A stretch of DNA of 64,000 bases from Magnetococcales bacterium DCbin4. GTDB lineage: Bacteria > Pseudomonadota > Magnetococcia > Magnetococcales > UBA8363. Positions 1 through 64,000 of this stretch are shown here, in pieces. The position numbers and the translations under genes are program-made. The notes beneath the pieces were generated by a model that did no database searches, was not told the origin of the DNA, and saw nothing but the letters and a program-made list of their open reading frames with translations. Numbering within the stretch: position 1 is the first letter of the stretch; each line of letters begins with the position of its first letter. Where the stretch lies: NCBI GenBank assembly GCA_002753735.1, contig PEAN01000009.1, positions 15,926 to 79,925 on the forward strand, read 5' to 3'.

Positions 1-133
1 TCGATCTGCCTTATCTGGAAGAAATGCCCGACGAACTGGATTGGGGTGGGTGATGCAGAGGTTGGGGTTAAGGCGAATATAGGGTATTATTTGGAAGTTA
101 TTTTCCCATTTCCCATTTCAGGGGTATGAACCC

Positions 134-364
134 ATGCAAACGCTGACCCGAATCACCTTGGATCCTGATCGGATGGGGGGAAAACCATGTATTCGCGGAA
201 TGCGGGTTACAGTGGGAACCATCATTGGTTTGATGGCCTCCGGCGCTTCAGTTGGTGAAGTATTGGAGTGCTATCCTTATCTTGAAGCCGAAGACATCCA
301 GGAAGCTTTGGCCTACGCGGCCTGGAGAACGGAAGAGGTGGAAGTAAACCTGGTTGCCTCATGA
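134..364 (+). CDS. DUF433-family small protein, putative antitoxin
   Basis: 76-aa ORF with an ATG start. GGKPCIRGMRVTV...EVLECYPYLEAEDIQEALAYA fits the DUF433 pattern as I know it. Its stop overlaps the next ORF start (ATGA at 361-364). Confidence 0.75.
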   Translation: MQTLTRITLDPDRMGGKPCIRGMRVTVGTIIGLMASGASVGEVLECYPYLEAEDIQEALAYAAWRTEEVEVNLVAS

Positions 365-729
365 AAATTTTGTTGGATATGAATCTGCCGCCATCATGGA
401 AAGAGACGTTACATGAGGCCGGGTTTGAATCAGTTCACTGGTCGGAAATTGGCCTACCCAACGCCTCGGATAAGGCCATCATGTCATGGGCAAAAAAGAA
501 CGAGTACATCATTTTCACTCATGATCTTGATTTTGGAACCCTCTTGGCGCTCAGTCATGCCAGTGAACCAAGCGTCTTCCAGGTTCGAACGCAAAACGTC
601 CTCCCAAAACATCTTTCAGGACTGGTCATTTCGGCGTTGAAGCAATTTGAAGGTGTCTTGACCCAAGGGGCCATGGTGACTGTAGACGAGGAACGAATGC
701 GCGCCCGGATCTTGCCCCTTCGCAAATAA
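361..729 (+). CDS. DUF5615-family PIN-like protein, putative toxin
   Basis: 122-aa ORF. MKILLDMNLPPSW...ASDKAIMSWAKKNEYIIFTHDLDFG fits the DUF5615/Mut7-C-like PIN pattern. It is translationally coupled to the DUF433 ORF. Confidence 0.75.
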   Translation: MKILLDMNLPPSWKETLHEAGFESVHWSEIGLPNASDKAIMSWAKKNEYIIFTHDLDFGTLLALSHASEPSVFQVRTQNVLPKHLSGLVISALKQFEGVLTQGAMVTVDEERMRARILPLRK

Positions 730-757
730 AACCTTTCCAAAAGGAACTCAGGATAAA

Positions 758-790
758 GGGGCAATCTCCCAGACCCTTTTTTCTTTCAAT
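758..790. repeat. Solo arm of the MITE-like repeat family (GGGGCAATCTCCCAGACCCTTTTTTCTTTCAAT)
   Basis: It matches the right arms at 53091-53121 and 44000-44033 with a few mismatches. It lies between the convergent toxin and MFS genes. Confidence 0.5.
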
Positions 791-814
791 CGTTTTTTTG
801 AATGTCAACACGCC

Positions 815-2050
815 CTAACAGGTATTGGATGAACGCCGTCTGCGCTCGGTCCAATTCACCATCATCAGCGCTCCCAGACCGAGGAGGGCGAAACCGCTGA
901 TCAGAGGGATCACGGTGCCATCGTACATTTGACCGATGCCTGTTCCCAGTGACATGGAAATGAATGAGGACAGGGCGCCGACGACGCTGGCGGCCACCCC
1001 TGCCTGGTGGCCCATCGGTTCCATGGCCAAGGCCGTGATGTTGCCGAACAGTATGCCCATGCAGAAGAGACAGCCACCACCCCATGCCATCAGTCCGGAT
1101 AACGGCAATTGAGTCATTCCGTTATGGAACAACAGCAACACGGTCGTCGAAATGACGATCTGAAAGGTGAGGGCGCTACGCACCAACAGTTGCATTCCCC
1201 ATTTCATGACCAGGCGGGCATTGGTCATCGATGCTGCGCCGACGCATAGGGCCAACAGGGAAAAATAAAGCGGAAACCGTGCCGCCAAGGCGTATTGCTG
1301 TTGTAAAATCTGTTGTACCGAAACCAGATAGCCGATGAACGCGCCAAAGATCAATCCCATGGCCAAAGTATAGCCCAGGGTGATTCGATTACAGCAGGTC
1401 GTCCACACCATTCCCCGCAGTCGTCCGAAGGAAAAAGGTTTGCGTTTGGAGGGATGAAGGGTTTCGGGCAACCGCAGACCGAACCAGATACATACGATCA
1501 GGGCGAGCAGCAGCATCAATCCGAAGAGGATTCGCCAATGGCCGATGGCGAGCACCCCCTGACCCAGCGCCGGGGCGATCACCGGAACCAGGATGAAGAC
1601 GGTCATCACCATGGAAGTGATTCGGGCCATCTGGCGGCCTGCGAACATGTCCCGAATGAGTGCGGTCGATACCGTGCGTGGACTGGCCGCCCCGATTCCC
1701 TGGAGAAAACGCCCCAACAACATGGTGGTGAAATCAACCGCAACCAACGAAATGACACAACCCGCCATGAACAGTGCCAATCCCATGAAGATGGCCCGCT
1801 TGCGTCCGATGCTGTCCGACAGGGGACCAAAAAACAATTGACCCACGGAAAACCCGAAAAACAAAAATGAAATGACCATTTGGTTGTCATTGGGGTGGGT
1901 TGTCCCGAGGTCGTCGCCGATGGCCTCCAGGGCGGGGAGCATGATATCAATGGAAAGGGCGACCATGGAGATCATCAAGGCCATCAATGGCACGAACTCC
2001 ATCTGACGAATCCCGGGGATCGTCATTTCCGAGCCAGGAAGCTGTTTCAT
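815..2050 (-). CDS. MFS transporter, Bcr/CflA-type drug efflux family
   Basis: About 12 hydrophobic segments. The N-terminal ALSIDIMLPALEAIGDDLG is typical of Bcr/CflA transporters. The ORF track starts at a TTG (2062), and the first ATG is at 2050. Confidence 0.8.
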   Translation of the reverse strand: MKQLPGSEMTIPGIRQMEFVPLMALMISMVALSIDIMLPALEAIGDDLGTTHPNDNQMVISFLFFGFSVGQLFFGPLSDSIGRKRAIFMGLALFMAGCVISLVAVDFTTMLLGRFLQGIGAASPRTVSTALIRDMFAGRQMARITSMVMTVFILVPVIAPALGQGVLAIGHWRILFGLMLLLALIVCIWFGLRLPETLHPSKRKPFSFGRLRGMVWTTCCNRITLGYTLAMGLIFGAFIGYLVSVQQILQQQYALAARFPLYFSLLALCVGAASMTNARLVMKWGMQLLVRSALTFQIVISTTVLLLFHNGMTQLPLSGLMAWGGGCLFCMGILFGNITALAMEPMGHQAGVAASVVGALSSFISMSLGTGIGQMYDGTVIPLISGFALLGLGALMMVNWTERRRRSSNTC

Positions 2051-2085
2051 GGTTCCACGCAATGTTGATATTCAATAAAAATATC

Positions 2086-2128
2086 AAAAGAAAAAAGGGG
2101 GCAATCCTTCAAGCCCCCTTTTTCTTTT
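2086..2128 (-). terminator. Intrinsic terminator hairpin (also a solo arm of the repeat family) downstream of the parE-like gene
   Basis: GGGGGC (2097-2102), a 10-nt loop, then GCCCCC (2113-2118). The hairpin is flanked by an A-run on the left and a T-run on the right. This gives a stem followed by a U-tract on both strands. Confidence 0.6.
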
Positions 2129-2140
2129 CAATATCAATAC

Positions 2141-4069
2141 TCAAATGTCCAGGCTTCCTTCCGCGAAAGGGGCCTTTTCCTGGATGAACAAAAACCGTTC
2201 CAAAGGTTTTTTGCCCATGAGCCGGTTGAAGGTGCCATGGGTCAGGTCGCTGTCATCCACAAACACCCGTAACAAGCGCCGCGAAGCGGGATCCATCGTG
2301 GTTTCGCGCAACTGTTTGGGATCCATCTCCCCCAACCCCTTGAATCTGGATTGATCAATTTTGGCCTTGCCCGATTTTGCCTTTTTCTTCTGGATTTTGG
2401 CAATCAATACCTCTTTTTCCACATCATCCAGGGCATACCAGCTTTCAGCGCCACAGGTCAAACGGTACAATGGGGGTTGGGCCAGATACAGATGGCCATT
2501 CTGGATCAACGGCGTCATGAACCGGAAAAAGAAGGTCAACAAAAGGCTTGCGATATGCGCACCATCAACATCGGCGTCGGTCATGATCACAATGCGGCCA
2601 TAGCGCAACGATCCCAGGTCGAACTGTTTGCCGCAACCCGTACCAATGGCGGTGACAAGACTTTGTATTTCCGTGTTCTTCTCAAATTTTTCCAGGTTGG
2701 CCTGCTCGACGTTGAGAATTTTTCCGCGTAACGGCAAAACCGCCTGGTTATAACGGTTGCGCGCCTGTTTGGCCGAACCTCCCGCCGAATCCCCCTCGAC
2801 GATGAACAATTCCGATTGGGTGTTGTCGCCGACGGTACAATCGGTCAGCTTGCCGGGCAGGGTCAGCCGTGTCGTGGCCGTCTTGCGTTTGACGGCATTC
2901 TGATCCTTTCTCCGATTTTGCCGATCCTGGGCCTTGTCCACGATGGCGGTCACCAATCGGGTCGCCTGTTCCACATCCCCATGCAGCCAATGATCCAGAT
3001 GATCCTTGATGGCGCTCTCCACCTGTCGGGTCACCCAGGCCGACGCCAATCGTTCCTTGGTCTGCCCGGAAAATTCAGGTTCGGAGATGAAAATGGAAAT
3101 GATGGCCCACATCCCCTCCAGCACATCCTCGGCGATGATGGCAATTCCCTTGGGCAGCAGGCTGCGGGTTTCGGCATATTCTCGGATCCCCCGCAGCAGG
3201 GCAGCGCGCAATCCCGCTTCATGGGTCCCCCCCTCCGGGGTGGGAATGGTGTTGCAGTAAGAGAGCATTTTGCCCTTTTCATCATGAGTCCAGGCCATGG
3301 CCCATTCCAGACGCAAAGGGTTGGCAGCTTCCGCCTGCTGTTCCACGGTTCCGGAAAACGTTTTGTCGATGATAAAAATTTTTCCCGTCAACCATTGATC
3401 GATGTAATCCTTGATGCCACCGGGGAAATGAAATTCATGGATCGCCCCCGTCTCCTCCACGGTCAGGTGAATCCGTACCCCGCGGTTCAGATAGGCCTTG
3501 GCACGGCACATCTCCAAAATGCGGTCAACGTTGAAGGTGATCTCGGGAAAAATGGTCGGATCGGGGAAAAATTCGACCCGGGTTCCCCGTTTCCTGGTGG
3601 CACCGACCTGGATCAGTCCAGAACTGGCAATCCCTTTGGAAAAAGTTTGACGCCAGCAAAAGCCGTCCCGCTCGACCGTGACTTCGGTCTGTTTGGAGAG
3701 GGCGTTGACCACCGAAATGCCGACACCGTTCAATCCACCCGATGTGGTATAAGCCTTGTTGTGAAATTTCCCGCCAGCATGCAGTTTGGTCAGGATGATT
3801 TCCAAGGCCGAAGTGTCTGGATAGCGCGGATGGGCATCAACAGGGATCCCCCGGCCATTGTCCTGCACCGATACCGATCCCGATTGGCCCAGCACGACAT
3901 CAATACGGTTGGCATGGCCCGCGACCACTTCATCGGTGGCATTGTCGAGAATTTCCGCCACCAGGTGGTGCAACGCCTTGAGATCGGTCCCCCCAATGTA
4001 CATGCCCGGGCGGCGCCGAACCCCTTCAAGCCCCTCAAGCACCTCAATGTGGGACGCATTATAACTCAT
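2141..4069 (-). CDS. parE: Type IIA topoisomerase ATPase subunit, ParE-like (topoisomerase IV subunit B)
   Basis: 642 aa. The N-terminus YNASHIEVLEGLEGVRRRPGMYIGGT is followed by GHKL ATPase, Toprim (EGDSAGG) and PLxGK motifs. The length fits ParE (about 630-690 aa) better than GyrB (about 800 aa). Confidence 0.8.
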   Translation of the reverse strand: MSYNASHIEVLEGLEGVRRRPGMYIGGTDLKALHHLVAEILDNATDEVVAGHANRIDVVLGQSGSVSVQDNGRGIPVDAHPRYPDTSALEIILTKLHAGGKFHNKAYTTSGGLNGVGISVVNALSKQTEVTVERDGFCWRQTFSKGIASSGLIQVGATRKRGTRVEFFPDPTIFPEITFNVDRILEMCRAKAYLNRGVRIHLTVEETGAIHEFHFPGGIKDYIDQWLTGKIFIIDKTFSGTVEQQAEAANPLRLEWAMAWTHDEKGKMLSYCNTIPTPEGGTHEAGLRAALLRGIREYAETRSLLPKGIAIIAEDVLEGMWAIISIFISEPEFSGQTKERLASAWVTRQVESAIKDHLDHWLHGDVEQATRLVTAIVDKAQDRQNRRKDQNAVKRKTATTRLTLPGKLTDCTVGDNTQSELFIVEGDSAGGSAKQARNRYNQAVLPLRGKILNVEQANLEKFEKNTEIQSLVTAIGTGCGKQFDLGSLRYGRIVIMTDADVDGAHIASLLLTFFFRFMTPLIQNGHLYLAQPPLYRLTCGAESWYALDDVEKEVLIAKIQKKKAKSGKAKIDQSRFKGLGEMDPKQLRETTMDPASRRLLRVFVDDSDLTHGTFNRLMGKKPLERFLFIQEKAPFAEGSLDI

Positions 4070-4667
4070 GATCAGGTCTCAAAAGGGTCAAAAATCGTCA
4101 GTGAATTGACGGCCATCCAACACATCATGGTAAAACAGAAAATGTTCAAATGCTACACGGATCAATCGATTTCGTCGATGACGTTGATCTCGCCAATCTC
4201 AATCAGGAATTCCAACCATTCCTCATAATCGTCAAGTTCTCTGAGTTTGGCCAATTCGGTAGGCTCAATGTCAAATTTCATGGTGCGGCACCCCTCGGCG
4301 TTTGGAATCATTTATATGATGATATTTGTGAGGGGTTATGCAATTAACGTACCTTAAATGAGCAGGTGATGTCGGTGATTTCATGCGCCATCATGGGTTG
4401 ATTGTGATGAATGTATATTATTATCATGTACAATTAGCATGAGCGTTCAAGCCATTTTTTCGGGTGTGAAATTTATGACGCAGGTCAACATAATCAATAT
4501 CAAAATGTTACAATCCATTCGCCCATGAAGGAAATATCTGATAACCCATGGCTCATGTGAAAAATCGATTGAAAATCGAACCTCAATGGTGTTCAATGTT
4601 CTTAAAAAGGCGTAACGAATTGTAAGTGAATCCTTGTTCCTTTCGGGGGGGAGCTGGGTTGAGTTGA

Positions 4668-7589
4668 ATGTCTTTGGTAAAACAGCTTTCGCAATGGATC
4701 ATGGCGTTTGGTGTGCTGCTTTTTTCCGGATGCCTGGTGCTGTTGCATTTTCACCAGGAACTGGACCGGCAGCAGATGCTGCAAGTCCAGGCCAATCAAA
4801 TCCTTGACCTGATTTTTCAATATCGGGCCACGGCAACTCCAGGCAACAGGGAGGGTTCGACCAACCCCTGGTGCATGGCGACGCGCCATTTTGGAACAGG
4901 GTCGAAACATTCCTTTATCATCAAGGATTTAAGTCTTCATCCCCTCAATCCTTTGAATTATCCTTCGTCTCAGGAACGCAAACTGTTTGCCGCCCTGGGA
5001 TCACAAAAGCTCGCGCCGACTTCCGATGGCCACATCACCGTTGAAGGGATCCGCTGGTATGTTCAGGCGCGCCCGGTACACTACGCACCGGAGTGTCTGG
5101 GGTGCCATGAAGAAATCAAAGGAGTCCTCGGCAAGGGAAGTTCAGCTTCAGACGGTATAACGTCCGCTCCATCGGTCATGTCCGCTACCCTGGTGTTCCT
5201 GGACCTGACATCGTATGGCAGATTTGATTTTCTTCTTTTGGATACAACAACGCTGGTCCTGGCTGGATGGGTGACATTTTCCTGTCTGCTGTTGTGGCTG
5301 TTGATCCGAAGGTGGGGGATTTTTTCGCTGACGAGGATGACCCGTGAGATGGAGTCCCTGATCACGGTTCCAGACCATGAACCATCCAGCATGACGGTTC
5401 CCGTCGAATTGGAGCGTCTGTACCAGATGTTCCAGAATCTCTCTCATGACCTGCAACATGCACAATCCTCCTTGAACGCGGGACTCAAGGAGTTGGAGGA
5501 GGAAGAAAACCGGTTTCGTGCGCTGACACAGTCGGCAACGGATGCCATCATTTCGGCGGATGAAGAAGGTGTGGTCACCTCGTGGAATCGGGGGGCGGAG
5601 CGGCTATTCGGCTATCAGGAACAGGAAATCATCGGCAAACCGGTTGCCATGCTGGTTCCCGCCAAATCCCTTTCGGCACACCTGAATGGCTACGCAGCCG
5701 CGGTCGTCGCCGGATTCACCCGCCGGCGTGAAGAAACCTTCGAACTTCATGGGGTGCATAAAAATGGCAACATTCTTCCCCTTGAGGCGGCTCTGTCCAC
5801 CTGGTCGCTCGGTGGGCATCGCCATTTTTGCGCCATCATGCGCGATATCAGCAAACGCAAAAGAAATGCAGAAAAAAGCCATCGCGATTTCATGTCCCGC
5901 GTCGCCATCAACAATATTCTTGAAGTGGCACTCAAGCCAATCTCCCTCAATGAAAAACTGACCAAATCGTTGCAGATCCTCCTGGCGGTCCCATGGCTTG
6001 CCTTGCAATACAAAGGTTCAATCTTCCTCATGAATTCCAAGACTGGAAAATTGGAGATGATTGTGGAACATGGTCTCGCCGATCAGGTCAAGGCAAGTTG
6101 CCGGGAAGTCTCCATGGGATTTTGTTTGTGTGGCCGGGCGGCCTCAACCCAACAATTGGTGTTTTCCTCCACCGTGGATGAACGTCATTCCGTTTTGTTC
6201 GAAGGAATGGCCGATCATGGACACTATTGCGTCCCGATCCTGTTGGGGGATCGACTTCTGGGTGTCGTCAATCTTTATCTCCAGGTCGGTCATCTTCGGG
6301 ATGTCGAAGAAATTCGGTTCTTGGAAACCGTGGCCCAAACCCTGGCCGGCATCATCGACAGAAAAATGACCGAACGCAAGTTGCGCTATCTGTCTCAGGC
6401 CCTGGAACAAAGTCCCGTCAGTATCATCATCACCGATACCCAGGGGCAGATCGAATACGTCAATCCAACCTGTTGCCGGGTTTCCGGTTATGAGGCACAT
6501 GAACTTTTGGGCAAAAATCCCAGAATCTTCAATTCAGGTGAGATGCCCGACAGCATTTACGAAACTTTGTGGAATACCATCCTGGCGGGCGACGTTTGGC
6601 ATGGAGAACTGCATAACCGTAGGAAAAATGGTGAGTTTTTCTGGGAAGATGCCTCCATTTCCCCCATCCGTTTTGAAAACGGGGTCATCCGTTTCTTTTT
6701 GGCCGTCAAGGAAGATATCACGCAACGCAAGCACCTGGAAAAATCCTTGTCGGAATTGTTGAGCACCCTCGATTTCCGGGTGATGGAACGGACACGGGAA
6801 TTGAACGCCAAGGTCGAAGAACTTGAACATGCACGCAACGAACTGGTGAAAAGTGAAAAAATGGCATCCCTGGGACGGTTGGTTGCAGGGTTCGCCCACG
6901 AAATCAATACCCCGATCGGCGTTGCCATCACCGGATTCTCCCTGGTCGGGGAGACCGTGCGTTCCATGGAACACATGTTGCGCCAGGAAGAAGTGCAGGA
7001 AGAGGACCTGCAAACGGCAATCGCAACCATTCGTGAAGCTTCCGATCTCGCCCTGACCAACATCTCCCGGGCGGGAGAACTTGTCGCCAGCTTTAAAAGA
7101 ACTTCGGTCGATCAAAGTTCCGATATTCGGCAACCGTTCGATGTCCGTGAAGTGGTCATGGATGTCGTGCGTTCGCTTCATAATCAACTTAAAAAAACAA
7201 ATATTGTCATTCACGTCGTCATTGAACCTTCCTTGAAAGTGATGAGTTGGCCAGGAACCTTGGAACAAATCCTGACAAACTTCATCATCAACAGCCTGAC
7301 TCATGGGTACCAGGAAGAAAACCCCACCGGGAAGATTATTATTTCTGCAACAATTACAAACAACCGGCTGTGTCTGGATTATTCCGACGACGGTCGTGGC
7401 ATGGAAGAGTCGGTGCGGGGCCTGGTGTTTGAGCCGTTCTTTACGACGACCCGACATCATGGTGGGAGTGGTTTGGGACTCTATCTATGTTACAATATCG
7501 TCACCTCCAAATTGAATGGAACCATTACATGTGAAAGTTCACCGGGCCAGGGAACTCAGTTTCACATCACTTTTCCCATTTCGGAATGA
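4668..7589 (+). CDS. Sensor histidine kinase: TM, CxxCH haem sensor domain (DUF3365-like), TM, PAS, GAF, PAS, DHp, HATPase
   Basis: 973 aa. CLGCH lies at nt 5094-5108. PAS signatures end in DISKRK and DITQRK. The H-box is FAHEINTPIG, and the G-boxes are DDGRGM and GGSGLGL. Confidence 0.85.
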   Translation: MSLVKQLSQWIMAFGVLLFSGCLVLLHFHQELDRQQMLQVQANQILDLIFQYRATATPGNREGSTNPWCMATRHFGTGSKHSFIIKDLSLHPLNPLNYPSSQERKLFAALGSQKLAPTSDGHITVEGIRWYVQARPVHYAPECLGCHEEIKGVLGKGSSASDGITSAPSVMSATLVFLDLTSYGRFDFLLLDTTTLVLAGWVTFSCLLLWLLIRRWGIFSLTRMTREMESLITVPDHEPSSMTVPVELERLYQMFQNLSHDLQHAQSSLNAGLKELEEEENRFRALTQSATDAIISADEEGVVTSWNRGAERLFGYQEQEIIGKPVAMLVPAKSLSAHLNGYAAAVVAGFTRRREETFELHGVHKNGNILPLEAALSTWSLGGHRHFCAIMRDISKRKRNAEKSHRDFMSRVAINNILEVALKPISLNEKLTKSLQILLAVPWLALQYKGSIFLMNSKTGKLEMIVEHGLADQVKASCREVSMGFCLCGRAASTQQLVFSSTVDERHSVLFEGMADHGHYCVPILLGDRLLGVVNLYLQVGHLRDVEEIRFLETVAQTLAGIIDRKMTERKLRYLSQALEQSPVSIIITDTQGQIEYVNPTCCRVSGYEAHELLGKNPRIFNSGEMPDSIYETLWNTILAGDVWHGELHNRRKNGEFFWEDASISPIRFENGVIRFFLAVKEDITQRKHLEKSLSELLSTLDFRVMERTRELNAKVEELEHARNELVKSEKMASLGRLVAGFAHEINTPIGVAITGFSLVGETVRSMEHMLRQEEVQEEDLQTAIATIREASDLALTNISRAGELVASFKRTSVDQSSDIRQPFDVREVVMDVVRSLHNQLKKTNIVIHVVIEPSLKVMSWPGTLEQILTNFIINSLTHGYQEENPTGKIIISATITNNRLCLDYSDDGRGMEESVRGLVFEPFFTTTRHHGGSGLGLYLCYNIVTSKLNGTITCESSPGQGTQFHITFPISE

Positions 7590-7593
7590 ATGA

Positions 7594-9165
7594 ATGAAAA
7601 TCATCCGTAAATCCAATGTCCAACCGGTTGCCGGTGAATCCCCTCCGATGAGGGACCATACCTCCTGGACGATTCTTGTTGTTGACGATGATCCCGATGT
7701 ATTGGCCATTACCCGGATCAGTTTGAAGGATTTCCGGTTTTCCGGACGCGGGGCGCGTTTGTTGTTTGCCCAAAGTGCCAAGGAGGCGTTGGAGATCTAT
7801 CGCAATGAACCCGGGATCGCCCTGGCTCTGATCGATGTGGTCATGGAAACCGATGATGCTGGATTGAAATTGGTCCAAACCATCCGGGAAGAGTTCCAGG
7901 ATCACACCATCCGCCTGATCATCCGTACCGGCCAGCCGGGTCATGCCCCTGAACGATATGTCATCGACAATTATGATATTGATGATTACAAGGAAAAAAC
8001 AGAACTGACCTCCATCAAGCTGTATACCACGGTCCGTTCCGCGCTCAAATCCTATCGCGATCTGCAATTGATCGAAACCAGCCGCAAAGGTTTGGAGATG
8101 GTACTCAATGCCGCGCCGGGAATGTATCTTCATCCTTTGGGAGAAACCTCCAATTTCTTCAGGGAAGCATTGTCTCAGGTGGTCCGTTTGTGTGAGGTGA
8201 CCTGTCACCATGAGAATCCGGTGTCTCCGATTTCGGGTTTTATCGCTACCCATGATCATTGTGTCCTGACACTGCAATGCCGTCATGGTCAGGTTTCCAT
8301 GGATGATCTGGCGGTCAAGTCGTTGGGGGAACGGCTGGGAAACAGGGTTGCTGGTGAAGGGATGATGTTGGATGTTGCGGGACAGATTATCCTCCCCTTG
8401 ATGATTCAGCATAAAATAATCGGGGTGATTTATCTGGAACACGTTGGAACCCTGAGCGAAAATGAGCGTTCCTTGTTGGAAGTGTTTTCCATTCAATGTG
8501 CCAATGCCCTGGAAAACATGCGATTGTATGATGCCTTGGAGGGGGCCAACCGTAATGCCATGCGCATGTTGGCGGTCGCGGCTGAATTCAAGGACAGCGA
8601 AACCGGGGATCATGTCAAGCGTCTGGCCCGTCAGACGGTCGAAACCGCCTTGGAACTGGGATGTTCAAACGAGGACGCCATGGAAATGGGACAGGCCAGT
8701 ATGATGCATGACATTGGCAAGATCGGTATCCCGGATGCGATTCTGCTGAAACCGGGCCGCTTGACCGATGATGAGTTCGAGGTGATCAAATCGCATCCGG
8801 GGATCGGTGCCGCCATTCTTGCGGAGGATGAACGGTTCAAAGTGGCGCTTCAGGTCGCTTTGTCCCATCATGAACGTTGGGATGGGACGGGTTATCCGAT
8901 GGGCCTCAAGGGTGAGGAAATTCCCTTGTCAGCCCGGATCGTCGCCGTCGTGGACGTGTTCGACGCCTTGGTGAGTGTTCGCCCCTACAAAAAAGCGTGG
9001 AGTGTCGCTCAGGCGTTGGAGGAAATCCAACGGGGATCTGGAAGTCATTTCGATCCCACGGTGGTTGAGGCGTTCCTTAAAACCCACCACAATCGGGGGG
9101 AAAAGAAGAGCGGTAACCCGTTTAATGAAATGTGGTCCCGGCGGGCGATGGACCGGAAAAAATAA
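7594..9165 (+). CDS. Response regulator with REC, a GAF-like linker (DUF3369-type) and an HD-GYP phosphodiesterase domain
   Basis: 523 aa. The REC domain includes VVDDDPD and DVVMETDD. The HD-GYP motifs are HDIGKIGIPD and HHERWDGTGYP. It starts 4 nt after the kinase stop. Confidence 0.9.
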   Translation: MKIIRKSNVQPVAGESPPMRDHTSWTILVVDDDPDVLAITRISLKDFRFSGRGARLLFAQSAKEALEIYRNEPGIALALIDVVMETDDAGLKLVQTIREEFQDHTIRLIIRTGQPGHAPERYVIDNYDIDDYKEKTELTSIKLYTTVRSALKSYRDLQLIETSRKGLEMVLNAAPGMYLHPLGETSNFFREALSQVVRLCEVTCHHENPVSPISGFIATHDHCVLTLQCRHGQVSMDDLAVKSLGERLGNRVAGEGMMLDVAGQIILPLMIQHKIIGVIYLEHVGTLSENERSLLEVFSIQCANALENMRLYDALEGANRNAMRMLAVAAEFKDSETGDHVKRLARQTVETALELGCSNEDAMEMGQASMMHDIGKIGIPDAILLKPGRLTDDEFEVIKSHPGIGAAILAEDERFKVALQVALSHHERWDGTGYPMGLKGEEIPLSARIVAVVDVFDALVSVRPYKKAWSVAQALEEIQRGSGSHFDPTVVEAFLKTHHNRGEKKSGNPFNEMWSRRAMDRKK

Positions 9166-9197
9166 GTTCATGTGGGGCGTGGTTGATCGATCACGAA

Positions 9198-9227
9198 TTG
9201 CATTGAGTCTCATGATGTGCTTATATT
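9198..9227 (+). promoter_or_regulatory. Candidate sigma70-like promoter for the TIR/SLOG pair
   Basis: TTGCAT (9198-9203), an 18-nt spacer, then TATATT (9222-9227). It is only usable if the TIR ORF starts at ATG 9238 or 9265 rather than GTG 9217. A 10-bp palindrome, TGATCGATCA, lies at 9184-9193. Confidence 0.25.
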
Positions 9228-10470
9228 GCTTATTGTCATGGACTCTAATAACAGGGATCGATCCATGAGTCACCATTGGCCTACGCCTCTGAAAATATAC
9301 ATCGTTTGGCATTACGAATCTTCCGAAGGTGGGCGGATTGCCCAGGATTTGTTCCGTTTTTTCTTCCGCAACGTTGAAACTGACCGGGAAAAGGGAATCG
9401 GCATTCCTGTGTTCTACCGTCGCGGTGAACCTGGAGTGCCCATTCGTCCCATCCATGCCTCCGAAGCAACTTCTGAGGCCATTGTCGTGATTGTCCTGGT
9501 GGACGAATTTCTCATTGACGCCTGTCAAGCGGATCAAGACCGTCACTGGTTGCAGTTCATGGGCGAAACCCGCAAATGGGTTGATGAGGATCCGGTCAAA
9601 CGATTATTGCTTCCCGTTGCGCTTTGTCGCGAGGCACTTCGGGCCGGATTGCCTTCCTTGGAAAAACTCCAAGCCCATCGATGGTTTGATCGATCGGCAG
9701 AATACGGAATGGATCGTTTTTCCAAATGCATGCTCCATTTGACGATTGAGTTGACGGCGTCGATGGCTTCGCTTTTGATGTCACAGGCTTCCTCTTTTCC
9801 TGAAGATAAGCCAAAAAGAGTTCGGTTGTTTCTGAGCCATGCCAAAATCGACGGCCGCGATGTGACCTTGAATTTCAGGCAGGAGATTCAGCGAACCCGG
9901 GGGCTTTGTGACTTCTTTGACGAGCATGACCTTGACATCGGATCTGATTTTGAGTTGGCCCTTGAACATGGGGTTCACAATTCAAATGCGTTGTTGGTCA
10001 TCCTGACCGACCAGTACTCCCAGCGGGAATGGTGCTGCCGGGAAGTATTGACGGCAAAAAAGAAACATCTTCCCATTCTTCTGGCGTATGCGGTGCACCA
10101 GGAAGAGAGGCGAAGTTTTCCCTACCTTGGCAATGTTCCCTCAGTCCCGTTTTTCGCAGCGGATTCTTCCGAGGCGGTGTTGCGGGTATTGCAGCAAATC
10201 TTGAAAGAAATATTACGGATGGCGTTTTGGCGATCCAGAACGGAGCCGTTGAATGCATCCCCTGAGGCGCATGATGCGACCTGGTTTTTTCCCAATCCTC
10301 CAGAGTTGCTGACTTTGCTGCATGATTGTCATGAAAAAAGCGGTATGTTTCCAAAGAAGATCGTTTATCCCGATCCTCCTTTAAATGTTCATGAAAAAGG
10401 GGTGTTGGAGATGGTATTGCCGGGGACATCCCAACTGGTCACCTTGTCGCAATTTCTGGCCGAGGGATGA
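9217..10470 (+). CDS. TIR domain protein (C-terminal half TIR, N-terminal half possibly a second degenerate TIR-like fold)
   Basis: VRLFLSHAKIDGRD...FFDEHDLDIGSDF...LLVILTDQYSQREWCCREVL fits the bacterial TIR pattern, including the W-x-x-x-E glutamate at nt 10042-10044. The start is ambiguous: GTG 9217, ATG 9238, or ATG 9265 preceded by AGGGA. Confidence 0.65.
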   Translation: MLILLIVMDSNNRDRSMSHHWPTPLKIYIVWHYESSEGGRIAQDLFRFFFRNVETDREKGIGIPVFYRRGEPGVPIRPIHASEATSEAIVVIVLVDEFLIDACQADQDRHWLQFMGETRKWVDEDPVKRLLLPVALCREALRAGLPSLEKLQAHRWFDRSAEYGMDRFSKCMLHLTIELTASMASLLMSQASSFPEDKPKRVRLFLSHAKIDGRDVTLNFRQEIQRTRGLCDFFDEHDLDIGSDFELALEHGVHNSNALLVILTDQYSQREWCCREVLTAKKKHLPILLAYAVHQEERRSFPYLGNVPSVPFFAADSSEAVLRVLQQILKEILRMAFWRSRTEPLNASPEAHDATWFFPNPPELLTLLHDCHEKSGMFPKKIVYPDPPLNVHEKGVLEMVLPGTSQLVTLSQFLAEG

Positions 10471-10485
10471 TGATTGGAGAATCTG

Positions 10486-11310
10486 ATGTCAGATCAAAGA
10501 GTTTCTCTTGATGGGATCAGGGTTGGGTTATCGATTTCCGACAGCCCCGATTTGATCCGGTTGGGATTGGACAAGGAACATGTCCATGATGCCGTGATCA
10601 CTCTGGCGACAGCGCTGCTTGCAAAAGGGGGGGAGATCGCCTATGGCGGTGATTTGCGTCCGCAAGGTTTTACCCGAACATTGATCCGTTCAGCCCAGAT
10701 GTACAATGACACCCGCCAGGCTGGTGATTCTCGGTCTTTCGCCAAAATATTCAGCTATCTGGCTGGGGTGGTCAGACAGAATTGGACCGCATCGGATCGG
10801 GTCAAATGTCGTCGGGAATTTGAGGGGGCGGTTGCCATCATTGACGACTTTCCCGCTCCTGGAAATCCAGATCTGGTGGATCCTTGGCCCGCCTCGCTGA
10901 CTTCGATGAGGGAAAGAATCACCGATGATTGTCGTGCCTATGTGTTCATGGGGGGCCAGGTGACAAATTTCAAAGGGGCCCTACCCGGTATTGCCGAGGA
11001 AGCTTTGTTGATGTTGAAAAAAAAGAAACCCATTTATCTGGTGGGAGGCTTTGGTGGTTGTACTTCTGACCTGATCAAGTCGATCTGGGGGTTGAAACCA
11101 CCGGTCGATCTGGACCGTGAAGCGGCGAAGAATGATTTTCGCTATCTCAAGGCACTCGAACAAATTGCCCTTTATAAGGACCACTTTCCAAATAATGGTC
11201 TGACTCTGGAAGAAAATCATGCACTTGCTGCAATGGATGATTCCAATCAGTTCCTTCCCATGATTCTTCGGGGAATTTCCAAAGCGTGTCAGACTAAAAA
11301 AAATTATTGA
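10486..11310 (+). CDS. SLOG / LOG-like Rossmannoid domain protein with no additional domain
   Basis: YGGDLRPQGFT and FMGGQVTNFKGALPGIAEEALLMLKKKKPIYLVGGFGG parallel the two glycine-rich loops of LOG/SLOG proteins. ATG 10486 is preceded by GGAGA. The ORF track uses TTG 10474. Confidence 0.5.
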   Translation: MSDQRVSLDGIRVGLSISDSPDLIRLGLDKEHVHDAVITLATALLAKGGEIAYGGDLRPQGFTRTLIRSAQMYNDTRQAGDSRSFAKIFSYLAGVVRQNWTASDRVKCRREFEGAVAIIDDFPAPGNPDLVDPWPASLTSMRERITDDCRAYVFMGGQVTNFKGALPGIAEEALLMLKKKKPIYLVGGFGGCTSDLIKSIWGLKPPVDLDREAAKNDFRYLKALEQIALYKDHFPNNGLTLEENHALAAMDDSNQFLPMILRGISKACQTKKNY

Positions 11311-11453
11311 AAGAAAAAAGGGGGCTTAAGGGATTGCCCCCAGGACTTTGATTTTGATTTTAAATAAAAAGGTTTCCATGCTTAAGCTTTTGACCTTGTT
11401 TCTAAATTGATCACCATGGGGGCAATCCCTTAAGCCCCCTTTTTTCTTTCAAT
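11306..11453. mobile_element. MITE-like element, 148 bp, with perfect 37-bp terminal inverted repeats
   Basis: ATTGAAAGAAAAAAGGGGGCTTAAGGGATTGCCCCCA at 11306-11342 equals the reverse complement of 11417-11453. Each arm contains a GGGGGC/GCCCCC hairpin. The stop codon of the SLOG gene (11308-11310) lies inside the left arm. Confidence 0.7.
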
Positions 11454-11519
11454 AATCCCGAACCGGGGAGGCCCCTGGGCAGTTACCAATCATTTTGAAT
11501 GTCAACAGGCCCGGAATAT

Positions 11520-12836
11520 TCATGGATTGGGCGGGGTGATGACTTCGATGCCTCCCATGAAGGGACGCAACGCCTTGGGCAAGACCACACTGCCATCGGG
11601 TTGTTGGCCATTTTCCAAAATGGCGACCAGGGCGCGACCGACAGCGACCCCCGATCCATTCAAAGTATGAACCAGTTCAGTCTTTTTCTCACCCGACCTG
11701 CGGAAACGGGCCTTCATGCGTCGGGCCTGAAACGCCTGGGTGTCGGAACACGACGAAATTTCCCGGTAACACCCTTGGCCCGGTAACCAGACTTCCAGAT
11801 CATAAGTTTTGGCTGCGGAAAATCCCATATCGCCGGTACACAGGCTGATGGTCCGGAACGGCAATTCCAAGCGCCGCAATACTTCCTCGGCATGAAGGGT
11901 CAATTGTTCCAACGCCTGGGGACTCTCTTCAGGTCGGGTGATCCAGACCAGCTCCACCTTGTCGAATTGATGTTGGCGGATCAAACCACGGGTATCTTTT
12001 CCCGCCGCACCAGCTTCGCGTCGAAAACAACTGGTCCAGGCGGTCATCCGCATCGGCAGTTGCCGTTCTTCAAGAATGCGGTCCGCCACCAGGTTGGTCA
12101 GGGGAACTTCGGCGGTTGGAATCAAAAACAGCGGATTGTCCCGGCAGGCAAACAAATCTTCTTCAAATTTGGGAAGCTGCCCCGTTCCAAACAAGGTGCG
12201 GTCATTGACCAGCATCGGTGGCATGATTTCAGTATAGCCATGCTCGCCGGTGTGCAGATCCAGCATGAAATTGATCAAAGCCCTGGATAACCGCGCTCCC
12301 ATCCCTTTAAGTACGGTGAACCGTGCCCCCGCCAGTTGCACCCCCGCTTCAAAATCAAGAATACCCAGGGCTTCGCCAATCTCCCAATGGGGTTTGGGTT
12401 TGAAAGGTTCCTGGCCTGCGCTTTTTTCCGTCGGCCAATAGCGCAAAACCACATTGTCCCGCTCATCTTTTCCGTCAGGAACCGATTCCATGGGAATGTT
12501 GGGGATGAGTGCAAGGGATGATTCGACGATACGTTCCTGTTCCCGCAGTTGGGTTTCCAAATTTTTCAACTGGGGACCCAAGGTTTTCATCTCTTCAAAC
12601 AGATCGGAAATATCTTGTTTCGCTGCTTTTCTTCGACCAATTTCATTGGAGATTTCATTGCGACGGGCTTGCAATTTTTCCGTTTCGACCCGAATTTCGC
12701 GCAACTTGGCTTCGGAAGCGTGAAACCCCGACAAATCGATTTTGCCCCCACGGCGTTTCAACTGTTCTTCCACCTTCTGGGGGTGTTCGCGAATCAACTT
12801 GATATCCAACACGGCCTGACGTTCTCCCTGGTTCAT
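11520..12836 (-). CDS. serS: Seryl-tRNA synthetase
   Basis: 438 aa. [10 protein letters not shown] is followed by a coiled-coil arm and a class II core (FRREAG..., GSGVAVGR). The ATG at 12836 gives a 9-aa extension. GTG 12812 or TTG 12809 are alternative starts. Confidence 0.92.
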
Positions 12837-12917
12837 GAATGGGAAAAAATGATCAAGCTGAAAAAAGCAATTCCCGCGCAGACGGGAACCTTGTTTTTCC
12901 CTTGATGATTTTTTCGC

Positions 12918-15698
12918 TCAACCTTCTTCCCCTTCGTCTATTTCCGTTACCTCAGGTGCTTCCGATACTTCAGATACTTCCGATACTTCCGATACTTCAG
13001 ATACTTCAGATACTTCCGATACTTCTGATTCTTCCGACTCGGCAATCCGGGTCACCGAAGTCACTCGTTCACCTTCGGCCACACTCAAAATCGTCACGCC
13101 CGTGGCATTGCGTCCCGTCAGGCGGATGGTATCGACATTGGTGCGCAATACCGTCCCTTTGTCGGTGATCAACATGATCTGGTCTCCCGGCCAGACCGTC
13201 AGATTGTCTACCACGGGTCCATTGCGGGTACTCACGCCAATCCCAATCACCCCTTGTGTTCCCCGTCCCTTGGTGGGAAACAACGCTTCTGCCGTTCGTT
13301 TGCCAAAACCATTCTCGGTGATCGTCAGGACCTGACAGCCTGAACCCGGCTCCAGGACATTCAATGCGATCACCCGATCCGTCCCTTTCAGGCGCATCCC
13401 ACGGACGCCACGCGCCACCCGGCCCATGCGTCGTACTTGTATCGTGCGAAAACGAACCGCCTTGCCATCACGGGAAAACAACATGATCCGACCCGGACGT
13501 TGAGTATCAGAGACCTCCGCCTCTCCCACCGCTTCTCCCAGCTCTTCGTCGTCGTCGGCATCGTCGATGACTTCCTCTTCTTCCTCTTCGTCGACCCGTT
13601 CTTCATCTCCGCCGCCACTACGTTCTTCCGGCAGGATCGGCAGCAAGGCAACGCCGACAAGGTCGTCACCATCACGCAGATCGACCGCACGCAAACCATT
13701 CATGCGAATATTGGCATAGGCGGACAAAACCGTTTTTTTGATCAATCCCAAACCGGTGGCAAACAATAATTCCCAATTGCCCCATTCCTCATCGGCGATG
13801 GGGGCGGGGAGGATCTGACGAACTTTTTCGTTTTGTTCCAACGACAACAGGTTGACGATGGGCCGACCCCGCGCCGACCGTGACGCCTGGGGAATTTCAT
13901 AGACCTTCAACTTGAATACCCGTCCGCGATCAGTGAAACAAAGAATGGTGTCATGCGTCGAGGCCACGAACAGTTGCGAAATGAAATCTTCATCCCGCAT
14001 CCCCGTTGCCGACTTTCCTTTGCCGCCGCGCTTTTGAATCCGATACTCATCGCTGGGCTGGCGCTTGATGTAGCCGGCATGACTGACGGTGACGATCATC
14101 TCTTCATCAGCGATCAGATCGGCAGCACACAGGTCAGCCCCCCCATCCACGATTTCAGTGCGACGGGCATCACCAAACATCGTTTTGATTTCGGTGAGTT
14201 CGTTCTTGATGACCTCCATCAAAACCGTGTCGGAGGCCAGAATGGAGCGCAACCGGGCGATCTGAGACAAGGTTTCCTCGAACTCCTGGTGGATCTTCTC
14301 CTGCTCCAAACCCGTCAAGCGGTGCAGGCGCATGTCGAGGATGGCCTGGGCCTGGGTATCGGTCAGGCGATATCCCCCGGGGACGAATTGGGGTGATGCA
14401 ACGTCTCCTTCTCCCATGGCGCGGGCCAGCATCACTTCCACCGGTCCACGCTCCCATAATTCTTCCGTCAGCCAGGTCTTGGCAACCGCAGGGTTGGGGG
14501 CTTTGCGGATCAGTTCGATGATACGGTCAATATTGGCCAGGGCTACTGCCAGTCCTTCCAAAAGGTGGGAGCGGGCCTGGGCCTTGTTTAATTCAAACTG
14601 CGTGCGCCGGGTGACCACCTCGCGACGGTGGTTGACGAATTCATTCAGCGTTCGGGAAAGGTTGAGCAGTTCCGGCTTTCCCTGGACCAGGGCCAGCGTG
14701 TTGATGCCGAAACTTGATTGCAGCGCGGTGTGTTTGTACAGCAGGTTCAACAAAAGATCGGGTTGGGTGTCACGTTTCAGTTCAATGACGATGCGCATCC
14801 CCTCCCGATCCGATTCATCGCGCAGATCAGAGATGCCGGTGATTTTCTTTTCGCGAACCAGTTCGGCGATCCGTTCCACCAGTCGGGCTTTGTTGACCTG
14901 GTAGGGCAACTCCGACACGATGATCGCTTCGCGACCATCCTTTTTTTGTTCGATGCTGGTCCTGGCCCGGACTACGATGGATCCGCGTCCCGTTTCATAG
15001 CCACTGCGAATCCCAGCACGGCCATGGATGATGCCACCCGTGGGAAAATCGGGGCCGGGAACAAATTTCATGAGTTCCTGAACACTCAGATGGGGATTGT
15101 CGATCAGGGCACAGGTGGCGTCAATGATTTCACTCAGATTGTGGGGCGGAATATTGGTCGCCATCCCAACGGCGATCCCGGAGGAACCATTGATCAACAG
15201 GTTGGGAAATTTTGCCGGGAGTATGACCGGTTCCATGAGGGAGCCGTCATAGTTGTTGACAAAATCGACCGTTTCCTTGTCGATGTCGGCAAGCAGTTCT
15301 CCCGCCAGTCGGGTCATGCGCACTTCGGTATAACGCATCGCGGCAGCCGAATCGCCATCGACCGAGCCAAAGTTCCCCTGACCATCAACCAGGGGATAGC
15401 GCATGGAAAAATGTTGCGCCATGCGCACAATGGTGTCGTACACGGCGACATCGCCATGGGGATGATATTTACCAATGACATCACCGACCACACGCGCCGA
15501 TTTTTTGTAGGCGCGATTCCAATCGTTGCCCAATTCGTTCATGGCAAAGAGGACTCGGCGATGAACCGGTTTCAAGCCGTCACGGACATCGGGCAACGCC
15601 CGGCCCACGATGACGCTCATGGCGTAATCGAGGTAGGAGGTCCGCATTTCGTCTTCGATGTTGACGGGAATCTGTTTGGCGCTGTCGGCGTCGCTCAT
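12918..15698 (-). CDS. gyrA: DNA gyrase subunit A
   Basis: 926 aa. It has [31 protein letters not shown], the [16 protein letters not shown] region and the AAAMRYTE active-site Tyr context. The CTD pinwheel carries an acidic insertion and a repetitive acidic tail. Confidence 0.95.
12964..13035. repeat. 9-bp tandem repeat (GATACTTCN) x7 plus one degenerate unit, encoding the (SEV)n tail of GyrA
   Basis: Read directly from the sequence. Units start at 12964, 12973, 12982, 12991, 13000, 13009 and 13018, and the degenerate unit starts at 13027. Confidence 0.9.
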
Positions 15699-16021
15699 GA
15701 ACGGGTCGCTGGTTGCGGGTAGGAACGATCAAAGCCAGGATTGGCCAAGGGCTTGAAACGGATCAAGGCGCTTGATGATCGAAAGTAAGATTCTACCCGA
15801 TTTCCCGCCGCTTGCCCACCCCTTTCAATCATCAGGAAGAAAATGGGATCCCGCCGCCGCGGAAATCACGGGGAATACGACTCAAGGTTTTGATTCTGTT
15901 TTGAGATTTCTTCCCAGGAGAAACAAAAAACAAATGCGGATCAGGTAAACAATCGTCATTCCCATGAATGCGGGAACTAATTTTTTCCTGGCAGCAGGGA
16001 ATGATACATCCCAGGGAGGTC

Positions 16022-16771
16022 TCAGGAGGAAAGATTCTTTCCTTCGATGTTGATGAGAATGGAGGTGTGACCGATGCGCATGATGGCACAGTCGGTCAGG
16101 GGGATGGAATCGTTGAGGCTGTCGGTTGAATATTGGAACCCACAGCCGAACTCGCCCTCCATTTTTTTGATTCTCCAACCAAACAGACGGCTGTAGCCGA
16201 TCACCAGATGTTCATGGAACAGTTCGTCATCGCTGACGTGAATGTATTCCTTCTTCCGGTCCTGGCAATCGGTGCCGTTACCGAAGACAATGGTGTGCTT
16301 TCCTTTTCCCGGTATGATGATTTGTTTGGGCAGGTTGTCGGTTTTGACGATGATCTCCAGTTGTTCATATCCCCCCAGGAAAATGGCGATATGACGCAAC
16401 GTCGCATACCACAGTTCACGCATGGCCACTGCGATCTCGGAGGCGATCTCCCCGGGATGCGGGACGAACCGATCATCCAGATGAACCAGGGGGTTGAAAC
16501 GGGCCATCCGTTGGGACACATGGGCAAACCAGGTTTTGTCCGGGGAAGCGGCATGCAGGGCGTCGGTCTCGACGCGTGGCAGGTGGATTGAAGTGGGGAA
16601 GGAAAACAGTGCAGACAAACGTGCCTTGAAATCCCAATGATGGAACAAATGCGGGCTGAAAAAATAGGACAGATGGGACGAGGCGAAGACTCGGGCAACC
16701 GCTTGCACGATGGCAATCCAGGATCTGAAGATCCGGTAGTGAATAAACCTGGGTGTCAGCGTGGAAAACAT
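16022..16771 (-). CDS. Hypothetical protein (no family recognised)
   Basis: 249-aa ORF with an ATG start and non-repetitive composition. The overlapping ORFs in other frames look like shadows. I recognise no motif. Confidence 0.4.
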   Translation of the reverse strand: MFSTLTPRFIHYRIFRSWIAIVQAVARVFASSHLSYFFSPHLFHHWDFKARLSALFSFPTSIHLPRVETDALHAASPDKTWFAHVSQRMARFNPLVHLDDRFVPHPGEIASEIAVAMRELWYATLRHIAIFLGGYEQLEIIVKTDNLPKQIIIPGKGKHTIVFGNGTDCQDRKKEYIHVSDDELFHEHLVIGYSRLFGWRIKKMEGEFGCGFQYSTDSLNDSIPLTDCAIMRIGHTSILINIEGKNLSS

Positions 16772-16980
16772 GTTTCAATCCGAGTTTTGTGTGCCCTGAT
16801 GATTGGTTCGGCAAATGGGGGCCAGGGCTTGAATCATTCTCGCACCCATCATTGAAGGAATTATACTCTGGCTGATTGTCGGTTGTCATCATCCGAATGC
16901 ATCCCATGGTCGGTTTTTCTTTTCCACCCCGGGCGATCTGCCAGGAACAGGGGGGGAGATTGCGACTCAAGGAGAAATGA

Positions 16981-17958
16981 ATGTCTGAACGAACGGTGAT
17001 CCCCCTGGTACGGCCAGATTTGACCCGGAAGGATCTGGAGGCGGTTGGACGGCAGATGGTGTCAGCCCCATTCCGGGATGATGCGCTGGTGGATCGTTGG
17101 GAATCCATGTGGGCGCAAATCTGGCGGCGTGAGGCGATCCTCTTTGACGATCCGGTGGATGCCGTGGTCGCCCTCAAGGAGGTTCTTGGCTGGCGGGATG
17201 GGGTCCGTGTCGCGGCGGGGGCGGGGATGCATCCGGCGTGGCGGGAAGGGTTTGCCGCAGCCTGGATTCGGGTCGTCCATCACGATACGGCACCGCAACA
17301 GACGCCGGTCATTTCCTCGGATGGTGGTTTTGCAGCTGTTTTTGTGGAACATTTCCAGGGGATTCCAATCCCGGTTCCGGTGGGCCAGGGGGTGGTCCTG
17401 GAAGATCTTTCCTCGATGCCGCTTCCTTTGCCGGGGACGGGTGAAGGGGCGATCCAGTTGATGCTGCTCGATGGCAATGCCATGATCCAGGGGGGGAATG
17501 CGGCGTTGATCTTGTGTCGTGAAGGTGCGTTGGCCTCCAGATTCAGGGAATATCGCACCCCCCCCTCGGGGTTGGTGGCCGCTTTGGGGATGTCACAACT
17601 GGAACAGCGGGAATGCTTGCTGCAACGGCGTACCCTGCTGGCCTCACGTTATCGGGCCATGCGGTCGGGTGGATGGTTCAAAATCCCTTCCGGCACCTCT
17701 GAACGGTGGTGGCATGGATTCCATTTGATGTTCGAGCATGAAGCACAGCGGGATGGATTGATGGCTTTTCTTCGCAAGGGGGGAATCCTGGCGGGTCCGG
17801 CATGGCCATTTTCGTTTCCAGAAGTTGAAAATATGGCATGCAGACGGCAACTGGAACGTTTGGGGTTGGCGCTGCCATTGTATGCCAGTCTTACCGATGC
17901 GCAACAAAAACGAATCATCAACCGCATCCACCGTTGGGTCGGTCGAAATGTTCAATGA
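16981..17958 (+). CDS. DegT/DnrJ/EryC1-like aminotransferase-fold protein, probably lacking the PLP lysine
   Basis: AAGGAG RBS and ATG start. IPLVRPDLTRKDLEAV...DAVVALKEVLGW parallels DegT N-termini. The region expected to carry the S-F-x-x-x-K lysine reads MLLDGNAMIQGGNAALI. Confidence 0.45.
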   Translation: MSERTVIPLVRPDLTRKDLEAVGRQMVSAPFRDDALVDRWESMWAQIWRREAILFDDPVDAVVALKEVLGWRDGVRVAAGAGMHPAWREGFAAAWIRVVHHDTAPQQTPVISSDGGFAAVFVEHFQGIPIPVPVGQGVVLEDLSSMPLPLPGTGEGAIQLMLLDGNAMIQGGNAALILCREGALASRFREYRTPPSGLVAALGMSQLEQRECLLQRRTLLASRYRAMRSGGWFKIPSGTSERWWHGFHLMFEHEAQRDGLMAFLRKGGILAGPAWPFSFPEVENMACRRQLERLGLALPLYASLTDAQQKRIINRIHRWVGRNVQ

Positions 17959-18056
17959 TAAAAATAACATGAAGGAAAACTGTCATCCGGAACTTTGACG
18001 CAACCCCTCAGCCCGTAAGGGTGAGCTTCAATCGGCTTTTTGCATGGCAACAGGTC

Positions 18057-18992
18057 TCAAGGTTCCATGGCCGTGGCCATCCACCGTTCCAGGTATTCGA
18101 CAATCAGGTTGCCATCCCGGGCTTCAAGGGAATGTCCCGACCCGGATTCGACGCGCTCCGCCCGTCGTCCCAGGGCCTGGACCCGGGTGAGATCCTGACT
18201 GTCGGAAGAAACAATGGGATCGATGGCGAGCAGGGGACCCGATTCCCGAACGATGGCAAGGTAATGTCCTTTTGGGTGTTCGGAATGGTTGAGCCAGAAC
18301 AACAGGTTGCCCGGTTCTTCAGGGGTCAGGTCGGCATACAGACCCCGGGAACGGTTCAAGGTTCCCATCCCTGCAAACGGGGCCATCAGCGCCATGGGGG
18401 TTTGCGCCATGAAACCGGCCAGTTTCGCCGATTCGGTCCCGCGATGGGGCGAGGCAATGGTGATCAATCCCTGAATGCCCGGGTTCGGGCGCCGGACCAT
18501 CGCCAGTCGCAAGGCGACGCCACCGGCGGAATGGCCTACGGCATAAAGAAGTGCCCGGGGGCGTTGCTGCGACAACTGGGAAATCATCCCCTCCAGGAGT
18601 TCCGCCTGGTATCCCAACGGTGCTTCCGAGGGAAGATCCGCCAGATAATATCTTTTGGGAACGTTGCCAGGGATGGCGTTCAAATGCAGCCGACCATCAA
18701 CTCCCGCCACAAACGTCCCACCCCGCTGCCATGCGTTGGCTTCCAAAATTCCGGTGATGCCGCTGTCACGCCAGCCGTCGGGATCGCTGACATAACCGTG
18801 AACCAGCAACAGTGTGGCCGGCGTCATCCCCGCGGCGCGTCCCTGAGCGGGGAGCACGGTGACCAGAAACGAAACGGTGAGCGTGAACATCATGCGCAGG
18901 ATCATCATGGCGTATCGGTGCCCGGGAAAAGGATCTGCAGAAGGTTTCACAAACATTACGCCGATGGCGGGTTTCTGGCAACCGGAATGCAT
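18057..18992 (-). CDS. Secreted alpha/beta-hydrolase (lipase/esterase-like)
   Basis: It has a GHSAGG nucleophile elbow (GxSxG) and an LLLVHGY oxyanion region. An internal MMILRMMFTLTVSFLVTVLPAQG looks like a signal peptide, so the true start may be downstream of 18992. Confidence 0.6.
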   Translation of the reverse strand: MHSGCQKPAIGVMFVKPSADPFPGHRYAMMILRMMFTLTVSFLVTVLPAQGRAAGMTPATLLLVHGYVSDPDGWRDSGITGILEANAWQRGGTFVAGVDGRLHLNAIPGNVPKRYYLADLPSEAPLGYQAELLEGMISQLSQQRPRALLYAVGHSAGGVALRLAMVRRPNPGIQGLITIASPHRGTESAKLAGFMAQTPMALMAPFAGMGTLNRSRGLYADLTPEEPGNLLFWLNHSEHPKGHYLAIVRESGPLLAIDPIVSSDSQDLTRVQALGRRAERVESGSGHSLEARDGNLIVEYLERWMATAMEP

Positions 18993-19072
18993 TTCGCCCC
19001 GGGTCTCGATTCTTTGGGGAATACAAGGCTTGGCCGGGTGGGTAAAAACGGATAAGATGGAAATGATGCTGG

Positions 19073-21127
19073 ATGAGTCAACGTCTTGTTGGAGCCGATG
19101 CCTCGATGGATAAATTGCTCAAGGTGGTCATTTTCAGTGGAGGTCGGGGCGCATCCAACATCATCCGGGCATTCCACGAATATGCCAGGATCGACCTGCT
19201 CATCCTGGTCAATGCCTATGACGATGGATTATCCACCGGTCGTCTGCGTGCCTTCATCCCCGGCATGTTGGGTCCGTCCGATGTGCGCAAGAACGTCATC
19301 AATCTGACCCGAACCCATGACCCTGGCGCTGCCGCTCTGAGAACCATTCTTGAACACCGGTTCCCCGACCTGACCTCCCGTGAACAGGCTTTGGTGTGTC
19401 TGAATGCACTCGTCAACCGGGAACGAGACCTCCCCTATCCCCCTTTGGCCGCCCCCTATCAGTCGATCAAGGTGCAACAGATCAACTGGATTTCCGATTA
19501 TCTCAGATGGTTTCTGGATTATGAACAAATCCAACGGCAACAGGGGGTGCTCTTCGACTATGGCGATACCTCGATCGGTAATCTTCTGTTTTCAGGATGT
19601 TTCCTGGCATGTGACCGGGACTTCAACCGCACGACCCGGGTGTTTCAGGACCGGTGCGAAATTTTTGGCCGGGTGCTCAATATCACCGATGGCAGCAATC
19701 AGGTCCTCGTCGGTTTCAAGGAAAATGGAACCTTTCTCCATAATGAAGCCGCCATCGTGGGGACCCATGCCGATAACGCAAAAATTGAAGATCTGTTCCT
19801 CCTGGCCGATTATCTGACCCCGGGAGAACGGACGCGATTCGATGCCCTTCCCGTTGCCGGGCGGCGGGAATTCCTCGCACAAAGACATATTGTCCCCAAC
19901 CCCAATCCCGAGGCGGTCCAGGCCCTGGAACAGGCCGACCTGATCATCTACGGCCCCGGAACTCAACATTCCTCCCTGTATCCCTCCTACATGGTGGCGG
20001 GGATTCCCGAAGCCGTCGAAGGCAACGAAAAGGCAGAAAAGGTATTCATCGGCAACATCACTGCCGATCATGACATTCCGGCGGCGACCGTGCAGGAATT
20101 GATCGAACGGTTTTTCCATTACATGTCGGCCAGGGGGACCCGCATCCCCAATCGTACCCGTTTGATCACCCGCGTGTTTGTCCAGGAATCGGAAAGCGAG
20201 CAGATCGAGCGCTCTTCAACCGCCTACCTGCCAATGAACATCAATGATCTGCATATCGATCCCAAAAGGGTGACCATCGGTGATTGGGAGGAATCGGCGG
20301 GGCGCCATTCGGGCGATCAGATCATTGCCGAATTGCTGACCCTGTTCAAACAACTCCATGAATTCACACTCCAACCACACCGTTTCCTGGTCTCCATCGT
20401 CGTTCCCGCCTTCAACGAGGTTCGGACCATTCGCCGGGTGTTGCAGGAGTTGATTCACCTGGATTTCTCTGCGCTGGGCGTGGGCAAGGAAATCATCGTC
20501 GTCGATGGCGGTTCCAGGGATGGGACGCTGAACGAGGCTTTGCAGGAACGGTTCGTCCGTTGTTTCCAGTTGAAGGGCGATCACTTTGGACGGGGCGCCG
20601 CATTGCGTCTGGGCGCTTCCAAGGCCAAGGGCAACATCATCGTTTTCTTTCCCGCTGATGGTGAGTATGTTGCCGCCGATATCTTGAAAATCGTCAGACC
20701 CATTGTGGAAAACCAGTTCCAGGTGGTGTTCGGCAGTCGGGCGATTAAATGCTTGAATGTTGATCCGGTCATCAAGAAAATCTACGGTGACAGAATATTC
20801 ATGTACCTTGTCAGCAAATATGGCGGGCTTGTCCTCAGTTTTCTGTCATTGTTGTTGTTCAACCGTTATCTTTCCGATCCCCTCTCCTCGCTCAAGGCGT
20901 TCGACGCAAAACTGTTGCATTCCCTGCAACTCGTCTCCAACGGCATGGATCTCGATCTTGAAATCATCGCCCGGGTCCATCAATCCAATACCTACATCCT
21001 CGAACTCCCGATCGATTATTCACCCCGTACCCTGGCGGAAGGGAAGAAATCGACCGTTTCCGGCGGTCTTCAAACCTTGTATCGCTTCATCGTCTGTAAA
21101 CTGTTCCCCCTGAAAATCAGTTCTTGA
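19073..21127 (+). CDS. Fusion protein: CofD/YvcK-like (UPF0052, 2-phospho-L-lactate transferase family) N-terminal domain plus a family 2 glycosyltransferase C-terminal domain
   Basis: VVIFSGGRGASN...LVNAYDDGLSTGRLR...GPSDVRKN...ADLIIYGPGTQHSSLYPS fits the CofD/YvcK pattern. From about nt 20385, VSIVVPAFNEVRTIRRVL...VVDGGSRDGT is the GT2 signature. Confidence 0.65.
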   Translation: MSQRLVGADASMDKLLKVVIFSGGRGASNIIRAFHEYARIDLLILVNAYDDGLSTGRLRAFIPGMLGPSDVRKNVINLTRTHDPGAAALRTILEHRFPDLTSREQALVCLNALVNRERDLPYPPLAAPYQSIKVQQINWISDYLRWFLDYEQIQRQQGVLFDYGDTSIGNLLFSGCFLACDRDFNRTTRVFQDRCEIFGRVLNITDGSNQVLVGFKENGTFLHNEAAIVGTHADNAKIEDLFLLADYLTPGERTRFDALPVAGRREFLAQRHIVPNPNPEAVQALEQADLIIYGPGTQHSSLYPSYMVAGIPEAVEGNEKAEKVFIGNITADHDIPAATVQELIERFFHYMSARGTRIPNRTRLITRVFVQESESEQIERSSTAYLPMNINDLHIDPKRVTIGDWEESAGRHSGDQIIAELLTLFKQLHEFTLQPHRFLVSIVVPAFNEVRTIRRVLQELIHLDFSALGVGKEIIVVDGGSRDGTLNEALQERFVRCFQLKGDHFGRGAALRLGASKAKGNIIVFFPADGEYVAADILKIVRPIVENQFQVVFGSRAIKCLNVDPVIKKIYGDRIFMYLVSKYGGLVLSFLSLLLFNRYLSDPLSSLKAFDAKLLHSLQLVSNGMDLDLEIIARVHQSNTYILELPIDYSPRTLAEGKKSTVSGGLQTLYRFIVCKLFPLKISS

Positions 21128-21140
21128 ATCGAATTCGGCC

Positions 21141-23186
21141 ATGCTTCGAATGCGGGTTGCACCATTATTGATTGTCCTTCTGGTCGCAGGTTTGGCGGTC
21201 CGCGGTTGGCTGATCATGGAGCCGCTCAACTCCGATCCCATTTCCTATCTCCTGGCCGGGGCTGGACGCTCTTTGAATCCCGATTTCCACCTGAGTTTGC
21301 ACCACCATTATTTGCGTCCTTTGATGACCTGGATCGTCATGTTGCCAGCCTGGTTTTTCGGTTATTCGCTGACAACGTTTTACAGCGCCGTGTTCATGGG
21401 TGCGCTGGTCTCGTGTCTTTCGTGGTGGCTGATTGCGACCGTGTTGTCAGGGACTCGGGCGGCCCTCCTGGTGACGGCCCTGTGGGCAACCAGTTATGCC
21501 AGTCTGTCGGCCGATCTGACCCTCGTTCCCGACAACTGGGGCATCAACATGGCCTTGTTGGGACTTGCAGCCATCATCATCGCCATCCGGGCTGGTGATT
21601 CCCTTCCGGAATCGGTGCAAACACCCCTCCGGTCCCATCCCAACTTTTTATTCTTCCTGGGTGGGATGTTGCTCTGGGCCGCCTGTGCCGCCAAGGAAAC
21701 CTTTATAATCTACGTCCTGGTCGCGGGCATGGTGCTCCTGTTGCAACCTGGTCGATGGCGGAGATCGGGGTGGGTGGCTCTGGGACTGGGGGTGGGTGAA
21801 GGGGTCGAATGGCTCTGGTTCTGGATGCAACTGGGGGATCCCTTTGCCCGTATTCACTATATGCGTGGCATCAATGCCGTGATCGACGGCGTCAATATCA
21901 AATTTGAACCTTTGGATCTTACTTCGTTCATCCTGCGGTTGCCGAAAGTCGTCCATTATACGCAATCGGCGGAATCGACATTGGCCCTGCTGTCATTCCT
22001 CGGGGTTTTCCTCTGGTTGCGGCAATGGAAGACCCCCATGGCTAAAATCAAGTTGCTTCTTTATGTCGTGCCACCCGCGTTTGTCATGTTCGCGGTCAAG
22101 GGGATTCATCCCATCCAACCTTATTTCGATGTGGTCCTGCGCTACCATGTCCCGTTTCTCCCCTTCATCTATCTGGCCATTGCCGATTTCTTTCTGTGGG
22201 CCAGGGAACGGTTGGGGCAAACCCATGGTCAGACCGTCCAACGTGCCGCAACTGCGATCATTGCCGTATCCGTTCTGGCCCTGACGCTTTGGAACCTGAT
22301 GGCCGCCGCGCATCACCTGCCACTGGTCAAAAAAAACGGATTCGATGCCAACACCCGGGTTCTGGCAGCGGTCAATGCGGATGTCCTGCGATCTGGAACC
22401 CCCAAAAAATTATATCTTGGCAGCGGCATGGAGAATATCGGTCCACTGTATTTCTCAGCGGAGGAGGGCTGGACCATGGCCACGGTGACCCATCTGGATG
22501 AAGCGCTTCCGAAGTTTCCCGAGGAGGGGTATTTCATCCTTTCCTGGCCGCGCGTCAACTCCGATGGCAATGAACGTCCTTTTGTCTTGACCCGATTGTT
22601 TCATGATTATCCTTTGGTGTTCCGTCATCTCAAGGATGAGCTGATGACTGACGTTTATCGGGTCGGTCCGAATAAAATCAATAGAAAATCAACTCCTTTC
22701 CCAGGATTGCAGAATAAACCCTGGACCCTGTTCGATGGCAATGGCCAGGGTTTGGGTCCGGTCATGCCAGGCGCCATGGCGTCTGCGGTCATCATTCCCA
22801 AGAACGGTGAGATGGTTCAGGAGGTCGCCCCTTCCGGGGAGGCGTCCATGGAGTCGATGCACCTGCCTGCTGGAACCTGGTTGAATCTTCGTTTTCACAC
22901 CCGGACCACGCAACCTTTTGCCATCCTCAAGGGGTATCTGGAGCATCAGGAGCGGGGACCGGTACCGGATCAATCCGCCCCAGAACCCATGGGGGTCATC
23001 TATTTCAAGCGGGTCGCCAATCTGGCGCAGGAAATTTCATGGGCAACCTTCATCGATCAGGACCTCCATCGTTACCGCATCATCATCAAGGGGGAGAAGG
23101 GGCCTGTTGAGATCGACCGCCTGGAAATGTTCCTGTTGCAGCCCGATCCCGCCGAACGGGCCGCCCCTTTCCCGAACGCCAAGTAG
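21141..23186 (+). CDS. Polytopic membrane protein, GT-C (ArnT/PMT-like) glycosyltransferase candidate with a C-terminal soluble domain
   Basis: 681 aa. More than 10 hydrophobic segments in the first ~400 aa are followed by a ~230-aa hydrophilic domain. A polyprenyl-phosphate-type GT2 lies in the same gene string. The call is by architecture only. Confidence 0.45.
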   Translation: MLRMRVAPLLIVLLVAGLAVRGWLIMEPLNSDPISYLLAGAGRSLNPDFHLSLHHHYLRPLMTWIVMLPAWFFGYSLTTFYSAVFMGALVSCLSWWLIATVLSGTRAALLVTALWATSYASLSADLTLVPDNWGINMALLGLAAIIIAIRAGDSLPESVQTPLRSHPNFLFFLGGMLLWAACAAKETFIIYVLVAGMVLLLQPGRWRRSGWVALGLGVGEGVEWLWFWMQLGDPFARIHYMRGINAVIDGVNIKFEPLDLTSFILRLPKVVHYTQSAESTLALLSFLGVFLWLRQWKTPMAKIKLLLYVVPPAFVMFAVKGIHPIQPYFDVVLRYHVPFLPFIYLAIADFFLWARERLGQTHGQTVQRAATAIIAVSVLALTLWNLMAAAHHLPLVKKNGFDANTRVLAAVNADVLRSGTPKKLYLGSGMENIGPLYFSAEEGWTMATVTHLDEALPKFPEEGYFILSWPRVNSDGNERPFVLTRLFHDYPLVFRHLKDELMTDVYRVGPNKINRKSTPFPGLQNKPWTLFDGNGQGLGPVMPGAMASAVIIPKNGEMVQEVAPSGEASMESMHLPAGTWLNLRFHTRTTQPFAILKGYLEHQERGPVPDQSAPEPMGVIYFKRVANLAQEISWATFIDQDLHRYRIIIKGEKGPVEIDRLEMFLLQPDPAERAAPFPNAK

Positions 23187-23192
23187 CGGGTC

Positions 23193-24698
23193 ATGCACAT
23201 CACCCTGATCAATCCCAACCTGGTCGTGCAGCGTAATGATCCCATGACGACCGGTATTGTCTACATGCCGGTCACCCTGGCATCTTTTGCGGGTGCCTTG
23301 CGCCGGGAACATCTTTCGGTCGCATTGATCGATGCCTTCGGTCTGGCGCCGCGTCAAGCCCGGTGTCGGGATAAATTCATGATCCTGGGATTGGATGCCG
23401 AACAGGTCGTTGCTCGCATCCCGGAGGATACCTGTGTGGTCTTCATCTTTGCCAATCAGGTGATCAATCATCTGTCGTTGTTGCACATCATCAAAGCAGT
23501 CAAGGAACGGTTCGCCACCATGAAGGTGGGAATTCTGGAAAATGCCCAGGCGGTGACCGCCTATGCCTTGAGTCCGGTGGCCGATGAATTGTTTGCCCAT
23601 GGCGCCGATTTCGCGGTCATCGGCGATTTGGAGGTGGCGGGACTCGGAATGGCGCAATGGTTCCTGGAAGGTCATCGTGACATCGATGCGGTTGACCCGG
23701 GTCCGGGCATCCTGACCCCCCGGTTTCGCAATCCGTCCCGGGGTGAAGTCGTCGATATCGATGATCTGGCGCCTCCCGCCTGGGATCTGTTCCCATTGGA
23801 ACAGTATTGGTCACTCAGATTCGCCCATGGTCCGCAGAGTACGCCACGTTATCTCCCCTTGATCACTTCTCGCGGTTGCCCCTATCCCTGTCGGTTTTGT
23901 GTTGCACCGACGACGACCGGGCGCCGTTGGCGTGGACGTGCAGCCAGGCAGGTGGTCGATGACATGGCTCGGGCCATCGACCAATTCCAGGTGCGTGAAT
24001 TCCACATTGAAGATCTCAATCCCACCATTTCTGATCGACGGATCCGGGAACTCTGTGAAGAAATCATTGGCAGGGGATTGGATCTGACCTGGAAAATCGT
24101 CGCCGGCACCAAGGTTGAATCGATCAAGGACGAAACCACGGTCCGCATGATGGCCCGGGCGGGTTGTCGTTACATTTCCATCTCGCCGGAAAGTGGTGCT
24201 CCCGAAATGCTCAAGGCGATGAACAAGCCGTTCAAGCTCAATCATGCCTTGGAGATCATCGGCCATATGAACCGGTACGGCATCCGCTCCCAGGCATGTT
24301 TTGTCCTTGGTTTCCCGGGAGAAGGGCCCGAAGAACGGCAAAAAACACGGCAACTGGTCCGAACGCTGACCCGGGCGGGGGTCGATGAAATCGCCGTGTT
24401 CATCATTACGCCGACCCCGGGTTCGGAACTGTTCTCCCGGGCCGTCGGCTTCACTTCGCTGTCCGACCTGAATTTCACTCCCGTCTGGCGTCCCGATTAT
24501 GCCGAACTCAGCCGGTTCAGAAAACGGTTGTATCTTTCCTTTCTTTTGTGGAAGACTTTCGATCATCCCTTGAAGATTGTCCGCCAGATCGTCAACTTCC
24601 TGCGCAGACGTTTCGAAACCAAGATGGAGATGGTTCCCTACCGGGCTTTGGTTTGGCAATGGATCGGTTGGACCCGGTGTTCCCGGGTGAAGGAATGA
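23193..24698 (+). CDS. B12-binding-domain radical SAM protein
   Basis: 501 aa. The CPYPCRFC (CxxxCxxC) cluster motif lies at about nt 23878-23901. It is preceded by a ~200-aa Rossmann-like N-terminal domain, as in class B radical SAM enzymes. Confidence 0.75.
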   Translation: MHITLINPNLVVQRNDPMTTGIVYMPVTLASFAGALRREHLSVALIDAFGLAPRQARCRDKFMILGLDAEQVVARIPEDTCVVFIFANQVINHLSLLHIIKAVKERFATMKVGILENAQAVTAYALSPVADELFAHGADFAVIGDLEVAGLGMAQWFLEGHRDIDAVDPGPGILTPRFRNPSRGEVVDIDDLAPPAWDLFPLEQYWSLRFAHGPQSTPRYLPLITSRGCPYPCRFCVAPTTTGRRWRGRAARQVVDDMARAIDQFQVREFHIEDLNPTISDRRIRELCEEIIGRGLDLTWKIVAGTKVESIKDETTVRMMARAGCRYISISPESGAPEMLKAMNKPFKLNHALEIIGHMNRYGIRSQACFVLGFPGEGPEERQKTRQLVRTLTRAGVDEIAVFIITPTPGSELFSRAVGFTSLSDLNFTPVWRPDYAELSRFRKRLYLSFLLWKTFDHPLKIVRQIVNFLRRRFETKMEMVPYRALVWQWIGWTRCSRVKE

Positions 24699-24791
24699 GT
24701 CCACCCAAGCCCCACCTTTGCGTGTCAACCGGTTAAGGGCTATTATCGTTATTTTTCTTGATCGTTTTGCAGATCGGTCACAACCGCTGGA

Positions 24792-25754
24792 ATGGACATG
24801 TCTCACACCCCCCCCGAGTCGGCCCGGTTTGCCTTCACCGAAAGGGTCAACTGCCCTGTATGCGGGCGGTTGGACTTTCAGATCCTTAAAAAATCATCCT
24901 ATGATGAAACCCTTGGCGAACATGAACTGCGCCGCATGTATTCTGCGTCGAGTGACACCCAATTGTTGGATCAACTGGTACGCTGCAAGGGGTGTGGTCT
25001 GGTATACCTCAATCCCAGGATTAAACAGGACATCATCCTGGAGGGGTATCGCAATGCCGAGGATCCGCTGTTCATCGCCCAGAATGAAGCCCGCATTCTG
25101 ACGTTTCGTCAGTGCCTGGAGGGGATCATGCGGAGGCATGGGGTCTCCCCCGGGACCCATCCGCGTGTCCTGGACATCGGGTGTGCGGGTGGGGCCTTTC
25201 CCAAGGCGGCAAGCGATCTGGGCTTTGAGGTTGTGGGGATTGAACCCAGTGCCTGGATGGCGACACGGGCACGGGCGCGTTATGATTTGGACATCCGCGC
25301 CGGTACCCTCGAGGAGGTCGATTTCAAGGGGGAACGGTTCGATATCATCACTTTGTGGGATGTCATTGAACACATGGCCGATCCCGCAACAGCCCTGCAA
25401 CGCATTCGTTCACTCCTGCACCCCCATGGTCTGTTGATCGTCAATTATCCCGACCATGAAAGCCTTGCCCGAAAAGGGTTGCGTTCACGCTGGCCGTTCT
25501 TTCTCAGTGTTCACCTGTATTATTTCTCCCCTGCAACCATCACCCGTTTGCTGAATCATCACGGTTTCCAGGTGCGGGAGACGCGTCCCCACTGGCAAAA
25601 GCTGCCGTTGGGATACGTCCTCAAACGGGCCTCCGCCCACCTCCCTTTTTTGGGGATGTTTGCGGCAATGTTGGAACACAGGAAAATGGGGATGCGTGCC
25701 GTCAGTTATAACATGGGACAGACCCTGGTGGTCGCCAGCCGGGAACACGGATGA
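24792..25754 (+). CDS. Class I SAM-dependent methyltransferase with an N-terminal Cys4 zinc ribbon
   Basis: CPVCG...CKGCG is followed by VLDIGCAGGAF (motif I) and DIITLWDVIEH. Confidence 0.75.
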   Translation: MDMSHTPPESARFAFTERVNCPVCGRLDFQILKKSSYDETLGEHELRRMYSASSDTQLLDQLVRCKGCGLVYLNPRIKQDIILEGYRNAEDPLFIAQNEARILTFRQCLEGIMRRHGVSPGTHPRVLDIGCAGGAFPKAASDLGFEVVGIEPSAWMATRARARYDLDIRAGTLEEVDFKGERFDIITLWDVIEHMADPATALQRIRSLLHPHGLLIVNYPDHESLARKGLRSRWPFFLSVHLYYFSPATITRLLNHHGFQVRETRPHWQKLPLGYVLKRASAHLPFLGMFAAMLEHRKMGMRAVSYNMGQTLVVASREHG

Positions 25755-26392
25755 TGCTCGCGGGTGCCGAGGCGGTCATTTTCGATATGGATGGCGTGTT
25801 GTGGCAGTCCGACCGGGTTCATGCCGAAGCCTATGCTCGGGTGCTGACCGAAAATCATTTGCCCGTTGTGGATTACGCAACCCTGGCGGGTCGAAGAACC
25901 GACCAGGTATTCCGCCAGATGCTGATGGCACGGGGGCGATTGGGTGATGAGGGGGAGGTCGCACGTTTGACCCGGCAGAAACAGGCACATGCCTTGAGGA
26001 TGCTTGCCGTTCATCCCCCCATTGATCCCGACGGGGTCGAGGTTGTTCGTACCCTGTCATGTCGGATGAAGGTTGCCCTGGCCAGTTCGGCGAGCAGTGC
26101 GGGAGTGGAACTGTTTTTGCGTACCAGTGGACTGGCGCAGGCTTTTTCCGTGGTCCTGAGTGGCGAAGATGTCCGTCAGGCCAAGCCTGATCCGGAAATC
26201 TATCTGCTGGCACTTGAAAAATTGGGTGTTGTGGCCGACAGGGCGGTGGTCATCGAGGATTCTTTGAATGGGATCGTGGCGGCCCGGCGGGCGGGAATTG
26301 CCGTCATCCTGAAAAAGGATTCGTCCCAACGGGATCTTTCGCAGTTCGGGGAGGTTCATGCGGTGATCGATCATTTGCGTGACCTGTTGTAG
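25751..26392 (+). CDS. HAD-superfamily hydrolase (beta-phosphoglucomutase-like subfamily)
   Basis: AVIFDMDGVL (DxDG motif I) and a VIEDSLNG motif. The start overlaps the upstream stop (ATGA). Confidence 0.8.
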   Translation: MMLAGAEAVIFDMDGVLWQSDRVHAEAYARVLTENHLPVVDYATLAGRRTDQVFRQMLMARGRLGDEGEVARLTRQKQAHALRMLAVHPPIDPDGVEVVRTLSCRMKVALASSASSAGVELFLRTSGLAQAFSVVLSGEDVRQAKPDPEIYLLALEKLGVVADRAVVIEDSLNGIVAARRAGIAVILKKDSSQRDLSQFGEVHAVIDHLRDLL

Positions 26393-26473
26393 TCATTCCA
26401 CGTTTGTCACATGACCCAGCCGGAGTTCGTGGTTTATGGTTTCCCGCGAGGGCGGAAACCCATTTTCTCTTGA

Positions 26474-27328
26474 ATGAACATCAACACGCCCCAGGGTTCA
26501 ATGGGTATACATCCGCATCCCGTTTTGTACATTGATGATATCCCGGAGGGGACCCCGTCACGTTCCGATTGGACGATCATCATCCCCGCCGCCGGAACCG
26601 GGTCCCGCCTGGGATACCACCAGCCTAAAATTCTTTATCCGCTCCTGGGCCGTCCCATCCTCGACTGGCTTTTGGATGCCCTTCAGGATGTGATGCACCG
26701 GGTGGTCCTGGTATTGTCACCCCATGCCCGGACACAGGTGGAACCCCAGTTTTTTTCCCGCATGGGCAGCCAGGGGAGGGTTGTCATCCAAACGGAACCC
26801 AGGGGGATGGCGGATGCAGTGTTGCAGGCCGAATCCGAGGTTCGGACACCCCATTGTCTGGTGGTCTGGGGCGATCAGGCGACATTGAGCCGGCGCACGA
26901 TCCGACGTTGCGCCCTGGCCCATGAACAGACGGGAACGCCAAACCTGACCTTGGCGACGATCATGAAGGAACAGCCCTACATCCATTTCCAGCGTGACGC
27001 CAATGGCAAAATCATCCGTGTCCAGCAGGCCCGGGAGGGCGAAATCAAGGAGCGGATCGGCGAAAATGATTGTGGTTTGTTTTTGTTTCATGCCCAGACC
27101 CTTTTTTCCACGCTTCATCATTGCAGGGATCATGGCTTGGCCCGTGGTTCCAATACCCGGGAATTCAACCTGTTGCAAACGCTTCCCCTGTTTGAACAAA
27201 AGGGGGGGGATGTCGTGACGGTCAGAATCAATGATGAACGGGAAACCATGGGGGTCAATACCCCGGAGGAGGCGAAGATTGTGGAAGAAATCTTGAAAAC
27301 GATGCGTTCCGCCGGAGTTCCCTCATGA
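26474..27328 (+). CDS. Sugar-phosphate nucleotidyltransferase-family protein
   Basis: [13 protein letters not shown]...[13 protein letters not shown] is the N-terminal signature of NTP-transferase (GlmU/RmlA/MobA-like) folds. Confidence 0.7.
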
Positions 27329-28068
27329 AGGAAACCTCTTCGGGAAAAACGGTTTCCATCGTGATTCCCGCCTACAATGAGGAAGCCTTCATCGGGGAGT
27401 TGTTGCGCAAAATCGTTGAGGTCCCTCTGTCCGATATCGGTTTTACCGCCGAAATGATCGTCGTCGATGATGGATCGACCGATGGAACCGCCAACCGGGT
27501 GCGTGAATTCGATGGTGTCCGGTTGATTCAACAGCGTAATCAGGGCAAGGGGGCTGCGGTACAGCGTGGAATCGGCGAGGCTACGGGTGATTATGTCCTG
27601 GTGCAGGATGCCGATTTGGAATACGACCCCATGGATTATCCGGCGCTGCTTGCGGCACTCGATGGGCGGGAAGATGTGGCGGTCTATGGCAGCCGCATCC
27701 TGGGTCAGATCCGGGATCGTGGCATGCGCTGGCCTTTCCCCGGTCGGCACCCGCAACAGGGGGTGGGGCCTTGGGGGATGAATGTGCTGCTGGCACTCCT
27801 GACCTGGATCCTGTTCGGCCATTGGATCACCGATCTGCTGACGGCCTACAAGATCTATCCCACCCGTGTGCTGCGGACGCTGACGATCAAAACATGCGGC
27901 TTTGAAACCGATCATGAACTTTCGGCAAAATTGTTGCGTCGGGGGATCGTGATTCGGGAAATACCCATCGCCTACCAGCCGCGTGGCGTGGAAGAAGGTA
28001 AAAAAATCAGACCGGTTGATGGGTTGATCGCCTTGATGACCTTGTTGCGTTTCCGATGGTTTGACTGA
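27325..28068 (+). CDS. Family 2 glycosyltransferase, polyprenyl-phosphate sugar synthase-like (DPM1/ArnC-type)
   Basis: [11 protein letters not shown]...[10 protein letters not shown]...[10 protein letters not shown]. It is 247 aa with a C-terminal amphipathic or TM segment. Confidence 0.8.
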
Positions 28069-28107
28069 TCTGTGAGGTTTCAAGGACTTGATGCCATGGG
28101 GTGAACC

Positions 28108-29007
28108 ATGAACGATGTCGAACTGCTGCGCCGGTTTTTGGATGACATGCTGGTGGAACATGGACTTTCGGCCAACACCCTGGAAGCCTATCGCCATGAC
28201 CTGGAAGGGTTGGCGGACCATCTGCAACGGCGGGGGACGGGATGGATTGCGGCGGGGCGGGATGATCTTGCGCAATGGTTGGAGGTGATGGTCCGGGAAC
28301 GCCTGGCCCCGGCCTCCATGGCGCGGAAACGTTCCTCCGCCGGACGGATGTTTCGTTGGTTGGCGGCCCGGGAATTGCGCCTGGATGATCCGACCGATCT
28401 GCTCGAAGGGCCGAAGCGCGGGCGACGGTTGCCCAAAGTCCTCAGCGAGGCGGATGTCGAAGCCTTGCTCGCGGCACCCGACCGTAACGATGATCTGGGG
28501 TTGCGCGATGCCGCCATGTTGGAGACCCTCTACGCCACCGGATTGCGTGTTTCAGAATTGGTGTCGCTGACCACCGATGCCTTGGACGAGGGGTTCGGTT
28601 TCCTGCGCGTGGTGGGGAAGGGGGACAAGGAACGGGTCGTCCCGATTGGTGAAATGGCTTTGGCGTCGATTCAACGCTACCAACGGCGCTCCAGACCTGT
28701 CCTGTTGGGCAAACGTGCCGTCCCCGATCTGTTCGTCACCCATCGGGGCAAGGGAATGACCCGGCAAAATTTTTGGTACATCATCCGCAGATATGCCCTG
28801 CTGGCGGGGATACAAATGGAATTGTCACCCCATTTGCTGCGGCACTCGTTTGCTTCCCATCTGCTCAATCATGGGGCCGATTTGCGGGGGGTACAGATGA
28901 TGTTGGGACACTCCGATATTTCGACCACCGAAATCTATACCCATGTGGCACGGGAACGGATCAAGGAGGTGCATCAACGATTCCATCCCCGCTGTGGTGG
29001 TGGCTGA
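28108..29007 (+). CDS. xerD: Tyrosine recombinase XerD
   Basis: 299 aa. FLDDMLVEHGLSANTLEAYRHDL is followed by the catalytic HxLRHSFA(S)HLL and GHSDISTTEIYTHV boxes. Confidence 0.85.
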   Translation: MNDVELLRRFLDDMLVEHGLSANTLEAYRHDLEGLADHLQRRGTGWIAAGRDDLAQWLEVMVRERLAPASMARKRSSAGRMFRWLAARELRLDDPTDLLEGPKRGRRLPKVLSEADVEALLAAPDRNDDLGLRDAAMLETLYATGLRVSELVSLTTDALDEGFGFLRVVGKGDKERVVPIGEMALASIQRYQRRSRPVLLGKRAVPDLFVTHRGKGMTRQNFWYIIRRYALLAGIQMELSPHLLRHSFASHLLNHGADLRGVQMMLGHSDISTTEIYTHVARERIKEVHQRFHPRCGGG

Positions 29008-29306
29008 ACGTTGCATTTTGGCAAGCATTACGTCGGCCGGGGCTGCGGGTGGTGCTGCAACGGTTCAAGCTGATGTTTTTTCAGAATTCAGCGCCGCAAT
29101 TTGATCTTCTGTGGGAGAAGGCATCGGAATCGATGAAACGATTTCGGTTCCGGAATGATCGGAGCGGATGATCCGTAATTCACCTGCCATCAGTATAACC
29201 AAGCACGCAGCAGTTCCGGACAGATCGGTTTGATTAATTGGCAAAACAGATTCGGTTTCGATAAACTGTCTTTTTCTGACCTCCGGTTGCCAACAGAGTA
29301 CACCGC

Positions 29307-30005
29307 ATGATGACGATCCGTTACGCCCAGGAGCGTGGAGGTGCCGATCACGGGTGGCTGAACACCCAACATACCTTCTCCTTCGCCGATTATTACGACC
29401 CGAATCATATGGGGTTCCGTACCCTGCGCGTCATCAACGAAGATGTGATCCAGCCAGAAACCGGGTTTGACCTGCATGGGCATCGGGATATGGAGGTGAT
29501 CTCATTTCTGATCCAGGGCAGCCTGTGGCATCGGGACAGCACCGGTGTGTCATCGGTTTTGCGGGCTGGTCAGGTGCAGTGCATGACCGCCGGTTCCGGC
29601 ATTCGCCACAGCGAACATAATCCGTCCAAGACGGAACCAACGCACTTTCTACAGATATGGATCCTGCCCAACCGGAAAGGGCTGACCCCGGGATATCAAC
29701 AAAAAGAATTTCCTGTTGCAGAACGGCAGGGGCGTTTTCGTTTGATGGTTTCTCCGGATGGTGCTGATCAATCCTTGACCATTCATCAGGATGTACGTCT
29801 GTTCGGCTTGAACCTGGTTTCTGGAGGGATGGCCGTTTATCCGTTGGATCCGGGTCGTCATGCCTGGGTTCAGGTTGTCTCGGGCGGGGTTGAGATCAAT
29901 GGCCATCGGGTTTCCGCGGGAGATGGGATCGCCCTGAGCCAGGAACGCGAAGTCCAGGCCGTTGGTCGGAGTCATGGTGAAATCTTGTTGTTCGATCTGG
30001 CTTGA
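29307..30005 (+). CDS. Pirin-family protein
   Basis: 232 aa. GWLNTQHTFSFADYYDP...GFDLHGHRDMEVISF is the cupin metal site typical of pirins. Confidence 0.85.
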   Translation: MMTIRYAQERGGADHGWLNTQHTFSFADYYDPNHMGFRTLRVINEDVIQPETGFDLHGHRDMEVISFLIQGSLWHRDSTGVSSVLRAGQVQCMTAGSGIRHSEHNPSKTEPTHFLQIWILPNRKGLTPGYQQKEFPVAERQGRFRLMVSPDGADQSLTIHQDVRLFGLNLVSGGMAVYPLDPGRHAWVQVVSGGVEINGHRVSAGDGIALSQEREVQAVGRSHGEILLFDLA

Positions 30006-30071
30006 GTCTGGTTGGGGATGGCAAGGCCGCCCATCCTGATCAATCGTCTGTCGATTTCCTGAGAAACTGCC

Positions 30072-30908
30072 ATGATGACGCATGAACACGCTTTGCGCGA
30101 CGTATCCCTTGCACGTCAGCCCGTGTGGTATCTCCCCCATGGTGGGGGTCCCTGTTTTTTCATGGATTGGAATCCACCGGATGCCTGGGATGCGATGAAA
30201 CGGTTTCTCCAGGGAATTCCAGGCCAATTGCCACAGCGCCCAAAAGCGATTGTCTGTGTATCGGCCCATTGGATCGAAACTTCCTTCGGCATCAGCAGCG
30301 GGGAACAGCCGGGGTTGATCTACGATTATTACGGATTTCCGCAACACACGTATCAACTTCGTTATCCCGCATCGGGTGCCCCCTGGTTGGCGGAACGGAT
30401 GGCGGCTTTGTTGGATCAGGCCGGAATACCGGCGAAGCAACATCCGACCCGCGGATTTGATCATGGGATGTTCATCCCCTTGAAGGTGATCTTTCCAGAA
30501 GCGGATGTACCCGTGGTGCAACTCTCTTTGCTGACCGGTCTGGATCCCGAGGCGCATTTCCAGGCGGGCAGGGCGTTGGCACCCTTGCGTGACGAGGGGG
30601 TGATGATCATGGGTAGCGGCATGAGTTTTCACAACATGCGTGGCTATGGCGATCCCGGGTTCGGGCCGATTTCGGATGCCTTCGATGCGTGGCTGGCCAT
30701 CACCGTCGAGGCGGAGGCAACGTTACGCGCGGAACGGCTGTTTCACTGGGAACAGGCCCCCGCAGCACGGTTGTGCCATCCGCCTCGCGCCGAGGAGCAT
30801 CTATTGCCCCTGATGCTGATTGCCGGTGCCGCCCGGGCAGATCACGGACAATGTGTCTTTACGGATCGCGTCATGGAAACCACCTTGTCGGCATTCCGCT
30901 TTGGCTGA
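30072..30908 (+). CDS. Class III extradiol dioxygenase (4,5-DOPA dioxygenase / YgiD-like)
   Basis: 278 aa. SAHW, YDYYGFP and FDHGMFIPL motifs are characteristic of the LigB/YgiD family. Confidence 0.8.
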   Translation: MMTHEHALRDVSLARQPVWYLPHGGGPCFFMDWNPPDAWDAMKRFLQGIPGQLPQRPKAIVCVSAHWIETSFGISSGEQPGLIYDYYGFPQHTYQLRYPASGAPWLAERMAALLDQAGIPAKQHPTRGFDHGMFIPLKVIFPEADVPVVQLSLLTGLDPEAHFQAGRALAPLRDEGVMIMGSGMSFHNMRGYGDPGFGPISDAFDAWLAITVEAEATLRAERLFHWEQAPAARLCHPPRAEEHLLPLMLIAGAARADHGQCVFTDRVMETTLSAFRFG

Positions 30909-31115
30909 ATCGGATTTGACCTTTTCTCTGCGTATCGGCCCGATGACCCGGCAAGGTCATGCGCACCGTGATAAGGTAAGGGAATGAATGAGATACATCA
31001 TTGCTGACGGACATGGCGGGCTGGTCAAGTCATGTTCCGGGTCCGATGTCATTGTTCAATCCGTAGTGATGGATGATTCCAGGGTGAACGAAAACTTGAT
31101 GAAGGGAAGCTGACG

Positions 31116-32156
31116 ATGGCGGAAGAGGCGTCCAAAGGGTTTGGCCTGCTGTTGTACAATGGGTTCAAGGTGGGTTTGGGGTTGTTGGTTTTTTTGCCGT
31201 TTCTGCTGTTTTTGATCCCTTTATGGTTCGTGTACCGGCAGTCGGAAGTATGGGCGGGGCGTCCCGCTCCCAAGGTGCCATGGAAGATGATCCGTCCGGG
31301 GCGGGACCGTGCTGGTCACATCGATACTTCGATGGGGTCAGGTGATTCCGACGACAGGGGTGAACGGAAGGTCAGGATCGAATCACCACGCCAGGAGCCC
31401 GGGAGGGTCCATGAACCGTTCATGGAAAAACAGATGACCACCGGGGTCGCTTTGGTGACCGGTGGCGGGAATCGCCTTGGCGCCTTGATCTGTCATGATC
31501 TGGCTGCGCTGGGATTCGTTGTGGCATTGACCTACCATCGTTCGGAAACCGCCGCTTCCGACCTGGCACGCCAGATCGAGGCAAAAGGGGGAATCGCCCA
31601 ATCTTTTGTCCTCGACCTCAATAACCCGGTCCATGTCAGCACCCTGGTCGGGGATGTGGAGCGTCGCCTGGGACCGGTGACCCTGTTGGTCAATAATGCC
31701 GGTGTCTTCCTTGAAGATACGGTTCATGGGGGGTGGGAGGTGATGCAGCAATTGTTCAGGGTCAACCTGCAAGGCCCTCTGTGGCTTTCCATGGAGGTGG
31801 CCCGGGCGATGAAACGATCTGAAGTCCAAGGACAGATCATTTCCATCTGCGATCTTTGGGGGGAACGGCCATTGGCCAAACATGCCGCCTACAGTGCCGC
31901 CAAATCGGGTATGATCATGGCGACCCGGGTCTTGGCCCGGGATCTGGCACCCGATATCCGGGTCAATGCCATTGCACCGGGTGCGGTATTGCCTCCCGGG
32001 GACAACCATCCCGGGTTCCAGGCCATGCTTGCCCGGACCCCTCTGGCGGGTCAGGCGGGTCCCGATGGGGTGCTTCATGCGTTGCGTTATCTGTTGGGGG
32101 CGAGATTCGTTACGGGTGAAGTGTTGCATGTGGATGGGGGGCGCAACCTGGTGTAA
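31116..32156 (+). CDS. Short-chain dehydrogenase/reductase (pteridine reductase-like); the N-terminal ~100 aa is uncertain
   Basis: ALVTGGGNRLG, LVNNAG and the YSAAK catalytic motif. The SDR core starts near ATG 31422 or 31434. The upstream in-frame part encodes one hydrophobic segment. Confidence 0.75.
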   Translation: MAEEASKGFGLLLYNGFKVGLGLLVFLPFLLFLIPLWFVYRQSEVWAGRPAPKVPWKMIRPGRDRAGHIDTSMGSGDSDDRGERKVRIESPRQEPGRVHEPFMEKQMTTGVALVTGGGNRLGALICHDLAALGFVVALTYHRSETAASDLARQIEAKGGIAQSFVLDLNNPVHVSTLVGDVERRLGPVTLLVNNAGVFLEDTVHGGWEVMQQLFRVNLQGPLWLSMEVARAMKRSEVQGQIISICDLWGERPLAKHAAYSAAKSGMIMATRVLARDLAPDIRVNAIAPGAVLPPGDNHPGFQAMLARTPLAGQAGPDGVLHALRYLLGARFVTGEVLHVDGGRNLV

Positions 32157-32550
32157 CGCCCCGGCAGGTGGATCCCTTCGCATGAGAAAGAATCGTTTCA
32201 TGGTTGAAGGATTCTTGAGGAAAAAGGGGGTGGACTTTGGAATGTTTTGACCTGGGATGCGTCATCCAAGAGGGGGGGAGGTCTATCGTTTACAAAAAAT
32301 TATATAAATAAAATCAATTAGTTGAGTGGACAAAGATGCTCATGGGGGATGGGGCGGAACAAAACCATGGCATGAAATTTGAGATCTGGAGTGTCAAGAT
32401 CGTTTTTCTCAGAACAACACCTTCCTGCTTTTCAACTGTCGATACCGGATGAGTTTGTCGCACCGTCTCGATGAAATTGGAATAAAAGAGATCAATATGT
32501 CAAATCAAAGCAGTCTATATTATCGAGATATTCAATAAGAAAGGTTGTTT

Positions 32551-32808
32551 ATGGGTGTAAAAAAAATCGTCAAAAAGGTGAATGATTTTCTTGGAAAAAA
32601 ATGGAAAAAACAAAAGAAAAGAATCAAGGAATTTGAAACCATCTTGAACCGCCTGTCGGAAAAGGAAACCAAGGTATTGATGCGTTTGAATCGGGAAACC
32701 GACCCGAGGACAATCAAGGAAATGAAAAAAAAGTTGCGCTTGATCCGTGTCAACAAGGAGGAAGGGATCAAACTTTGTGCGCAGGTGAATGAGGGAAGAA
32801 AAAAATAA
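32551..32808 (+). CDS. Small lysine-rich hypothetical protein
   Basis: 85 aa from ATG 32551, preceded by AAGAAAGG. It lies in an AT-rich island and has a coiled-coil-like K/E-rich sequence. No family recognised. Confidence 0.3.
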   Translation: MGVKKIVKKVNDFLGKKWKKQKKRIKEFETILNRLSEKETKVLMRLNRETDPRTIKEMKKKLRLIRVNKEEGIKLCAQVNEGRKK

Positions 32809-32871
32809 TCTGTGATGAAAACGGATATGATTTTTACAATGATAAACGAAACTACTGTATGAGAGGTGTGT

Positions 32872-33924
32872 ATGAACAGGAAAATATCTTTGCGGAGTTC
32901 AGCCTTGGCTGCGATTTGCATGAGTGCTGCCTTGTTGTTGCCCGGCACGGCCCGGGCGCGGGATCAGATCCAGATTGTCGGTTCTTCGACCGTCTATCCC
33001 TTTGCCACCATGGTGGCGGAGGAATTTGGCCGTTCCAGCAAATTCAAGGCGCCGGTGATCGAAAGCACTGGGACCGGGGGTGGATTCAAACTGTTTTGTT
33101 CAGGTGTCGGTGATCGCTTTGCCGATATTTCCAACGCCTCCCGGCGCATCAAAAAAACCGAGGTCGATACGTGTGCCGCCAATGGCGTCACTGAAATCAC
33201 CGAAATAAAGGTTGGATATGATGGTATTGTCCTGGCCAATGCACGAAGTGCCAAGCCGATGAGCCTGACACTCAAGGATATCTTCATGGCTCTGGCCCGT
33301 CAGGTGCCCGGCAAGGATGGAACGATGGTGGATAATCCCTACCAGACCTGGAAGGAGGTCAATGCCGACCTGCCTGATATGAAAATTCGGGTTCTGGGTC
33401 CGCCGCCGACTTCGGGAACCCGGGATGCTTTTGCTGAATTGGCCATGGAGGGGGGGTGCAAGGCAATTCCCGAATTGAAGGAGTTGGTCAAAAAGGACGA
33501 AAAACAACTCAAACCGGTTTGTCACGGCATTCGTGAAGATGGGGCCTATGTCGAAGCGGGTGAGAATGACAACCTGATCGTGCAAAAACTGGTCGCCGAT
33601 CCGCAATCCCTGGGGGTGTTCGGTTATTCCTTCCTGGATCAAAACCAGGATCAGTTGCAGGGCAGCGTTGTGGGTGGCATCACGCCCACCTTTGAAAATA
33701 TCGCCAGTGGCAGTTATCCCGTGTCGCGTCCCCTGTTCATCTACATCAAGAAGGCCCATCTGGGGATGGTGCCGGGGATCGCTGAATATGTGGCAGAGTT
33801 TTCCAGCGAGCGGGCTTGGGGCAGAGATGGCTACCTGGCGGAACGTGGCTTGATTCCCATGCCGGACGAAGAGCGGAAAAAATTTGCCGAAGACGCCAAA
33901 ACAATGCGCAAATTGGAATTTTGA
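32872..33924 (+). CDS. PstS-family periplasmic phosphate-binding protein
   Basis: Signal peptide ending in TARA, then QIQIVGSSTVYPF and GPPPTSGTRD motifs of the PstS/PBP-like-2 family. ATG 32872 is preceded by GAGAGG. The ORF track uses GTG 32866. Confidence 0.8.
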   Translation: MNRKISLRSSALAAICMSAALLLPGTARARDQIQIVGSSTVYPFATMVAEEFGRSSKFKAPVIESTGTGGGFKLFCSGVGDRFADISNASRRIKKTEVDTCAANGVTEITEIKVGYDGIVLANARSAKPMSLTLKDIFMALARQVPGKDGTMVDNPYQTWKEVNADLPDMKIRVLGPPPTSGTRDAFAELAMEGGCKAIPELKELVKKDEKQLKPVCHGIREDGAYVEAGENDNLIVQKLVADPQSLGVFGYSFLDQNQDQLQGSVVGGITPTFENIASGSYPVSRPLFIYIKKAHLGMVPGIAEYVAEFSSERAWGRDGYLAERGLIPMPDEERKKFAEDAKTMRKLEF

Positions 33925-33993
33925 GTTGAATGTCGGTCTGGCTCAAAGTGTGTTCACGGGGGGCGTATCGCCCCCCTTTTCTTTGCAGAAAAA

Positions 33994-35028
33994 TCAGGAT
34001 TCCTGAGCGTCGAACTGTTCCTTGAGCTGAAGGATCTCATGTTTCAAGGTCATGAACAACGCCACCAGCCGGGGGTCGAAATGGGATCCCGCATCTTTTT
34101 GCAGCAGGGCCAGGGCCCGCTCGACCGGCCAGGGTTCCTTGTACGGTCGTTTCATGGTCAAGGCATCGAACACATCCGCGATGGCAACGATACGGGCCGA
34201 TTCGGGAATCCCTTCCCCGGTCAGCCCTTGGGGGTACCCGGTACCATCCCATCGTTCATGATGGCTCAAGGCGACTTCGGCGGCCAACATGAACAGGGGT
34301 GATTCGTTCCGTTCCAGGATTCTCGCCCCGATGGTGGCGTGGGTCTTGACGAGATCGAATTCTTCCGGGGTCAGTTTGCGGGGGGCCTTGAGTACCGAAT
34401 CGGGAATCCCGATCTTGCCGGAATCGTGCATGGCCGCCGCCAGTTCGAGTTGTTCCGCATCAGCCACCGACCATTGGGCCGCGCGTGCCAGGATTCGGGC
34501 ATAGGCCGCCATGCGCCAGATATGAACCCCCGTATCGGTATCATTGTAATGTCCGGCGTCGCCCAGCATGAAAATGGCGGCCCGCTGGCTGGCATCCAGT
34601 TCCCGGGTGCGTTGCCTGACCATCTCTTCGCAGGCACGCCGTTGATTGGCCAGCGCCAGATGCGTTCGTACCCTGGCCATGACAATGCTGGGTTGAACCG
34701 GTTTGGTGATGTAGTCGACACCACCCGCTTCAAATCCTTTACTTTCATCATGGATTTCCGACATGGCAGTGATGAAGATCACCGGAATTCCCGCCGTTGT
34801 TGGATTGGCCTTCAACGCACGGCACACCTCGTAACCATCCATTTCCGGCATCATGATGTCCAGCAGGATCAATGAGGGCGGTTGCGATGCGGCAATTTTC
34901 AACGCCATGGCGCCATTGATGGCCGCCTTGACCTTGAATTCCGGGATCAGAATCCCTTTGAGTACATCAAGATTCTCAGGAGTATCATCCACTGCCAGAA
35001 TGACGTATTTTTCTTCCGTTGCCGCCAT
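33994..35028 (-). CDS. Response regulator, REC + HD-GYP
   Basis: VILAVDDTPEN and LLDIMMPEMDG (REC), then HDSGKIGIPD and HHERWDGTGYP (HD-GYP). ATG 35028 is preceded by AAGGAGG. The ORF track uses TTG 35061. Confidence 0.9.
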   Translation of the reverse strand: MAATEEKYVILAVDDTPENLDVLKGILIPEFKVKAAINGAMALKIAASQPPSLILLDIMMPEMDGYEVCRALKANPTTAGIPVIFITAMSEIHDESKGFEAGGVDYITKPVQPSIVMARVRTHLALANQRRACEEMVRQRTRELDASQRAAIFMLGDAGHYNDTDTGVHIWRMAAYARILARAAQWSVADAEQLELAAAMHDSGKIGIPDSVLKAPRKLTPEEFDLVKTHATIGARILERNESPLFMLAAEVALSHHERWDGTGYPQGLTGEGIPESARIVAIADVFDALTMKRPYKEPWPVERALALLQKDAGSHFDPRLVALFMTLKHEILQLKEQFDAQES

Positions 35029-35064
35029 CAAGCCCTCCTTTCCGGGTTTGTTGCCATCCAAAGA

Positions 35065-38000
35065 TCAATGGGCAGCGGGATCCGTTTGGATTCTTGCAAG
35101 GAGTCCATGCCGTTCAAAAAAGGCATCCAACGTCTTGCCCGCATCCTCAAAATCGTAGCGGCCCACCTGGTGGCGCAGGGGCAGGAGTTCCTTTTCCATG
35201 CGTGCATCCTTCGCTGAAGTCAGGAAGGCATCGATGGCATCTTCGGTCTCCGTATCGAATTCGGCGATCATCGTCCGAATTCTCAACAAGGTTTCGAAGG
35301 CACGATCCATGGGATTCCCTTCAGTTCCTTCCGGATCAGAATGCACGGTTGTGTTCACGATTGGAAGCACGATTTGCATGGCACCGGCAAAATCGTACGC
35401 ATCAAGATGTTGCGTCACCCGGGAAAGGGTTTCAGCCAACGGATCGCTTTCGGGGATCGAAGCCCGCAGGATCGCACTCCATTCAGCCGCCTCTGAATCA
35501 TACTCTTTAATCATATCAAGCAGTTTCTTGAACCCTTCATGACCATCCGTTCGCATCTTGACCGGTGTGACCTCGGTGGGGGATGAGGTTTCGAGTCCTT
35601 TGCGGATGGCATGGATGACCGCTGAAAGCGATTGCTGCAACGAGGTCAGAATCGATTCATCCGGGTCGGTTTGTCCTTGTATGAGAAGGGTTTCAAGTTT
35701 TCCCGTCTCACTTTGCAGGGATGTGGCACCGACACTGCCCGCAGTACCTTTGAGGGTATGGGCGGTGCGAATGGCCCGTGTCCGGTCCCCTGCGGCAAGG
35801 GCACGACGAATTTCATCGACGGCATCCGCTTGATTGGTGGCGAACTTGTCGAGCAGCTTGCGATAGGAGCGCAGATTGCCACCGATGCGGTTCAAACCGG
35901 CGGCATGATCGACGCCTTCGATGCCGGGCAACGGTTCGGCCGATTCGGGTTGGGGCGTATCGGGGAAGGAGGGTTCATGGGATGGGATGCGTTCACCCGG
36001 TTGGATCCAGCGGGCGAGGGTGGCGAACAGTTCCCGGGGATCGATGGGTTTGGCCACATGGTCGTTCATCCCGGCATCCAGGCATTGTTCCCGGTCTCCC
36101 GCCATGGCGTTTGCGGTCATGGCGATGATGGGAAGATGCTGATATTTTTTAAATTTACGAATTTCTTTCGTCGCCGTGAGGCCATCCATGACCGGCATCT
36201 GGAGATCCATGAGGACGGCGTCGAAGGCTTCCTGACCCACCTTATCGACCGCGATGCGGCCATTGTTGGCGACGATGACCGTCAAGTGGGCCAGTTCCAG
36301 CAATTCTGTCGCAATCTGACGGTTGATTTCATTGTCTTCCACCAACAAAATGCGTGCTCCCCGGATGGCGGACACCTGTTCGATTCCCAAACCGTTGCTT
36401 TTGGGTTCGGTGGGATGGGTCGATCCTTCACGGCCCAAAGCTCGAAGTGTCGCATCCAGGAGGGAGGAGGCATTGATCGGTTTGGTCAGGATTCCATCCA
36501 CTTGCTGTCCCTGCATCATTGACTGCATCTCCTGTGCATCGTAGGCGGTCACGATGACGACCCTCGGAGGCCGCTTCAGGGAAGCGTCGGACTTGATCCT
36601 TCTGGTGGCGGTCATTCCGTCCATGATCGGCATTTTCCAATCCATGAATACCATCCGGTAGGGGGTTCCGTTCTGATCATGCCTCTGGATCATTTCCAAC
36701 GCTTCGGCCCCATTGGTGGCCAGTTCAACATGAAAGGAAAGGCTTTCAATCAGTCGTTGCATGATTTCGCGGGCAATGGCGCTGTCGTCGGCCACCAGTA
36801 CCGAAAGATGCCGCAGATCGGAATCGAGCATGGGGCTGGCGGGCAGTTCGTGTGCCGACCTTTTGAAGACGGCCGTAAACATGAAGGTACTTCCCTGACC
36901 CGGTGTACTCTCCACCTGGATGGTGCCATCCATCATTTCGACCAGCCGTTGACTGATGGTCAATCCCAGACCGGTACCGCCATATTTCCGGGTGGTGGAG
37001 GAATCGGCCTGGCTGAAGGATTTGAACAATTTGCCCATCTGTTCTCCGGTCATGCCGATGCCGGTATCGATGACGGAAAAACGGAGTGTGACCTGATCCT
37101 GGTATTTCTTTACGGGTTCAACCTTGATGATGATTTCGCCTTGTTCGGTAAACTTGACGGCATTGTTGGCCAGGTTGATCAAAACCTGTCCCAGCCGCAA
37201 CGCATCGCCCACCAGTGCGTTCGGGGTCTCCGGTTGGACGAATATCAGCAGTTCCAGCCCTTTTTCCCGTGTCTTGACCGTGATCAGGTTGGATAGATGA
37301 TCCAAAACCTGTTCCAATCTGAACGGAATGGCCTCCATATCCAGTTTGCCCGCCTCGATCTTGGAAAAATCGAGAATGTCGTTGATGATCCCCAGCAGGG
37401 AATTGGCAGCGGTATGGATTTTGTAGACATAACCGTGCTGTTTGGGGTTCATCTGGGTCTGCAATGCCAGGTGGCTCAGGCCGATGATCGCATTCATCGG
37501 TGTCCGGATTTCGTGACTCATGTTGGCCAGGAAGTCGCTTTTGGCCCGGGTGGCCTCTTCGGCAATCCGGCGTGCGGCATTCAGTGCCGCTTCCGAATAG
37601 TTGCGTTCCACCAGGATCGCCAGGGTATTGCCGACCGCCCTGAGAATTTCTTCTTCCCACGGAGCCTGGGGATGTCCCGCATCCACAAAAAGGGTCAGTA
37701 CCCCAAAAACCTGGTCATGGGCGCAAATGGGAACGATGTAGTGGCCATGATCCACCATCGGTTCGGATTGAATCTCGTGTCGCGCATCCAGATGGTTGGT
37801 AAAAAGAATCGTGTTGGTGGCTACGGCCTTTCCGCACAGGCATGCCTCCTTGGGAACGGTTCGGCAGGGGAATGAACTCAGGGGTGTCAGGCCACTTTGG
37901 ACGACCATTTCCAGGGTGTCACCGGCGTCGTTCATCAGCAGGATGGCCCCCTTGTTTTTAATCGCAAGAAAGGAGATGCCCAGAATGATCTCCAATGCCC

Positions 38001-38520
38001 GGGTCAGGATCGCCTCAAGGGCATTGCCATGGATTTCAATGGAAAGCAGATCCTTCAGCAGGGTTTGGCTTTCACTGGTGCGGCGCAATCGTTCTTCGGC
38101 ATTCTTCTGGGCGGTGATGTCGGTGCGGATGGAGATGAACTGGATCGGCGCACCCGCTTCGTTCATGAAGGGGACGACCGTGGCGCTGACCCAGTACAAG
38201 GGGCCATTTTTGGTGCGGTTGCAGACCTCGCCGTGCCACACCTCCCCTTTGAGGATCGTGTGCCACAATGTTTTGAAAAATGATTTGGGATGGAGTCCCG
38301 ATTTCACGATACGATGGTTGCTGCCGATCAACTCTTCCCGCGAGTAGCCGCTGATCTTGCAAAAACGGTCGTTGACATAGATGATATCGCCCTTGGCATC
38401 GGTGGCGCTGACAATGGCGTGTTGGTCCAGGGCAAACTTTTGAAAGTTCAATTCATTGATCAGCGCAAGTTGTTTTTGCGCCATGTCGGTGATGGTGTCG
38501 TCGTGCGGGATCATGCTCAT
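35065..38520 (-). CDS. Hybrid sensor histidine kinase: PAS, GAF, HisKA, HATPase, REC, REC, HPt
   Basis: H-box [11 protein letters not shown]-boxes DTGIGM and GGTGLGL. Two REC domains ([18 protein letters not shown]). HPt motif AHTLKGTAG. The alternative ATG at 38610 would overlap the ABC-F gene by 43 nt. Confidence 0.85.
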
Positions 38521-38567
38521 CGGATGATTGCCTGTTGACAAGATGGAATAGGGTCCAGCCCGTGCGT

Positions 38568-40493
38568 CTATGCGATTTGGCTTTCCAGCGAAGATGAAAG
38601 TTCTTCCCATTCTTCCATGGCGACAGCCAGACGGCTTTCACAACGTCCATGTTCGGCCAGTTGCAGGAGCAGGCGTTCCTTGTTTTCCCTGGCATGCAGG
38701 TGCGGATCCGCCAGTTGTTCCCGAATCGTGGCCAACGCCGTTTCCAATTGTTCGATCTCCTGTTCCAGGGCGCTGATCCGTTGGCGCAGATCGCGGGTGG
38801 CCAGATCCATCATCCTGCGCCGTTGTGCCGCTTCGCGACGACGATCCTTCGGATTGGATCCGGAACTGGCGTCCACCTCCTGTTCGGTCTCTTTCTGACG
38901 GGCGATCTGTTCCAGATAGTCGTTCAAATCGCCATCCCAGGGACGGACTCCGTTCTGGGCGATCAGCCAGAAACGATCACACACCGTTTCCATCAGATCA
39001 CGGTCATGGGTCACCAGGATCATCGAGCCGGAATAATCGGACAACCCTTCTTCCAACGCGGCACGGGATTCCATGTCCAGATGGTTGGTCGGCTCATCCA
39101 GCAACAACAGGTTGGGACCTGCCAGGAACAATCGGGCCAGGGCCAGACGGGCCTTTTCCCCTCCCGAAAGGACCGAAACGGTCTTGAATGCATCCTCTCC
39201 GGTGAAAAGGAATCCCCCGAGCAGGGTCCGGATCTTTTCGGTCGTCATCCCCTTTCTGGCGGCGCGTTGGGCCGATTCCATGATGGTTTCGGTGGCGATC
39301 AGGGCATCCATGGCATGCTGGGCGAAATGACCGCTCGATACCCGGTCGCCCTGAATGACGGTTCCCTGGTCGGGGGCAAGGGTTTGGTGAATGATCTTGA
39401 GCAGCGTTGATTTGCCTGCGCCATTGGGTCCCAGCAGGCCGATCCGGTCGCCCCGTTCCAGTTGCAGGTTGACCTCGGCAAACACGGAGACCGATCCAAA
39501 ACCTTTGGCGACGCCACGCAGGGTAAGGACCTCACGGGCCGAGGGAGGGGGTTCGGGAAGTCGGACCCGGTCCAGATGGCGCTCTCCCGTGGCGACCTGA
39601 ACCGGTTCGATCTTTTCCAGCCGTTTGATCCGGCTTTGTACCTGTCTGGCCTTGGTCGCCTTGGCGCGGAATCGGCGGATGAACCGCTCAAGGTGTTCGA
39701 TTTCCCGTTCCTGTTTTGCAACCAGTTTCCCCTGTTGCAGCAACCGTTCCTGCCGCATCAGCAGATAACGCTCGAAATCGACCGAGTGACGGACGACCGT
39801 CTTGCCCTCGATGGCGACCGTGACCCTGGTGGTGCGCTGGATGAATCCCCGATCATGGGAAATGATGATCAGGGTGGTGGGTGAGGATTGGATGAACCGT
39901 TCCAGCCAGACGGTCGATTCCAGATCCAGATGGTTGGTCGGTTCGTCCAACAGCAACAGGTCGGCCCGGGAAAACAACAGGCGGGCCAGGGCGATCCGCA
40001 TGCGCCATCCACCGGAAAAGGTATCCAGGGGGCGTTGTTGCTCCTCGATGGAAAATCCCAGCCCGTGCAGTATGGCACCACAACGGCTTTCGGCGCTGAA
40101 GGAACCCAGTACTTCCAGTTGGTGGTCGATCTCCCCCAGTTGTTCCACCAGCTCCCGGGTGGGGGTTTGCTGTTCCAGCAACCTTGCGTTCAACAGGGAT
40201 CGTTGCCGCCGCAACATCATCAACTCCGGATCCCCCTCCAAGGTTTCTTCAAGGATTGGGCGTTGGGAAGGGGTCAGTTCCTGGGTCAATATCCCGATTT
40301 TGATCCCCCCGGACAGGCGGATCCGTCCTTCATCGCATTCCAGGCTGCCGGCGATCATCTTGAACAAGGTGGTTTTACCGCAACCATTGGGGCCGATCAG
40401 GGCGACTTTTTCCCCCCGGTTGATGGTCAGGCTGGAAGCGGTGAACAACTGTTTCGAACCAAAGCTTTTTTGGACATCTTCGATGAAGAGCAT
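38568..40493 (-). CDS. ABC-F family ATPase (two ABC domains, no TM; Uup/YheS-like)
   Basis: 641 aa. Two Walker A motifs ([18 protein letters not shown]), two LSGG signatures and a C-terminal coiled coil. Confidence 0.9.
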
Positions 40494-40579
40494 GAAAAAG
40501 GGCCTGTAATGGAACTGCCAATCGTATGGTAGGGTGGGATGGAACGGTAATTCTATGGGAGGGACTGGGGGTGGGCAAG

Positions 40580-43129
40580 ATGAAAATGTACAAAATGATC
40601 AAGACCCTGCTTTTCCTGATATTGAGTAGCGGGATCATCGTTTCCTTCACGGTCGTCCTGCTTGTGGGTCAACCCCGCTTGCGGCAACCGGTCGTGTCGT
40701 GGATCGCGACCCTTCTGCGGGTGGAGATGGGGCTGGGGGAGGTGTGGGTGCGCTGGCAACCGTTCGGGGTGGTGGTGGATGATCCGTGGGTACGGTTTGA
40801 GTCGGGGGTGGAACTGCGGCTCGGGCGGATCGAGGCCAGCCTGGATGGGGGGCTGTTGCGGCGGGGTTCCCTGGCGTTGCTGCGTCTGGAACGGCCGGTA
40901 TTGCGTTTGAATGAAACCGATGATGGGGCAGGGGGGGGAATGAACGGCTGGGGCTGGCCATTGCGGGTCGATTGGTTGGAGGTGGTGGACGGCGAGGTTT
41001 GGCAACCCGCTCTGGCGGGACATCGGGGTTGGCGTTTTCATGACCTTTCCATTCTGGGTCAAAACCTGTCCTTGGAATCGTTTGAATTGCATTTCGCCGC
41101 CCGGGCCGAGCCGGGAGGGGGCCTGAACGGGGTGGTCCAATGGTGGCGGGCGGGGGGGGTGCGGCTGGTCGCCCATGCCGATGGGATCCCTTTGGCGTCG
41201 ATGGCATCATGGGTGGGGCTGAAGGGGATGTCGGGGACGTTGATCGCCGATGTCAAGGCGGGTTACCACACGCATGAGGGGCTGACCATGGAAGGGTCGG
41301 GGCATCTGGTCGATGGGGCCTATGGGGGCTGGCAGGGAGATATGAAGGTCAATGCCGTGAGTGTGGGGGGGGGATTACGGGGGAACATCCAGGGTTTGGT
41401 CCGACCCGGTCCGCGTCTTCCGTTTCTGCCGCTGACGGGTCATTGGCTTGGGCAAAGGGGGACGGCGGATGAGGCGTGGCGTTTCAGGGGTGGTCTGGAA
41501 TCGGGATCCCATGGCACCGTGAACTTTTCGGGACGGCAGACCGACACAGGGGTGGCCGCGGTGCTGACGCCCGACATCGATTTGAAACCGTTCTCCATGT
41601 TCCTGCCACCCCGACACGGGTTGACCGGGCGTCTCCGGGGATCGGTGACGGTGGCGTGGAAGGATCAGGCACCGGGAGGCGCTTTGGCGTATCGGTTGCG
41701 GGTGGATCATGGGGGATGGAGCAACGGTGACCAGGTGATTGAAGGGGTACGGGGGGCAGCCAGGGGCAATGGGGTGGTTATGGGCGATGGGGGACACATG
41801 CGCCTGGATCTGGATGTGGCACAGGGGGAATGGCTGCTCGATACCCTCTATGGCAACCTGGCCAGGGAGCAGCCCAGTGCCCGCTTGAAGGTTGACTGGA
41901 ATCGTTCGGGGGTGCGCCAGGTGACCGGGGGGATCGCTGCCCGTCTGGGACGGTTGCATTCGCTCTCCTGGAAACCCGAAAAAAATTCCATCTCCCTCCA
42001 GGGAACCCTGGAACGGGGCGACCTGGGTTGGTTGACGGAACAGTATCTGGGGGCATCCATGGGCAAGGGGGCGGTGCGTATGCAGGGGATCGTATCGGGT
42101 TCCCTGACGGGTACGCGCTCCCCGGTCAAAGGGATCGATCTGGCATCACTTGCAGGATGGCTTCAGCTCGAAAAGGGTTTCTTTGCCGGCGGGGGGGTGC
42201 AATTGGAGGGGGTTCGTCTGCGGCTGCCATTGGCCGCTGCCGCCGCTCCTGCGTCTGGGGCGGGACGGTTGACGGTTGATTCCCTGAAGGTGGCGGGGGA
42301 AACCCTGTCCGGGCTCAGTTTGGCGCCTTCATGGCATGGCGGGGTGATTGTCTTCAAAGGGGGCTGGGAGGGGGCGCTCCTCGGAGGCAGGGTCTTCTTG
42401 GAAGAGGGGTCCGTTACCCTCACGGAACCTCGACGGATGCTGGGACGGGGACGCGGTCAGGGATTGCACCTGTTCCCTTTTGCCAACAAGGCGCATGGGA
42501 TGACGGTGGGATTCGGGTTTCCCCGGATCGAGATCAACGCCAAGGCGTTGATGTTGGATGGCAAGGTGGATGTGGATCTTTTCGGTGGCCAAGCCAGGGC
42601 AGAGGGGTTGGCGATGCAATGGGACGGTCCCCTCCCTTCCTGGCAGGCCGATCTTGCATTCTCGGCCCTTGACCTGGAACGTCTGACGGAAGCCACCGGA
42701 ATCGGCAAAATCAAGGGGACGCTCGCCGGGTCGGTGTCACAGTTGCGCATGGTGGGGTGGCAACCGGTTTCATTTCAGGCCAAACTACATACCGTACCCG
42801 GCGAGGCGGATCAGACGATTCATGTCGATGCGATTGAAAATATTCAAATCTTTGGTGGCGGTGCCGTGACCGCCCCCCTGAATCGCGGCATCCTGGCCCT
42901 GTTCAAGGAATACGGTTATCGCAATTTGGGCTTTCAGTGTGCATTAAAAAACGATATGTTTGAGCTGACCGGCATCAAAAACGAGAATGGCAAGGCGTGG
43001 CTTGTCGATGGGGGGCTGCTGCCTCCCAAGGTGGAGGTCATCAGTCATCAAAGATTCATTCCCTGGAAAGAGATGGTCGCCCGCATTCAACGCATCGGCC
43101 AATCCGGGGGAAAACCGGTGATCCGGTAA
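40580..43129 (+). CDS. Large YdbH/AsmA-like envelope protein (candidate intermembrane lipid-transfer protein)
   Basis: About 850 aa with an N-terminal TM anchor (MIKTLLFLILSSGIIVSFTVVLLV), then a long Gly-rich beta-type sequence. It lies immediately upstream of a DUF1318/YdbL-like gene, as in the E. coli ydbH-ynbE-ydbL operon. The call rests mostly on synteny. Confidence 0.5.
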   Translation: MKMYKMIKTLLFLILSSGIIVSFTVVLLVGQPRLRQPVVSWIATLLRVEMGLGEVWVRWQPFGVVVDDPWVRFESGVELRLGRIEASLDGGLLRRGSLALLRLERPVLRLNETDDGAGGGMNGWGWPLRVDWLEVVDGEVWQPALAGHRGWRFHDLSILGQNLSLESFELHFAARAEPGGGLNGVVQWWRAGGVRLVAHADGIPLASMASWVGLKGMSGTLIADVKAGYHTHEGLTMEGSGHLVDGAYGGWQGDMKVNAVSVGGGLRGNIQGLVRPGPRLPFLPLTGHWLGQRGTADEAWRFRGGLESGSHGTVNFSGRQTDTGVAAVLTPDIDLKPFSMFLPPRHGLTGRLRGSVTVAWKDQAPGGALAYRLRVDHGGWSNGDQVIEGVRGAARGNGVVMGDGGHMRLDLDVAQGEWLLDTLYGNLAREQPSARLKVDWNRSGVRQVTGGIAARLGRLHSLSWKPEKNSISLQGTLERGDLGWLTEQYLGASMGKGAVRMQGIVSGSLTGTRSPVKGIDLASLAGWLQLEKGFFAGGGVQLEGVRLRLPLAAAAAPASGAGRLTVDSLKVAGETLSGLSLAPSWHGGVIVFKGGWEGALLGGRVFLEEGSVTLTEPRRMLGRGRGQGLHLFPFANKAHGMTVGFGFPRIEINAKALMLDGKVDVDLFGGQARAEGLAMQWDGPLPSWQADLAFSALDLERLTEATGIGKIKGTLAGSVSQLRMVGWQPVSFQAKLHTVPGEADQTIHVDAIENIQIFGGGAVTAPLNRGILALFKEYGYRNLGFQCALKNDMFELTGIKNENGKAWLVDGGLLPPKVEVISHQRFIPWKEMVARIQRIGQSGGKPVIR

Positions 43130-43169
43130 GGGGCGGGATCAATCAAGGGGCATCACGGGAGGTTTGGCG

Positions 43170-43802
43170 ATGATGGCGTTAAGTGTGGGGAGGAAACTGA
43201 CCTGGCTGCTGTTGTTCGTTCTGGGTGCCTGTGTCACCGTCAATGTATATTTCCCTGCCCCTGCGGTGGATCAGGCGGCGGAACGCATCGTGCGGGAGGT
43301 GTGGAGCGGGATGACCCCTCCGGCACCACCACCGGTCAAACAATCTCCGACGGGAACTCAGCCGGCTGATGGCCATTCGATGCGTTCCAACGGGACATTG
43401 CAGGTGGTCAATGCCGTGTTGTCATGGTTGGTGGCCCCTGCGGTGGCGGCCGATCTCAACGTTTCCACCGCCGCCATCCGGGCGGTCAGTGACAGCCTGA
43501 AAAGTCGGGCGAGTGGCGCGTTGAAACCATATCTATTCAACGGCCAGGTGGGAATCAATCGGGAAGGTGATCTGGAAATCCGTTCCGAAGAAGGGTTGAC
43601 CCTGCAACAAAAAGGGGAACTCAGAACCCGGGTCCGGGAAGACAATGCTGATCGGGCGGCACTGTACCGGGAAATTGCGGCCGCCAATGGTCACACGGAG
43701 TGGGAAGGTGAAATCCGGGAGCGGTTCGCGTTGAAATGGATCTCTGAAGCCCCTTCGGGTTGGCAGGTCCAGAAACCGGACGGGGCTTGGGTGAAAAAAT
43801 GA
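43170..43802 (+). CDS. DUF1318 (YdbL-like) protein with an N-terminal lipobox-like signal
   Basis: The C-terminal NADRAALYREIAAANGH...FALKWISEAPSGWQVQKPDGAWVKK fits the YdbL/DUF1318 pattern. The N-terminus LLLFVLGAC resembles a lipoprotein signal. ATG 43170 is preceded by GGGAGG. Confidence 0.6.
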   Translation: MMALSVGRKLTWLLLFVLGACVTVNVYFPAPAVDQAAERIVREVWSGMTPPAPPPVKQSPTGTQPADGHSMRSNGTLQVVNAVLSWLVAPAVAADLNVSTAAIRAVSDSLKSRASGALKPYLFNGQVGINREGDLEIRSEEGLTLQQKGELRTRVREDNADRAALYREIAAANGHTEWEGEIRERFALKWISEAPSGWQVQKPDGAWVKK

Positions 43803-43836
43803 GGTAACTATTCAGCACCCCATTTGCATTGAAATT

Positions 43837-44033
43837 ATTGAGAAAAAAAAGGGGTCTGGGGGATTGCCCCCAGGGTGTTGACTTTGTTTTTGAATTTAAA
43901 CAAAAAGGTTTCCATGCGCTGCTTTTGACTTTGTTTTTAAAGTCGAAAACAAAATCAGAAGCAAAAATTGGAGCTTTTGATTAAAAGTCAAAACCCTGGG
44001 GGCAATCCCTCAAGCCCCCTTTTTTCTTTCAAT
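43837..44033. mobile_element. MITE-like element, 197 bp, same family as 11306-11453
   Basis: The left arm is ATTGAGAAAAAAAAGGGGTCTGGGGGATTGCCCCCAGGG. The right arm reverse-complements to ATTGAAAGAAAAAAGGGGGCTTGAGGGATTGCCCCCAGGG. The core shares AAAAAGGTTTCCATGC with the 148-bp copy. Confidence 0.65.
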
Positions 44034-44110
44034 AGTTCCAATATGGAGGGGGTGCTGAATAGTTACAAAATGAGTTCCTTAACGTGCTTGACAAGGTTTC
44101 GACCTGTCCA

Positions 44111-45100
44111 TTAAATATCGGCACCCTGGCTGATGTGATCCAGACGTCGCTTCAATTCCAGAGGGGTCAGGGCGATCCCTCCCAATGAATGCAGGAAAAA
44201 GTCGAAATAGTGGTGCAGGGTCTTCAGAAACTGGTCAAGGTCTTTCTCGTTTCGGACATAGGGGGTGCAACCCGGTTTCAAAGTGGGTGAATGAAATGTC
44301 AGCGAGAATACGTTCAAACCGCGTTCCCTCAAGGTCAGGGTGAGACGTTTGAGTTCCTCCAGGTGGTACCCTTCGGGAGAGAGACGAATCCGTTCCAACA
44401 GGCGAAGGCGGGATAGGATTCCGGGACCATGCATCGACAGGAAGATTGGGTGTGTGGCCAGGCGGTGCAGCCGGTGGGCCCCTGCGCGTGACGTGGCCAG
44501 GCTTCCGATGTAATCGCCGGTGGTGGGGAACGAATATAGCTTTCGCCCTGGACCAATCCGTGCAGGGTCGTTGGGCGTGAGGGAGAAATCGGGGCCGCCA
44601 CCGCCGCGAAAATCAAATGGCGGGGCGGGACTGAGATCGACTTCGTAACCCAGTTGTTCCAGGATGGTGGCGGTATTGGGACCGATACCGTAGCGCCCGG
44701 CCTTGTAAATCCGGGGTCGTGTCCCAAGGGTGGTCTCGATTTGAAGTGTGAGGCGTTCGAGTTTTTCCCGTTCCAACGCGATGGGCAGGTTGCCGGGAAA
44801 AGAGTTGGTCATGGTAAGATCTTCGGTGAACGGGGGGGAGACCCACGGGTGCAGGTGGGTGCCGATGACTGCGCGGCCTTCGTCGGCCATTTTTTTCAAT
44901 GGCCGCCACCCGTTTTCCTGACTGGCAACGGGATGGTCGATGACATAGACCGGACGAATGTCGAACCGGTCACAGACCTCCTGGCCGCGGTGGAGTTCCC
45001 TCATGGCGTCAACCGATGTGGATTCACGGTCGAACGGGGCCGACCAGTCGAATTCCTCCTCGGTATCGATAACCACCAGAAGCAGGGGTGGGGATGACAT
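44111..45100 (-). CDS. Polysaccharide deacetylase-like protein (WalW-type)
   Basis: 329 aa. LLLVVIDTEEEFDWSAPF at the N-terminus and HLHPW are features I associate with the WalW/deacetylase-fold family. From memory only. Confidence 0.45.
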   Translation of the reverse strand: MSSPPLLLVVIDTEEEFDWSAPFDRESTSVDAMRELHRGQEVCDRFDIRPVYVIDHPVASQENGWRPLKKMADEGRAVIGTHLHPWVSPPFTEDLTMTNSFPGNLPIALEREKLERLTLQIETTLGTRPRIYKAGRYGIGPNTATILEQLGYEVDLSPAPPFDFRGGGGPDFSLTPNDPARIGPGRKLYSFPTTGDYIGSLATSRAGAHRLHRLATHPIFLSMHGPGILSRLRLLERIRLSPEGYHLEELKRLTLTLRERGLNVFSLTFHSPTLKPGCTPYVRNEKDLDQFLKTLHHYFDFFLHSLGGIALTPLELKRRLDHISQGADI

Positions 45101-45354
45101 GTCGAGCTTCCTATCCGTCGGGGGTGATGGGGCATGTCGATGATGGTGAACCTTGGTCCAGAATTCTTATCGGTCAGAATTTAGAGTTCATTGACCCCGG
45201 GATGACAAGGCTGGACAATGCCGGCCGGGGTGGGAATCGTACGTCATTTCGTTTGCATTCGGGTACGGGTTGCCGACATGTTTCCAGGGAACAGGAATTT
45301 CAAGAACTTATTTTCGCTGGCGTTGTCCAGGATTGTCGTTATCGGCATGCATCC

Positions 45355-46785
45355 ATGATACGGATTTTCAGACATTTCATCTCCCGTTGGTCCATCATGC
45401 TGCTGATTTCTGAAAGCCTGGTGGGGGTAATGGCGGTACATGTCGGGGTTTGGATCCGTTTTGCGGGAGAAGCCCCGGAAAATTACAGTCATGGTCCTGA
45501 ATTGCTCATGCGGTCTTTGTTCTTCGCTTTGGTGATGGTGATGAGCATGGCTGCGACCGGACGCTATCAACGGGTCTTGGATGATGGATTCAGTGCTGAA
45601 ATCCTGCGGGTTGGGATCAGTTTCATCATCGGCATGGTGGCTTTGGGTCTGTTGTTCTATGTGTTTCCCGATATTTTCATCGGTCGGGGTACCAATGGTT
45701 TGGCCATGGCCTTTGCGTTTGTCCTTTTTTTGGCGATCCGATGGTTTTTCTATCATTATATCATCGATACCGATGTCCTGAAGCGCAGGATCATGATCTT
45801 CGGCGATGGTGAGCATGCCCGTTTGGTCTTGAATCTGGTACAATCGACCCCTTTTGGCGTGACGATTGTCGGATGTTGGCCCACTCTGGGGGCGGGAAGA
45901 GCGGTTCCAGAGGCGCTGGTTGTGGATGGGGGCGCGGATTTGCTGGATTGGGTGATCAAATATGATATCGATGAGATCGTCCTGGCCATGGATGGGGGCT
46001 TTCCGACGATGTATGCCAAGGAAATCCTCGATTGCAAAGGTCGTGGGGTGAAAATCGTCGATTTGCCCGGTTTCTTTGAACGGGAAAAACATATCATCAA
46101 CATGGATATTATCACTCCTGAGTGGTGGATTCACAACTCGGATGGGCTGGACCAGGGATCGGGCAGGGAAATCTTCAAGAAAATATTTGATATCTTGTTG
46201 AGTTTGTTGTTGTTGGCGATCATGTGGCCGGTCATGTTGCTGGCGGCTCTGGCCATTGTGATCGAAAGCGGGGGGCGGGGACCGATCATTTATACCCAGG
46301 AGCGGGTTGGATATGGCGGGCGGGTGTTCAAGGTGATGAAGTTTCGCAGCATGCGCACCGATGCCGAAGGTGATGGCGTGGCGCGCTGGGCCAGCCGGAA
46401 TGATGATCGCATTACCCGGGTGGGAAGGTTTATCCGCAAAACCCGCATCGATGAACTTCCCCAGTTCATCAACGTATTGCGGGGGGAGATGAGCCTGGTG
46501 GGGCCGCGGCCTGAACGGCCTGCCTTCGTGAATGTGCTTAAAAGCAAGATTCCCTACTACAGCGAACGGTTGCGGGTGAAACCGGGGATTACCGGGTGGG
46601 CGCAGGTGCGTTATGGCTACAGTGCTTCCGAAGAGGACGCCGCTGAAAAATTGAAATATGATCTTTATTATGTTAAAAACCACAGTCTGTTTCTGGATAT
46701 GTTGGTTCTGATCCATTCGGTCGAAGTCGTCCTTTTTGGTTCCGGGGCGACGGCACCGCTTAACCAAGGAAAGAGAGCATCATGA
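45355..46785 (+). CDS. Polyprenyl-phosphate sugar phosphotransferase (bacterial sugar transferase), PEP-CTERM/EpsB-type
   Basis: It starts MIRIFRHFISRW, typical for this subfamily. The C-terminal catalytic block is IDELPQFINVLRGEMSLVGPRPE...GITGWAQV. The ORF-track start at 45088 adds an unlikely 89 aa and overlaps the divergent gene. Confidence 0.8.
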   Translation: MIRIFRHFISRWSIMLLISESLVGVMAVHVGVWIRFAGEAPENYSHGPELLMRSLFFALVMVMSMAATGRYQRVLDDGFSAEILRVGISFIIGMVALGLLFYVFPDIFIGRGTNGLAMAFAFVLFLAIRWFFYHYIIDTDVLKRRIMIFGDGEHARLVLNLVQSTPFGVTIVGCWPTLGAGRAVPEALVVDGGADLLDWVIKYDIDEIVLAMDGGFPTMYAKEILDCKGRGVKIVDLPGFFEREKHIINMDIITPEWWIHNSDGLDQGSGREIFKKIFDILLSLLLLAIMWPVMLLAALAIVIESGGRGPIIYTQERVGYGGRVFKVMKFRSMRTDAEGDGVARWASRNDDRITRVGRFIRKTRIDELPQFINVLRGEMSLVGPRPERPAFVNVLKSKIPYYSERLRVKPGITGWAQVRYGYSASEEDAAEKLKYDLYYVKNHSLFLDMLVLIHSVEVVLFGSGATAPLNQGKRAS

Positions 46786-46932
46786 GTGGGAATGAACTGT
46801 ACCCGTCGCGGCATTTACGGTATGGTGAGAATTCGGGGCGGTTCATGGCGTTTACTGTCCTGATTCGAACTGTCGGTTGCGTCTTGGGGACGATTCCGTC
46901 CATCACACTGAAGCGTTGAATTCATCCTGGTC

Positions 46933-48504
46933 ATGCAACAGGAATCCGGACTTCGCGATTTTTATTTCCAGGTCATCCTTCATTTGCGCGGGATGTGGCG
47001 GCACCGTTGGCAAATGGTGTTCACCGCCTGGTTCGTTTGTATTGCCGGCTGGGGAGCGGTTGCGGTCATGGAAGACCAGTATGTCGCCCGGGCGCAGGTA
47101 CAGATTGACGACCCCAGAGAAAATATTTCTCAGTTCCTCGACAAGGATTCCATCGCCCTGGATGTGACCCGCGAAGCCAAACGTATTCTCAACCGTTTGA
47201 TGGAACGGGATAATCTCCTCAAGGTGATTCGTGAAACCGATCTGGCGTTCCGGGTCTCCAACGATGCTGAAAAAGAGGAAACCCTCCGGGAATTGCGGGC
47301 GCAACTGATGGTCAAGCAGACGGCGAACAACATTTACCAGATCAGTCATCGGCATGCGGATGCCCGGTTGACGCAGCAGGTCGTCGAAGTTTTGTTGAGC
47401 AGCCTTCCGCTTGACAATGTCAAGGAATACCGCGAGGACAATGCCCGCACCGCCGAAGAGTTCCTTGGACGGCAGGTCAGTGATTTTGAACAGAAGGTGA
47501 TCGAGGCGGAACGGCAATTGCGTGAGTTCAAGGCCAAAAACATGCTGGTTCTCCCCGGCAAGGATGGCGGCTATTATGAGCGGATGCATGCCATGATGCA
47601 GAAGGTCGAGGAGGACGAGGGGACGCTCAAGGAATTGGAAAAACGTGAGGAGGAGATGTTGCGGCAATTGGCCGACATGTCCAGCAACAATTCTTCCCCG
47701 ACCGCTGATGTCGATAACCGGATTGCGGAACTCAACACGCAGCTCAATGAACTGTTCGACAAGTACTACATGAAAAATGGCGTCAAGATGCGGCTCTATA
47801 CGGAAAACCATTCCGAGGTGATGTCGTTGCGCAAGTCCATTGAGTTGTTGCAGCAGCAAAAAGAGGACATGACCGAACGGTTGCGCCAGGAGGCGGAAAA
47901 TCCTGACCGTTGGGAGTTGGAGTCCAATCCGATCTACCGCCGGCTCAAGACCTCCATCAGTGAGTTGGAAGTGGAAAAGGCTTCGGTGCAGTCGCGATTG
48001 TTGGAGACCAAACAAAAACTGTCCAAACTCAAGGAAATGGAAAATTCGCTGCCCAGTATCGAAAACGAGATGCTTCGCCTGCAAAGTTATCTGGACATGG
48101 CGAAGAAGAAAATGTTGACCATGCTGGACAAGGAAGATTCCGCCCGTTTTACCGGCGATATTGCCGAAGGGTTGAGCCGTTATGTCCATTTCAAGGTTTT
48201 GGAACGTCCGAGTGTTCCCGACCGTCCTGTGGGGCCTGACCGGTTACTGTTTTCTTCGGTGGTCCTGGCGGGTGGATTATCGGCGGGCTTGGCGTTGGGG
48301 TTGTTTCTGACGGTGATCCGGCCTGTTTTCGACAGTCCCGCTTCCTTGCGAAAGGTTTTGGGGTTGCCGGTTCTGGGGATGGTTTCCATGGTGGATGAAG
48401 GGGTCAGCAATCGTTGGAAAAGCTCCAATTCATTTTTCTTTTTTGTATTGATCTGCATCTTCGTCTGCTTCTTTGCCGTATTGTATGTCGGGGGGAAATT
48501 ATAG
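46933..48504 (+). CDS. Polysaccharide chain-length determinant (Wzz-like), PEP-CTERM-locus subfamily
   Basis: 523 aa. An N-terminal TM after RGMWRHRW is followed by a long coiled-coil periplasmic region and a C-terminal TM pair. Confidence 0.75.
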   Translation: MQQESGLRDFYFQVILHLRGMWRHRWQMVFTAWFVCIAGWGAVAVMEDQYVARAQVQIDDPRENISQFLDKDSIALDVTREAKRILNRLMERDNLLKVIRETDLAFRVSNDAEKEETLRELRAQLMVKQTANNIYQISHRHADARLTQQVVEVLLSSLPLDNVKEYREDNARTAEEFLGRQVSDFEQKVIEAERQLREFKAKNMLVLPGKDGGYYERMHAMMQKVEEDEGTLKELEKREEEMLRQLADMSSNNSSPTADVDNRIAELNTQLNELFDKYYMKNGVKMRLYTENHSEVMSLRKSIELLQQQKEDMTERLRQEAENPDRWELESNPIYRRLKTSISELEVEKASVQSRLLETKQKLSKLKEMENSLPSIENEMLRLQSYLDMAKKKMLTMLDKEDSARFTGDIAEGLSRYVHFKVLERPSVPDRPVGPDRLLFSSVVLAGGLSAGLALGLFLTVIRPVFDSPASLRKVLGLPVLGMVSMVDEGVSNRWKSSNSFFFFVLICIFVCFFAVLYVGGKL

Positions 48505-48583
48505 TCTTTCCCTGACGGGTCATCATGTCGGTCTGACAGATGTTTGATGTTTTCACCTCCAGCCTGATCCTGGAATCGGCACC

Positions 48584-49423
48584 ATGTCTGAAGTTCAGAT
48601 CCGAAAAAAAGTCACCCTCGATTTTGAAAAACTTCGCTCCCGTGGTGTGTTGACGCCCGACTCCGGTCGCAGCGTGGTCGCAGAAGAGTATCGCGTCATC
48701 AAACGGCCGTTGTTGCTGGGGGGGTTGGGCAGTGAAGGGGGAAAGAGTGACAAACGCCGGAAGAAAATGATCATGGTGACCAGCGCCTTTCCCAAGGAGG
48801 GAAAGACGTTTACCGCCATCAATCTGGCCATGAGTTTGGCGGCAGAGATGGATTCGACGGTGCTTTTGGTCGATGGCGATGTCGCCAAGCCTTCGGTGGC
48901 GCGTATTCTTGGGTTCAAGGCCAAGGAGGGATTGATCGATTGCCTGTTGAACAAGGTGGATAATTTTAACGATGTATTGATTCGCACCAACGTTCCCAAA
49001 TTGATGATTCTCCCTTCGGGACGGCGGCACCATCATGCCACCGAGTTGTTGGCGAGTGAGAACATGCGGCTGCTGCTCAACCAGATCATGGAAGATCCTG
49101 ATCGGATCGTGGTGTTTGATTCGCCGCCATTGTTGGTGACCACCGAGGCACGGGAACTGGCGCGCAACATGGGACAGATCGTCATGGTGGTGGAGGCGGA
49201 GCGGACACCGCAGTTTGCCGTCAAGGATGCCTTGCAGCAGTTGGACAATCTGGAAATCGTGGGTTTGGTATTGAACAAGATCCGTAAACGTTCCAGTGGT
49301 GGATATTATTATTATGGCTATGGTGGTTATGGGGGATATGGTGGGTATGGTTCCTATGGTGGATATGGTTCTGAAGAGCCCCAGGGCAAACGGGGATGGT
49401 TCAAGCGGTTGTTCGGGTTGTGA
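48584..49423 (+). CDS. Exopolysaccharide tyrosine autokinase (BY-kinase ATPase subunit)
   Basis: Walker A-like SAFPKEGKT, Walker A' VLLVDGD and Walker B IVVFDSPP. It has a C-terminal Tyr cluster, GGYYYYGYGGYGGYGGYGSYGGYG. Confidence 0.8.
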   Translation: MSEVQIRKKVTLDFEKLRSRGVLTPDSGRSVVAEEYRVIKRPLLLGGLGSEGGKSDKRRKKMIMVTSAFPKEGKTFTAINLAMSLAAEMDSTVLLVDGDVAKPSVARILGFKAKEGLIDCLLNKVDNFNDVLIRTNVPKLMILPSGRRHHHATELLASENMRLLLNQIMEDPDRIVVFDSPPLLVTTEARELARNMGQIVMVVEAERTPQFAVKDALQQLDNLEIVGLVLNKIRKRSSGGYYYYGYGGYGGYGGYGSYGGYGSEEPQGKRGWFKRLFGL

Positions 49424-49426
49424 CCA

Positions 49427-50527
49427 ATGAATGCTCCGATTTTATGTGTCGTGGGGGCGCGCCCCAATTTCATGAAGATGGCGGCGATCCTGCCTGCGCT
49501 CAAGGCGCGGCAGGTGGCAACGCGGTTGATTCATACCGGGCAGCATTATGACCCGGCGATGAAGGAGACATTTTTCCAGCAGTTGGGCATTCCCGAGCCG
49601 GACATGGATCTGGAGGTGGGGTCGGGGACCCATGCGGTGCAGACGGCCCGGATCATGATGGGGTTCGAGCCTGTCATTGATGCTGAGAAGCCGAGGGCGG
49701 TACTGGTGGTTGGGGATGTCAACTCGACCATCGCCTGTGCCTTGGTGGCGGTCAAAAAGGGGGTACCGGTCATTCATGTGGAAGCGGGGTTGCGTAGTGG
49801 CGACCGGGGGATGCCGGAGGAGATCAACCGTATTCTGACCGATCAGCTTTCCGATTTCCTTTTTACTACGGAGCGCAGCGCCGAGGACAATCTGGTTGCG
49901 GAGGGGATTGATCGCAGGCGGATTCATTTCGTGGGCAATGTCATGATTGACACCCTGTTTCGTCTGCTGCCACTGGCCCCGACTGCGGTCGAAGTCATGG
50001 CGGCGGGTGGACATGGGGTTTTGGATGGGGCGGCGTTTGGTTTGGTGACGTTGCATCGTCCTTCCAATGTGGATGATCCTGAGACCTTGAATCTGTTGAT
50101 GACCTGCCTGGCGCAGCAGAGCAAAAAGCTTCCTTTGGTGTTTCCGGTGCATCCCAGGACGCGGCAGCGATTGCAGGATGGGGGGTTGGATCGTGTGCTG
50201 GATCGTGCCAGGGTGATTCTTTTGCCGCCGGTTGGGTATTTGGAAATGTTGGGTTTGATGAAGTCGGCCAAGGTGATTTTGACCGATTCGGGGGGGGTAC
50301 AGGAGGAATCGACTGCTTTGGGATGTCCGTGTTTGACATTGCGCGAGAATACTGAGCGTCCGGTGACGGTGACCGAGGGAACCAACACGGTTGTGGGGCG
50401 GGATCCTGAAAAAATTGCTGCGGTGTTGGACGATATTCTGACCAAAGGTGGCAAGGCGGGTCGGATTCCTGAATTATGGGATGGACATGCGGCGGATCGC
50501 ATTGCACAACACCTGGCTGCGGTTTGA
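49427..50527 (+). CDS. wecB: UDP-N-acetylglucosamine 2-epimerase (non-hydrolysing)
   Basis: 366 aa. VVGARPNFMKMA, HTGQHYD, VHVEAGLRS and the DSGGVQEE motif. Confidence 0.9.
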   Translation: MNAPILCVVGARPNFMKMAAILPALKARQVATRLIHTGQHYDPAMKETFFQQLGIPEPDMDLEVGSGTHAVQTARIMMGFEPVIDAEKPRAVLVVGDVNSTIACALVAVKKGVPVIHVEAGLRSGDRGMPEEINRILTDQLSDFLFTTERSAEDNLVAEGIDRRRIHFVGNVMIDTLFRLLPLAPTAVEVMAAGGHGVLDGAAFGLVTLHRPSNVDDPETLNLLMTCLAQQSKKLPLVFPVHPRTRQRLQDGGLDRVLDRARVILLPPVGYLEMLGLMKSAKVILTDSGGVQEESTALGCPCLTLRENTERPVTVTEGTNTVVGRDPEKIAAVLDDILTKGGKAGRIPELWDGHAADRIAQHLAAV

Positions 50528-50549
50528 ATGATGATGTGGAACGGGCGTC

Positions 50550-51443
50550 ATGGCCTTTGATGGACATCTCCTTTCCCCTGTCGTCAACGCATTGACCGTT
50601 GATGTCGAAGATTATTTCCACGTTGCGTTGTTTGAGGAGCACATCTCCGATGACCGATGGCACTCCATGGAACATCGGGTCGAGGCAAATACCGACCGCA
50701 TATTGGAATTGCTTGATCAGAAGGGGATATCGGGTACTTTTTTCATCCTTGGCTGGGTTGCGGAGCGCTTTCCTGGTTTGGTGCGACGCATTGTGGATCA
50801 GGGACATGAAGTGGCCAGCCATGGGATGCGTCATCGACGGGTGACGACGCAATCCCCGGAGGAGTTTCTTCAGGACGCTTCACAATGTAAACAGATGCTT
50901 GAGGATGTGAGTGGTACGGCGGTGCTGGGGTATCGGGCATCGACCTATTCGATTGGCCGGGATAATTTGTGGGCGCTGGATGTGTTGGAGCAGGCGGGTT
51001 ATCGATACAGCTCCAGTATTTATCCCATTCGCCATGATCTTTATGGTTGGCCTGAAGCGCCACGTTTTCCGTTTCATCCCAGGCAGCAGGCGGGACGGGG
51101 GGATGGTTTGTTGGAAATCCCTGTTTCAACTTTGGAATGGTTTGGTCATCGCCTGCCGTGTGGTGGTGGGGGGTATTTTCGGTTTTATCCTTTGTTTTTC
51201 TCTCTTTGGGCATTGCGTCATCTCAACCGGAGTGAGGGGAAAAGTGCGGTCTTCTTCCTTCATCCATGGGAGTTGGATCCTGGGCAACCGCGGTTGTCTG
51301 GTTTGCCGCTGAAGGTTCGTTTCCGCCACTATTTGAATTTGGCAAGAATGGAAACCCGGTTGGAACGTTTGCTGGTCGAATTTCGTTGGGATCGGATGGA
51401 CCGGGTGTTTGCGCATTGGCTGGGGAAGGAGGTGGGGGGATGA
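50550..51443 (+). CDS. Polysaccharide deacetylase, exosortase (XrtA)/PEP-CTERM-locus subfamily
   Basis: NALTVDVEDYFHV...GTFFILGWVAERFP...GHEVASHG (NodB-type motifs). The gene order matches PEP-CTERM EPS loci. Confidence 0.8.
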   Translation: MAFDGHLLSPVVNALTVDVEDYFHVALFEEHISDDRWHSMEHRVEANTDRILELLDQKGISGTFFILGWVAERFPGLVRRIVDQGHEVASHGMRHRRVTTQSPEEFLQDASQCKQMLEDVSGTAVLGYRASTYSIGRDNLWALDVLEQAGYRYSSSIYPIRHDLYGWPEAPRFPFHPRQQAGRGDGLLEIPVSTLEWFGHRLPCGGGGYFRFYPLFFSLWALRHLNRSEGKSAVFFLHPWELDPGQPRLSGLPLKVRFRHYLNLARMETRLERLLVEFRWDRMDRVFAHWLGKEVGG

Positions 51444-52492
51444 GTCAAGGCGGCGTGGAGGGAATGACGGTCCGGGTGATGGAATCACGGGATCGGCCTG
51501 CATGGGATCGGTTTGTCATGGGGGCGGGGCAGGCGACTTTTTTTCATCGTTCTGGTTGGCAGCGGGTATTGGCGGAGGCTTTTGGTCATCAGACCTGGTA
51601 TCTCATGGCGGAGATGGATGGGGTGGTTGTGGGGGTATTGCCTTTGGGGCGTATCAGGAGTTGGTTGTTCGGGGATGCTTTGATTTCCACTCCTTTTTGT
51701 GTTTATGGGGGGATTGTTGCCGAGGATGGGGCGGTTGCCTTGATGTTGGAGCGGGAGGCGGTTGCTTTGGCGCATCGGTTGGGGGTGGATCATTTGGAGT
51801 TGCGTGCTTCGACTGCCATGCATCCGCAGTGGTTGGTCAAGGATCTTTATTGTACTTTCAAAAAGGAGATTTCTTCTGATCCCGAGGTCAATTTGAGTGC
51901 CATTCCCCGCAAGCAGCGGGCCGAGGTTCGTCGCGGGATCAACAAGGGGTTGGTGGGGATGGTGGAGCAGGATGTGGCTGCGGCGTGTTATGACATTTAT
52001 TCGGAGAGTGTCCATCATTTGGGGACTCCGGTTTTCCCTCGCCATTATTTCGCCCTGTTGAAGGATGAGTTCGGCGATGATTGTGATGCTTTGGTGATTC
52101 GTCATGAATCGACCCCGGTGGCGGCGGTTTTGAATTTTTATTTTCGCGATCAGGTGTTGCCTTATTATGGCGGAGGGGTTGCTGCGGGACGGGCTTTTGG
52201 GGCGACGGCGTATATGTATTGGGATTTGATGAATCGGGCGGCTGGTGATCGGGGGGTCAGGGTTTTTGATTTTGGTCGCAGCAAGGTTGGGAGTGGCTCT
52301 TATGATTTCAAGCGGTATTTTGGCTTTGAGCCGCAGGCTTTGCATTATGCTTGTCATTTGGTGCGGGGGCAGGCGATGCCCAATGTCAGTCCGAATAATC
52401 CCAAATATCGATTGTTCATCGATTTTTGGAAAAAGCTTCCTTTGGGGGTGACTCGTATGCTTGGACCGATGATTGCCAAAAATCTTGGCTGA
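51440..52492 (+). CDS. FemAB-family (GNAT-fold) protein, PEP-CTERM-system associated
   Basis: ATG 51440 overlaps the upstream stop (ATGA). VRVMESRDRPAWDRFV...ATFFHRSGWQRVL fits this subfamily. The ORF-track start at 51266 lies inside the deacetylase gene. Confidence 0.75.
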   Translation: MSQGGVEGMTVRVMESRDRPAWDRFVMGAGQATFFHRSGWQRVLAEAFGHQTWYLMAEMDGVVVGVLPLGRIRSWLFGDALISTPFCVYGGIVAEDGAVALMLEREAVALAHRLGVDHLELRASTAMHPQWLVKDLYCTFKKEISSDPEVNLSAIPRKQRAEVRRGINKGLVGMVEQDVAAACYDIYSESVHHLGTPVFPRHYFALLKDEFGDDCDALVIRHESTPVAAVLNFYFRDQVLPYYGGGVAAGRAFGATAYMYWDLMNRAAGDRGVRVFDFGRSKVGSGSYDFKRYFGFEPQALHYACHLVRGQAMPNVSPNNPKYRLFIDFWKKLPLGVTRMLGPMIAKNLG

Positions 52493-52509
52493 TCGGGGTA
52501 TAAAAAATG

Positions 52510-53121
52510 ATCAAGAAAAAAAAGGGGTCTGGGGGATTGCCCCCAGGACTTTGATTTTGACTTTGATTTTGTTTTTGATTTTGGTTTTACTTCCCCCACA
52601 GGGGGTTTGGGGGACGAAGTCCCCCATGTTTTGCTTTTGTTTTTTTTCTGGAGGAATCTGTGAGGGATGACATGTTGGAGGGGTCATCCGCATTTTCGAT
52701 TTGGGTGTTTTAAGCGGAACCCTGGAGGATTTCGTCCCCCAGACCCCCTGTGGGGGATGGAAAAGCAAAAGCAGAACCCTGGAGGACTTCGTCCCCCAGA
52801 CCCCCTGTGGGGGATGGAAAAACAAAAACAAAAGCAAAAGCAGAACCCTGGAGGACTTCGTCCCCCAGACCCCCTGTGGGGGATGGAAAAACAAAAACAA
52901 AAGCAAAAGCAGAACCCTGGAGGACTTCGTCCCCCAGACCCCCTGTGGGGGATGGAAAAACAAAAACAAAAGCAAAAGCAGAACCCTGGAGGACTTCGTC
53001 CCCCAGACCCCCTGTGGGGGATGGAAAATCAAAATCAAAATCAAAGTCAAAATCAAAGTCAAAGTCAAAATCAAAGTCAAAGTCCTGGGGGCAATCCCCC
53101 AGACCCCTTTTTTTTCTTAAT
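52510..53121. mobile_element. Expanded 612-bp member of the MITE-like family with 41-bp terminal inverted repeats and an internal tandem array
   Basis: 52510-52550 matches the reverse complement of 53081-53121 at 40/41 positions. (TTGAYT)n hexamer tracts lie inside both arms. One inverted copy of the array unit is at about 52590-52627. Confidence 0.7.
52717..53030. repeat. Tandem repeat, about 5 units (57, 69, 69, 69 bp plus a partial unit)
   Basis: Units start at 52717, 52774, 52843, 52912 and 52981. The unit is GAACCCTGGAGGACTTCGTCCCCCAGACCCCCTGTGGGGGATGGAAAAACAAAAACAAAAGCAAAAGCA. The three 69-bp units are identical by eye. Confidence 0.9.
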
Positions 53122-53134
53122 CCTGGGGAATCTC

Positions 53135-54292
53135 ATGGAACGCAGGACAGAGACGCCCCTCCGCGTCGCCCTGGTTCGACAACGCTACACCCCATTCGGC
53201 GGAGCCGAACGGTTTGTAGACCGTGTCATGGAAACCCTGGTACGCCAGGAAATAACCGTCACCATCGTCGCACGACGTTGGCGAGGTGACGAAAAAAATG
53301 AATCAGCCCCCCGCTGCGATCCATTCCACATCGGACGTCTATGGCGCGACTACGGGTTTGCCCGTTGCGTGCAACAGCAATGGTTGGGCCGCCCGGAATG
53401 GGTGGTCCAATCCCATGAACGAATCCCCGGATGCAATCTGTATCGCGCCGGCGACGGAGTCCACGCCCAATGGCTACACAACCGCGCCCGAATACAAAAT
53501 CCCTGGCAATACCTGGCAACCCGCTTCAATCCCTATCACCGCTATCTGTGTGCCATGGAACGGCGCCTGTTTACCCATCCCTCCCTGCGCGCGGTCATCT
53601 GTAATTCAATAATGGTCCGTGACGAAATCATCTCCTGGTTCCAAATCCCCAAGGAAAAACTACACGTTATCTATTCCGGAGTGGATACGGTGACGTTCCA
53701 CCCCCGCTCCAAAGAAGATCATGAACACCATGTGCGTTCAGAATGGAATATTCCTCCGGATGCAACCCTGTTCTTGTTTGTGGGTTCCGGTTATGAACGA
53801 AAAGGATTGCTGCCATTGCTCCAGGCAATGACACAGGTGAAACATGCCTGGTTGCTGGTGGTGGGGCGTGACGCCCAAGAACGAAAATTCAAAAAGATTG
53901 CAAACAGATTACAGGTGTCGGACCGCGTCCGGTTTGCCGGCGGCCGCAAAGAGGTCCGCCCCTTCTACGCCGCCGCCGACGCCGTTGTCCTCCCCACCCT
54001 GTACGATCCATTCCCAAATGTCGCCCTCGAAACCATGGCCTGTGGCCTGCCATTGGTGACCAGCCATCAATGCGGTGCCTCCGATTTCCTTAAAGAGGGA
54101 CGCGCCGGATTGCTATGTGACGCCCTGGACGTCGCTACCTTGGCACAACACCTGACCAGCCTCATGGACCCCCAACTGCGATACCGCCTGGGAAACGAAG
54201 GCCGAACCCTGGCCGAAACCTTGACCTGGGAGCGGATGGGGGCAAGGCTGGATGCACTCTATCGGCAGGTGTTCAATGCTGACCTGAAATAA
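53135..54292 (+). CDS. Family 4 glycosyltransferase (WaaG/RfaG-like)
   Basis: From ATG 53135, LRVALVRQRYTPFGGAERF resembles the WaaG N-terminus. The C-terminal E-x7-E region is LPTLYDPFPNVALETMACGLP. The 156 codons upstream in the ORF track are read-through of the repeat. Confidence 0.8.
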   Translation: MERRTETPLRVALVRQRYTPFGGAERFVDRVMETLVRQEITVTIVARRWRGDEKNESAPRCDPFHIGRLWRDYGFARCVQQQWLGRPEWVVQSHERIPGCNLYRAGDGVHAQWLHNRARIQNPWQYLATRFNPYHRYLCAMERRLFTHPSLRAVICNSIMVRDEIISWFQIPKEKLHVIYSGVDTVTFHPRSKEDHEHHVRSEWNIPPDATLFLFVGSGYERKGLLPLLQAMTQVKHAWLLVVGRDAQERKFKKIANRLQVSDRVRFAGGRKEVRPFYAAADAVVLPTLYDPFPNVALETMACGLPLVTSHQCGASDFLKEGRAGLLCDALDVATLAQHLTSLMDPQLRYRLGNEGRTLAETLTWERMGARLDALYRQVFNADLK

Positions 54293-54303
54293 ATGACGGT
54301 ACC

Positions 54304-55344
54304 TTACGAGTCATGGAGGGGATCGGAAAATTTCGCCTTGATTTTCAGGATGTCCGGCAGAATGTCGAAGAAAATTCGTACCAAATGGGGATCAAATGCA
54401 GTGCCGGAACACTGGTTGATTTCATCAAGTGCTCGTTCCACCGTCCAAGGTTGTTTATAGGGACGTTTGGAAGTCAAAGCATCGAATACATCGGCCAGAC
54501 TGCAAATACGTCCCAAGAGGGGGATGGCATCGCGTGCCAATCCATGGGGATAACCATTGCCATCCCACCGCTCATGATGGGTCAGCGCAATCGTGTGGGC
54601 TGTGCGCATCAATAAAGAAGGCTCCTGATCAAGCAGTTTTCCGCCAAGGGTGGTGTGCGTTTTCATGATGGCAAACTCCTCGTCGGTTAACTTTCCCGGC
54701 TTGAGGAGAATGCTGTCGGGAATGCCGATTTTTCCGACGTCATGCATGGGGGCAGCATGCTGTAACAGTTCCTGCTCGTTGCGTGACAGGCCATAAGCCT
54801 GTCCCATCAGGGCGGAATAATGACTCATGCGATGGATGTGCTGTCCGGTTTCGTTGTCCCGGTATTCAGCCGCCTGTCCCAGCCTCCGGATGATCTCCAT
54901 CCGGGTGCGCAACAGTTCCGACTCCCGGTCCGCCAGGGTCTGGGCGATCCGTGCGGCGCGCAGAATGTAGTGCATGCGATATCCCAACAAACCCCAGTGG
55001 ATGGGCTTGGTGATGAAATCGGTCGCCCCTGCCTGATAGGCCCTCTCTATGGAGGAAAGATCATCCAGCGAGGTGGCCATTACGATGGGGAGATGCCGGA
55101 ATTCTTCCTTCCGACGGACGGTTTCGCAAAGTTCAAACCCATCCATCCCAGGCATCACCACATCGGTAATCACCAGGTCGTACCGTTCCTGCTGTAACAA
55201 AGTCCAGGCATGAAGGCCACCTTCCGCTTCCTCTACACGGAACCCCGCCTGCCTCAGTGCTTCACTCATGGGCAGCCGATGCAAAAATTCATCATCTACG
55301 ATCAGTATTCGAGAAACATGCGACTTGTCCATCTGCTGCTCCAT
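54304..55344 (-). CDS. Response regulator, REC + HD-GYP
   Basis: ILIVDDEF and TDVVMPGMDG (REC), then HDVGKIGIPD and HHERWDGNGYP (HD-GYP). Confidence 0.9.
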   Translation of the reverse strand: MEQQMDKSHVSRILIVDDEFLHRLPMSEALRQAGFRVEEAEGGLHAWTLLQQERYDLVITDVVMPGMDGFELCETVRRKEEFRHLPIVMATSLDDLSSIERAYQAGATDFITKPIHWGLLGYRMHYILRAARIAQTLADRESELLRTRMEIIRRLGQAAEYRDNETGQHIHRMSHYSALMGQAYGLSRNEQELLQHAAPMHDVGKIGIPDSILLKPGKLTDEEFAIMKTHTTLGGKLLDQEPSLLMRTAHTIALTHHERWDGNGYPHGLARDAIPLLGRICSLADVFDALTSKRPYKQPWTVERALDEINQCSGTAFDPHLVRIFFDILPDILKIKAKFSDPLHDS

Positions 55345-55455
55345 AAAAATTCAACATCTTAAGTGGTGTACATCGCAGGCTGGGAGCGATTCAAACCGCT
55401 CAAGTCTACGGAACCTCTTCCAGAGAGATGCCATCCGTTATCTTGATCACCTCTT

Positions 55456-55863
55456 TTACATCCCGACGGTCCTGGTCGAAAGATTGGCCAGTTTGGCCCG
55501 TTGCAACCAGGATTGGATACGCGCAATCAGGATTGTGGGATTGGGTGGCTTGTTGATGAAATCATCTCCCCCACATTCCAGGCACCGGGCCCGTTCGAGG
55601 TCGCTTTGCGCCGAAGTCAGGAAGATCACGGGGATGAAGTTCGCCTTGGATCCCCCGGCCTTGATCCGCTGGGTCGTCTGATAGCCATCCATGACCGGCA
55701 TGTGGATGTCCATCAAGACCAGATCGCATGGCTCTTCCTCCATGCGTGCCAAGGCTTCAAGCCCATTTTCAGCCATAAGCGTACGATGCCCATCCTGCTG
55801 AAGGAGTTCCTTCAGAAAGAGTCGGATGAGCAGGTCATCATCTACAACCAGAACGGTCGCCAT
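55456..55863 (-). CDS. Single-domain response regulator (CheY-like REC)
   Basis: 135 aa. VLVVDDDLL, LMDIHMPVMDG and a conserved K in FINKP. Confidence 0.85.
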   Translation of the reverse strand: MATVLVVDDDLLIRLFLKELLQQDGHRTLMAENGLEALARMEEEPCDLVLMDIHMPVMDGYQTTQRIKAGGSKANFIPVIFLTSAQSDLERARCLECGGDDFINKPPNPTILIARIQSWLQRAKLANLSTRTVGM

Positions 55864-55923
55864 GGCTGGTATTCAATCCAGAAGATGGGCTGATGATGAA
55901 TGGGGATCCATGGACAAAAACGC

Positions 55924-57873
55924 TCATCCCGATCCTTCCCGGTATTCGCTCTCTTGCGGCAGGATCAAAAACCGATTCAATGCTTCGGAAGCTTCAGCGA
56001 ACGTGGTGTGGCACTGACTGAAATGATTCGCTACGATATCAAACCGGGAATGGTTCTCTTCCATGGCGTGTCCCAGTCTGGCCAGACTTACCGCTCCCAT
56101 GCTCAAACTGGAGGATTTCAAGGAATGGGCCGCGAAACTGACTCCTTGACTGTCTTGTCGTTCAATGGCCAGTTCCAGATCGGATAACAGTTTTTGCGTT
56201 TGAGTCATGAAATGATCCATCATCCGATGCGGCAGCATGGGATTGCCTTTTTGCGCCAGATTCTGGATGCAGCTGAGTGTCGACAGATCCAGGATCGGGG
56301 AAGAATGTGCGGCATCCGTGTTCACATCTTTCCTCGGATGATCCCGATCTGGTGTCGGCAGCGGCGACCGGTCTTGTGATTCATGTGTTGCGAGGGCGTC
56401 ACTTGCGGTGGTCTTGGCGATCTGATCACTTTGATCATTCGGATCAATCCAACAACGCAAAACAGGTTCCAGGTCGGTCAGGTTGAGCGGTTTTTGCAAA
56501 AAGTCATCCATACCCGCCTCCAGGCACTCCTTACGGCATTCCTGCAAAACATGTGCGGTCAGGGCGATGATGGGGGTATGCCGGTTTGTGTGTTCCAGTT
56601 CCCATTGACGCAACTGTTTGGTGGTTTCAAAGCCGTTGAGCACAGGCATTTCGCAATCCAGGAAGATGGCATCGAAGGGGGTGGGGGTGGCACGGTAGAT
56701 CGAAATGGCATCCTGCCCGTTATTGGCGACTGTCACCTGGAACCCAAACATTTCGAACATCGCTGCCGCCACTTCCTGGTTGAGATGATTGTCTTCGACC
56801 AGCAGAATCCGCCTGCCGCGAAAATCACTGTTCGATATGGATTTACGTCGGGTCGGCTGCATGGAGATGGCCTTCCGGTCCCCGGCACGTTGTTTGCCGA
56901 ACCTGGCGGTGAACCAGAAGGAGGAACCCTGGCCCGGGGTACTCTCCACCTGAAGTTCTCCGTCCATCATGGTTGCCAGTCGCCGACTGATGGCCAACCC
57001 CAGACCGGTTCCGCCGAATCTGCGCGATATCGAAGTATCTTCCTGGGAATAATCCTGGAACAACTGTTGTTGGAATTCAGGAGAAATCCCCATCCCCGTA
57101 TCGGTCACCCGGAAACGGAGCAGGGTATCGATTTCACGTTCTTCCATAACTTCCACCACCACATCAACGGATCCATTTTCGGTAAACTTGATGGCGTTCC
57201 CGATCAAGTTGAACAAAATTTGTTTCAAGCGGTGGAAATCTCCCAGCAGGTGGATGGGAACGGAATCAGTTAGTGCACAGTGGAAATCGACTTTCTTACG
57301 TCTCGCCTGCGCCATGAACATGTCGTTGAGATCAACGATCACTTCGTCCAGATCAAAACGTAACAGTTCCAGGGACAGACGACCCGCCTGCATCTTGGAA
57401 AAGTCGAGGATGTCATTGATGATTCGCAGCAGAATGCGCCCGGAACGTTGGATGGCCTCCGCATAATGGCGTTGTTGGTTGGACAGTGCTGTGTGAAGAA
57501 GCAGATCTGCCATCCCCAATACACCATTCATGGGGGTGCGGATTTCGTGGCTCATGGTGGTGAGGAAGGCGGTTTTTGCCCGATTGGCATGTTCTGCTTG
57601 TTCTTTGGCCAATTTCAAGTTGGCTTCGATACGCTTGCGCTCGGTGATATTGCGCACGATCGACCACATGGCCTCGGGTTGGTCATTATTGTCGCGCAAC
57701 AGGAAGGTTCTTATTTCCACAGGAATGCGTGTTCCATCCTTGCGAATCCATTCTTTTTCACAGACCTGGGACTTGCCATGCGGCAGGATTTGTTGCGTGA
57801 AGACCTCGTCTTCGATTATGGGCCATGTTTTTTTCCGCCAGGTCGATCCCTGCCGGAGCACGTAACTCTTCAT
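55924..57873 (-). CDS. C-terminal part of a hybrid histidine kinase (half PAS, HisKA, HATPase, REC, HPt); probably one gene with 57758-59023 disrupted by a frameshift
   Basis: H-box [11 protein letters not shown]-boxes DTGMGI and GGTGLGL. REC motif [11 protein letters not shown]. HPt motif AHSLKSSS. The N-terminus begins in the middle of a PAS fold. Confidence 0.8.
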
Positions 57874-59023
57874 CCGAATAACCCAGGATTTCCTGGAAGG
57901 CGGGATTGTAATCGATCAGCTGTCCCGACATGTCGGTCATGACATAGGCATCCAGCATGGTCTCGTACAAACGGCGAAATTTGTGTTCACCTTCCTGTCG
58001 CAGTTCACGGGAGAGCAAGTTCAGTTTCAGGTGATGGTTGTGCTGGATTTGACGCCACAGCAACCAACCGATCAAGGTCATAGCCCCCATTGCGGCAAAA
58101 GTCAACAGACTGATCCAACGCACCAGATCATCCATGGGGGCCATGATTTCTTCACGGTCGATCCTGGAGACCACATGCCAAGTCGTATCAGCGATGGAAT
58201 GCGATGCAAACAGAACGGATTGGTTATGATCGTCCATGACCTCCTTGGAGGGGGTCCACACATTATCCTCGAGGATGGTGATATCGTCAGGAATCTTTGT
58301 TTTTTCATGAGGGAAATACAGATTGAATGCCGTCTTGTGGTTACTAATATTATTAAGGAGCGGCGTACGGTCGCTGTCATTGCGGACCAGTACCGATTGA
58401 GCGCTGAGTGTGGGCATTGGCCATTGCCGAATCAGATCGAACAACGTGTGTTCAACCGGGGTATGCAGCACCAGGAATACCCGAGGTGGTTGTGATTTTG
58501 ATGACGCCAGTGGCAATACATGGGTGATATGGATGTGCCCCGATACCGACGGGTACAGGTCACTGCGTACAATTTGGCCACCTTCCAATGCGGTTTTGAT
58601 CCATTGCGCAATATGGTGTCCATCGGAACCGGAATGGCGTCCGCTGTTCATCAATACCTTTCCGGCGTTATCGACGAGCAGTACACCATCATAATATCTG
58701 GAGTTGCTCAGGGTGTTCATTCTTTCCGAGATGATCTCTCGATCAATTTCGTTGCCGTCCACCACCATTTTTTCCGCATGCATGACGAAATCGCGGTCAT
58801 CAGCGATGATTTCAAGGTTGAACCGACGTTCGGCAAGCCAGTCCCGTATTTGATTGGCCTTCAGCTCAGAGATGGCTTGCAGGTTGTTCAGTGCCTTGAG
58901 CCTGATCTCTGGTCCGTCCAAATAAATGATACCACAGGCAACCAATGGCGGAATCAGCATCAATACGAAAAACAAGGAGATCTGTTTGGAATAGGCAATA
59001 ATTCCATCTTTGGCAGTATCCAT
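57758..59023 (-). CDS. N-terminal sensor part of the same kinase (TM, extracytoplasmic Cache-like domain, TM, first half of a PAS domain)
   Basis: 421 aa with two TM segments flanking a ~270-aa domain. It ends with [39 protein letters not shown], then a short out-of-character tail. Confidence 0.7.
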   Translation of the reverse strand: MDTAKDGIIAYSKQISLFFVLMLIPPLVACGIIYLDGPEIRLKALNNLQAISELKANQIRDWLAERRFNLEIIADDRDFVMHAEKMVVDGNEIDREIISERMNTLSNSRYYDGVLLVDNAGKVLMNSGRHSGSDGHHIAQWIKTALEGGQIVRSDLYPSVSGHIHITHVLPLASSKSQPPRVFLVLHTPVEHTLFDLIRQWPMPTLSAQSVLVRNDSDRTPLLNNISNHKTAFNLYFPHEKTKIPDDITILEDNVWTPSKEVMDDHNQSVLFASHSIADTTWHVVSRIDREEIMAPMDDLVRWISLLTFAAMGAMTLIGWLLWRQIQHNHHLKLNLLSRELRQEGEHKFRRLYETMLDAYVMTDMSGQLIDYNPAFQEILGYSDEELRAPAGIDLAEKNMAHNRRRGLHATNPAAWQVPGL

Positions 59024-59832
59024 GAATTATTCCTTGTGTCTGAGGAACATTCCCTGAGATCTACCGACGCTTGAAGGAAACCGGGCAGGCTGATTGTTCA
59101 CCCCTGCATCGCGACGGGTCATGAAATCAACCAGGATCCTGAATTTTGGATCGCGTCAACAATGAGAATTTCGCTTTGAACTGATCATCTTTATCCTTGC
59201 AGGCTTGACACCGATTTGATTGTCGGCGCGCCATGCAATTTGCATTGCCTTCCTTTCGCAGGCGGTTTGGCCAATTTCAACGTATATCAAAGCGTGGTCA
59301 TCGATCTCAAAATTCATTGTCAGGAGTTGTTTCCAAATCGATGGATTGCTACCCATCAACATCCTGAGGCCGGATTTGCATCAATGATGAAGCATCAGTA
59401 GAACCCGAAACGGTTCAAAATACAGTCACAATCGCTTCATCTACCCTGATTCTGAGAATCCTAAACCCTTGTAATCAATATGTATCATTTTACCATCCCC
59501 CCCCTCTTGCATTATTTCTTTGTATTCATCAAACCGCGATCTATCACAACGCTAAAGTTATTATTATTTCCAGTTGGCTGTTTATCCATGATTTAGAGTT
59601 AGTTGCTGTTTGTGGATGCCAGAAGTGAGGACAATACACGTTGACACGATTATTGTAAACAGATTTTTTGAGTGTCAGTTCAGACGCATCCTCTCCATTG
59701 ATGGGTACTACAGCTGAATTGAATTATAAAAAATAGACACATTGTTTCTGGATTGCGTTTACGTGTGCGAAAAGATGGTCAATTCATTTATCATTGAAAG
59801 ATAATATTAAGATGGTCATTGAATTTCTATAA

Positions 59833-62800
59833 TCATCTATTCAATTCAAGCCCAAGTATATCTGAAATTTTTTCCAGGGTGGAAACTGCACTGAGAAATG
59901 CCAGACTGTCCACCTGTTGTTCCAACGTCGCCAAAAAGGGTCGTGCCTCGGAGAGGGTTCTGAGTTGGGGAATCAAAAGGGTCATGCTGTCCAAAGAGGC
60001 CATTTTTCTGCTACGCAACAATTGAGCAGTTGTCTTTATTAACAAAGAGAGCTTTTCCCGATCAACTTCAGGTTGATCGGAGGTCGTCGCGGAAGGTTCA
60101 ACCGCCCGGGGAAGATTGCTGATGCTGTTCAAGACCTCGGTCAGGGCACGGTCAAAGTCGTTCAAGCATCCATCCTGCGCCGATCCATATTCTTTCAGTT
60201 CCTGTTCCAGCGCCGAGGCGGTTTCAAAAACACGAATGGCCGAAATATTGCCCGCAATGCCGCGAATGGTATGGAGCAGGGTCAGAGCCTTGCCGATGGA
60301 CTCCCGGGTCGCCTCCGCAATCAGTTTTCGCACCTGTGCGACTGAAACCGCATGATCCCGGTAGAATTCCTCCAACAATGATCGGAACAATCGATGGTTT
60401 CCCCGGATGCGATGGATCGCCCCGACCGTATCGATTCCTGCCAACGTTTCGGTAATTCCCCAGGCATTGCCAAGGGGTTCCTGCTTGGGGACGGAAGGGG
60501 GAACGACTTCAGCGGTAACCCTGGTTTTAACCCATTGTTTGAGTAGTTGATAGAAGGTCAAACTGTCGATGGGCTTGGTCAGATGACCATTCATTCCCGC
60601 ATCCAGGCATTTGTCCATGACCCCCGACAGGGCATGCGCCGTCATGGCGATGATGGGAACATGCTCAAACGCCGGGATCTGCCGCAGATTCCGGGTGGCA
60701 CTGTAGCCATCCATCTCCGGCATCTCCAGATCCATCAGAATCAGGTCATGGACCCCATCGGGATCAATCGTCTTGGCCATGTTGACAACCTGGGATCCAT
60801 CGTTTGCCAAAGTGACCCGGATTCCAACCGCTTCCAGCATTTCCCGGGCGACCTGGCGGTTGATGGCATTGTCATCCACCAGCAAGACACGGGTACCGGC
60901 AAAATAACGGGCGATCTCTTCGTCCGGCACCGGAGGGGATCGTTTGATCGTATCCGCACTGACCGTTTCGCCCAGCAACATCAAAATGGCATGGAACAGC
61001 TCTCCCAGATGAAGCGGTTTTTCCACCACCCGGCACAGGGACAAGGGGCGTTGATGACACAGGCGCAGGGTCGAAGCGGTATCTTTCTCGGAAAACCGGC
61101 TCAGGATCAACCAGGGAACGGAACTGTGATCCAGAACCGTCAGGGGATGCGCCCGTTCCAGTACTCCCTTGACTTCCAGAACCGATTGATCAATCACCAG
61201 TAGATCAAGTTGTCCCCTGGGATGTTGGCCATCGAGCATTCGCTTGACTTCGTCGATGTTGCTCATCCCGATGGCTGTGAATCCAAGCCAGGAGAGAAAA
61301 TAATCAAGAGCGTGTTCCAGTGTGTTCTGGTGGCAGAAAAGGCCGATTCTTTTGTTGCTCTGATCCTTGGACAACCGGATACACGAAGGATCCGCCCGAT
61401 GATCATGCTTGAAACGGCAGGTAAAGAACATTTTCGTTCCTCGTCCCTCCGTACTTTCCGCATGCAAGGCCCCCCCCATCATTTCCGCCAGATTTTTGCT
61501 GATGGCCAAGCCCAGTCCCGATCCACCGAATTTGCGGGTGATGCTTGCGTCGGCCTGGGTGAACGGGGCGAAAATTTTGTCCATCTGTTCCCGGTTCATG
61601 CCGATGCCGCTGTCCTGGATGCAAAATTGCAGCTCAATCCAGTCATTCGACGTTGCCAGGGTTTCAACCCGCAGGATGATTTCTCCCTGGGCGGTAAACT
61701 TGATGGCGTTGCCAACCAGGTTGATCAAGACCTGTTCCAGCCGCAGTGGATCGCCGATCAGGGCCAGACGGCATTCGGATCCGATCTCCAAAATCAGGTC
61801 GATGTTTTTCTTGGATACCTGCTCGCTGAACAGATCGATGATGTAATCCAGGGTGTCGATCAGGCGGAATGCCGTCGCTTCCAAACTCATCCGCCCCGCT
61901 TCGATTTTGGAAATGTCCAGAATGTCGTTGATGATCCGCAGCAGAGAAATTGAGGCCCGGGAAATTTTTCTCAAATAATCGTGTGCCTGCTCCACCGGTT
62001 TTCTCAAGGCCAGATCCGACAATCCCATGATGGCATTCATGGGGGTTCGAAGCTCATGGCTCATGCGGGCAAGGAAATCAGACTTGGCTTCATTGGCGGC
62101 ATCTGCCTTGATCCGTTTTTCGGTTTCGGTGATGTTGTAGATGGCCATCGCCGTTTGCGTGGCCAGGGCGGACAATACCAATAATTCATGTCCTTCGAAT
62201 AAACCATCACCCCGCTTGTTGAGCACCATCATGACCCCGACCGTTTCATCATAGATCTTGAGGGGAGCGCTGATGACCGAGCGGGTGATGAACCCGGTTT
62301 TCTGATCGACCTTGCTGTTGAAGAAATTGACCGAATAGGCGTCGTCAATGATAATCCCGCGTCCTTCGCGAAAGGTGGCGCCAACAATCCCCTCGTTGAC
62401 AGGGATGTGCATGCCCGTGATGTCGTGTTCACCGGCGCAGGCATGACAGACCAGTTCTTTTTCGTTCGGGTCGAGCAACCACAAGGATGCGGCCTCGGAT
62501 TGGAGGTATTTGCGAATATTGACCACACTGACCCGAATGGCACTGGCCAGATCGGGTGCCTTGGCCAGGGCACTGCTGGTCCCCGCCAGCAGATCGACCA
62601 TCATGAATTGATACAGATACATGCCAAACGCTGCATGACGATCATGGAGCCGCATGGCGATGATCGGACCATCGACCCGGACGATGATGCAGGGAAACCG
62701 CATGCCATAGGGATCTGGTACCAGCGTCAGCAGGACTTCCTGCGCGATGAGATCGTTTCCGTACTCCTGTTCCGCCTGGATGGCAACCCCTACCAGGCTG

Positions 62801-63078
62801 ACATCCACCGTCATCCCTTCGATTTTGCGCTGGTCAGAAAAGGTCAGGACGACGCGGGTTTGATATTCCTCGCGCAACCATGAACGGGTCCGGGTGTTTT
62901 TTTGATTGTTTGCTGAAGAATCGGACATGGAAGGACAGGTACCCTGGCATGTTTTGGAACGGGTTGTCGAGACATGATCCCAATCGGACGGCATTGTACG
63001 CATCGATCTGGTGTTTGGGCCGGTGTTTGGGCCGGTGTTTGGGGAATTCCGGATCGGTGATCCCCCCGATTGCTTCAA
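59833..63078 (-). CDS. Hybrid sensor histidine kinase: PilZ, GAF, HisKA, HATPase, degenerate REC-like, REC, HPt
   Basis: PilZ motifs RSWLR (RxxxR) and DVSLVG (DxSxxG). H-box MSHELRTPMN. G-boxes DSGIGM and GGSGLGL. REC motif LMDLEMPEMDG. HPt motif LHTIRGIAG. The track start is a TTG, and ATG candidates are at 63003, 62994 and 62928. Confidence 0.8.
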   Translation of the reverse strand: MKQSGGSPIRNSPNTGPNTGPNTRSMRTMPSDWDHVSTTRSKTCQGTCPSMSDSSANNQKNTRTRSWLREEYQTRVVLTFSDQRKIEGMTVDVSLVGVAIQAEQEYGNDLIAQEVLLTLVPDPYGMRFPCIIVRVDGPIIAMRLHDRHAAFGMYLYQFMMVDLLAGTSSALAKAPDLASAIRVSVVNIRKYLQSEAASLWLLDPNEKELVCHACAGEHDITGMHIPVNEGIVGATFREGRGIIIDDAYSVNFFNSKVDQKTGFITRSVISAPLKIYDETVGVMMVLNKRGDGLFEGHELLVLSALATQTAMAIYNITETEKRIKADAANEAKSDFLARMSHELRTPMNAIMGLSDLALRKPVEQAHDYLRKISRASISLLRIINDILDISKIEAGRMSLEATAFRLIDTLDYIIDLFSEQVSKKNIDLILEIGSECRLALIGDPLRLEQVLINLVGNAIKFTAQGEIILRVETLATSNDWIELQFCIQDSGIGMNREQMDKIFAPFTQADASITRKFGGSGLGLAISKNLAEMMGGALHAESTEGRGTKMFFTCRFKHDHRADPSCIRLSKDQSNKRIGLFCHQNTLEHALDYFLSWLGFTAIGMSNIDEVKRMLDGQHPRGQLDLLVIDQSVLEVKGVLERAHPLTVLDHSSVPWLILSRFSEKDTASTLRLCHQRPLSLCRVVEKPLHLGELFHAILMLLGETVSADTIKRSPPVPDEEIARYFAGTRVLLVDDNAINRQVAREMLEAVGIRVTLANDGSQVVNMAKTIDPDGVHDLILMDLEMPEMDGYSATRNLRQIPAFEHVPIIAMTAHALSGVMDKCLDAGMNGHLTKPIDSLTFYQLLKQWVKTRVTAEVVPPSVPKQEPLGNAWGITETLAGIDTVGAIHRIRGNHRLFRSLLEEFYRDHAVSVAQVRKLIAEATRESIGKALTLLHTIRGIAGNISAIRVFETASALEQELKEYGSAQDGCLNDFDRALTEVLNSISNLPRAVEPSATTSDQPEVDREKLSLLIKTTAQLLRSRKMASLDSMTLLIPQLRTLSEARPFLATLEQQVDSLAFLSAVSTLEKISDILGLELNR

Positions 63079-63189
63079 AGTGGAGACCGTGATACAACCT
63101 CGGAGATATCCATGTCGTCATCGGACTGTCAATGACAGTCTACCGCGATGATGGCCTTCAGGGAAACCTTATTGTGATCGGATGGTTCC

Positions 63190-64000
63190 ATGACAGCATC
63201 TTCCACGCTTGAGGGAAAACCCTTGCGACTGTTCAATAGTTTGAGCCGGAAAATTGAGGAGTTCCATCCGCTGGATCCCAGCCAGACCCGGATCTACAGT
63301 TGCGGACCGACGGTATACAACGATGCCCATATCGGTAACCTGCGTGCCTATGTATTCACCGATACCCTGCGCCGTACCCTCAACTGGAAGGGGCGGGCGG
63401 TGCAGCATGTCATCAATATCACGGATGTCGGCCATATGACCTCCGACCAGGATGAAGGGGAGGACAAGATGGAACTGGCCTCCCAGAAGATGGCGCGGGA
63501 CATATGGCAGATTGCTGATCATTTCACGCGGGCATTCAAGAATGATCTCCTCCGGTTGAACATTCTTCGACCCACCTTGTGGAGTACTGCGACCGATCAC
63601 ATCCATGACATGATCGCCTTTGCCAGGGTGTTGGAACGGGCTGGGGCGACCTATGAATTGGAGTCGGGACTTTATTTTGATACCACCCGGGTTCCGGACT
63701 ACGGGATTTTGTCCCTGACCCCGCAAGAGGGACAGACCGAAGGGGCGCGTGTGGAGCGGGTCGAAGGGAAACGTAATCCCAGCGATTTCGCCATCTGGCG
63801 CAAGTCGTCCGCTACGGCCCAAAGGCAGATGGAATGGTGGTCGCCCTGGGGACCCGGCGCGCCAGGGTGGCACCTGGAATGCTCGGTGATGAGCATGAAA
63901 TATCTGGGGACCCGTTTCGACATCCATACCGGTGGCATCGATCATCGCGAAATTCATCATTGCAACGAAATTGCCCAGAATCAGGCATACACCCAGCAAT
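63190..64000 (+). CDS. cysS: Cysteinyl-tRNA synthetase, 5' partial (continues beyond the window)
   Basis: My own translation from ATG 63190 gives ...[29 protein letters not shown]...NITDVGH...DFAIWRK...[11 protein letters not shown]...[20 protein letters not shown]. It is absent from the ORF track because no stop is reached. The 276-aa minus-strand ORF is its shadow. Confidence 0.9.

What the first reader, a model, noticed from the sequence alone, without database searches (positions are those of the whole stretch)
9217..11310. TIR + SLOG two-gene module with no recognisable effector: candidate minimal, Thoeris-like nucleotide-signalling system
- **TIR protein:** in ORF 9217-10470, residues ~201-335 read VRLFLSHAKIDGRD..FFDEHDLDIGSDF..ALLVILTDQYSQREWCCREVLTAKK. 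This is the bacterial TIR pattern. It includes the glutamate of the W-x-x-x-E box (E276, nt 10042-10044), which corresponds to the NADase catalytic Glu of SARM1-type and bacterial TIRs.
- **Possible second TIR-like fold:** residues ~25-120 (KIYIVWHYES...AIVVIVLVDE...W) look like a degenerate second copy. The last ~80 aa are unassigned.
- **SLOG protein:** 3-15 nt downstream, the ~275-aa ORF ending at 11310 carries YGGDLRPQGFT and FMGGQVTNFKGALPGIAEEALLMLKKKKPIYLVGGFGG. These mirror the two glycine-rich nucleotide-binding loops of LOG/SLOG Rossmannoid domains.
- **Why it stands out:** in Thoeris, a TIR protein makes an NAD-derived signal that a SLOG domain senses, and TIR-associated SLOG families have been noted in comparative-genomic surveys. 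Here the SLOG protein is essentially domain-only, with no SIR2, Macro, TM, nuclease or protease module that I can see. The output is therefore unexplained. Options include SLOG acting enzymatically like LOG phosphoribohydrolases, a sponge or regulator role, or a trans-encoded effector.
Basis: partly seen in the sequence, partly recalled or inferred. Interest (0 to 1): 0.8.

Follow-up and report, generated by a model that had tools for sequence, protein, structure and literature searches.

The report
Split Thoeris TIR–SLOG module lacking sensor
These two adjacent genes are a split version of a known kind of bacterial anti-phage protein, in which a SLOG part probably senses a nucleotide alarm signal and a TIR part probably destroys NAD+; this copy is unusual only because it lacks the neighbouring small TIR genes that normally make the alarm signal.

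Summary
ORF 9217/9265-10470 encodes a TIR-domain protein with an invariant WxxxE glutamate (codon 10042-10044). ORF 10486-11310 encodes a Pfam "SLOG cluster2" protein.

The "no effector" reading is probably the wrong way round. The two proteins are collinear with about 680-aa single-chain TIR–SLOG fusions. They are also distant relatives (24-26% identity) of ThsJ, the "TIR and SLOG" protein annotated as the effector of the recently named type IX Thoeris system.

- In 80 of 80 related genomes the large TIR gene is followed by, or fused to, this SLOG.
- In 70 of 80, one to five extra TIR ORFs, mostly small ThsB-like ones, lie within 8 kb. Most of the rest carry a TIR-STAND, STAND or NTPase partner.
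- The window has no other TIR gene in 64 kb.

So the pair is best read as sensor (SLOG) plus NADase effector (TIR), and the missing part is the signal-making ThsB.

The pair looks horizontally acquired, because it has the lowest GC3 in its neighbourhood. It still seems to be under purifying selection: the TIR gene shows 6 synonymous and 0 non-synonymous differences between strains.

Verdict: a new variant of a known kind, of moderate interest. What activates a ThsB-less copy, and how ThsJ-type proteins act, remain open.

The parts
9265..10470 (+). Gene for the large TIR protein (401 aa from ATG 9265; the ORF opens at GTG 9217 and has another ATG at 9240)
   Evidence: ORF list and translation. 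A public protein of 401 aa is 100% identical (P0121). AlphaFold2 model: pLDDT 88.8, pTM 0.90.
9265..9798 (+). N-terminal alpha/beta domain (aa 1-178); possibly a degenerate TIR-like domain, with no catalytic Glu
   Evidence: Beta-alpha-beta secondary structure in the model. Whole-chain Foldseek matches are to tandem flavodoxin-like proteins such as PleD and EngA. hhalign against the TIR domain is only weak, P = 0.015, but collinear. TIR_2 hits 2 of 47 members, best E 0.0016. A profile search of PDB found nothing.
9811..10164 (+). TIR domain (aa 183-300 of the 401-aa protein)
   Evidence: Pfam TIR_2 45.6 bits and TIR 31.6 bits. Foldseek matches SPARTA TIR-APAZ 8i87_A (rmsd 2.4 over 121 columns), BtpA, AbTir, SARM1 and RUN1. 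A profile search of PDB matches AtTIR, BtpA, Roq1, Cat1 and AbTIR.
10042..10044 (+). Codon GAA for the putative catalytic glutamate of the WxxxE motif (E276 in 417-aa numbering, E260 in 401-aa numbering)
   Evidence: Position verified. W256, C257 and E260 are invariant in 89 family members.
10165..10467 (+). Long helix plus a small alpha/beta C-terminal subdomain with family-specific invariant motifs (RSFPYLGN, PPEL, YPDPPL..E). In the fusion proteins it joins the TIR part to the SLOG part
   Evidence: Invariant columns. Model secondary structure H302-331, then beta-alpha-beta-alpha-beta. No PDB relative by profile search. In fusions this region is directly followed by SLOG.
10477..10480 (+). 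Shine-Dalgarno-like GGAG, 5 nt upstream of the SLOG start codon
   Evidence: Read directly from the sequence.
10486..11310 (+). Gene for the SLOG cluster2 protein (274 aa from ATG 10486; the ORF opens at TTG 10474)
   Evidence: Pfam PF18163, 188 bits. AlphaFold2 model: pLDDT 91.7, pTM 0.91. Top Foldseek match is the BcThsA SLOG domain bound to 3'cADPR (7uxs, E 4e-5), followed by LOG enzymes and TRPM2/4/5/8 channels. Invariant Y53, G55, R142, G156, G157, G164, E172, G190 and G191.
11314..11445 (.). Perfect 28-nt inverted repeat (arms 11314-11341 and 11418-11445). Each arm is a GC hairpin with a T6 tail on one strand, so these are probably face-to-face terminators ending the SLOG and serS transcripts
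   Evidence: Sequence and exact-match check. The consensus scan did not report it. Terminator function is inferred.

Best explanation
The pair is a horizontally acquired, two-gene ('split') form of a TIR–SLOG sensor-effector of the Thoeris family. Its closest named relative is ThsJ of type IX Thoeris.

**Inferred mechanism**
1. The SLOG cluster2 protein binds an NAD-derived nucleotide signal, such as 3'cADPR or a related ADP-ribose derivative.
2. Probably as a stable complex with the large TIR protein, it switches on that protein's TIR domain.
3. The TIR domain carries the invariant catalytic Glu and cleaves NAD+, which arrests or kills the infected cell.

In most genomes one or more small ThsB-type TIR proteins encoded next to the pair detect the phage and make the signal. 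In this Magnetococcales genome no such gene lies within 64 kb. This copy is therefore a 'solo' sensor-effector that must depend on a signal made elsewhere or on another trigger.

**Shown here:** domain identities, folds, conserved residues, fusion and adjacency statistics, absence of another TIR in the window, and signs of purifying selection.

**Inferred:** ligand binding by SLOG, NADase output, complex formation, and anti-phage function.
For: **Domains and folds**
- Pfam TIR_2 and LD_cluster2 both score above their cut-offs.
- Both AlphaFold2 models are confident.
- The SLOG model is closest to the 3'cADPR-bound SLOG domain of ThsA.
- The TIR domain is closest to NADase-type TIRs: SPARTA, AbTir and SARM1 by fold, and Cat1 and AbTIR by profile.

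**Fusion proteins**
- About 30 homologues of 556-701 aa carry the large TIR protein at residues 1-385 and SLOG at about 390-690. This is the same order as the two genes here.
- Roughly 40% of the top 150 family representatives have the length of a fusion.

**Co-conservation**
- In 80 of 80 loci from different species the large TIR gene is directly followed by (73) or fused to (7) a SLOG cluster2 gene.

**Separate signal-makers are the rule**
- 70 of 80 loci have 1-5 additional TIR ORFs, mostly small, within 8 kb, most of them immediately upstream on the same strand.
- The seven examples of the small-TIR neighbour family tested in Pfam are ThsB_TIR and/or TIR_2.
- One is 59% identical to a type IX ThsB of Paenibacillus macerans.
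- Several loci without small TIRs have other partners: TIR-nSTAND1 (L007, L069), nSTAND1 (L058), or an NTPase fused to the large TIR (L060). L008's single extra TIR is a TIR-WD40 protein.

**Link to the validated system**
- In B. cereus VD021 a ThsB of 258 aa is followed by a 623-aa ThsJ with TIR_2 and LD_cluster2.
- ThsJ matches our family profiles at E 1e-13 (TIR) and E 1.6e-19 (SLOG), and aligns collinearly with both window proteins.
- The preprint 10.64898/2025.12.03.692087 shows that this system defends against phage and that its ThsB makes 3'cADPR on infection.

**The solo state is real and maintained**
- Three search methods found no other TIR in the window.
- The same gene arrangement occurs in three Magnetococcales MAGs and one metagenome contig. 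The TIR gene shows 6 synonymous and 0 non-synonymous differences between strains.
- All family-invariant residues are present.

**Foreign origin**
- GC3 is 0.54 (TIR) and 0.51 (SLOG), against 0.58-0.70 for the neighbouring genes.
Against: - No biochemical data exist for this family. Even for the validated ThsJ, added 3'cADPR did not trigger toxicity, so the true ligand and output are unknown.
- The window proteins are only 24-26% identical to the validated ThsJ. That protein lacks the family's C-terminal motifs.
- The SLOG keeps an Arg and Glu-Glu motif that, from my recollection of LOG enzymes (their sequences were not aligned here), resembles LOG catalytic residues. An enzymatic role therefore cannot be excluded.
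- With no ThsB nearby, the proposed trigger is hypothetical.
- The SLOG gene differs between strains by 5 amino-acid changes and a 6-aa C-terminal extension, which could mean relaxed constraint.
- A ThsB elsewhere in the genome could not be searched for.
Confidence: 0.55

Rival explanations
1. The large TIR protein senses infection and makes an NAD-derived signal. The domain-only SLOG protein is the receiver or output, acting as a LOG-like N-glycosidase that depletes or converts nucleotides, or as a buffer or sponge. On this view the pair is a complete minimal two-gene Thoeris-like system.
For: - The TIR catalytic Glu is intact.
- The SLOG retains an Arg plus PGIAEE motif and is structurally similar to LOG enzymes (5zbl, 2a33, 1rcu) as well as to ThsA.
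- Solo pairs exist: the window, L001-L003 and L005. Solo fusions also exist: L026, L039 and L074.
- 3'cADPR alone does not activate type IX toxicity.
Against: - 70 of 80 related loci carry separate ThsB-type TIRs. In the validated system the ThsB is the experimentally shown signal-maker.
- Covalent fusion of a nucleotide-sensor fold to an NADase-type domain is the usual sensor-effector design. Examples are ThsA SIR2-SLOG, Cat1 CARF-TIR (TIR part matched; CARF architecture from general knowledge), and TIR-SAVED and TIR-STING (general knowledge).
- No Pfam LOG-family hit appeared at E <= 1.
Confidence: 0.2
2. The pair is an evolutionary remnant. It is what is left of a larger Thoeris operon after loss of the ThsB genes, and it has no present function.
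For: - No ThsB lies within 64 kb.
- The location is not a defence island. The pair sits between a two-component system and serS/gyrA.
- The SLOG gene has accumulated 5 amino-acid changes and a changed C-terminus between close strains.
Against: - Both ORFs are intact and keep every family-invariant residue.
- The TIR gene shows 6 synonymous and 0 non-synonymous differences between strains.
- The SLOG gene has a good ribosome-binding site and the pair is followed by a terminator.
- Solo pairs and solo fusions recur in unrelated lineages.
Confidence: 0.12
3. The pair forms a physiological, non-immune signalling circuit. It would be co-transcribed with the upstream PAS/GAF histidine kinase and receiver-HD-GYP regulator, and would use an NAD-derived messenger in normal cell regulation.
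For: - All four genes are on the same strand with short gaps (4 nt and 99 nt).
- The only sigma-70-like plus-strand promoter hits near a gene start lie upstream of the kinase (4398-4514). No terminator-like site lies between the regulator gene and the TIR gene.
- The arrangement is conserved in the sister MAGs.
- One relative has a cNMP-binding domain fused to the large TIR.
Against: - The kinase and regulator are not associated with the pair in any of the 80 other loci.
- The pair has a distinctly lower GC3 than the kinase and regulator, which suggests separate acquisition.
- This genome is full of histidine kinases, so adjacency is likely by chance.
- The consensus promoter scan is weak evidence for this phylum.
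Confidence: 0.06

Closest known systems
Thoeris type IX: ThsB plus ThsJ ('TIR and SLOG' effector), Bacillus cereus VD021 (Yirmiya et al., bioRxiv 10.64898/2025.12.03.692087)
   Same: - The domain content and order match: an N-terminal region, then a TIR domain with WxxxE, then a SLOG that hits Pfam LD_cluster2.
- Homology is detectable by profile: E 1e-13 for the TIR part and 1.6e-19 for the SLOG part.
- Relatives of the window pair usually sit next to ThsB-type TIR genes. One of these is 59% identical to a type IX ThsB of Paenibacillus macerans.
   Different: - The window version is split into two genes.
- It is only 24-26% identical to the validated ThsJ.
- It has a conserved C-terminal subdomain (RSFPYLGN, PPEL, YPDPPL) that is not evident in VD021 ThsJ.
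- It has no ThsB gene within 64 kb.
- The mechanism of ThsJ itself is unresolved.
Thoeris type I effector ThsA (SIR2-SLOG)
   Same: - The logic is the same: a SLOG nucleotide sensor coupled to an NAD+-destroying domain.
- The SLOG model's best solved match is the BcThsA SLOG domain bound to 3'cADPR (7uxs, 8btp, 6lhx).
   Different: - The NADase module is TIR, not SIR2.
- The SLOG belongs to Pfam LD_cluster2 rather than the ThsA type.
- There is no sequence-level match to any solved SLOG.
- Sensor and enzyme are on separate polypeptides.
Thoeris type III (ThcA SLOG plus ThcB1-4 TIRs; van den Berg et al. 2024, as cited)
   Same: - Several TIR genes occur together with a SLOG protein.
- The best NCBIfam hit of the window TIR is ThcB4.
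   Different: - The score is far below the equivalog cut-off: 41 bits against 220.
- The ThcA model describes a 184-position SLOG and does not match the window SLOG at E <= 1.
Ligand-activated TIR NADase effectors (CBASS TIR-SAVED and TIR-STING, type III CRISPR Cat1 CARF-TIR, SPARTA TIR-APAZ)
   Same: - In these proteins a TIR with the catalytic Glu serves as the output, controlled by a separate sensor domain or partner.
- The TIR domain here resembles SPARTA TIR by fold and Cat1 by profile.
   Different: - The sensor here is a SLOG fold.
- No oligomerisation or filament data exist for this family.
- The comparison with TIR-SAVED and TIR-STING rests on general knowledge and was not tested here.
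LOG cytokinin-activating phosphoribohydrolases
   Same: - The Rossmannoid fold and glycine-rich loops are shared. Structural matches include 5zbl, 2a33, 1ydh and 5its.
- A conserved Arg and Glu-Glu sit in what appear, from my recollection of LOG motifs, to be analogous motif positions. This was not aligned here.
   Different: - No Pfam LOG-family match was found.
- The protein has an extra C-terminal helical region.
- It is obligately linked to a TIR protein.

Membership tests
TIR domain (Pfam PF13676 / PF01582) | Profile match above the curated cut-off | tested here: met
   TIR_2 scores 45.6 bits against 28. TIR scores 31.6 bits against 21.3.
TIR domain (Pfam PF13676 / PF01582) | Flavodoxin-like TIR fold | tested here: met
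   The AlphaFold2 model has pLDDT 88.8. Foldseek gives probability 1.00 to TIR domains of SPARTA, IL-18Rbeta, BtpA, AbTir, SARM1 and RUN1.
TIR domain (Pfam PF13676 / PF01582) | Catalytic glutamate (WxxxE) needed for NAD+ cleavage | tested here: met
   W272-C-C-R-E276, with codon GAA at 10042-10044. The residue is invariant in 89 homologues.
TIR domain (Pfam PF13676 / PF01582) | NADase or cyclase activity | not testable with these tools
   Needs an enzyme assay.
SLOG superfamily, Pfam PF18163 LD_cluster2 | Profile match above the curated cut-off | tested here: met
   188.2 bits against 25.3, covering profile positions 2-254 of 264.
SLOG superfamily, Pfam PF18163 LD_cluster2 | Rossmannoid SLOG/LOG fold with glycine-rich nucleotide loops | tested here: met
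   The model has pLDDT 91.7. Top matches are ThsA SLOG, LOG enzymes, TM1055 and TRPM channels (TRPM2/4/5/8). Y53, G55, G156, G157, G190 and G191 are invariant.
SLOG superfamily, Pfam PF18163 LD_cluster2 | Binds an ADPR-derived ligand | not testable with these tools
   Needs binding assays.
Thoeris type IX (ThsB + ThsJ) | Effector combining a TIR domain and a SLOG domain | tested here: met
   Met as two adjacent genes that are collinear with the single-chain fusions. The validated ThsJ carries TIR_2 and LD_cluster2.
Thoeris type IX (ThsB + ThsJ) | Sequence homology to the validated ThsJ of B. cereus VD021 | tested here: inconclusive
   Homology is distant but significant and collinear: family HMMs give E 1.1e-13 and 1.6e-19, and blastp gives 24% over 214 aa and 26% over 171 aa. 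This shows homology, not orthology.
Thoeris type IX (ThsB + ThsJ) | Adjacent ThsB-type TIR gene that makes the signal | tested here: not met
   phmmer with about 145 small-TIR queries and two HMMs found no other TIR ORF in the 64-kb window. The feature is present in 70 of 80 related loci.
Thoeris type IX (ThsB + ThsJ) | Protection against phage | not testable with these tools
   Needs phage challenge after heterologous expression.
Thoeris type I (ThsA + ThsB) | SIR2 (or Macro/TM) effector domain fused to the SLOG | tested here: not met
   The SLOG protein contains only LD_cluster2 and has no PADLOC hit.
Thoeris type III (ThcA + ThcB1-4) | NCBIfam equivalog models ThcA and ThcB4 above their cut-offs | tested here: not met
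   ThcB4 scores 41.1 bits against 220. ThcA gives no hit at E <= 1. Relatives score similarly low.
LOG phosphoribohydrolase | Match to the LOG sequence family | tested here: not met
   LD_cluster2 was the only Pfam family at E <= 1. The similarity is structural only.

The most novel reading that the evidence does not exclude
The ThsB-less TIR + SLOG pair may be a self-sufficient module. Either the large TIR protein's own N-terminal TIR-like domain or C-terminal subdomain detects the trigger, or the pair is wired to the co-oriented PAS/GAF kinase and receiver-HD-GYP regulator. In the second case it would work as an NAD-derived second-messenger circuit in normal physiology rather than immunity. 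That would be a stand-alone TIR–SLOG signalling unit independent of any dedicated signal-making TIR.
Probability: 0.12. Interest if true: 0.75.

Novelty: new variant of a known kind. Interest (0 to 1): 0.4.

Why it matters
TIR–SLOG proteins were named as the effector of type IX Thoeris only recently, and how they work is unknown. In the validated system the ThsB product, 3'cADPR, does not by itself trigger toxicity.

This survey adds three points:
- In the 80 genomes sampled the commoner form of this family is a two-gene split (73 split, 7 fused). Among the top 150 clustered representatives the split is nearer 55:40.
- The large TIR subunit carries two extra conserved domains.
- A minority of copies, including this one, persist without any neighbouring ThsB, and this copy appears to be under purifying selection.

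Solo copies are simple test cases. They can show whether the SLOG subunit senses a diffusible signal made elsewhere, and whether the large TIR is an NADase.

For this window alone the result is modest. It corrects the 'no effector' reading and files the locus next to a known system.

Tried and rejected
- **PADLOC:** the SLOG has no model. The TIR has only weak partial hits (PDC-S66 at 3e-10, ThsB at 5e-6), so PADLOC v2 does not recognise the system.
- **NCBIfam type III Thoeris models:** scores are far below the cut-offs, so membership is rejected.
- **N-terminal domain as a second TIR:** hhalign gives only P = 0.015. Pfam TIR_2 hits 2 of 47 members. A profile search of PDB found nothing. This is left as 'possible'.
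- **C-terminal subdomain:** no PDB relative by profile search.
- **Coupling to the upstream histidine kinase and HD-GYP regulator:** no co-occurrence in the other loci. It is rejected as a conserved feature.
- **Phage or prophage carriage:** only 2 of 2.9 million viral contigs encode a relative.
- **Locating ThsJ through the B. cereus fusion:** look-up of P0223 failed. The validated locus was reached instead through its ThsB sequence.
- **Searching the preprint's supplementary tables for the large-TIR motif strings:** nothing was found in the stored, truncated text.
- **Burroughs et al. 2015 (first SLOG classification):** not in the library. A later paper from the same group mentions 'TIR-SLOG-based antiviral systems'.


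Full report
**What is there**

The window is identical to contig JADFWW010000011.1 of a Magnetococcales MAG, GCA_015234015.1.

- Pfam places the first protein in TIR_2 (45.6 bits, cut-off 28) and TIR (31.6 bits, cut-off 21.3).
- Pfam places the second in PF18163 LD_cluster2, 'SLOG cluster2' (188 bits, cut-off 25.3).
- The likely start codons are ATG 9265 (401 aa, as in the 100% identical public protein P0121) and ATG 10486, which is preceded by GGAG.
Its codon is GAA at 10042-10044.
- No other domain was found by Pfam, PADLOC or NCBIfam.

**Structure**

AlphaFold2 models built on family alignments are confident: TIR protein pLDDT 88.8 and pTM 0.90, SLOG pLDDT 91.7 and pTM 0.91.

- The best solved match of the SLOG model is the SLOG domain of B. 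cereus ThsA bound to 3'cADPR. LOG enzymes and TRPM-family channels (TRPM2/4/5/8) follow.
- No solved structure is related to the SLOG at sequence level.
- The TIR domain (aa 183-300) matches SPARTA TIR-APAZ, BtpA, AbTir, SARM1 and plant TIRs.
- The TIR protein has two further conserved parts.
  - The first is an N-terminal alpha/beta domain (aa 1-178). Its resemblance to TIR is weak: hhalign P = 0.015, and TIR_2 hits in 2 of 47 members.
  - The second is a C-terminal helix plus a small alpha/beta subdomain. It has invariant motifs RSFPYLGN, PPEL and YPDPPL..E and no detectable solved relative.

**Family and context**

Homologues of the TIR protein align over their full length (about 390 aa). 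About a quarter of the listed hits are 556-701-aa proteins that also carry PF18163. In these fusions the TIR protein occupies residues 1-385 and the SLOG about 390-690, the same order as the two genes in the window.

- A profile search of 1.84 billion representatives finds 1,084 family members at E <= 1e-30. About 55% of the top 150 have the split length and about 40% the fused length.
- A scan of one genome per species found 390 species with a relative.
- In all 80 loci retrieved, the large TIR gene is directly followed by (73) or fused to (7) a SLOG cluster2 gene.

The two families are therefore obligately linked.

**The missing component**

Clustering the neighbouring ORFs showed one dominant extra family, present in 62 of 80 loci. 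It usually occurs as 1-3 same-strand genes immediately upstream. A more sensitive phmmer pass raised this to 70 of 80 loci with an extra TIR ORF within 8 kb.

- The seven examples tested are Pfam ThsB_TIR and/or TIR_2 proteins of about 160-265 aa.
- They are related to the ThsB proteins of type IX and type III Thoeris. One is 59% identical to a Paenibacillus macerans type IX ThsB.
- Several loci without small TIRs have other partners: TIR-nSTAND1 (L007, L069), an abutting nSTAND1 NTPase (L058), or an NTPase fused to the large TIR (L060). The single extra TIR counted for L008 is a TIR-WD40 protein.
- Common further neighbours are type I restriction-modification genes, Nmad2, MazG_C, the 5-hmdU kinase helical domain, patatin and integrases. 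This is the setting of a defence island or mobile element.

In the window, three search methods found no other TIR ORF in 64 kb. Its neighbours are gyrB, a PAS/GAF histidine kinase, a receiver-HD-GYP regulator, serS and gyrA. The closest metagenomic relative (P0122, 37% identity) and a cNMP-binding-domain variant (P0213) likewise have no small ThsB-type TIR next to the pair. The P0122 locus does carry a SEFIR/TIR-TPR protein about 5 kb upstream.

**Link to the literature**

Yirmiya et al. (bioRxiv 10.64898/2025.12.03.692087) define Thoeris type IX as ThsB plus an effector, ThsJ, annotated 'TIR and SLOG'.

- The B. cereus VD021 system protects B. subtilis.
- Its ThsB makes 3'cADPR on infection.
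- Added 3'cADPR is not toxic, so how the effector is activated is unresolved.

I located that locus through its ThsB sequence (P0253, 100% identical). The next gene encodes a 623-aa protein with TIR_2 and LD_cluster2.

- It matches the two family HMMs at E 1.1e-13 and 1.6e-19.
- It aligns collinearly with both window proteins at 24-26% identity.
- It keeps WxxxE and the PGI-EE/GG motifs, but not the C-terminal motifs of the window's family.

Type III Thoeris (ThcA/ThcB1-4) is excluded by the NCBIfam cut-offs. An earlier comparative-genomics paper already refers to 'TIR-SLOG-based antiviral systems'.

**Interpretation**

The pair is best read as a split TIR–SLOG sensor-effector. SLOG receives a nucleotide signal and the large TIR is the NAD+-cleaving output. 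This is analogous to ThsA (SIR2-SLOG) and to other ligand-gated TIR effectors. The 'no recognisable effector' puzzle is thus reversed: the effector is present, and the usual signal-maker (ThsB) is absent.

The assignment of sensor and effector roles is inferred from architecture and from the authors' annotation of ThsJ. It is not shown by biochemistry. The SLOG keeps an Arg and Glu-Glu that, from my recollection of LOG enzyme motifs, resemble LOG catalytic residues. A catalytic role therefore remains possible.

**Is the solo copy alive?**

- Both ORFs keep every family-invariant residue.
- Between two strain groups the TIR gene differs by 6 synonymous and 0 non-synonymous substitutions.
- The SLOG gene has 5 amino-acid changes, four of them in the C-terminal helical region, plus a 6-aa tail difference.
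- GC3 of the pair (0.54 and 0.51) is the lowest in the neighbourhood (0.58-0.70), which fits horizontal acquisition.
- A perfect 28-nt inverted repeat made of two hairpin-plus-T6 elements follows the SLOG gene. It probably terminates both convergent transcripts.
- The pair could be co-transcribed with the upstream kinase and regulator, since no promoter-like or terminator-like site lies between them.
- That association is not seen in any other locus, and the genome is rich in kinases.

**Verdict**

- The locus is a new variant of a known kind. It is split, only distantly related to the validated ThsJ, and lacks ThsB.
- Interest is moderate. The open questions are what activates ThsB-less TIR–SLOG modules and what ThsJ-type proteins actually do.

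Noticed in passing
window 11314-11341 and 11418-11445: A perfect 28-nt inverted repeat (AAAAAAGGGGGCTTAAGGGATTGCCCCC and its reverse complement) lies between the convergent SLOG and serS genes, with arms 76 nt apart. Each arm is a GC hairpin with a T6 tail on one strand, so the arms look like face-to-face intrinsic terminators. The consensus scan missed it, probably because its 10-nt loop exceeds the scan's 3-8 limit.
   Followed up: partly
window 134-364 and 361-729, and just left of position 1: A DUF433 plus PIN_10/DUF5615 toxin-antitoxin-like pair is present. On the full contig a 1790-aa NACHT/Metallophos STAND protein ends at the left edge of the window. These are possible defence genes about 9 kb from the TIR gene, separated from it by MFS and gyrB.
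   Followed up: no
window 4668-7589 and 7594-9165: A PAS/GAF histidine kinase and a receiver-DUF3369-HD-GYP regulator lie directly upstream on the same strand, with no predicted terminator before the TIR gene. The adjacency is conserved in sister MAGs but absent from 80 other TIR-SLOG loci.
   Followed up: yes
L087 2449-8068; L088 3099-8000; many of L009-L086: Related ThsB / large-TIR / SLOG operons are interleaved with Nmad2 (21 of 80 loci), MazG_C (14), the 5-hmdU DNA kinase helical domain (11) and UDG. They often sit beside integrases or type I restriction-modification genes. Whether these nucleotide-modification genes belong to the same system is unknown.
   Followed up: partly
L005 522-2198; L060 6975-9176; P0410, P0441, P0455, P0460, P0420: Some large TIR proteins of this family carry N-terminal additions: a cNMP-binding domain, a ParA/MinD-like P-loop NTPase, or unassigned extensions of about 360-390 aa. 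This suggests alternative inputs to the same module.
   Followed up: partly
L026 4107-6143 and 7995-10037: Two TIR–SLOG fusion genes lie in tandem in one Vallitaleaceae genome, with no small TIR nearby.
   Followed up: no
window 35065-38610, 55924-57873, 59833-63078: There are three large hybrid histidine kinases (HisKA-HATPase-receiver; two also carry Hpt, two carry GAF and one PAS). The window is unusually rich in two-component signalling genes and is otherwise ordinary chromosome: glycosyltransferases, a radical SAM enzyme and an ABC-F protein.
   Followed up: partly
L090 9491-10333 compared with window 10486-11310: Between closely related strains the SLOG protein differs by 5 residues (S140T, F218S, L228P, Y229F, K230R) and a 6-aa C-terminal extension, whereas the TIR protein is identical. 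The numbers are small, but this could reflect relaxed or diversifying selection on the SLOG C-terminal helices.
   Followed up: partly

Follow-up and report, generated by a model that had tools for sequence, protein, structure and literature searches.

A palindromic intergenic repeat with terminator-like ends and a tandem hairpin array at an EPS operon junction in Magnetococcales

Two genes of an exosortase-type EPS cluster in Magnetococcales bacterium DCbin4, one FemAB-like and the other encoding a GT4 glycosyltransferase, are separated by a 614-bp palindromic intergenic repeat at positions 52509-53122 of the window (the 64,000-nucleotide stretch of contig PEAN01000009.1 that was analysed). 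It is probably a non-coding modular palindromic repeat at an operon junction, essentially selfish or neutral, with a probable polar side-effect, and no dedicated regulator. The best reading of its structure is that of a BOX-, SPRITE- or MITE-like element in which a module bounded by microsatellite tracts has been amplified by unequal exchange or slippage. As bacterial repeats go, the element is ordinary; it belongs to a family scattered in the genome of this magnetotactic coccus, and does not overturn the current understanding of bacterial interspersed repeats.

Architecture of the element

The element is enclosed by two arms of 80 nt each (52509-52588 and 53043-53122), which are 90% complementary overall and match at 40 of the outermost 41 nt. 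The left terminal inverted repeat (52509-52549) is composed of GATCAAG, A8 (52516-52523), GGGGT and the hairpin CTGGGGG-ATTG-CCCCCAG (52529-52546). On the minus strand, it reads as a hairpin followed by ACCCC and T8, an outward-facing terminator-like site (scan site 52546-52529) with a local fold of −16.9 kcal/mol. The right terminal inverted repeat (53082-53122, plus strand) carries the hairpin CTGGGGG-CAAT-CCCCCAG (53085-53102), ACCCC, T8 (53108-53115) and CTTAATC; it is likewise an outward, plus-strand terminator-like site (fold of −14.1 kcal/mol) and ends 12 nt 5′ of the GT4 start codon. The sequence-only reading had located the element at 52510-53121, one base off the tool-derived boundaries at each end.

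Between the terminal repeats lie (i) a left hexamer tract, (TTTGAY/TTTKKT)n, at 52550-52588 (TRF, period 6, 6.5 copies); (ii) an inverted unit copy at 52589-52647, which on the plus strand displays the hairpins CCCCC-ACA-GGGGG and TGGGGGAC-GAA-GTCCCCCA ahead of a U-rich tail, TGTTTTGCTTTTGTTTTTTTT, and in which the single minus-strand match to the unit motif (52593-52613) has one mismatch; (iii) a unique palindrome centre at 52648-52716 with a small hairpin, GGATGAC...GTCATCC, for which a blastn-short search of the window and the retrieved loci gave only chance matches of 11-16 nt; (iv) five direct units at 52718-53024; and (v) a right hexamer tract, (AAAATC/AAAGTC) x10, at 53025-53084 (about 10 copies by TRF, and delimited also by module decomposition).

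Each direct unit has a 43-nt core with two hairpins (52718-52760, 52775-52817, 52844-52886, 52913-52955 and 52982-53024). Between the cores run (AAAAVC)n-AG tracts of 14, 26, 26 and 26 nt, and the start-to-start distances are 57, 69, 69 and 69. Three consecutive 69-mers are identical, and TRF describes the array as 52761-53045, period 69, 4.1 copies, 98% matches and a score of 549. The 40/41 ends, the hexamer tracts, the one inverted and five direct units and the three identical 69-mers had all been noticed in the sequence-only reading and were found again here. In shuffled sequences, 0.00 matches are expected for either the terminus motif or the unit motif.

The unit folds with −20.9 kcal/mol on the plus strand and −25.0 kcal/mol on the minus strand, where its hairpins precede a U-rich tail in a terminator-like arrangement. 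When the hairpin of the unit (GGGGGTTTGGGGGA-loop-CCCCCA) is set beside that of the terminus (GGGGTCTGGGGGA-loop-CCCCCA), the sequences show the 43-nt double hairpin to derive from the terminus hairpin of the family itself. We rejected a CRISPR array, because the ‘spacers’ between the repeats are identical (AAAAVC)n tracts and not unique; an attC-like reading was also considered and rejected.

Rfam searches of the region and of the whole 64-kb window returned nothing at the gathering threshold and a single sub-threshold match, to GcvB (RF00022), a gammaproteobacterial sRNA. This match covers the whole model (28.1 bits, E = 4.8e-4) and, together with the good plus-strand terminator at 52608-52647, could mark the left arm (52502-52647) as a GcvB-like sRNA gene with a G/U-rich single strand between a 5′ hairpin and a terminator. 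Such a gene is very improbable, as the score falls well short of the 42-bit gathering threshold, the upstream sequence yielded nothing promoter-like, and the G/U-rich stretch is the family hexamer tract, which is found in both orientations in all copies. We rejected the match as compositional.

The repeat family

The window contains five family sites with eight tails, of which the 52509-53122 element is the largest copy. The family follows a general plan of terminator-like ends, then (TTTGAY)n-type hexamer tracts, then a variable core, and its ends are A-run/GC-hairpin/T-run modules that resemble intrinsic terminators when read outward. Two further copies in the window, one of 155 bp at 11302-11456 (terminal inverted repeat 40/40, no G5/C5 unit) and the other of about 206 bp at 43832-44037 (with a further inverted repeat outside it, at 43804-44066), lie between convergent genes, as does a solo terminus with the outer module TTGAATGTCAACACGCCC at 759-815. 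The minimal or solo form at 2085-2133 (A-run, GGGGGC-N10-GCCCCC hairpin and T-run; −20.8 kcal/mol) is a bidirectional terminator-like site 3′ of the minus-strand gene 2141-4069. The related metagenome Ga0206226 yielded 32 loci, with at least 11 complete copies of 186-276 bp. These copies in the window and the metagenome bear out the earlier description of the element as an expanded copy.

A gene 3′ end adjoins the family site in 19 of the 21 scorable cases, and the other two are divergent. The 52509-53122 element is 3′ of the FemAB-like gene, yet stands 12 nt ahead of GT4.

The units are far more restricted than the family. At least 13 other complete copies contain none; a second Magnetococcales MAG (L014) has a single unit, joined to a tract and a terminus module in an intergenic half-element; and the multi-unit form, with five direct units and one inverted, is found at the 52509-53122 locus only. 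Another family member, L042b, displays a 45-nt x2 duplication, which makes module duplication recurrent in the family. A scan with the unit core of a genome collection that lacks the source genome's intact array recovered one real relative, L014. Four other matches, in unrelated phyla, were discarded as G5/C5 hairpin repeats or junk and belong to no Rfam family. The viral contigs scanned matched neither the unit nor the terminus nor the alternative allele, which leaves a phage origin without support. Judged from these searches, the family is new and Magnetococcales-specific, and represents a familiar type of bacterial repeat.

Full-length metagenome copies have TA ahead of GGGCSTGTTGACATTC at 13 of 17 ends, either as a TA duplication or as part of the terminal inverted repeat. 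The 52509-53122 element is without these outer TA|GGGCSTGTTGACATTC modules, and no target-site duplication was found at its flanks (...AAAAAAT| and |CTGGGGA...). In neither the window nor the retrieved loci did we see an autonomous IS whose inverted ends match.

The operon junction and its gene models

The upstream neighbour (51440-52492, plus strand) is a GNAT/FemAB-like gene of the exosortase-EPS type (Pfam Acetyltransf_6, 1.2e-14; FemAB weak) that encodes 350 aa from ATG 51440, as it also does in public assemblies (the mechanical ORF start is 51266). The downstream neighbour (53135-54292, plus strand) encodes a GT4 glycosyltransferase of 385 aa (Pfam Glyco_transf_4 and Glycos_transf_1), the last glycosyltransferase of the cluster, and the element lies immediately upstream of it in a spacer of 642 bp, in keeping with the position assigned earlier. 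A response-regulator operon is convergent with GT4, and the stop codons are 11 nt apart. In sister species, whose GT4 is 68-73% identical, the same FemAB-like/GT4 junction is 11 nt and 20 nt long and has no terminator. The element is therefore read as an insertion into the operon junction, although a precise empty site is not definable from the sister species because they are too diverged.

The exact 385-aa GT4 product was found in five assemblies. The gene is intact in all strains and its protein is 100% conserved, so it is probably still expressed somehow. The flanking genes of near-identical strains differ by 0-2 synonymous SNPs, and a dN/dS-style check for decay of GT4, with 0-2 synonymous differences only, is underpowered.

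The array is free of stop codons in three plus frames and one minus frame, and in the identical 69-mers (52761-52967) six of six frames are open (P = 0.004 under mononucleotide shuffling). We tentatively attribute the six open frames to segregated composition, with A-tracts set against G5/C5 hairpins and only 7 T. As a consequence of the open repeat, an ORF that begins at ATG 52667 runs in frame into GT4 and gives 541 aa, an extension of 156 codons over the 385-aa product that starts at ATG 53135. One public spanning assembly annotates the locus accordingly, with a 539-aa product. Translation of the repeat, as a low-complexity N-terminal extension of GT4 or as a separate protein, would agree with these open frames and with strain indels that are all multiples of 3. 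We regard it as highly improbable: (i) all GT4 homologues among the 120 matches listed are of 372-403 aa, and in the closest species the gene is preceded by a junction of just 11-20 nt; (ii) the in-frame path crosses the T8 terminator tail; (iii) the module is also inverted, both in the left arm here and in the intergenic half-element of L014; and (iv) hexamer slippage alone yields indels in multiples of 6. The array is read as non-coding because of the homologue lengths and the inverted module, and the 541-aa ORF is, on comparison with the homologues, an artefact of the open repeat, the true GT4 start being 53135.

Pfam and Rfam offered no family that supports a coding or RNA function of the array, and look-ups of the extended ORFs in exact clusters and contigs gave no record. 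A protein-database search with the array pseudo-protein found no homologues and is uninformative, its candidates probably having been swamped by low-complexity KQKQ words. The four frames open across the array, the 156-codon extension and the annotation hazard that they pose had each been foreseen from the letters of the stretch. Translation of the repeat frames would give peptides such as NPGGLRPPDPLWGMEK.

Variation between strains

No change was seen in the 43-nt unit cores among strains of ~99-100% identity, and their elements differ in length by whole hexamers confined to the tracts. The left tract is one hexamer longer in L006 and in L048 than in the window; the right tract has 10 hexamers in the window, 7 in L006 and 5 in L001. 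The array is spanned by two assemblies, the window and L006, with five units in each; L006 is a MAG assembly, and its array may have been collapsed. The proposal of a length-variable element, for which a comparison of strains had been suggested, is upheld for the tracts and not for the units (5 versus 5).

Most short-read assemblies fail at this locus, and the contigs of at least seven stop inside the element; the locus is thus error-prone, and the array itself could be an assembly artefact. This is hardly credible, as the two independent spanning assemblies have five units each, and the contig ends of L001, L002, L003 and L048 independently give 1-3 units with consistent junctions.

Conspecific strains hold either an element of the 52509-53122 type or another palindrome at the site. 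In L050 and L004, the outer boundaries (GATCAAGAAAAAAAA ... TTTTTTTTCTTAATCC) are identical around a different inner palindrome, and the junction of L052 has an identical tail with yet another hairpin. No other copies of the alternative same-site palindrome were found. The sequence-only reading had missed this second palindrome, as well as the derivation of the unit from the terminus hairpin.

These junctions bear on the origin of the element. An A8-hairpin-T8 bidirectional terminator might have grown in place by lengthening of the palindrome, gene conversion by other copies of the family and, last, tandem duplication, with no transposition. The shared boundaries of L050 and L004 and the tail of L052 would agree with such growth, as would the minimal form at 2085-2133 and the absence of both target-site duplication and outer modules at 52509-53122. 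We consider this route possible and, on balance, unlikely. The sister-species junctions contain no terminator that could have been enlarged; the termini of the element are near-identical to those of the dispersed copies, so some copying mechanism is needed; and the full-length copies have sharp, mostly TA-preceded ends that resemble those of TA-targeting MITEs.

A selected regulatory device, namely a strain-variable attenuator or insulator in which tract or unit number tunes GT4 and hence EPS structure, is quite unlikely. The tracts do vary between otherwise near-identical strains, different strains hold different palindromes directly upstream of the last glycosyltransferase, terminator-like sites are present on both strands, and pneumococcal boxB modules can modulate neighbour expression (PMC3049150). 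The variation, however, leaves promoter spacer, RBS distance and reading frame unaffected, the unit number is constant in the spanning assemblies, and the tracts and modules of other family members vary comparably at unrelated loci, as neutral slippage predicts. Croucher et al. view BOX, RUP and SPRITE as parasitic, not regulatory (PMC3049150). There is no evidence of a phase-variation switch, since the variation misses reading frames and promoter spacers.

Predicted effects on transcription

A terminator scan of 52000-53600 gave 10 sites against 2.7 expected, and no sigma-70-like promoter was found in the same interval. The plus-strand sites between the genes are 52608-52626, followed by UGUUUUGC...U8, and 53085-53102, followed by ACCCC and U8. 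The minus-strand sites in the units are at 52800, 52869, 52938 and 53007. With a fold of −23.3 kcal/mol for 52608-52647, the inverted unit copy (52589-52647) is the best candidate for a plus-strand intrinsic terminator within the element. The predicted terminators may be weak, because the right hairpin and its T8 are separated by a gap of 5 nt (ACCCC) and the minus-strand U-runs are interrupted. RNA folding, another check suggested earlier, predicts a very long double-stranded stem for the whole-element transcript (MFE −337 kcal/mol; fold z = −14.5 / −15.5).

Given these models, the element is probably polar on GT4, and insulation of this last gene is plausible. A transcript from the FemAB-like gene would meet terminator-like sites at about 52608-52647 and 53085-53115; read-through RNA would fold into the long stem and, by analogy with Correia elements, become a substrate of RNase III. 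GT4 would be attenuated or uncoupled from the operon because of the terminator-like sites and the RNase III-type stem. As the five direct units face the other way, they may stop antisense transcription from the convergent response-regulator operon.

This asymmetry can be taken further, to a view of the family as lineage-specific ‘portable bidirectional terminators’ and of the 52509-53122 element as a selected, orientation-specific and heritably variable insulator. Five one-way modules would be turned towards the response-regulator operon, with one module and the end hairpin turned towards the EPS operon, and the slippage-prone tracts, which read (ARN)n in the plus-strand RNA, would vary insulation strength and GT4 dosage. 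We regard this idea as a long shot.

Discussion

The largely selfish or neutral repeat favoured here combines features of several known classes: terminal inverted repeats, small size without real coding capacity and dispersed copies, as in MITEs, with the unit-bearing subtype found only at 52509-53122 and, as one unit, in L014; pairing end modules around a direct tandem array, as in BOX; and a GC-rich hairpin with a U-tract at gene 3′ ends, as in terminators and SPRITEs. To explain the array, we propose that the right-arm module and its 26-nt (AAAAVC)4AG tract were amplified into five direct copies, the likely route being either replication slippage or unequal exchange between the hexamer tracts on either side. 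The identity of three 69-mers points to a recent amplification, and the tracts would still gain or lose whole hexamers, as seen among near-identical strains.

BOX elements of Streptococcus pneumoniae (boxA - boxB(n) - boxC) are small non-coding repeats in which the end modules pair into a stem around an internal module present as a direct tandem array of variable number; their length varies between strains, more so in larger arrays, and slipped-strand mispairing and unequal crossover are among the mechanisms proposed (PMC3049150). The ends of the 52509-53122 element also pair into a stem around a direct tandem array. The likeness is claimed as analogy and not as membership, since the phylum is another and there is no sequence relationship (judged by eye). 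Unlike in BOX, the repeated module is a terminus-derived G5/C5 double hairpin with a hexamer microsatellite, the ends are terminator-like, and the strain differences found are in the tracts and not in unit number.

SPRITEs are interspersed elements with a stem and a U-rich tract that are enriched near gene 3′ ends and are suspected to act, or be co-opted, as terminators (PMC3049150, PMC10969869). The family described here shares the stem, the U-rich tract and the location but has no sequence similarity to SPRITEs, and whereas a SPRITE is a single stem-plus-tail, the family is a long palindrome with two outward terminator-like ends and a variable core.

Correia elements (CREE/NEMIS) and other MITEs are non-coding, typically 100-300 bp long, have terminal inverted repeats and are found in many intergenic copies; their transcripts form hairpins cleavable by RNase III and affect the expression of adjacent genes (PMC2649163, PMC10969869). 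Full-length copies of the family resemble TA-duplicating MITEs in being preceded by TA at most ends. The 52509-53122 element differs from Correia elements and MITEs in lacking a target-site duplication and any identified partner transposase, and from Correia elements also in its internal tandem amplification to five units and in that no IHF site or promoter was found in it.

The main importance of the element lies in broken assemblies, fake proteins and a predicted, probable dampening of the downstream gene. Because the family breaks short-read Magnetococcales assemblies at this locus, seeds spurious ORFs and inflates the GT4 model by about 155 codons, it should be masked or modelled when the largely uncultured magnetotactic bacteria are annotated. 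Outside the pathogens that have been studied well, the element provides a clear case of a palindromic repeat with terminator-like ends inserted in an operon junction, and an example of module amplification bounded by microsatellite tracts. If the polarity is true, the last glycosyltransferase of an EPS pathway is uncoupled from its operon in one species. Furthermore, the hexamer tracts and the array can be used as a strain-typing (VNTR) marker.

BIME-2/REP elements of enterobacteria offer a further comparison. They are mosaic intergenic elements, composed of hairpin-forming palindromic units and short linker motifs, that are amplified in tandem to variable number at gene 3′ ends or between operon genes; their units, which are associated with RAYT transposases, take alternating orientations. 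The units at 52509-53122, in contrast, are direct, lie within long terminal inverted repeats and are spaced by microsatellites.

Architecture of copy C

The palindromic repeat between the FemAB-like gene (51440-52492, +) and the GT4 glycosyltransferase gene (53135-54292, +), termed copy C (52509-53122), is the largest member of a family of palindromic interspersed repeats that share its termini. Its inverted ends (52509-52549 and 53082-53122) match at 40 of the outer 41 nt, and the complementarity of its arms is 90% across 80 nt. Hexamer tracts, located at 52550-52588, at 53025-53084 and between the units, flank repeated units that contain a 43-nt G5/C5 double-hairpin core. Five units are direct, with start-to-start distances of 57, 69, 69 and 69, and three consecutive 69-mers are identical; Tandem Repeats Finder places the array at 52761-53045 (period 69 bp, 4.1 copies, 98% matches, score 549). 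The left arm holds a sixth unit in inverted orientation (52593-52613, one mismatch). The inverted ends, the hexamer tracts and the one inverted and five direct units that a sequence-only reading had described at 52510-53121 were all reproduced. Shuffled sequences gave an expectation of 0.00 matches to the terminus and unit motifs.

On direct reading, the unit is recognisably derived from the terminus hairpin: unit GGGGGTTTGGGGGA-CGAAGT-CCCCCA aligns with terminus GGGGTCTGGGGGA-TTG-CCCCCA, and the A-run of the terminus is replaced by CCCCCACA, giving a second mini-hairpin. The start of the unique centre, T8-CTGGAGGAATCTGTG (52640-52662), is similar to the right flank, T8-CTTAATC-CTGGGGAATCTCATG (53108-53137), where CTGGGGAATCTCATG contains the GT4 ribosome-binding site and start, and a CCTGGRGG motif heads every unit and every terminus. 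These likenesses may mark a site prone to recombination, or they may be what is left of the boundary of an older insertion.

The repeat family and its relatives

The tail CCCCTTTTTTCTTTCAAT occurs eight times at five sites in the window (0.09 expected). Besides copy C, the family is represented there by the complete palindromes copy A (11302-11456; 155 bp, 40/40 inverted ends) and copy B (43832-44037), a minimal A-run/hairpin/T-run form (2085-2133) and a solo end (759-815). A metagenome scan found terminus matches at 32 loci, all in one sample (Ga0206226), at least 11 of which are complete elements of 186-276 bp. Inward, their standard anatomy consists of (i) an outer module, TA followed by GGGCSTGTTGACATTCAATAAAATTATT, which is often present, (ii) the terminus AAAGAAAAAAGGGGTCTGGGGGATTGCCCCCAGGG, (iii) (TTTGNN)n tracts, (iv) one or two AT-rich modules AAATAAAAAGCTTCATTCTTCGCC, and (v) a short centre, after which the mirror image follows. 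Full-length copies (loci L020, L025, L038, L042, L044 and others) display a second conserved end, GGGCSTGTTGACATTCAA, beyond the terminus, with further sites at 798-815 and 11495-11512 of the window. This outer end contains a perfect TTGACA, and TA precedes 13 of 17 such ends; the TA could be a target duplication, or the TTGACA an outward- or inward-facing −35 box.

The G5/C5 unit is present in none of the Ga0206226 family copies. Outside copy C it was found in one place only, a half-element of one unit, a hexamer tract and a terminus in a different Magnetococcales MAG (L014, PEAK01000052). A near-identical double hairpin, CTGGGGG-loop-CCCCCAG-A-CCCCC-TGT-GGGGG, recurs in intergenic repeats (L012:6283-6623, L010:2300-2480, L013:1000-1040) of unrelated phyla (Dehalococcoidia, Chloroflexi and a cyanobacterium) that match no Rfam family; this likeness could be due to convergence of G5/C5 hairpin repeats or to chance.

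A limited search of open-access literature text returned no description of the family in Magnetococcales. The family, which is new, and copy C, an unusually expanded member of it, belong to an ordinary kind, the bacterial small interspersed palindromic repeats. Closest in function and architecture is a pneumococcal BOX element, with paired end modules, an internal module in variable tandem array, ORFs on either strand and length variation between strains, combined with terminator ends of the SPRITE type (PMC3049150); we claim analogy to both, not homology. The inverted ends, small size, lack of coding capacity and multiple copies also resemble those of MITEs, Correia elements among them (PMC10969869, PMC2649163). 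The flanks of copy C carry no target-site duplication, and the nearest other species have diverged too far for their junctions to pin down an exact empty site. Tests for a GcvB RNA and for a CRISPR array were both negative.

Genomic position and variation between strains

Most family copies adjoin the 3′ end of a gene (19 of 21 scorable), and divergent genes surround two of 21. Copy C sits between tandem genes, the GNAT/FemAB-like gene and GT4, at the end of a cluster that also encodes a Wzz-like protein, a P-loop ATPase, a UDP-GlcNAc 2-epimerase and a DUF3473 polysaccharide deacetylase, and that we take to be an EPS locus of the exosortase/PEP-CTERM type. In the nearest other species, whose GT4 is 68-73% identical, 11 and 20 nt separate the stop codon of the FemAB-like gene from the GT4 start codon; the 642-nt spacer of the window is therefore best read as an insertion into an operon junction. 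In a third species, a PD-(D/E)XK gene is inserted at this junction.

Contigs of GCA_015234015.1, JGI 3300003895 and Logan ERR711863 match the window at 100% identity, and four other Magnetococcales MAGs match it at ~99-99.7%. Two conspecific assemblies, L050 and L004, keep the outer boundaries of copy C (GATCAAGAAAAAAAA ... TTTTTTTTCTTAATCC) and carry a different inner palindrome, GGATAGGGGTAGGGAAGGCCAAGACCTCCCCTCCCTCCGAACCGT, whose arms span 45 nt or more (L050:4085-4129, L004:1-56) and inside which both contigs break. No further copies of it were found in the sequence data searched. The chief argument that the element arose by recombination, and not by transposition, comes from this alternative allele. 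In a GCA_015234015.1 contig (L007:11982-12023, equal to the L049 end), unrelated sequence follows the first ~20 nt of the element; this join at the repeat is probably chimeric.

In a module-by-module comparison, the 43-nt cores were all identical across strains, and every difference was a whole number of hexamers. Relative to the window, the left tract is one hexamer longer in L006 and L048; the tract after unit 1 measures 14 nt in the window and 26 nt in L048, that after unit 4 measures 26 nt in the window and 38 nt in L006 and L001, and the right tract comprises 10 hexamers in the window, seven in L006 and five in L001. Since the flanking genes differ by only 0-2 synonymous substitutions per ~1.1 kb, the tracts behave as fast microsatellites. 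The length variability proposed earlier is seen in the tracts; the direct units number five in both assemblies that span the array. Another family copy, L042b, contains a tract-bounded internal duplication (45 nt, ×2), which makes tract-bounded module duplication a family property. The array most likely arose when the right-arm ‘core + tract’ was amplified to five copies, through slippage or unequal exchange involving the hexamer tracts on its two sides, and the three identical 69-mers suggest that the amplification was recent.

The array is non-coding

The array is non-coding because (i) GT4 homologues, all 120 among the matches listed, are 372-403 aa long and lack an extension, (ii) the in-frame path crosses the T8 tail, and (iii) the module recurs in inverted orientation within the element and, elsewhere, in a half-element between genes. 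No stop codon interrupts the three plus frames or one of the minus frames across the array, and all six frames are open within the identical 69-mers, which is attributed to a unit that is T-poor (7/69), compositionally segregated and a multiple of three in length. Mononucleotide shuffling gave P = 0.044 for three open forward frames and P = 0.004 for six, values not taken as selection for coding because this null takes no account of how A-tracts and G5/C5 hairpins are kept apart in the unit. Large pneumococcal BOX arrays likewise have open frames (PMC3049150).

The annotation hazard foreseen from the sequence proved real: the ORF in frame with GT4 spans 541 aa, whereas a start at the ATG of 53135 gives 385 aa, and in one public assembly the locus carries a gene call of 539 aa. 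Contigs of at least seven assemblies break inside the element. Its main importance is practical, as a source of assembly breaks and false ORFs and as a strain marker.

Predicted effects on transcription

Read outward, each terminus shows a GC hairpin and then a T-run, and a scan of 52000-53600 found 10 terminator-like sites (2.7 expected) and detected no sigma-70-like promoter. A plus-strand transcript from the FemAB-like gene would first meet the inverted unit and its U-rich tail (52608-52647), whose two hairpins have a predicted folding energy of −23.3 kcal/mol, and would then meet a second terminator-like site, the right-end hairpin with ACCCC and U8. The right end stops 12 nt short of the GT4 start. 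Read-through RNA is predicted to fold into a single giant hairpin (−337 kcal/mol, z = −14.5) and, as in the case of Correia elements (PMC10969869, PMC2649163), RNase III would be expected to cleave it.

In minus-strand orientation, each of the five units reads as hairpins with a U-rich tail. The stops of GT4 and of the convergent response-regulator/HD-domain gene are 11 nt apart without a terminator between them (54292-54304); mutual antisense read-through is likely from this arrangement, because of which the array may block antisense read-through from the convergent gene. The predicted terminators have imperfect tails, and every strain keeps an intact GT4 gene. The predicted sites may exert polarity on the final EPS glycosyltransferase, a testable but unproven possibility.

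Other features of the window

The P-loop ATPase (48584-49423) carries a C-terminal tyrosine cluster, GYGGYGGYGGYGSYGGYG, encoded by a 9-bp ×6 tandem repeat (49315-49369). This is an ordinary coding feature, typical of the tails of EPS co-polymerase partners of the BY-kinase type. At ~57828, a 1-nt indel beside a T-run (CCATGTTTTTTT in the window, CCATTTTTTTT in L001) divides a dCache-PAS hybrid histidine kinase between the gene 55924-57873 on the minus strand and the ORF upstream of it: L001, L004 and L006 encode one protein of 1032 aa, the window strain two of 649 and 421 aa. Paralogous hybrid-kinase segments occupy 36000-37400, 56480-57440 and 60560-61950 (n = 3). A 9/18/27-bp tandem repeat (12942-13037) lies within a long minus-strand ORF (12918-15698), and a perfect 12-bp ×2.8 repeat is found at 63010-63043.
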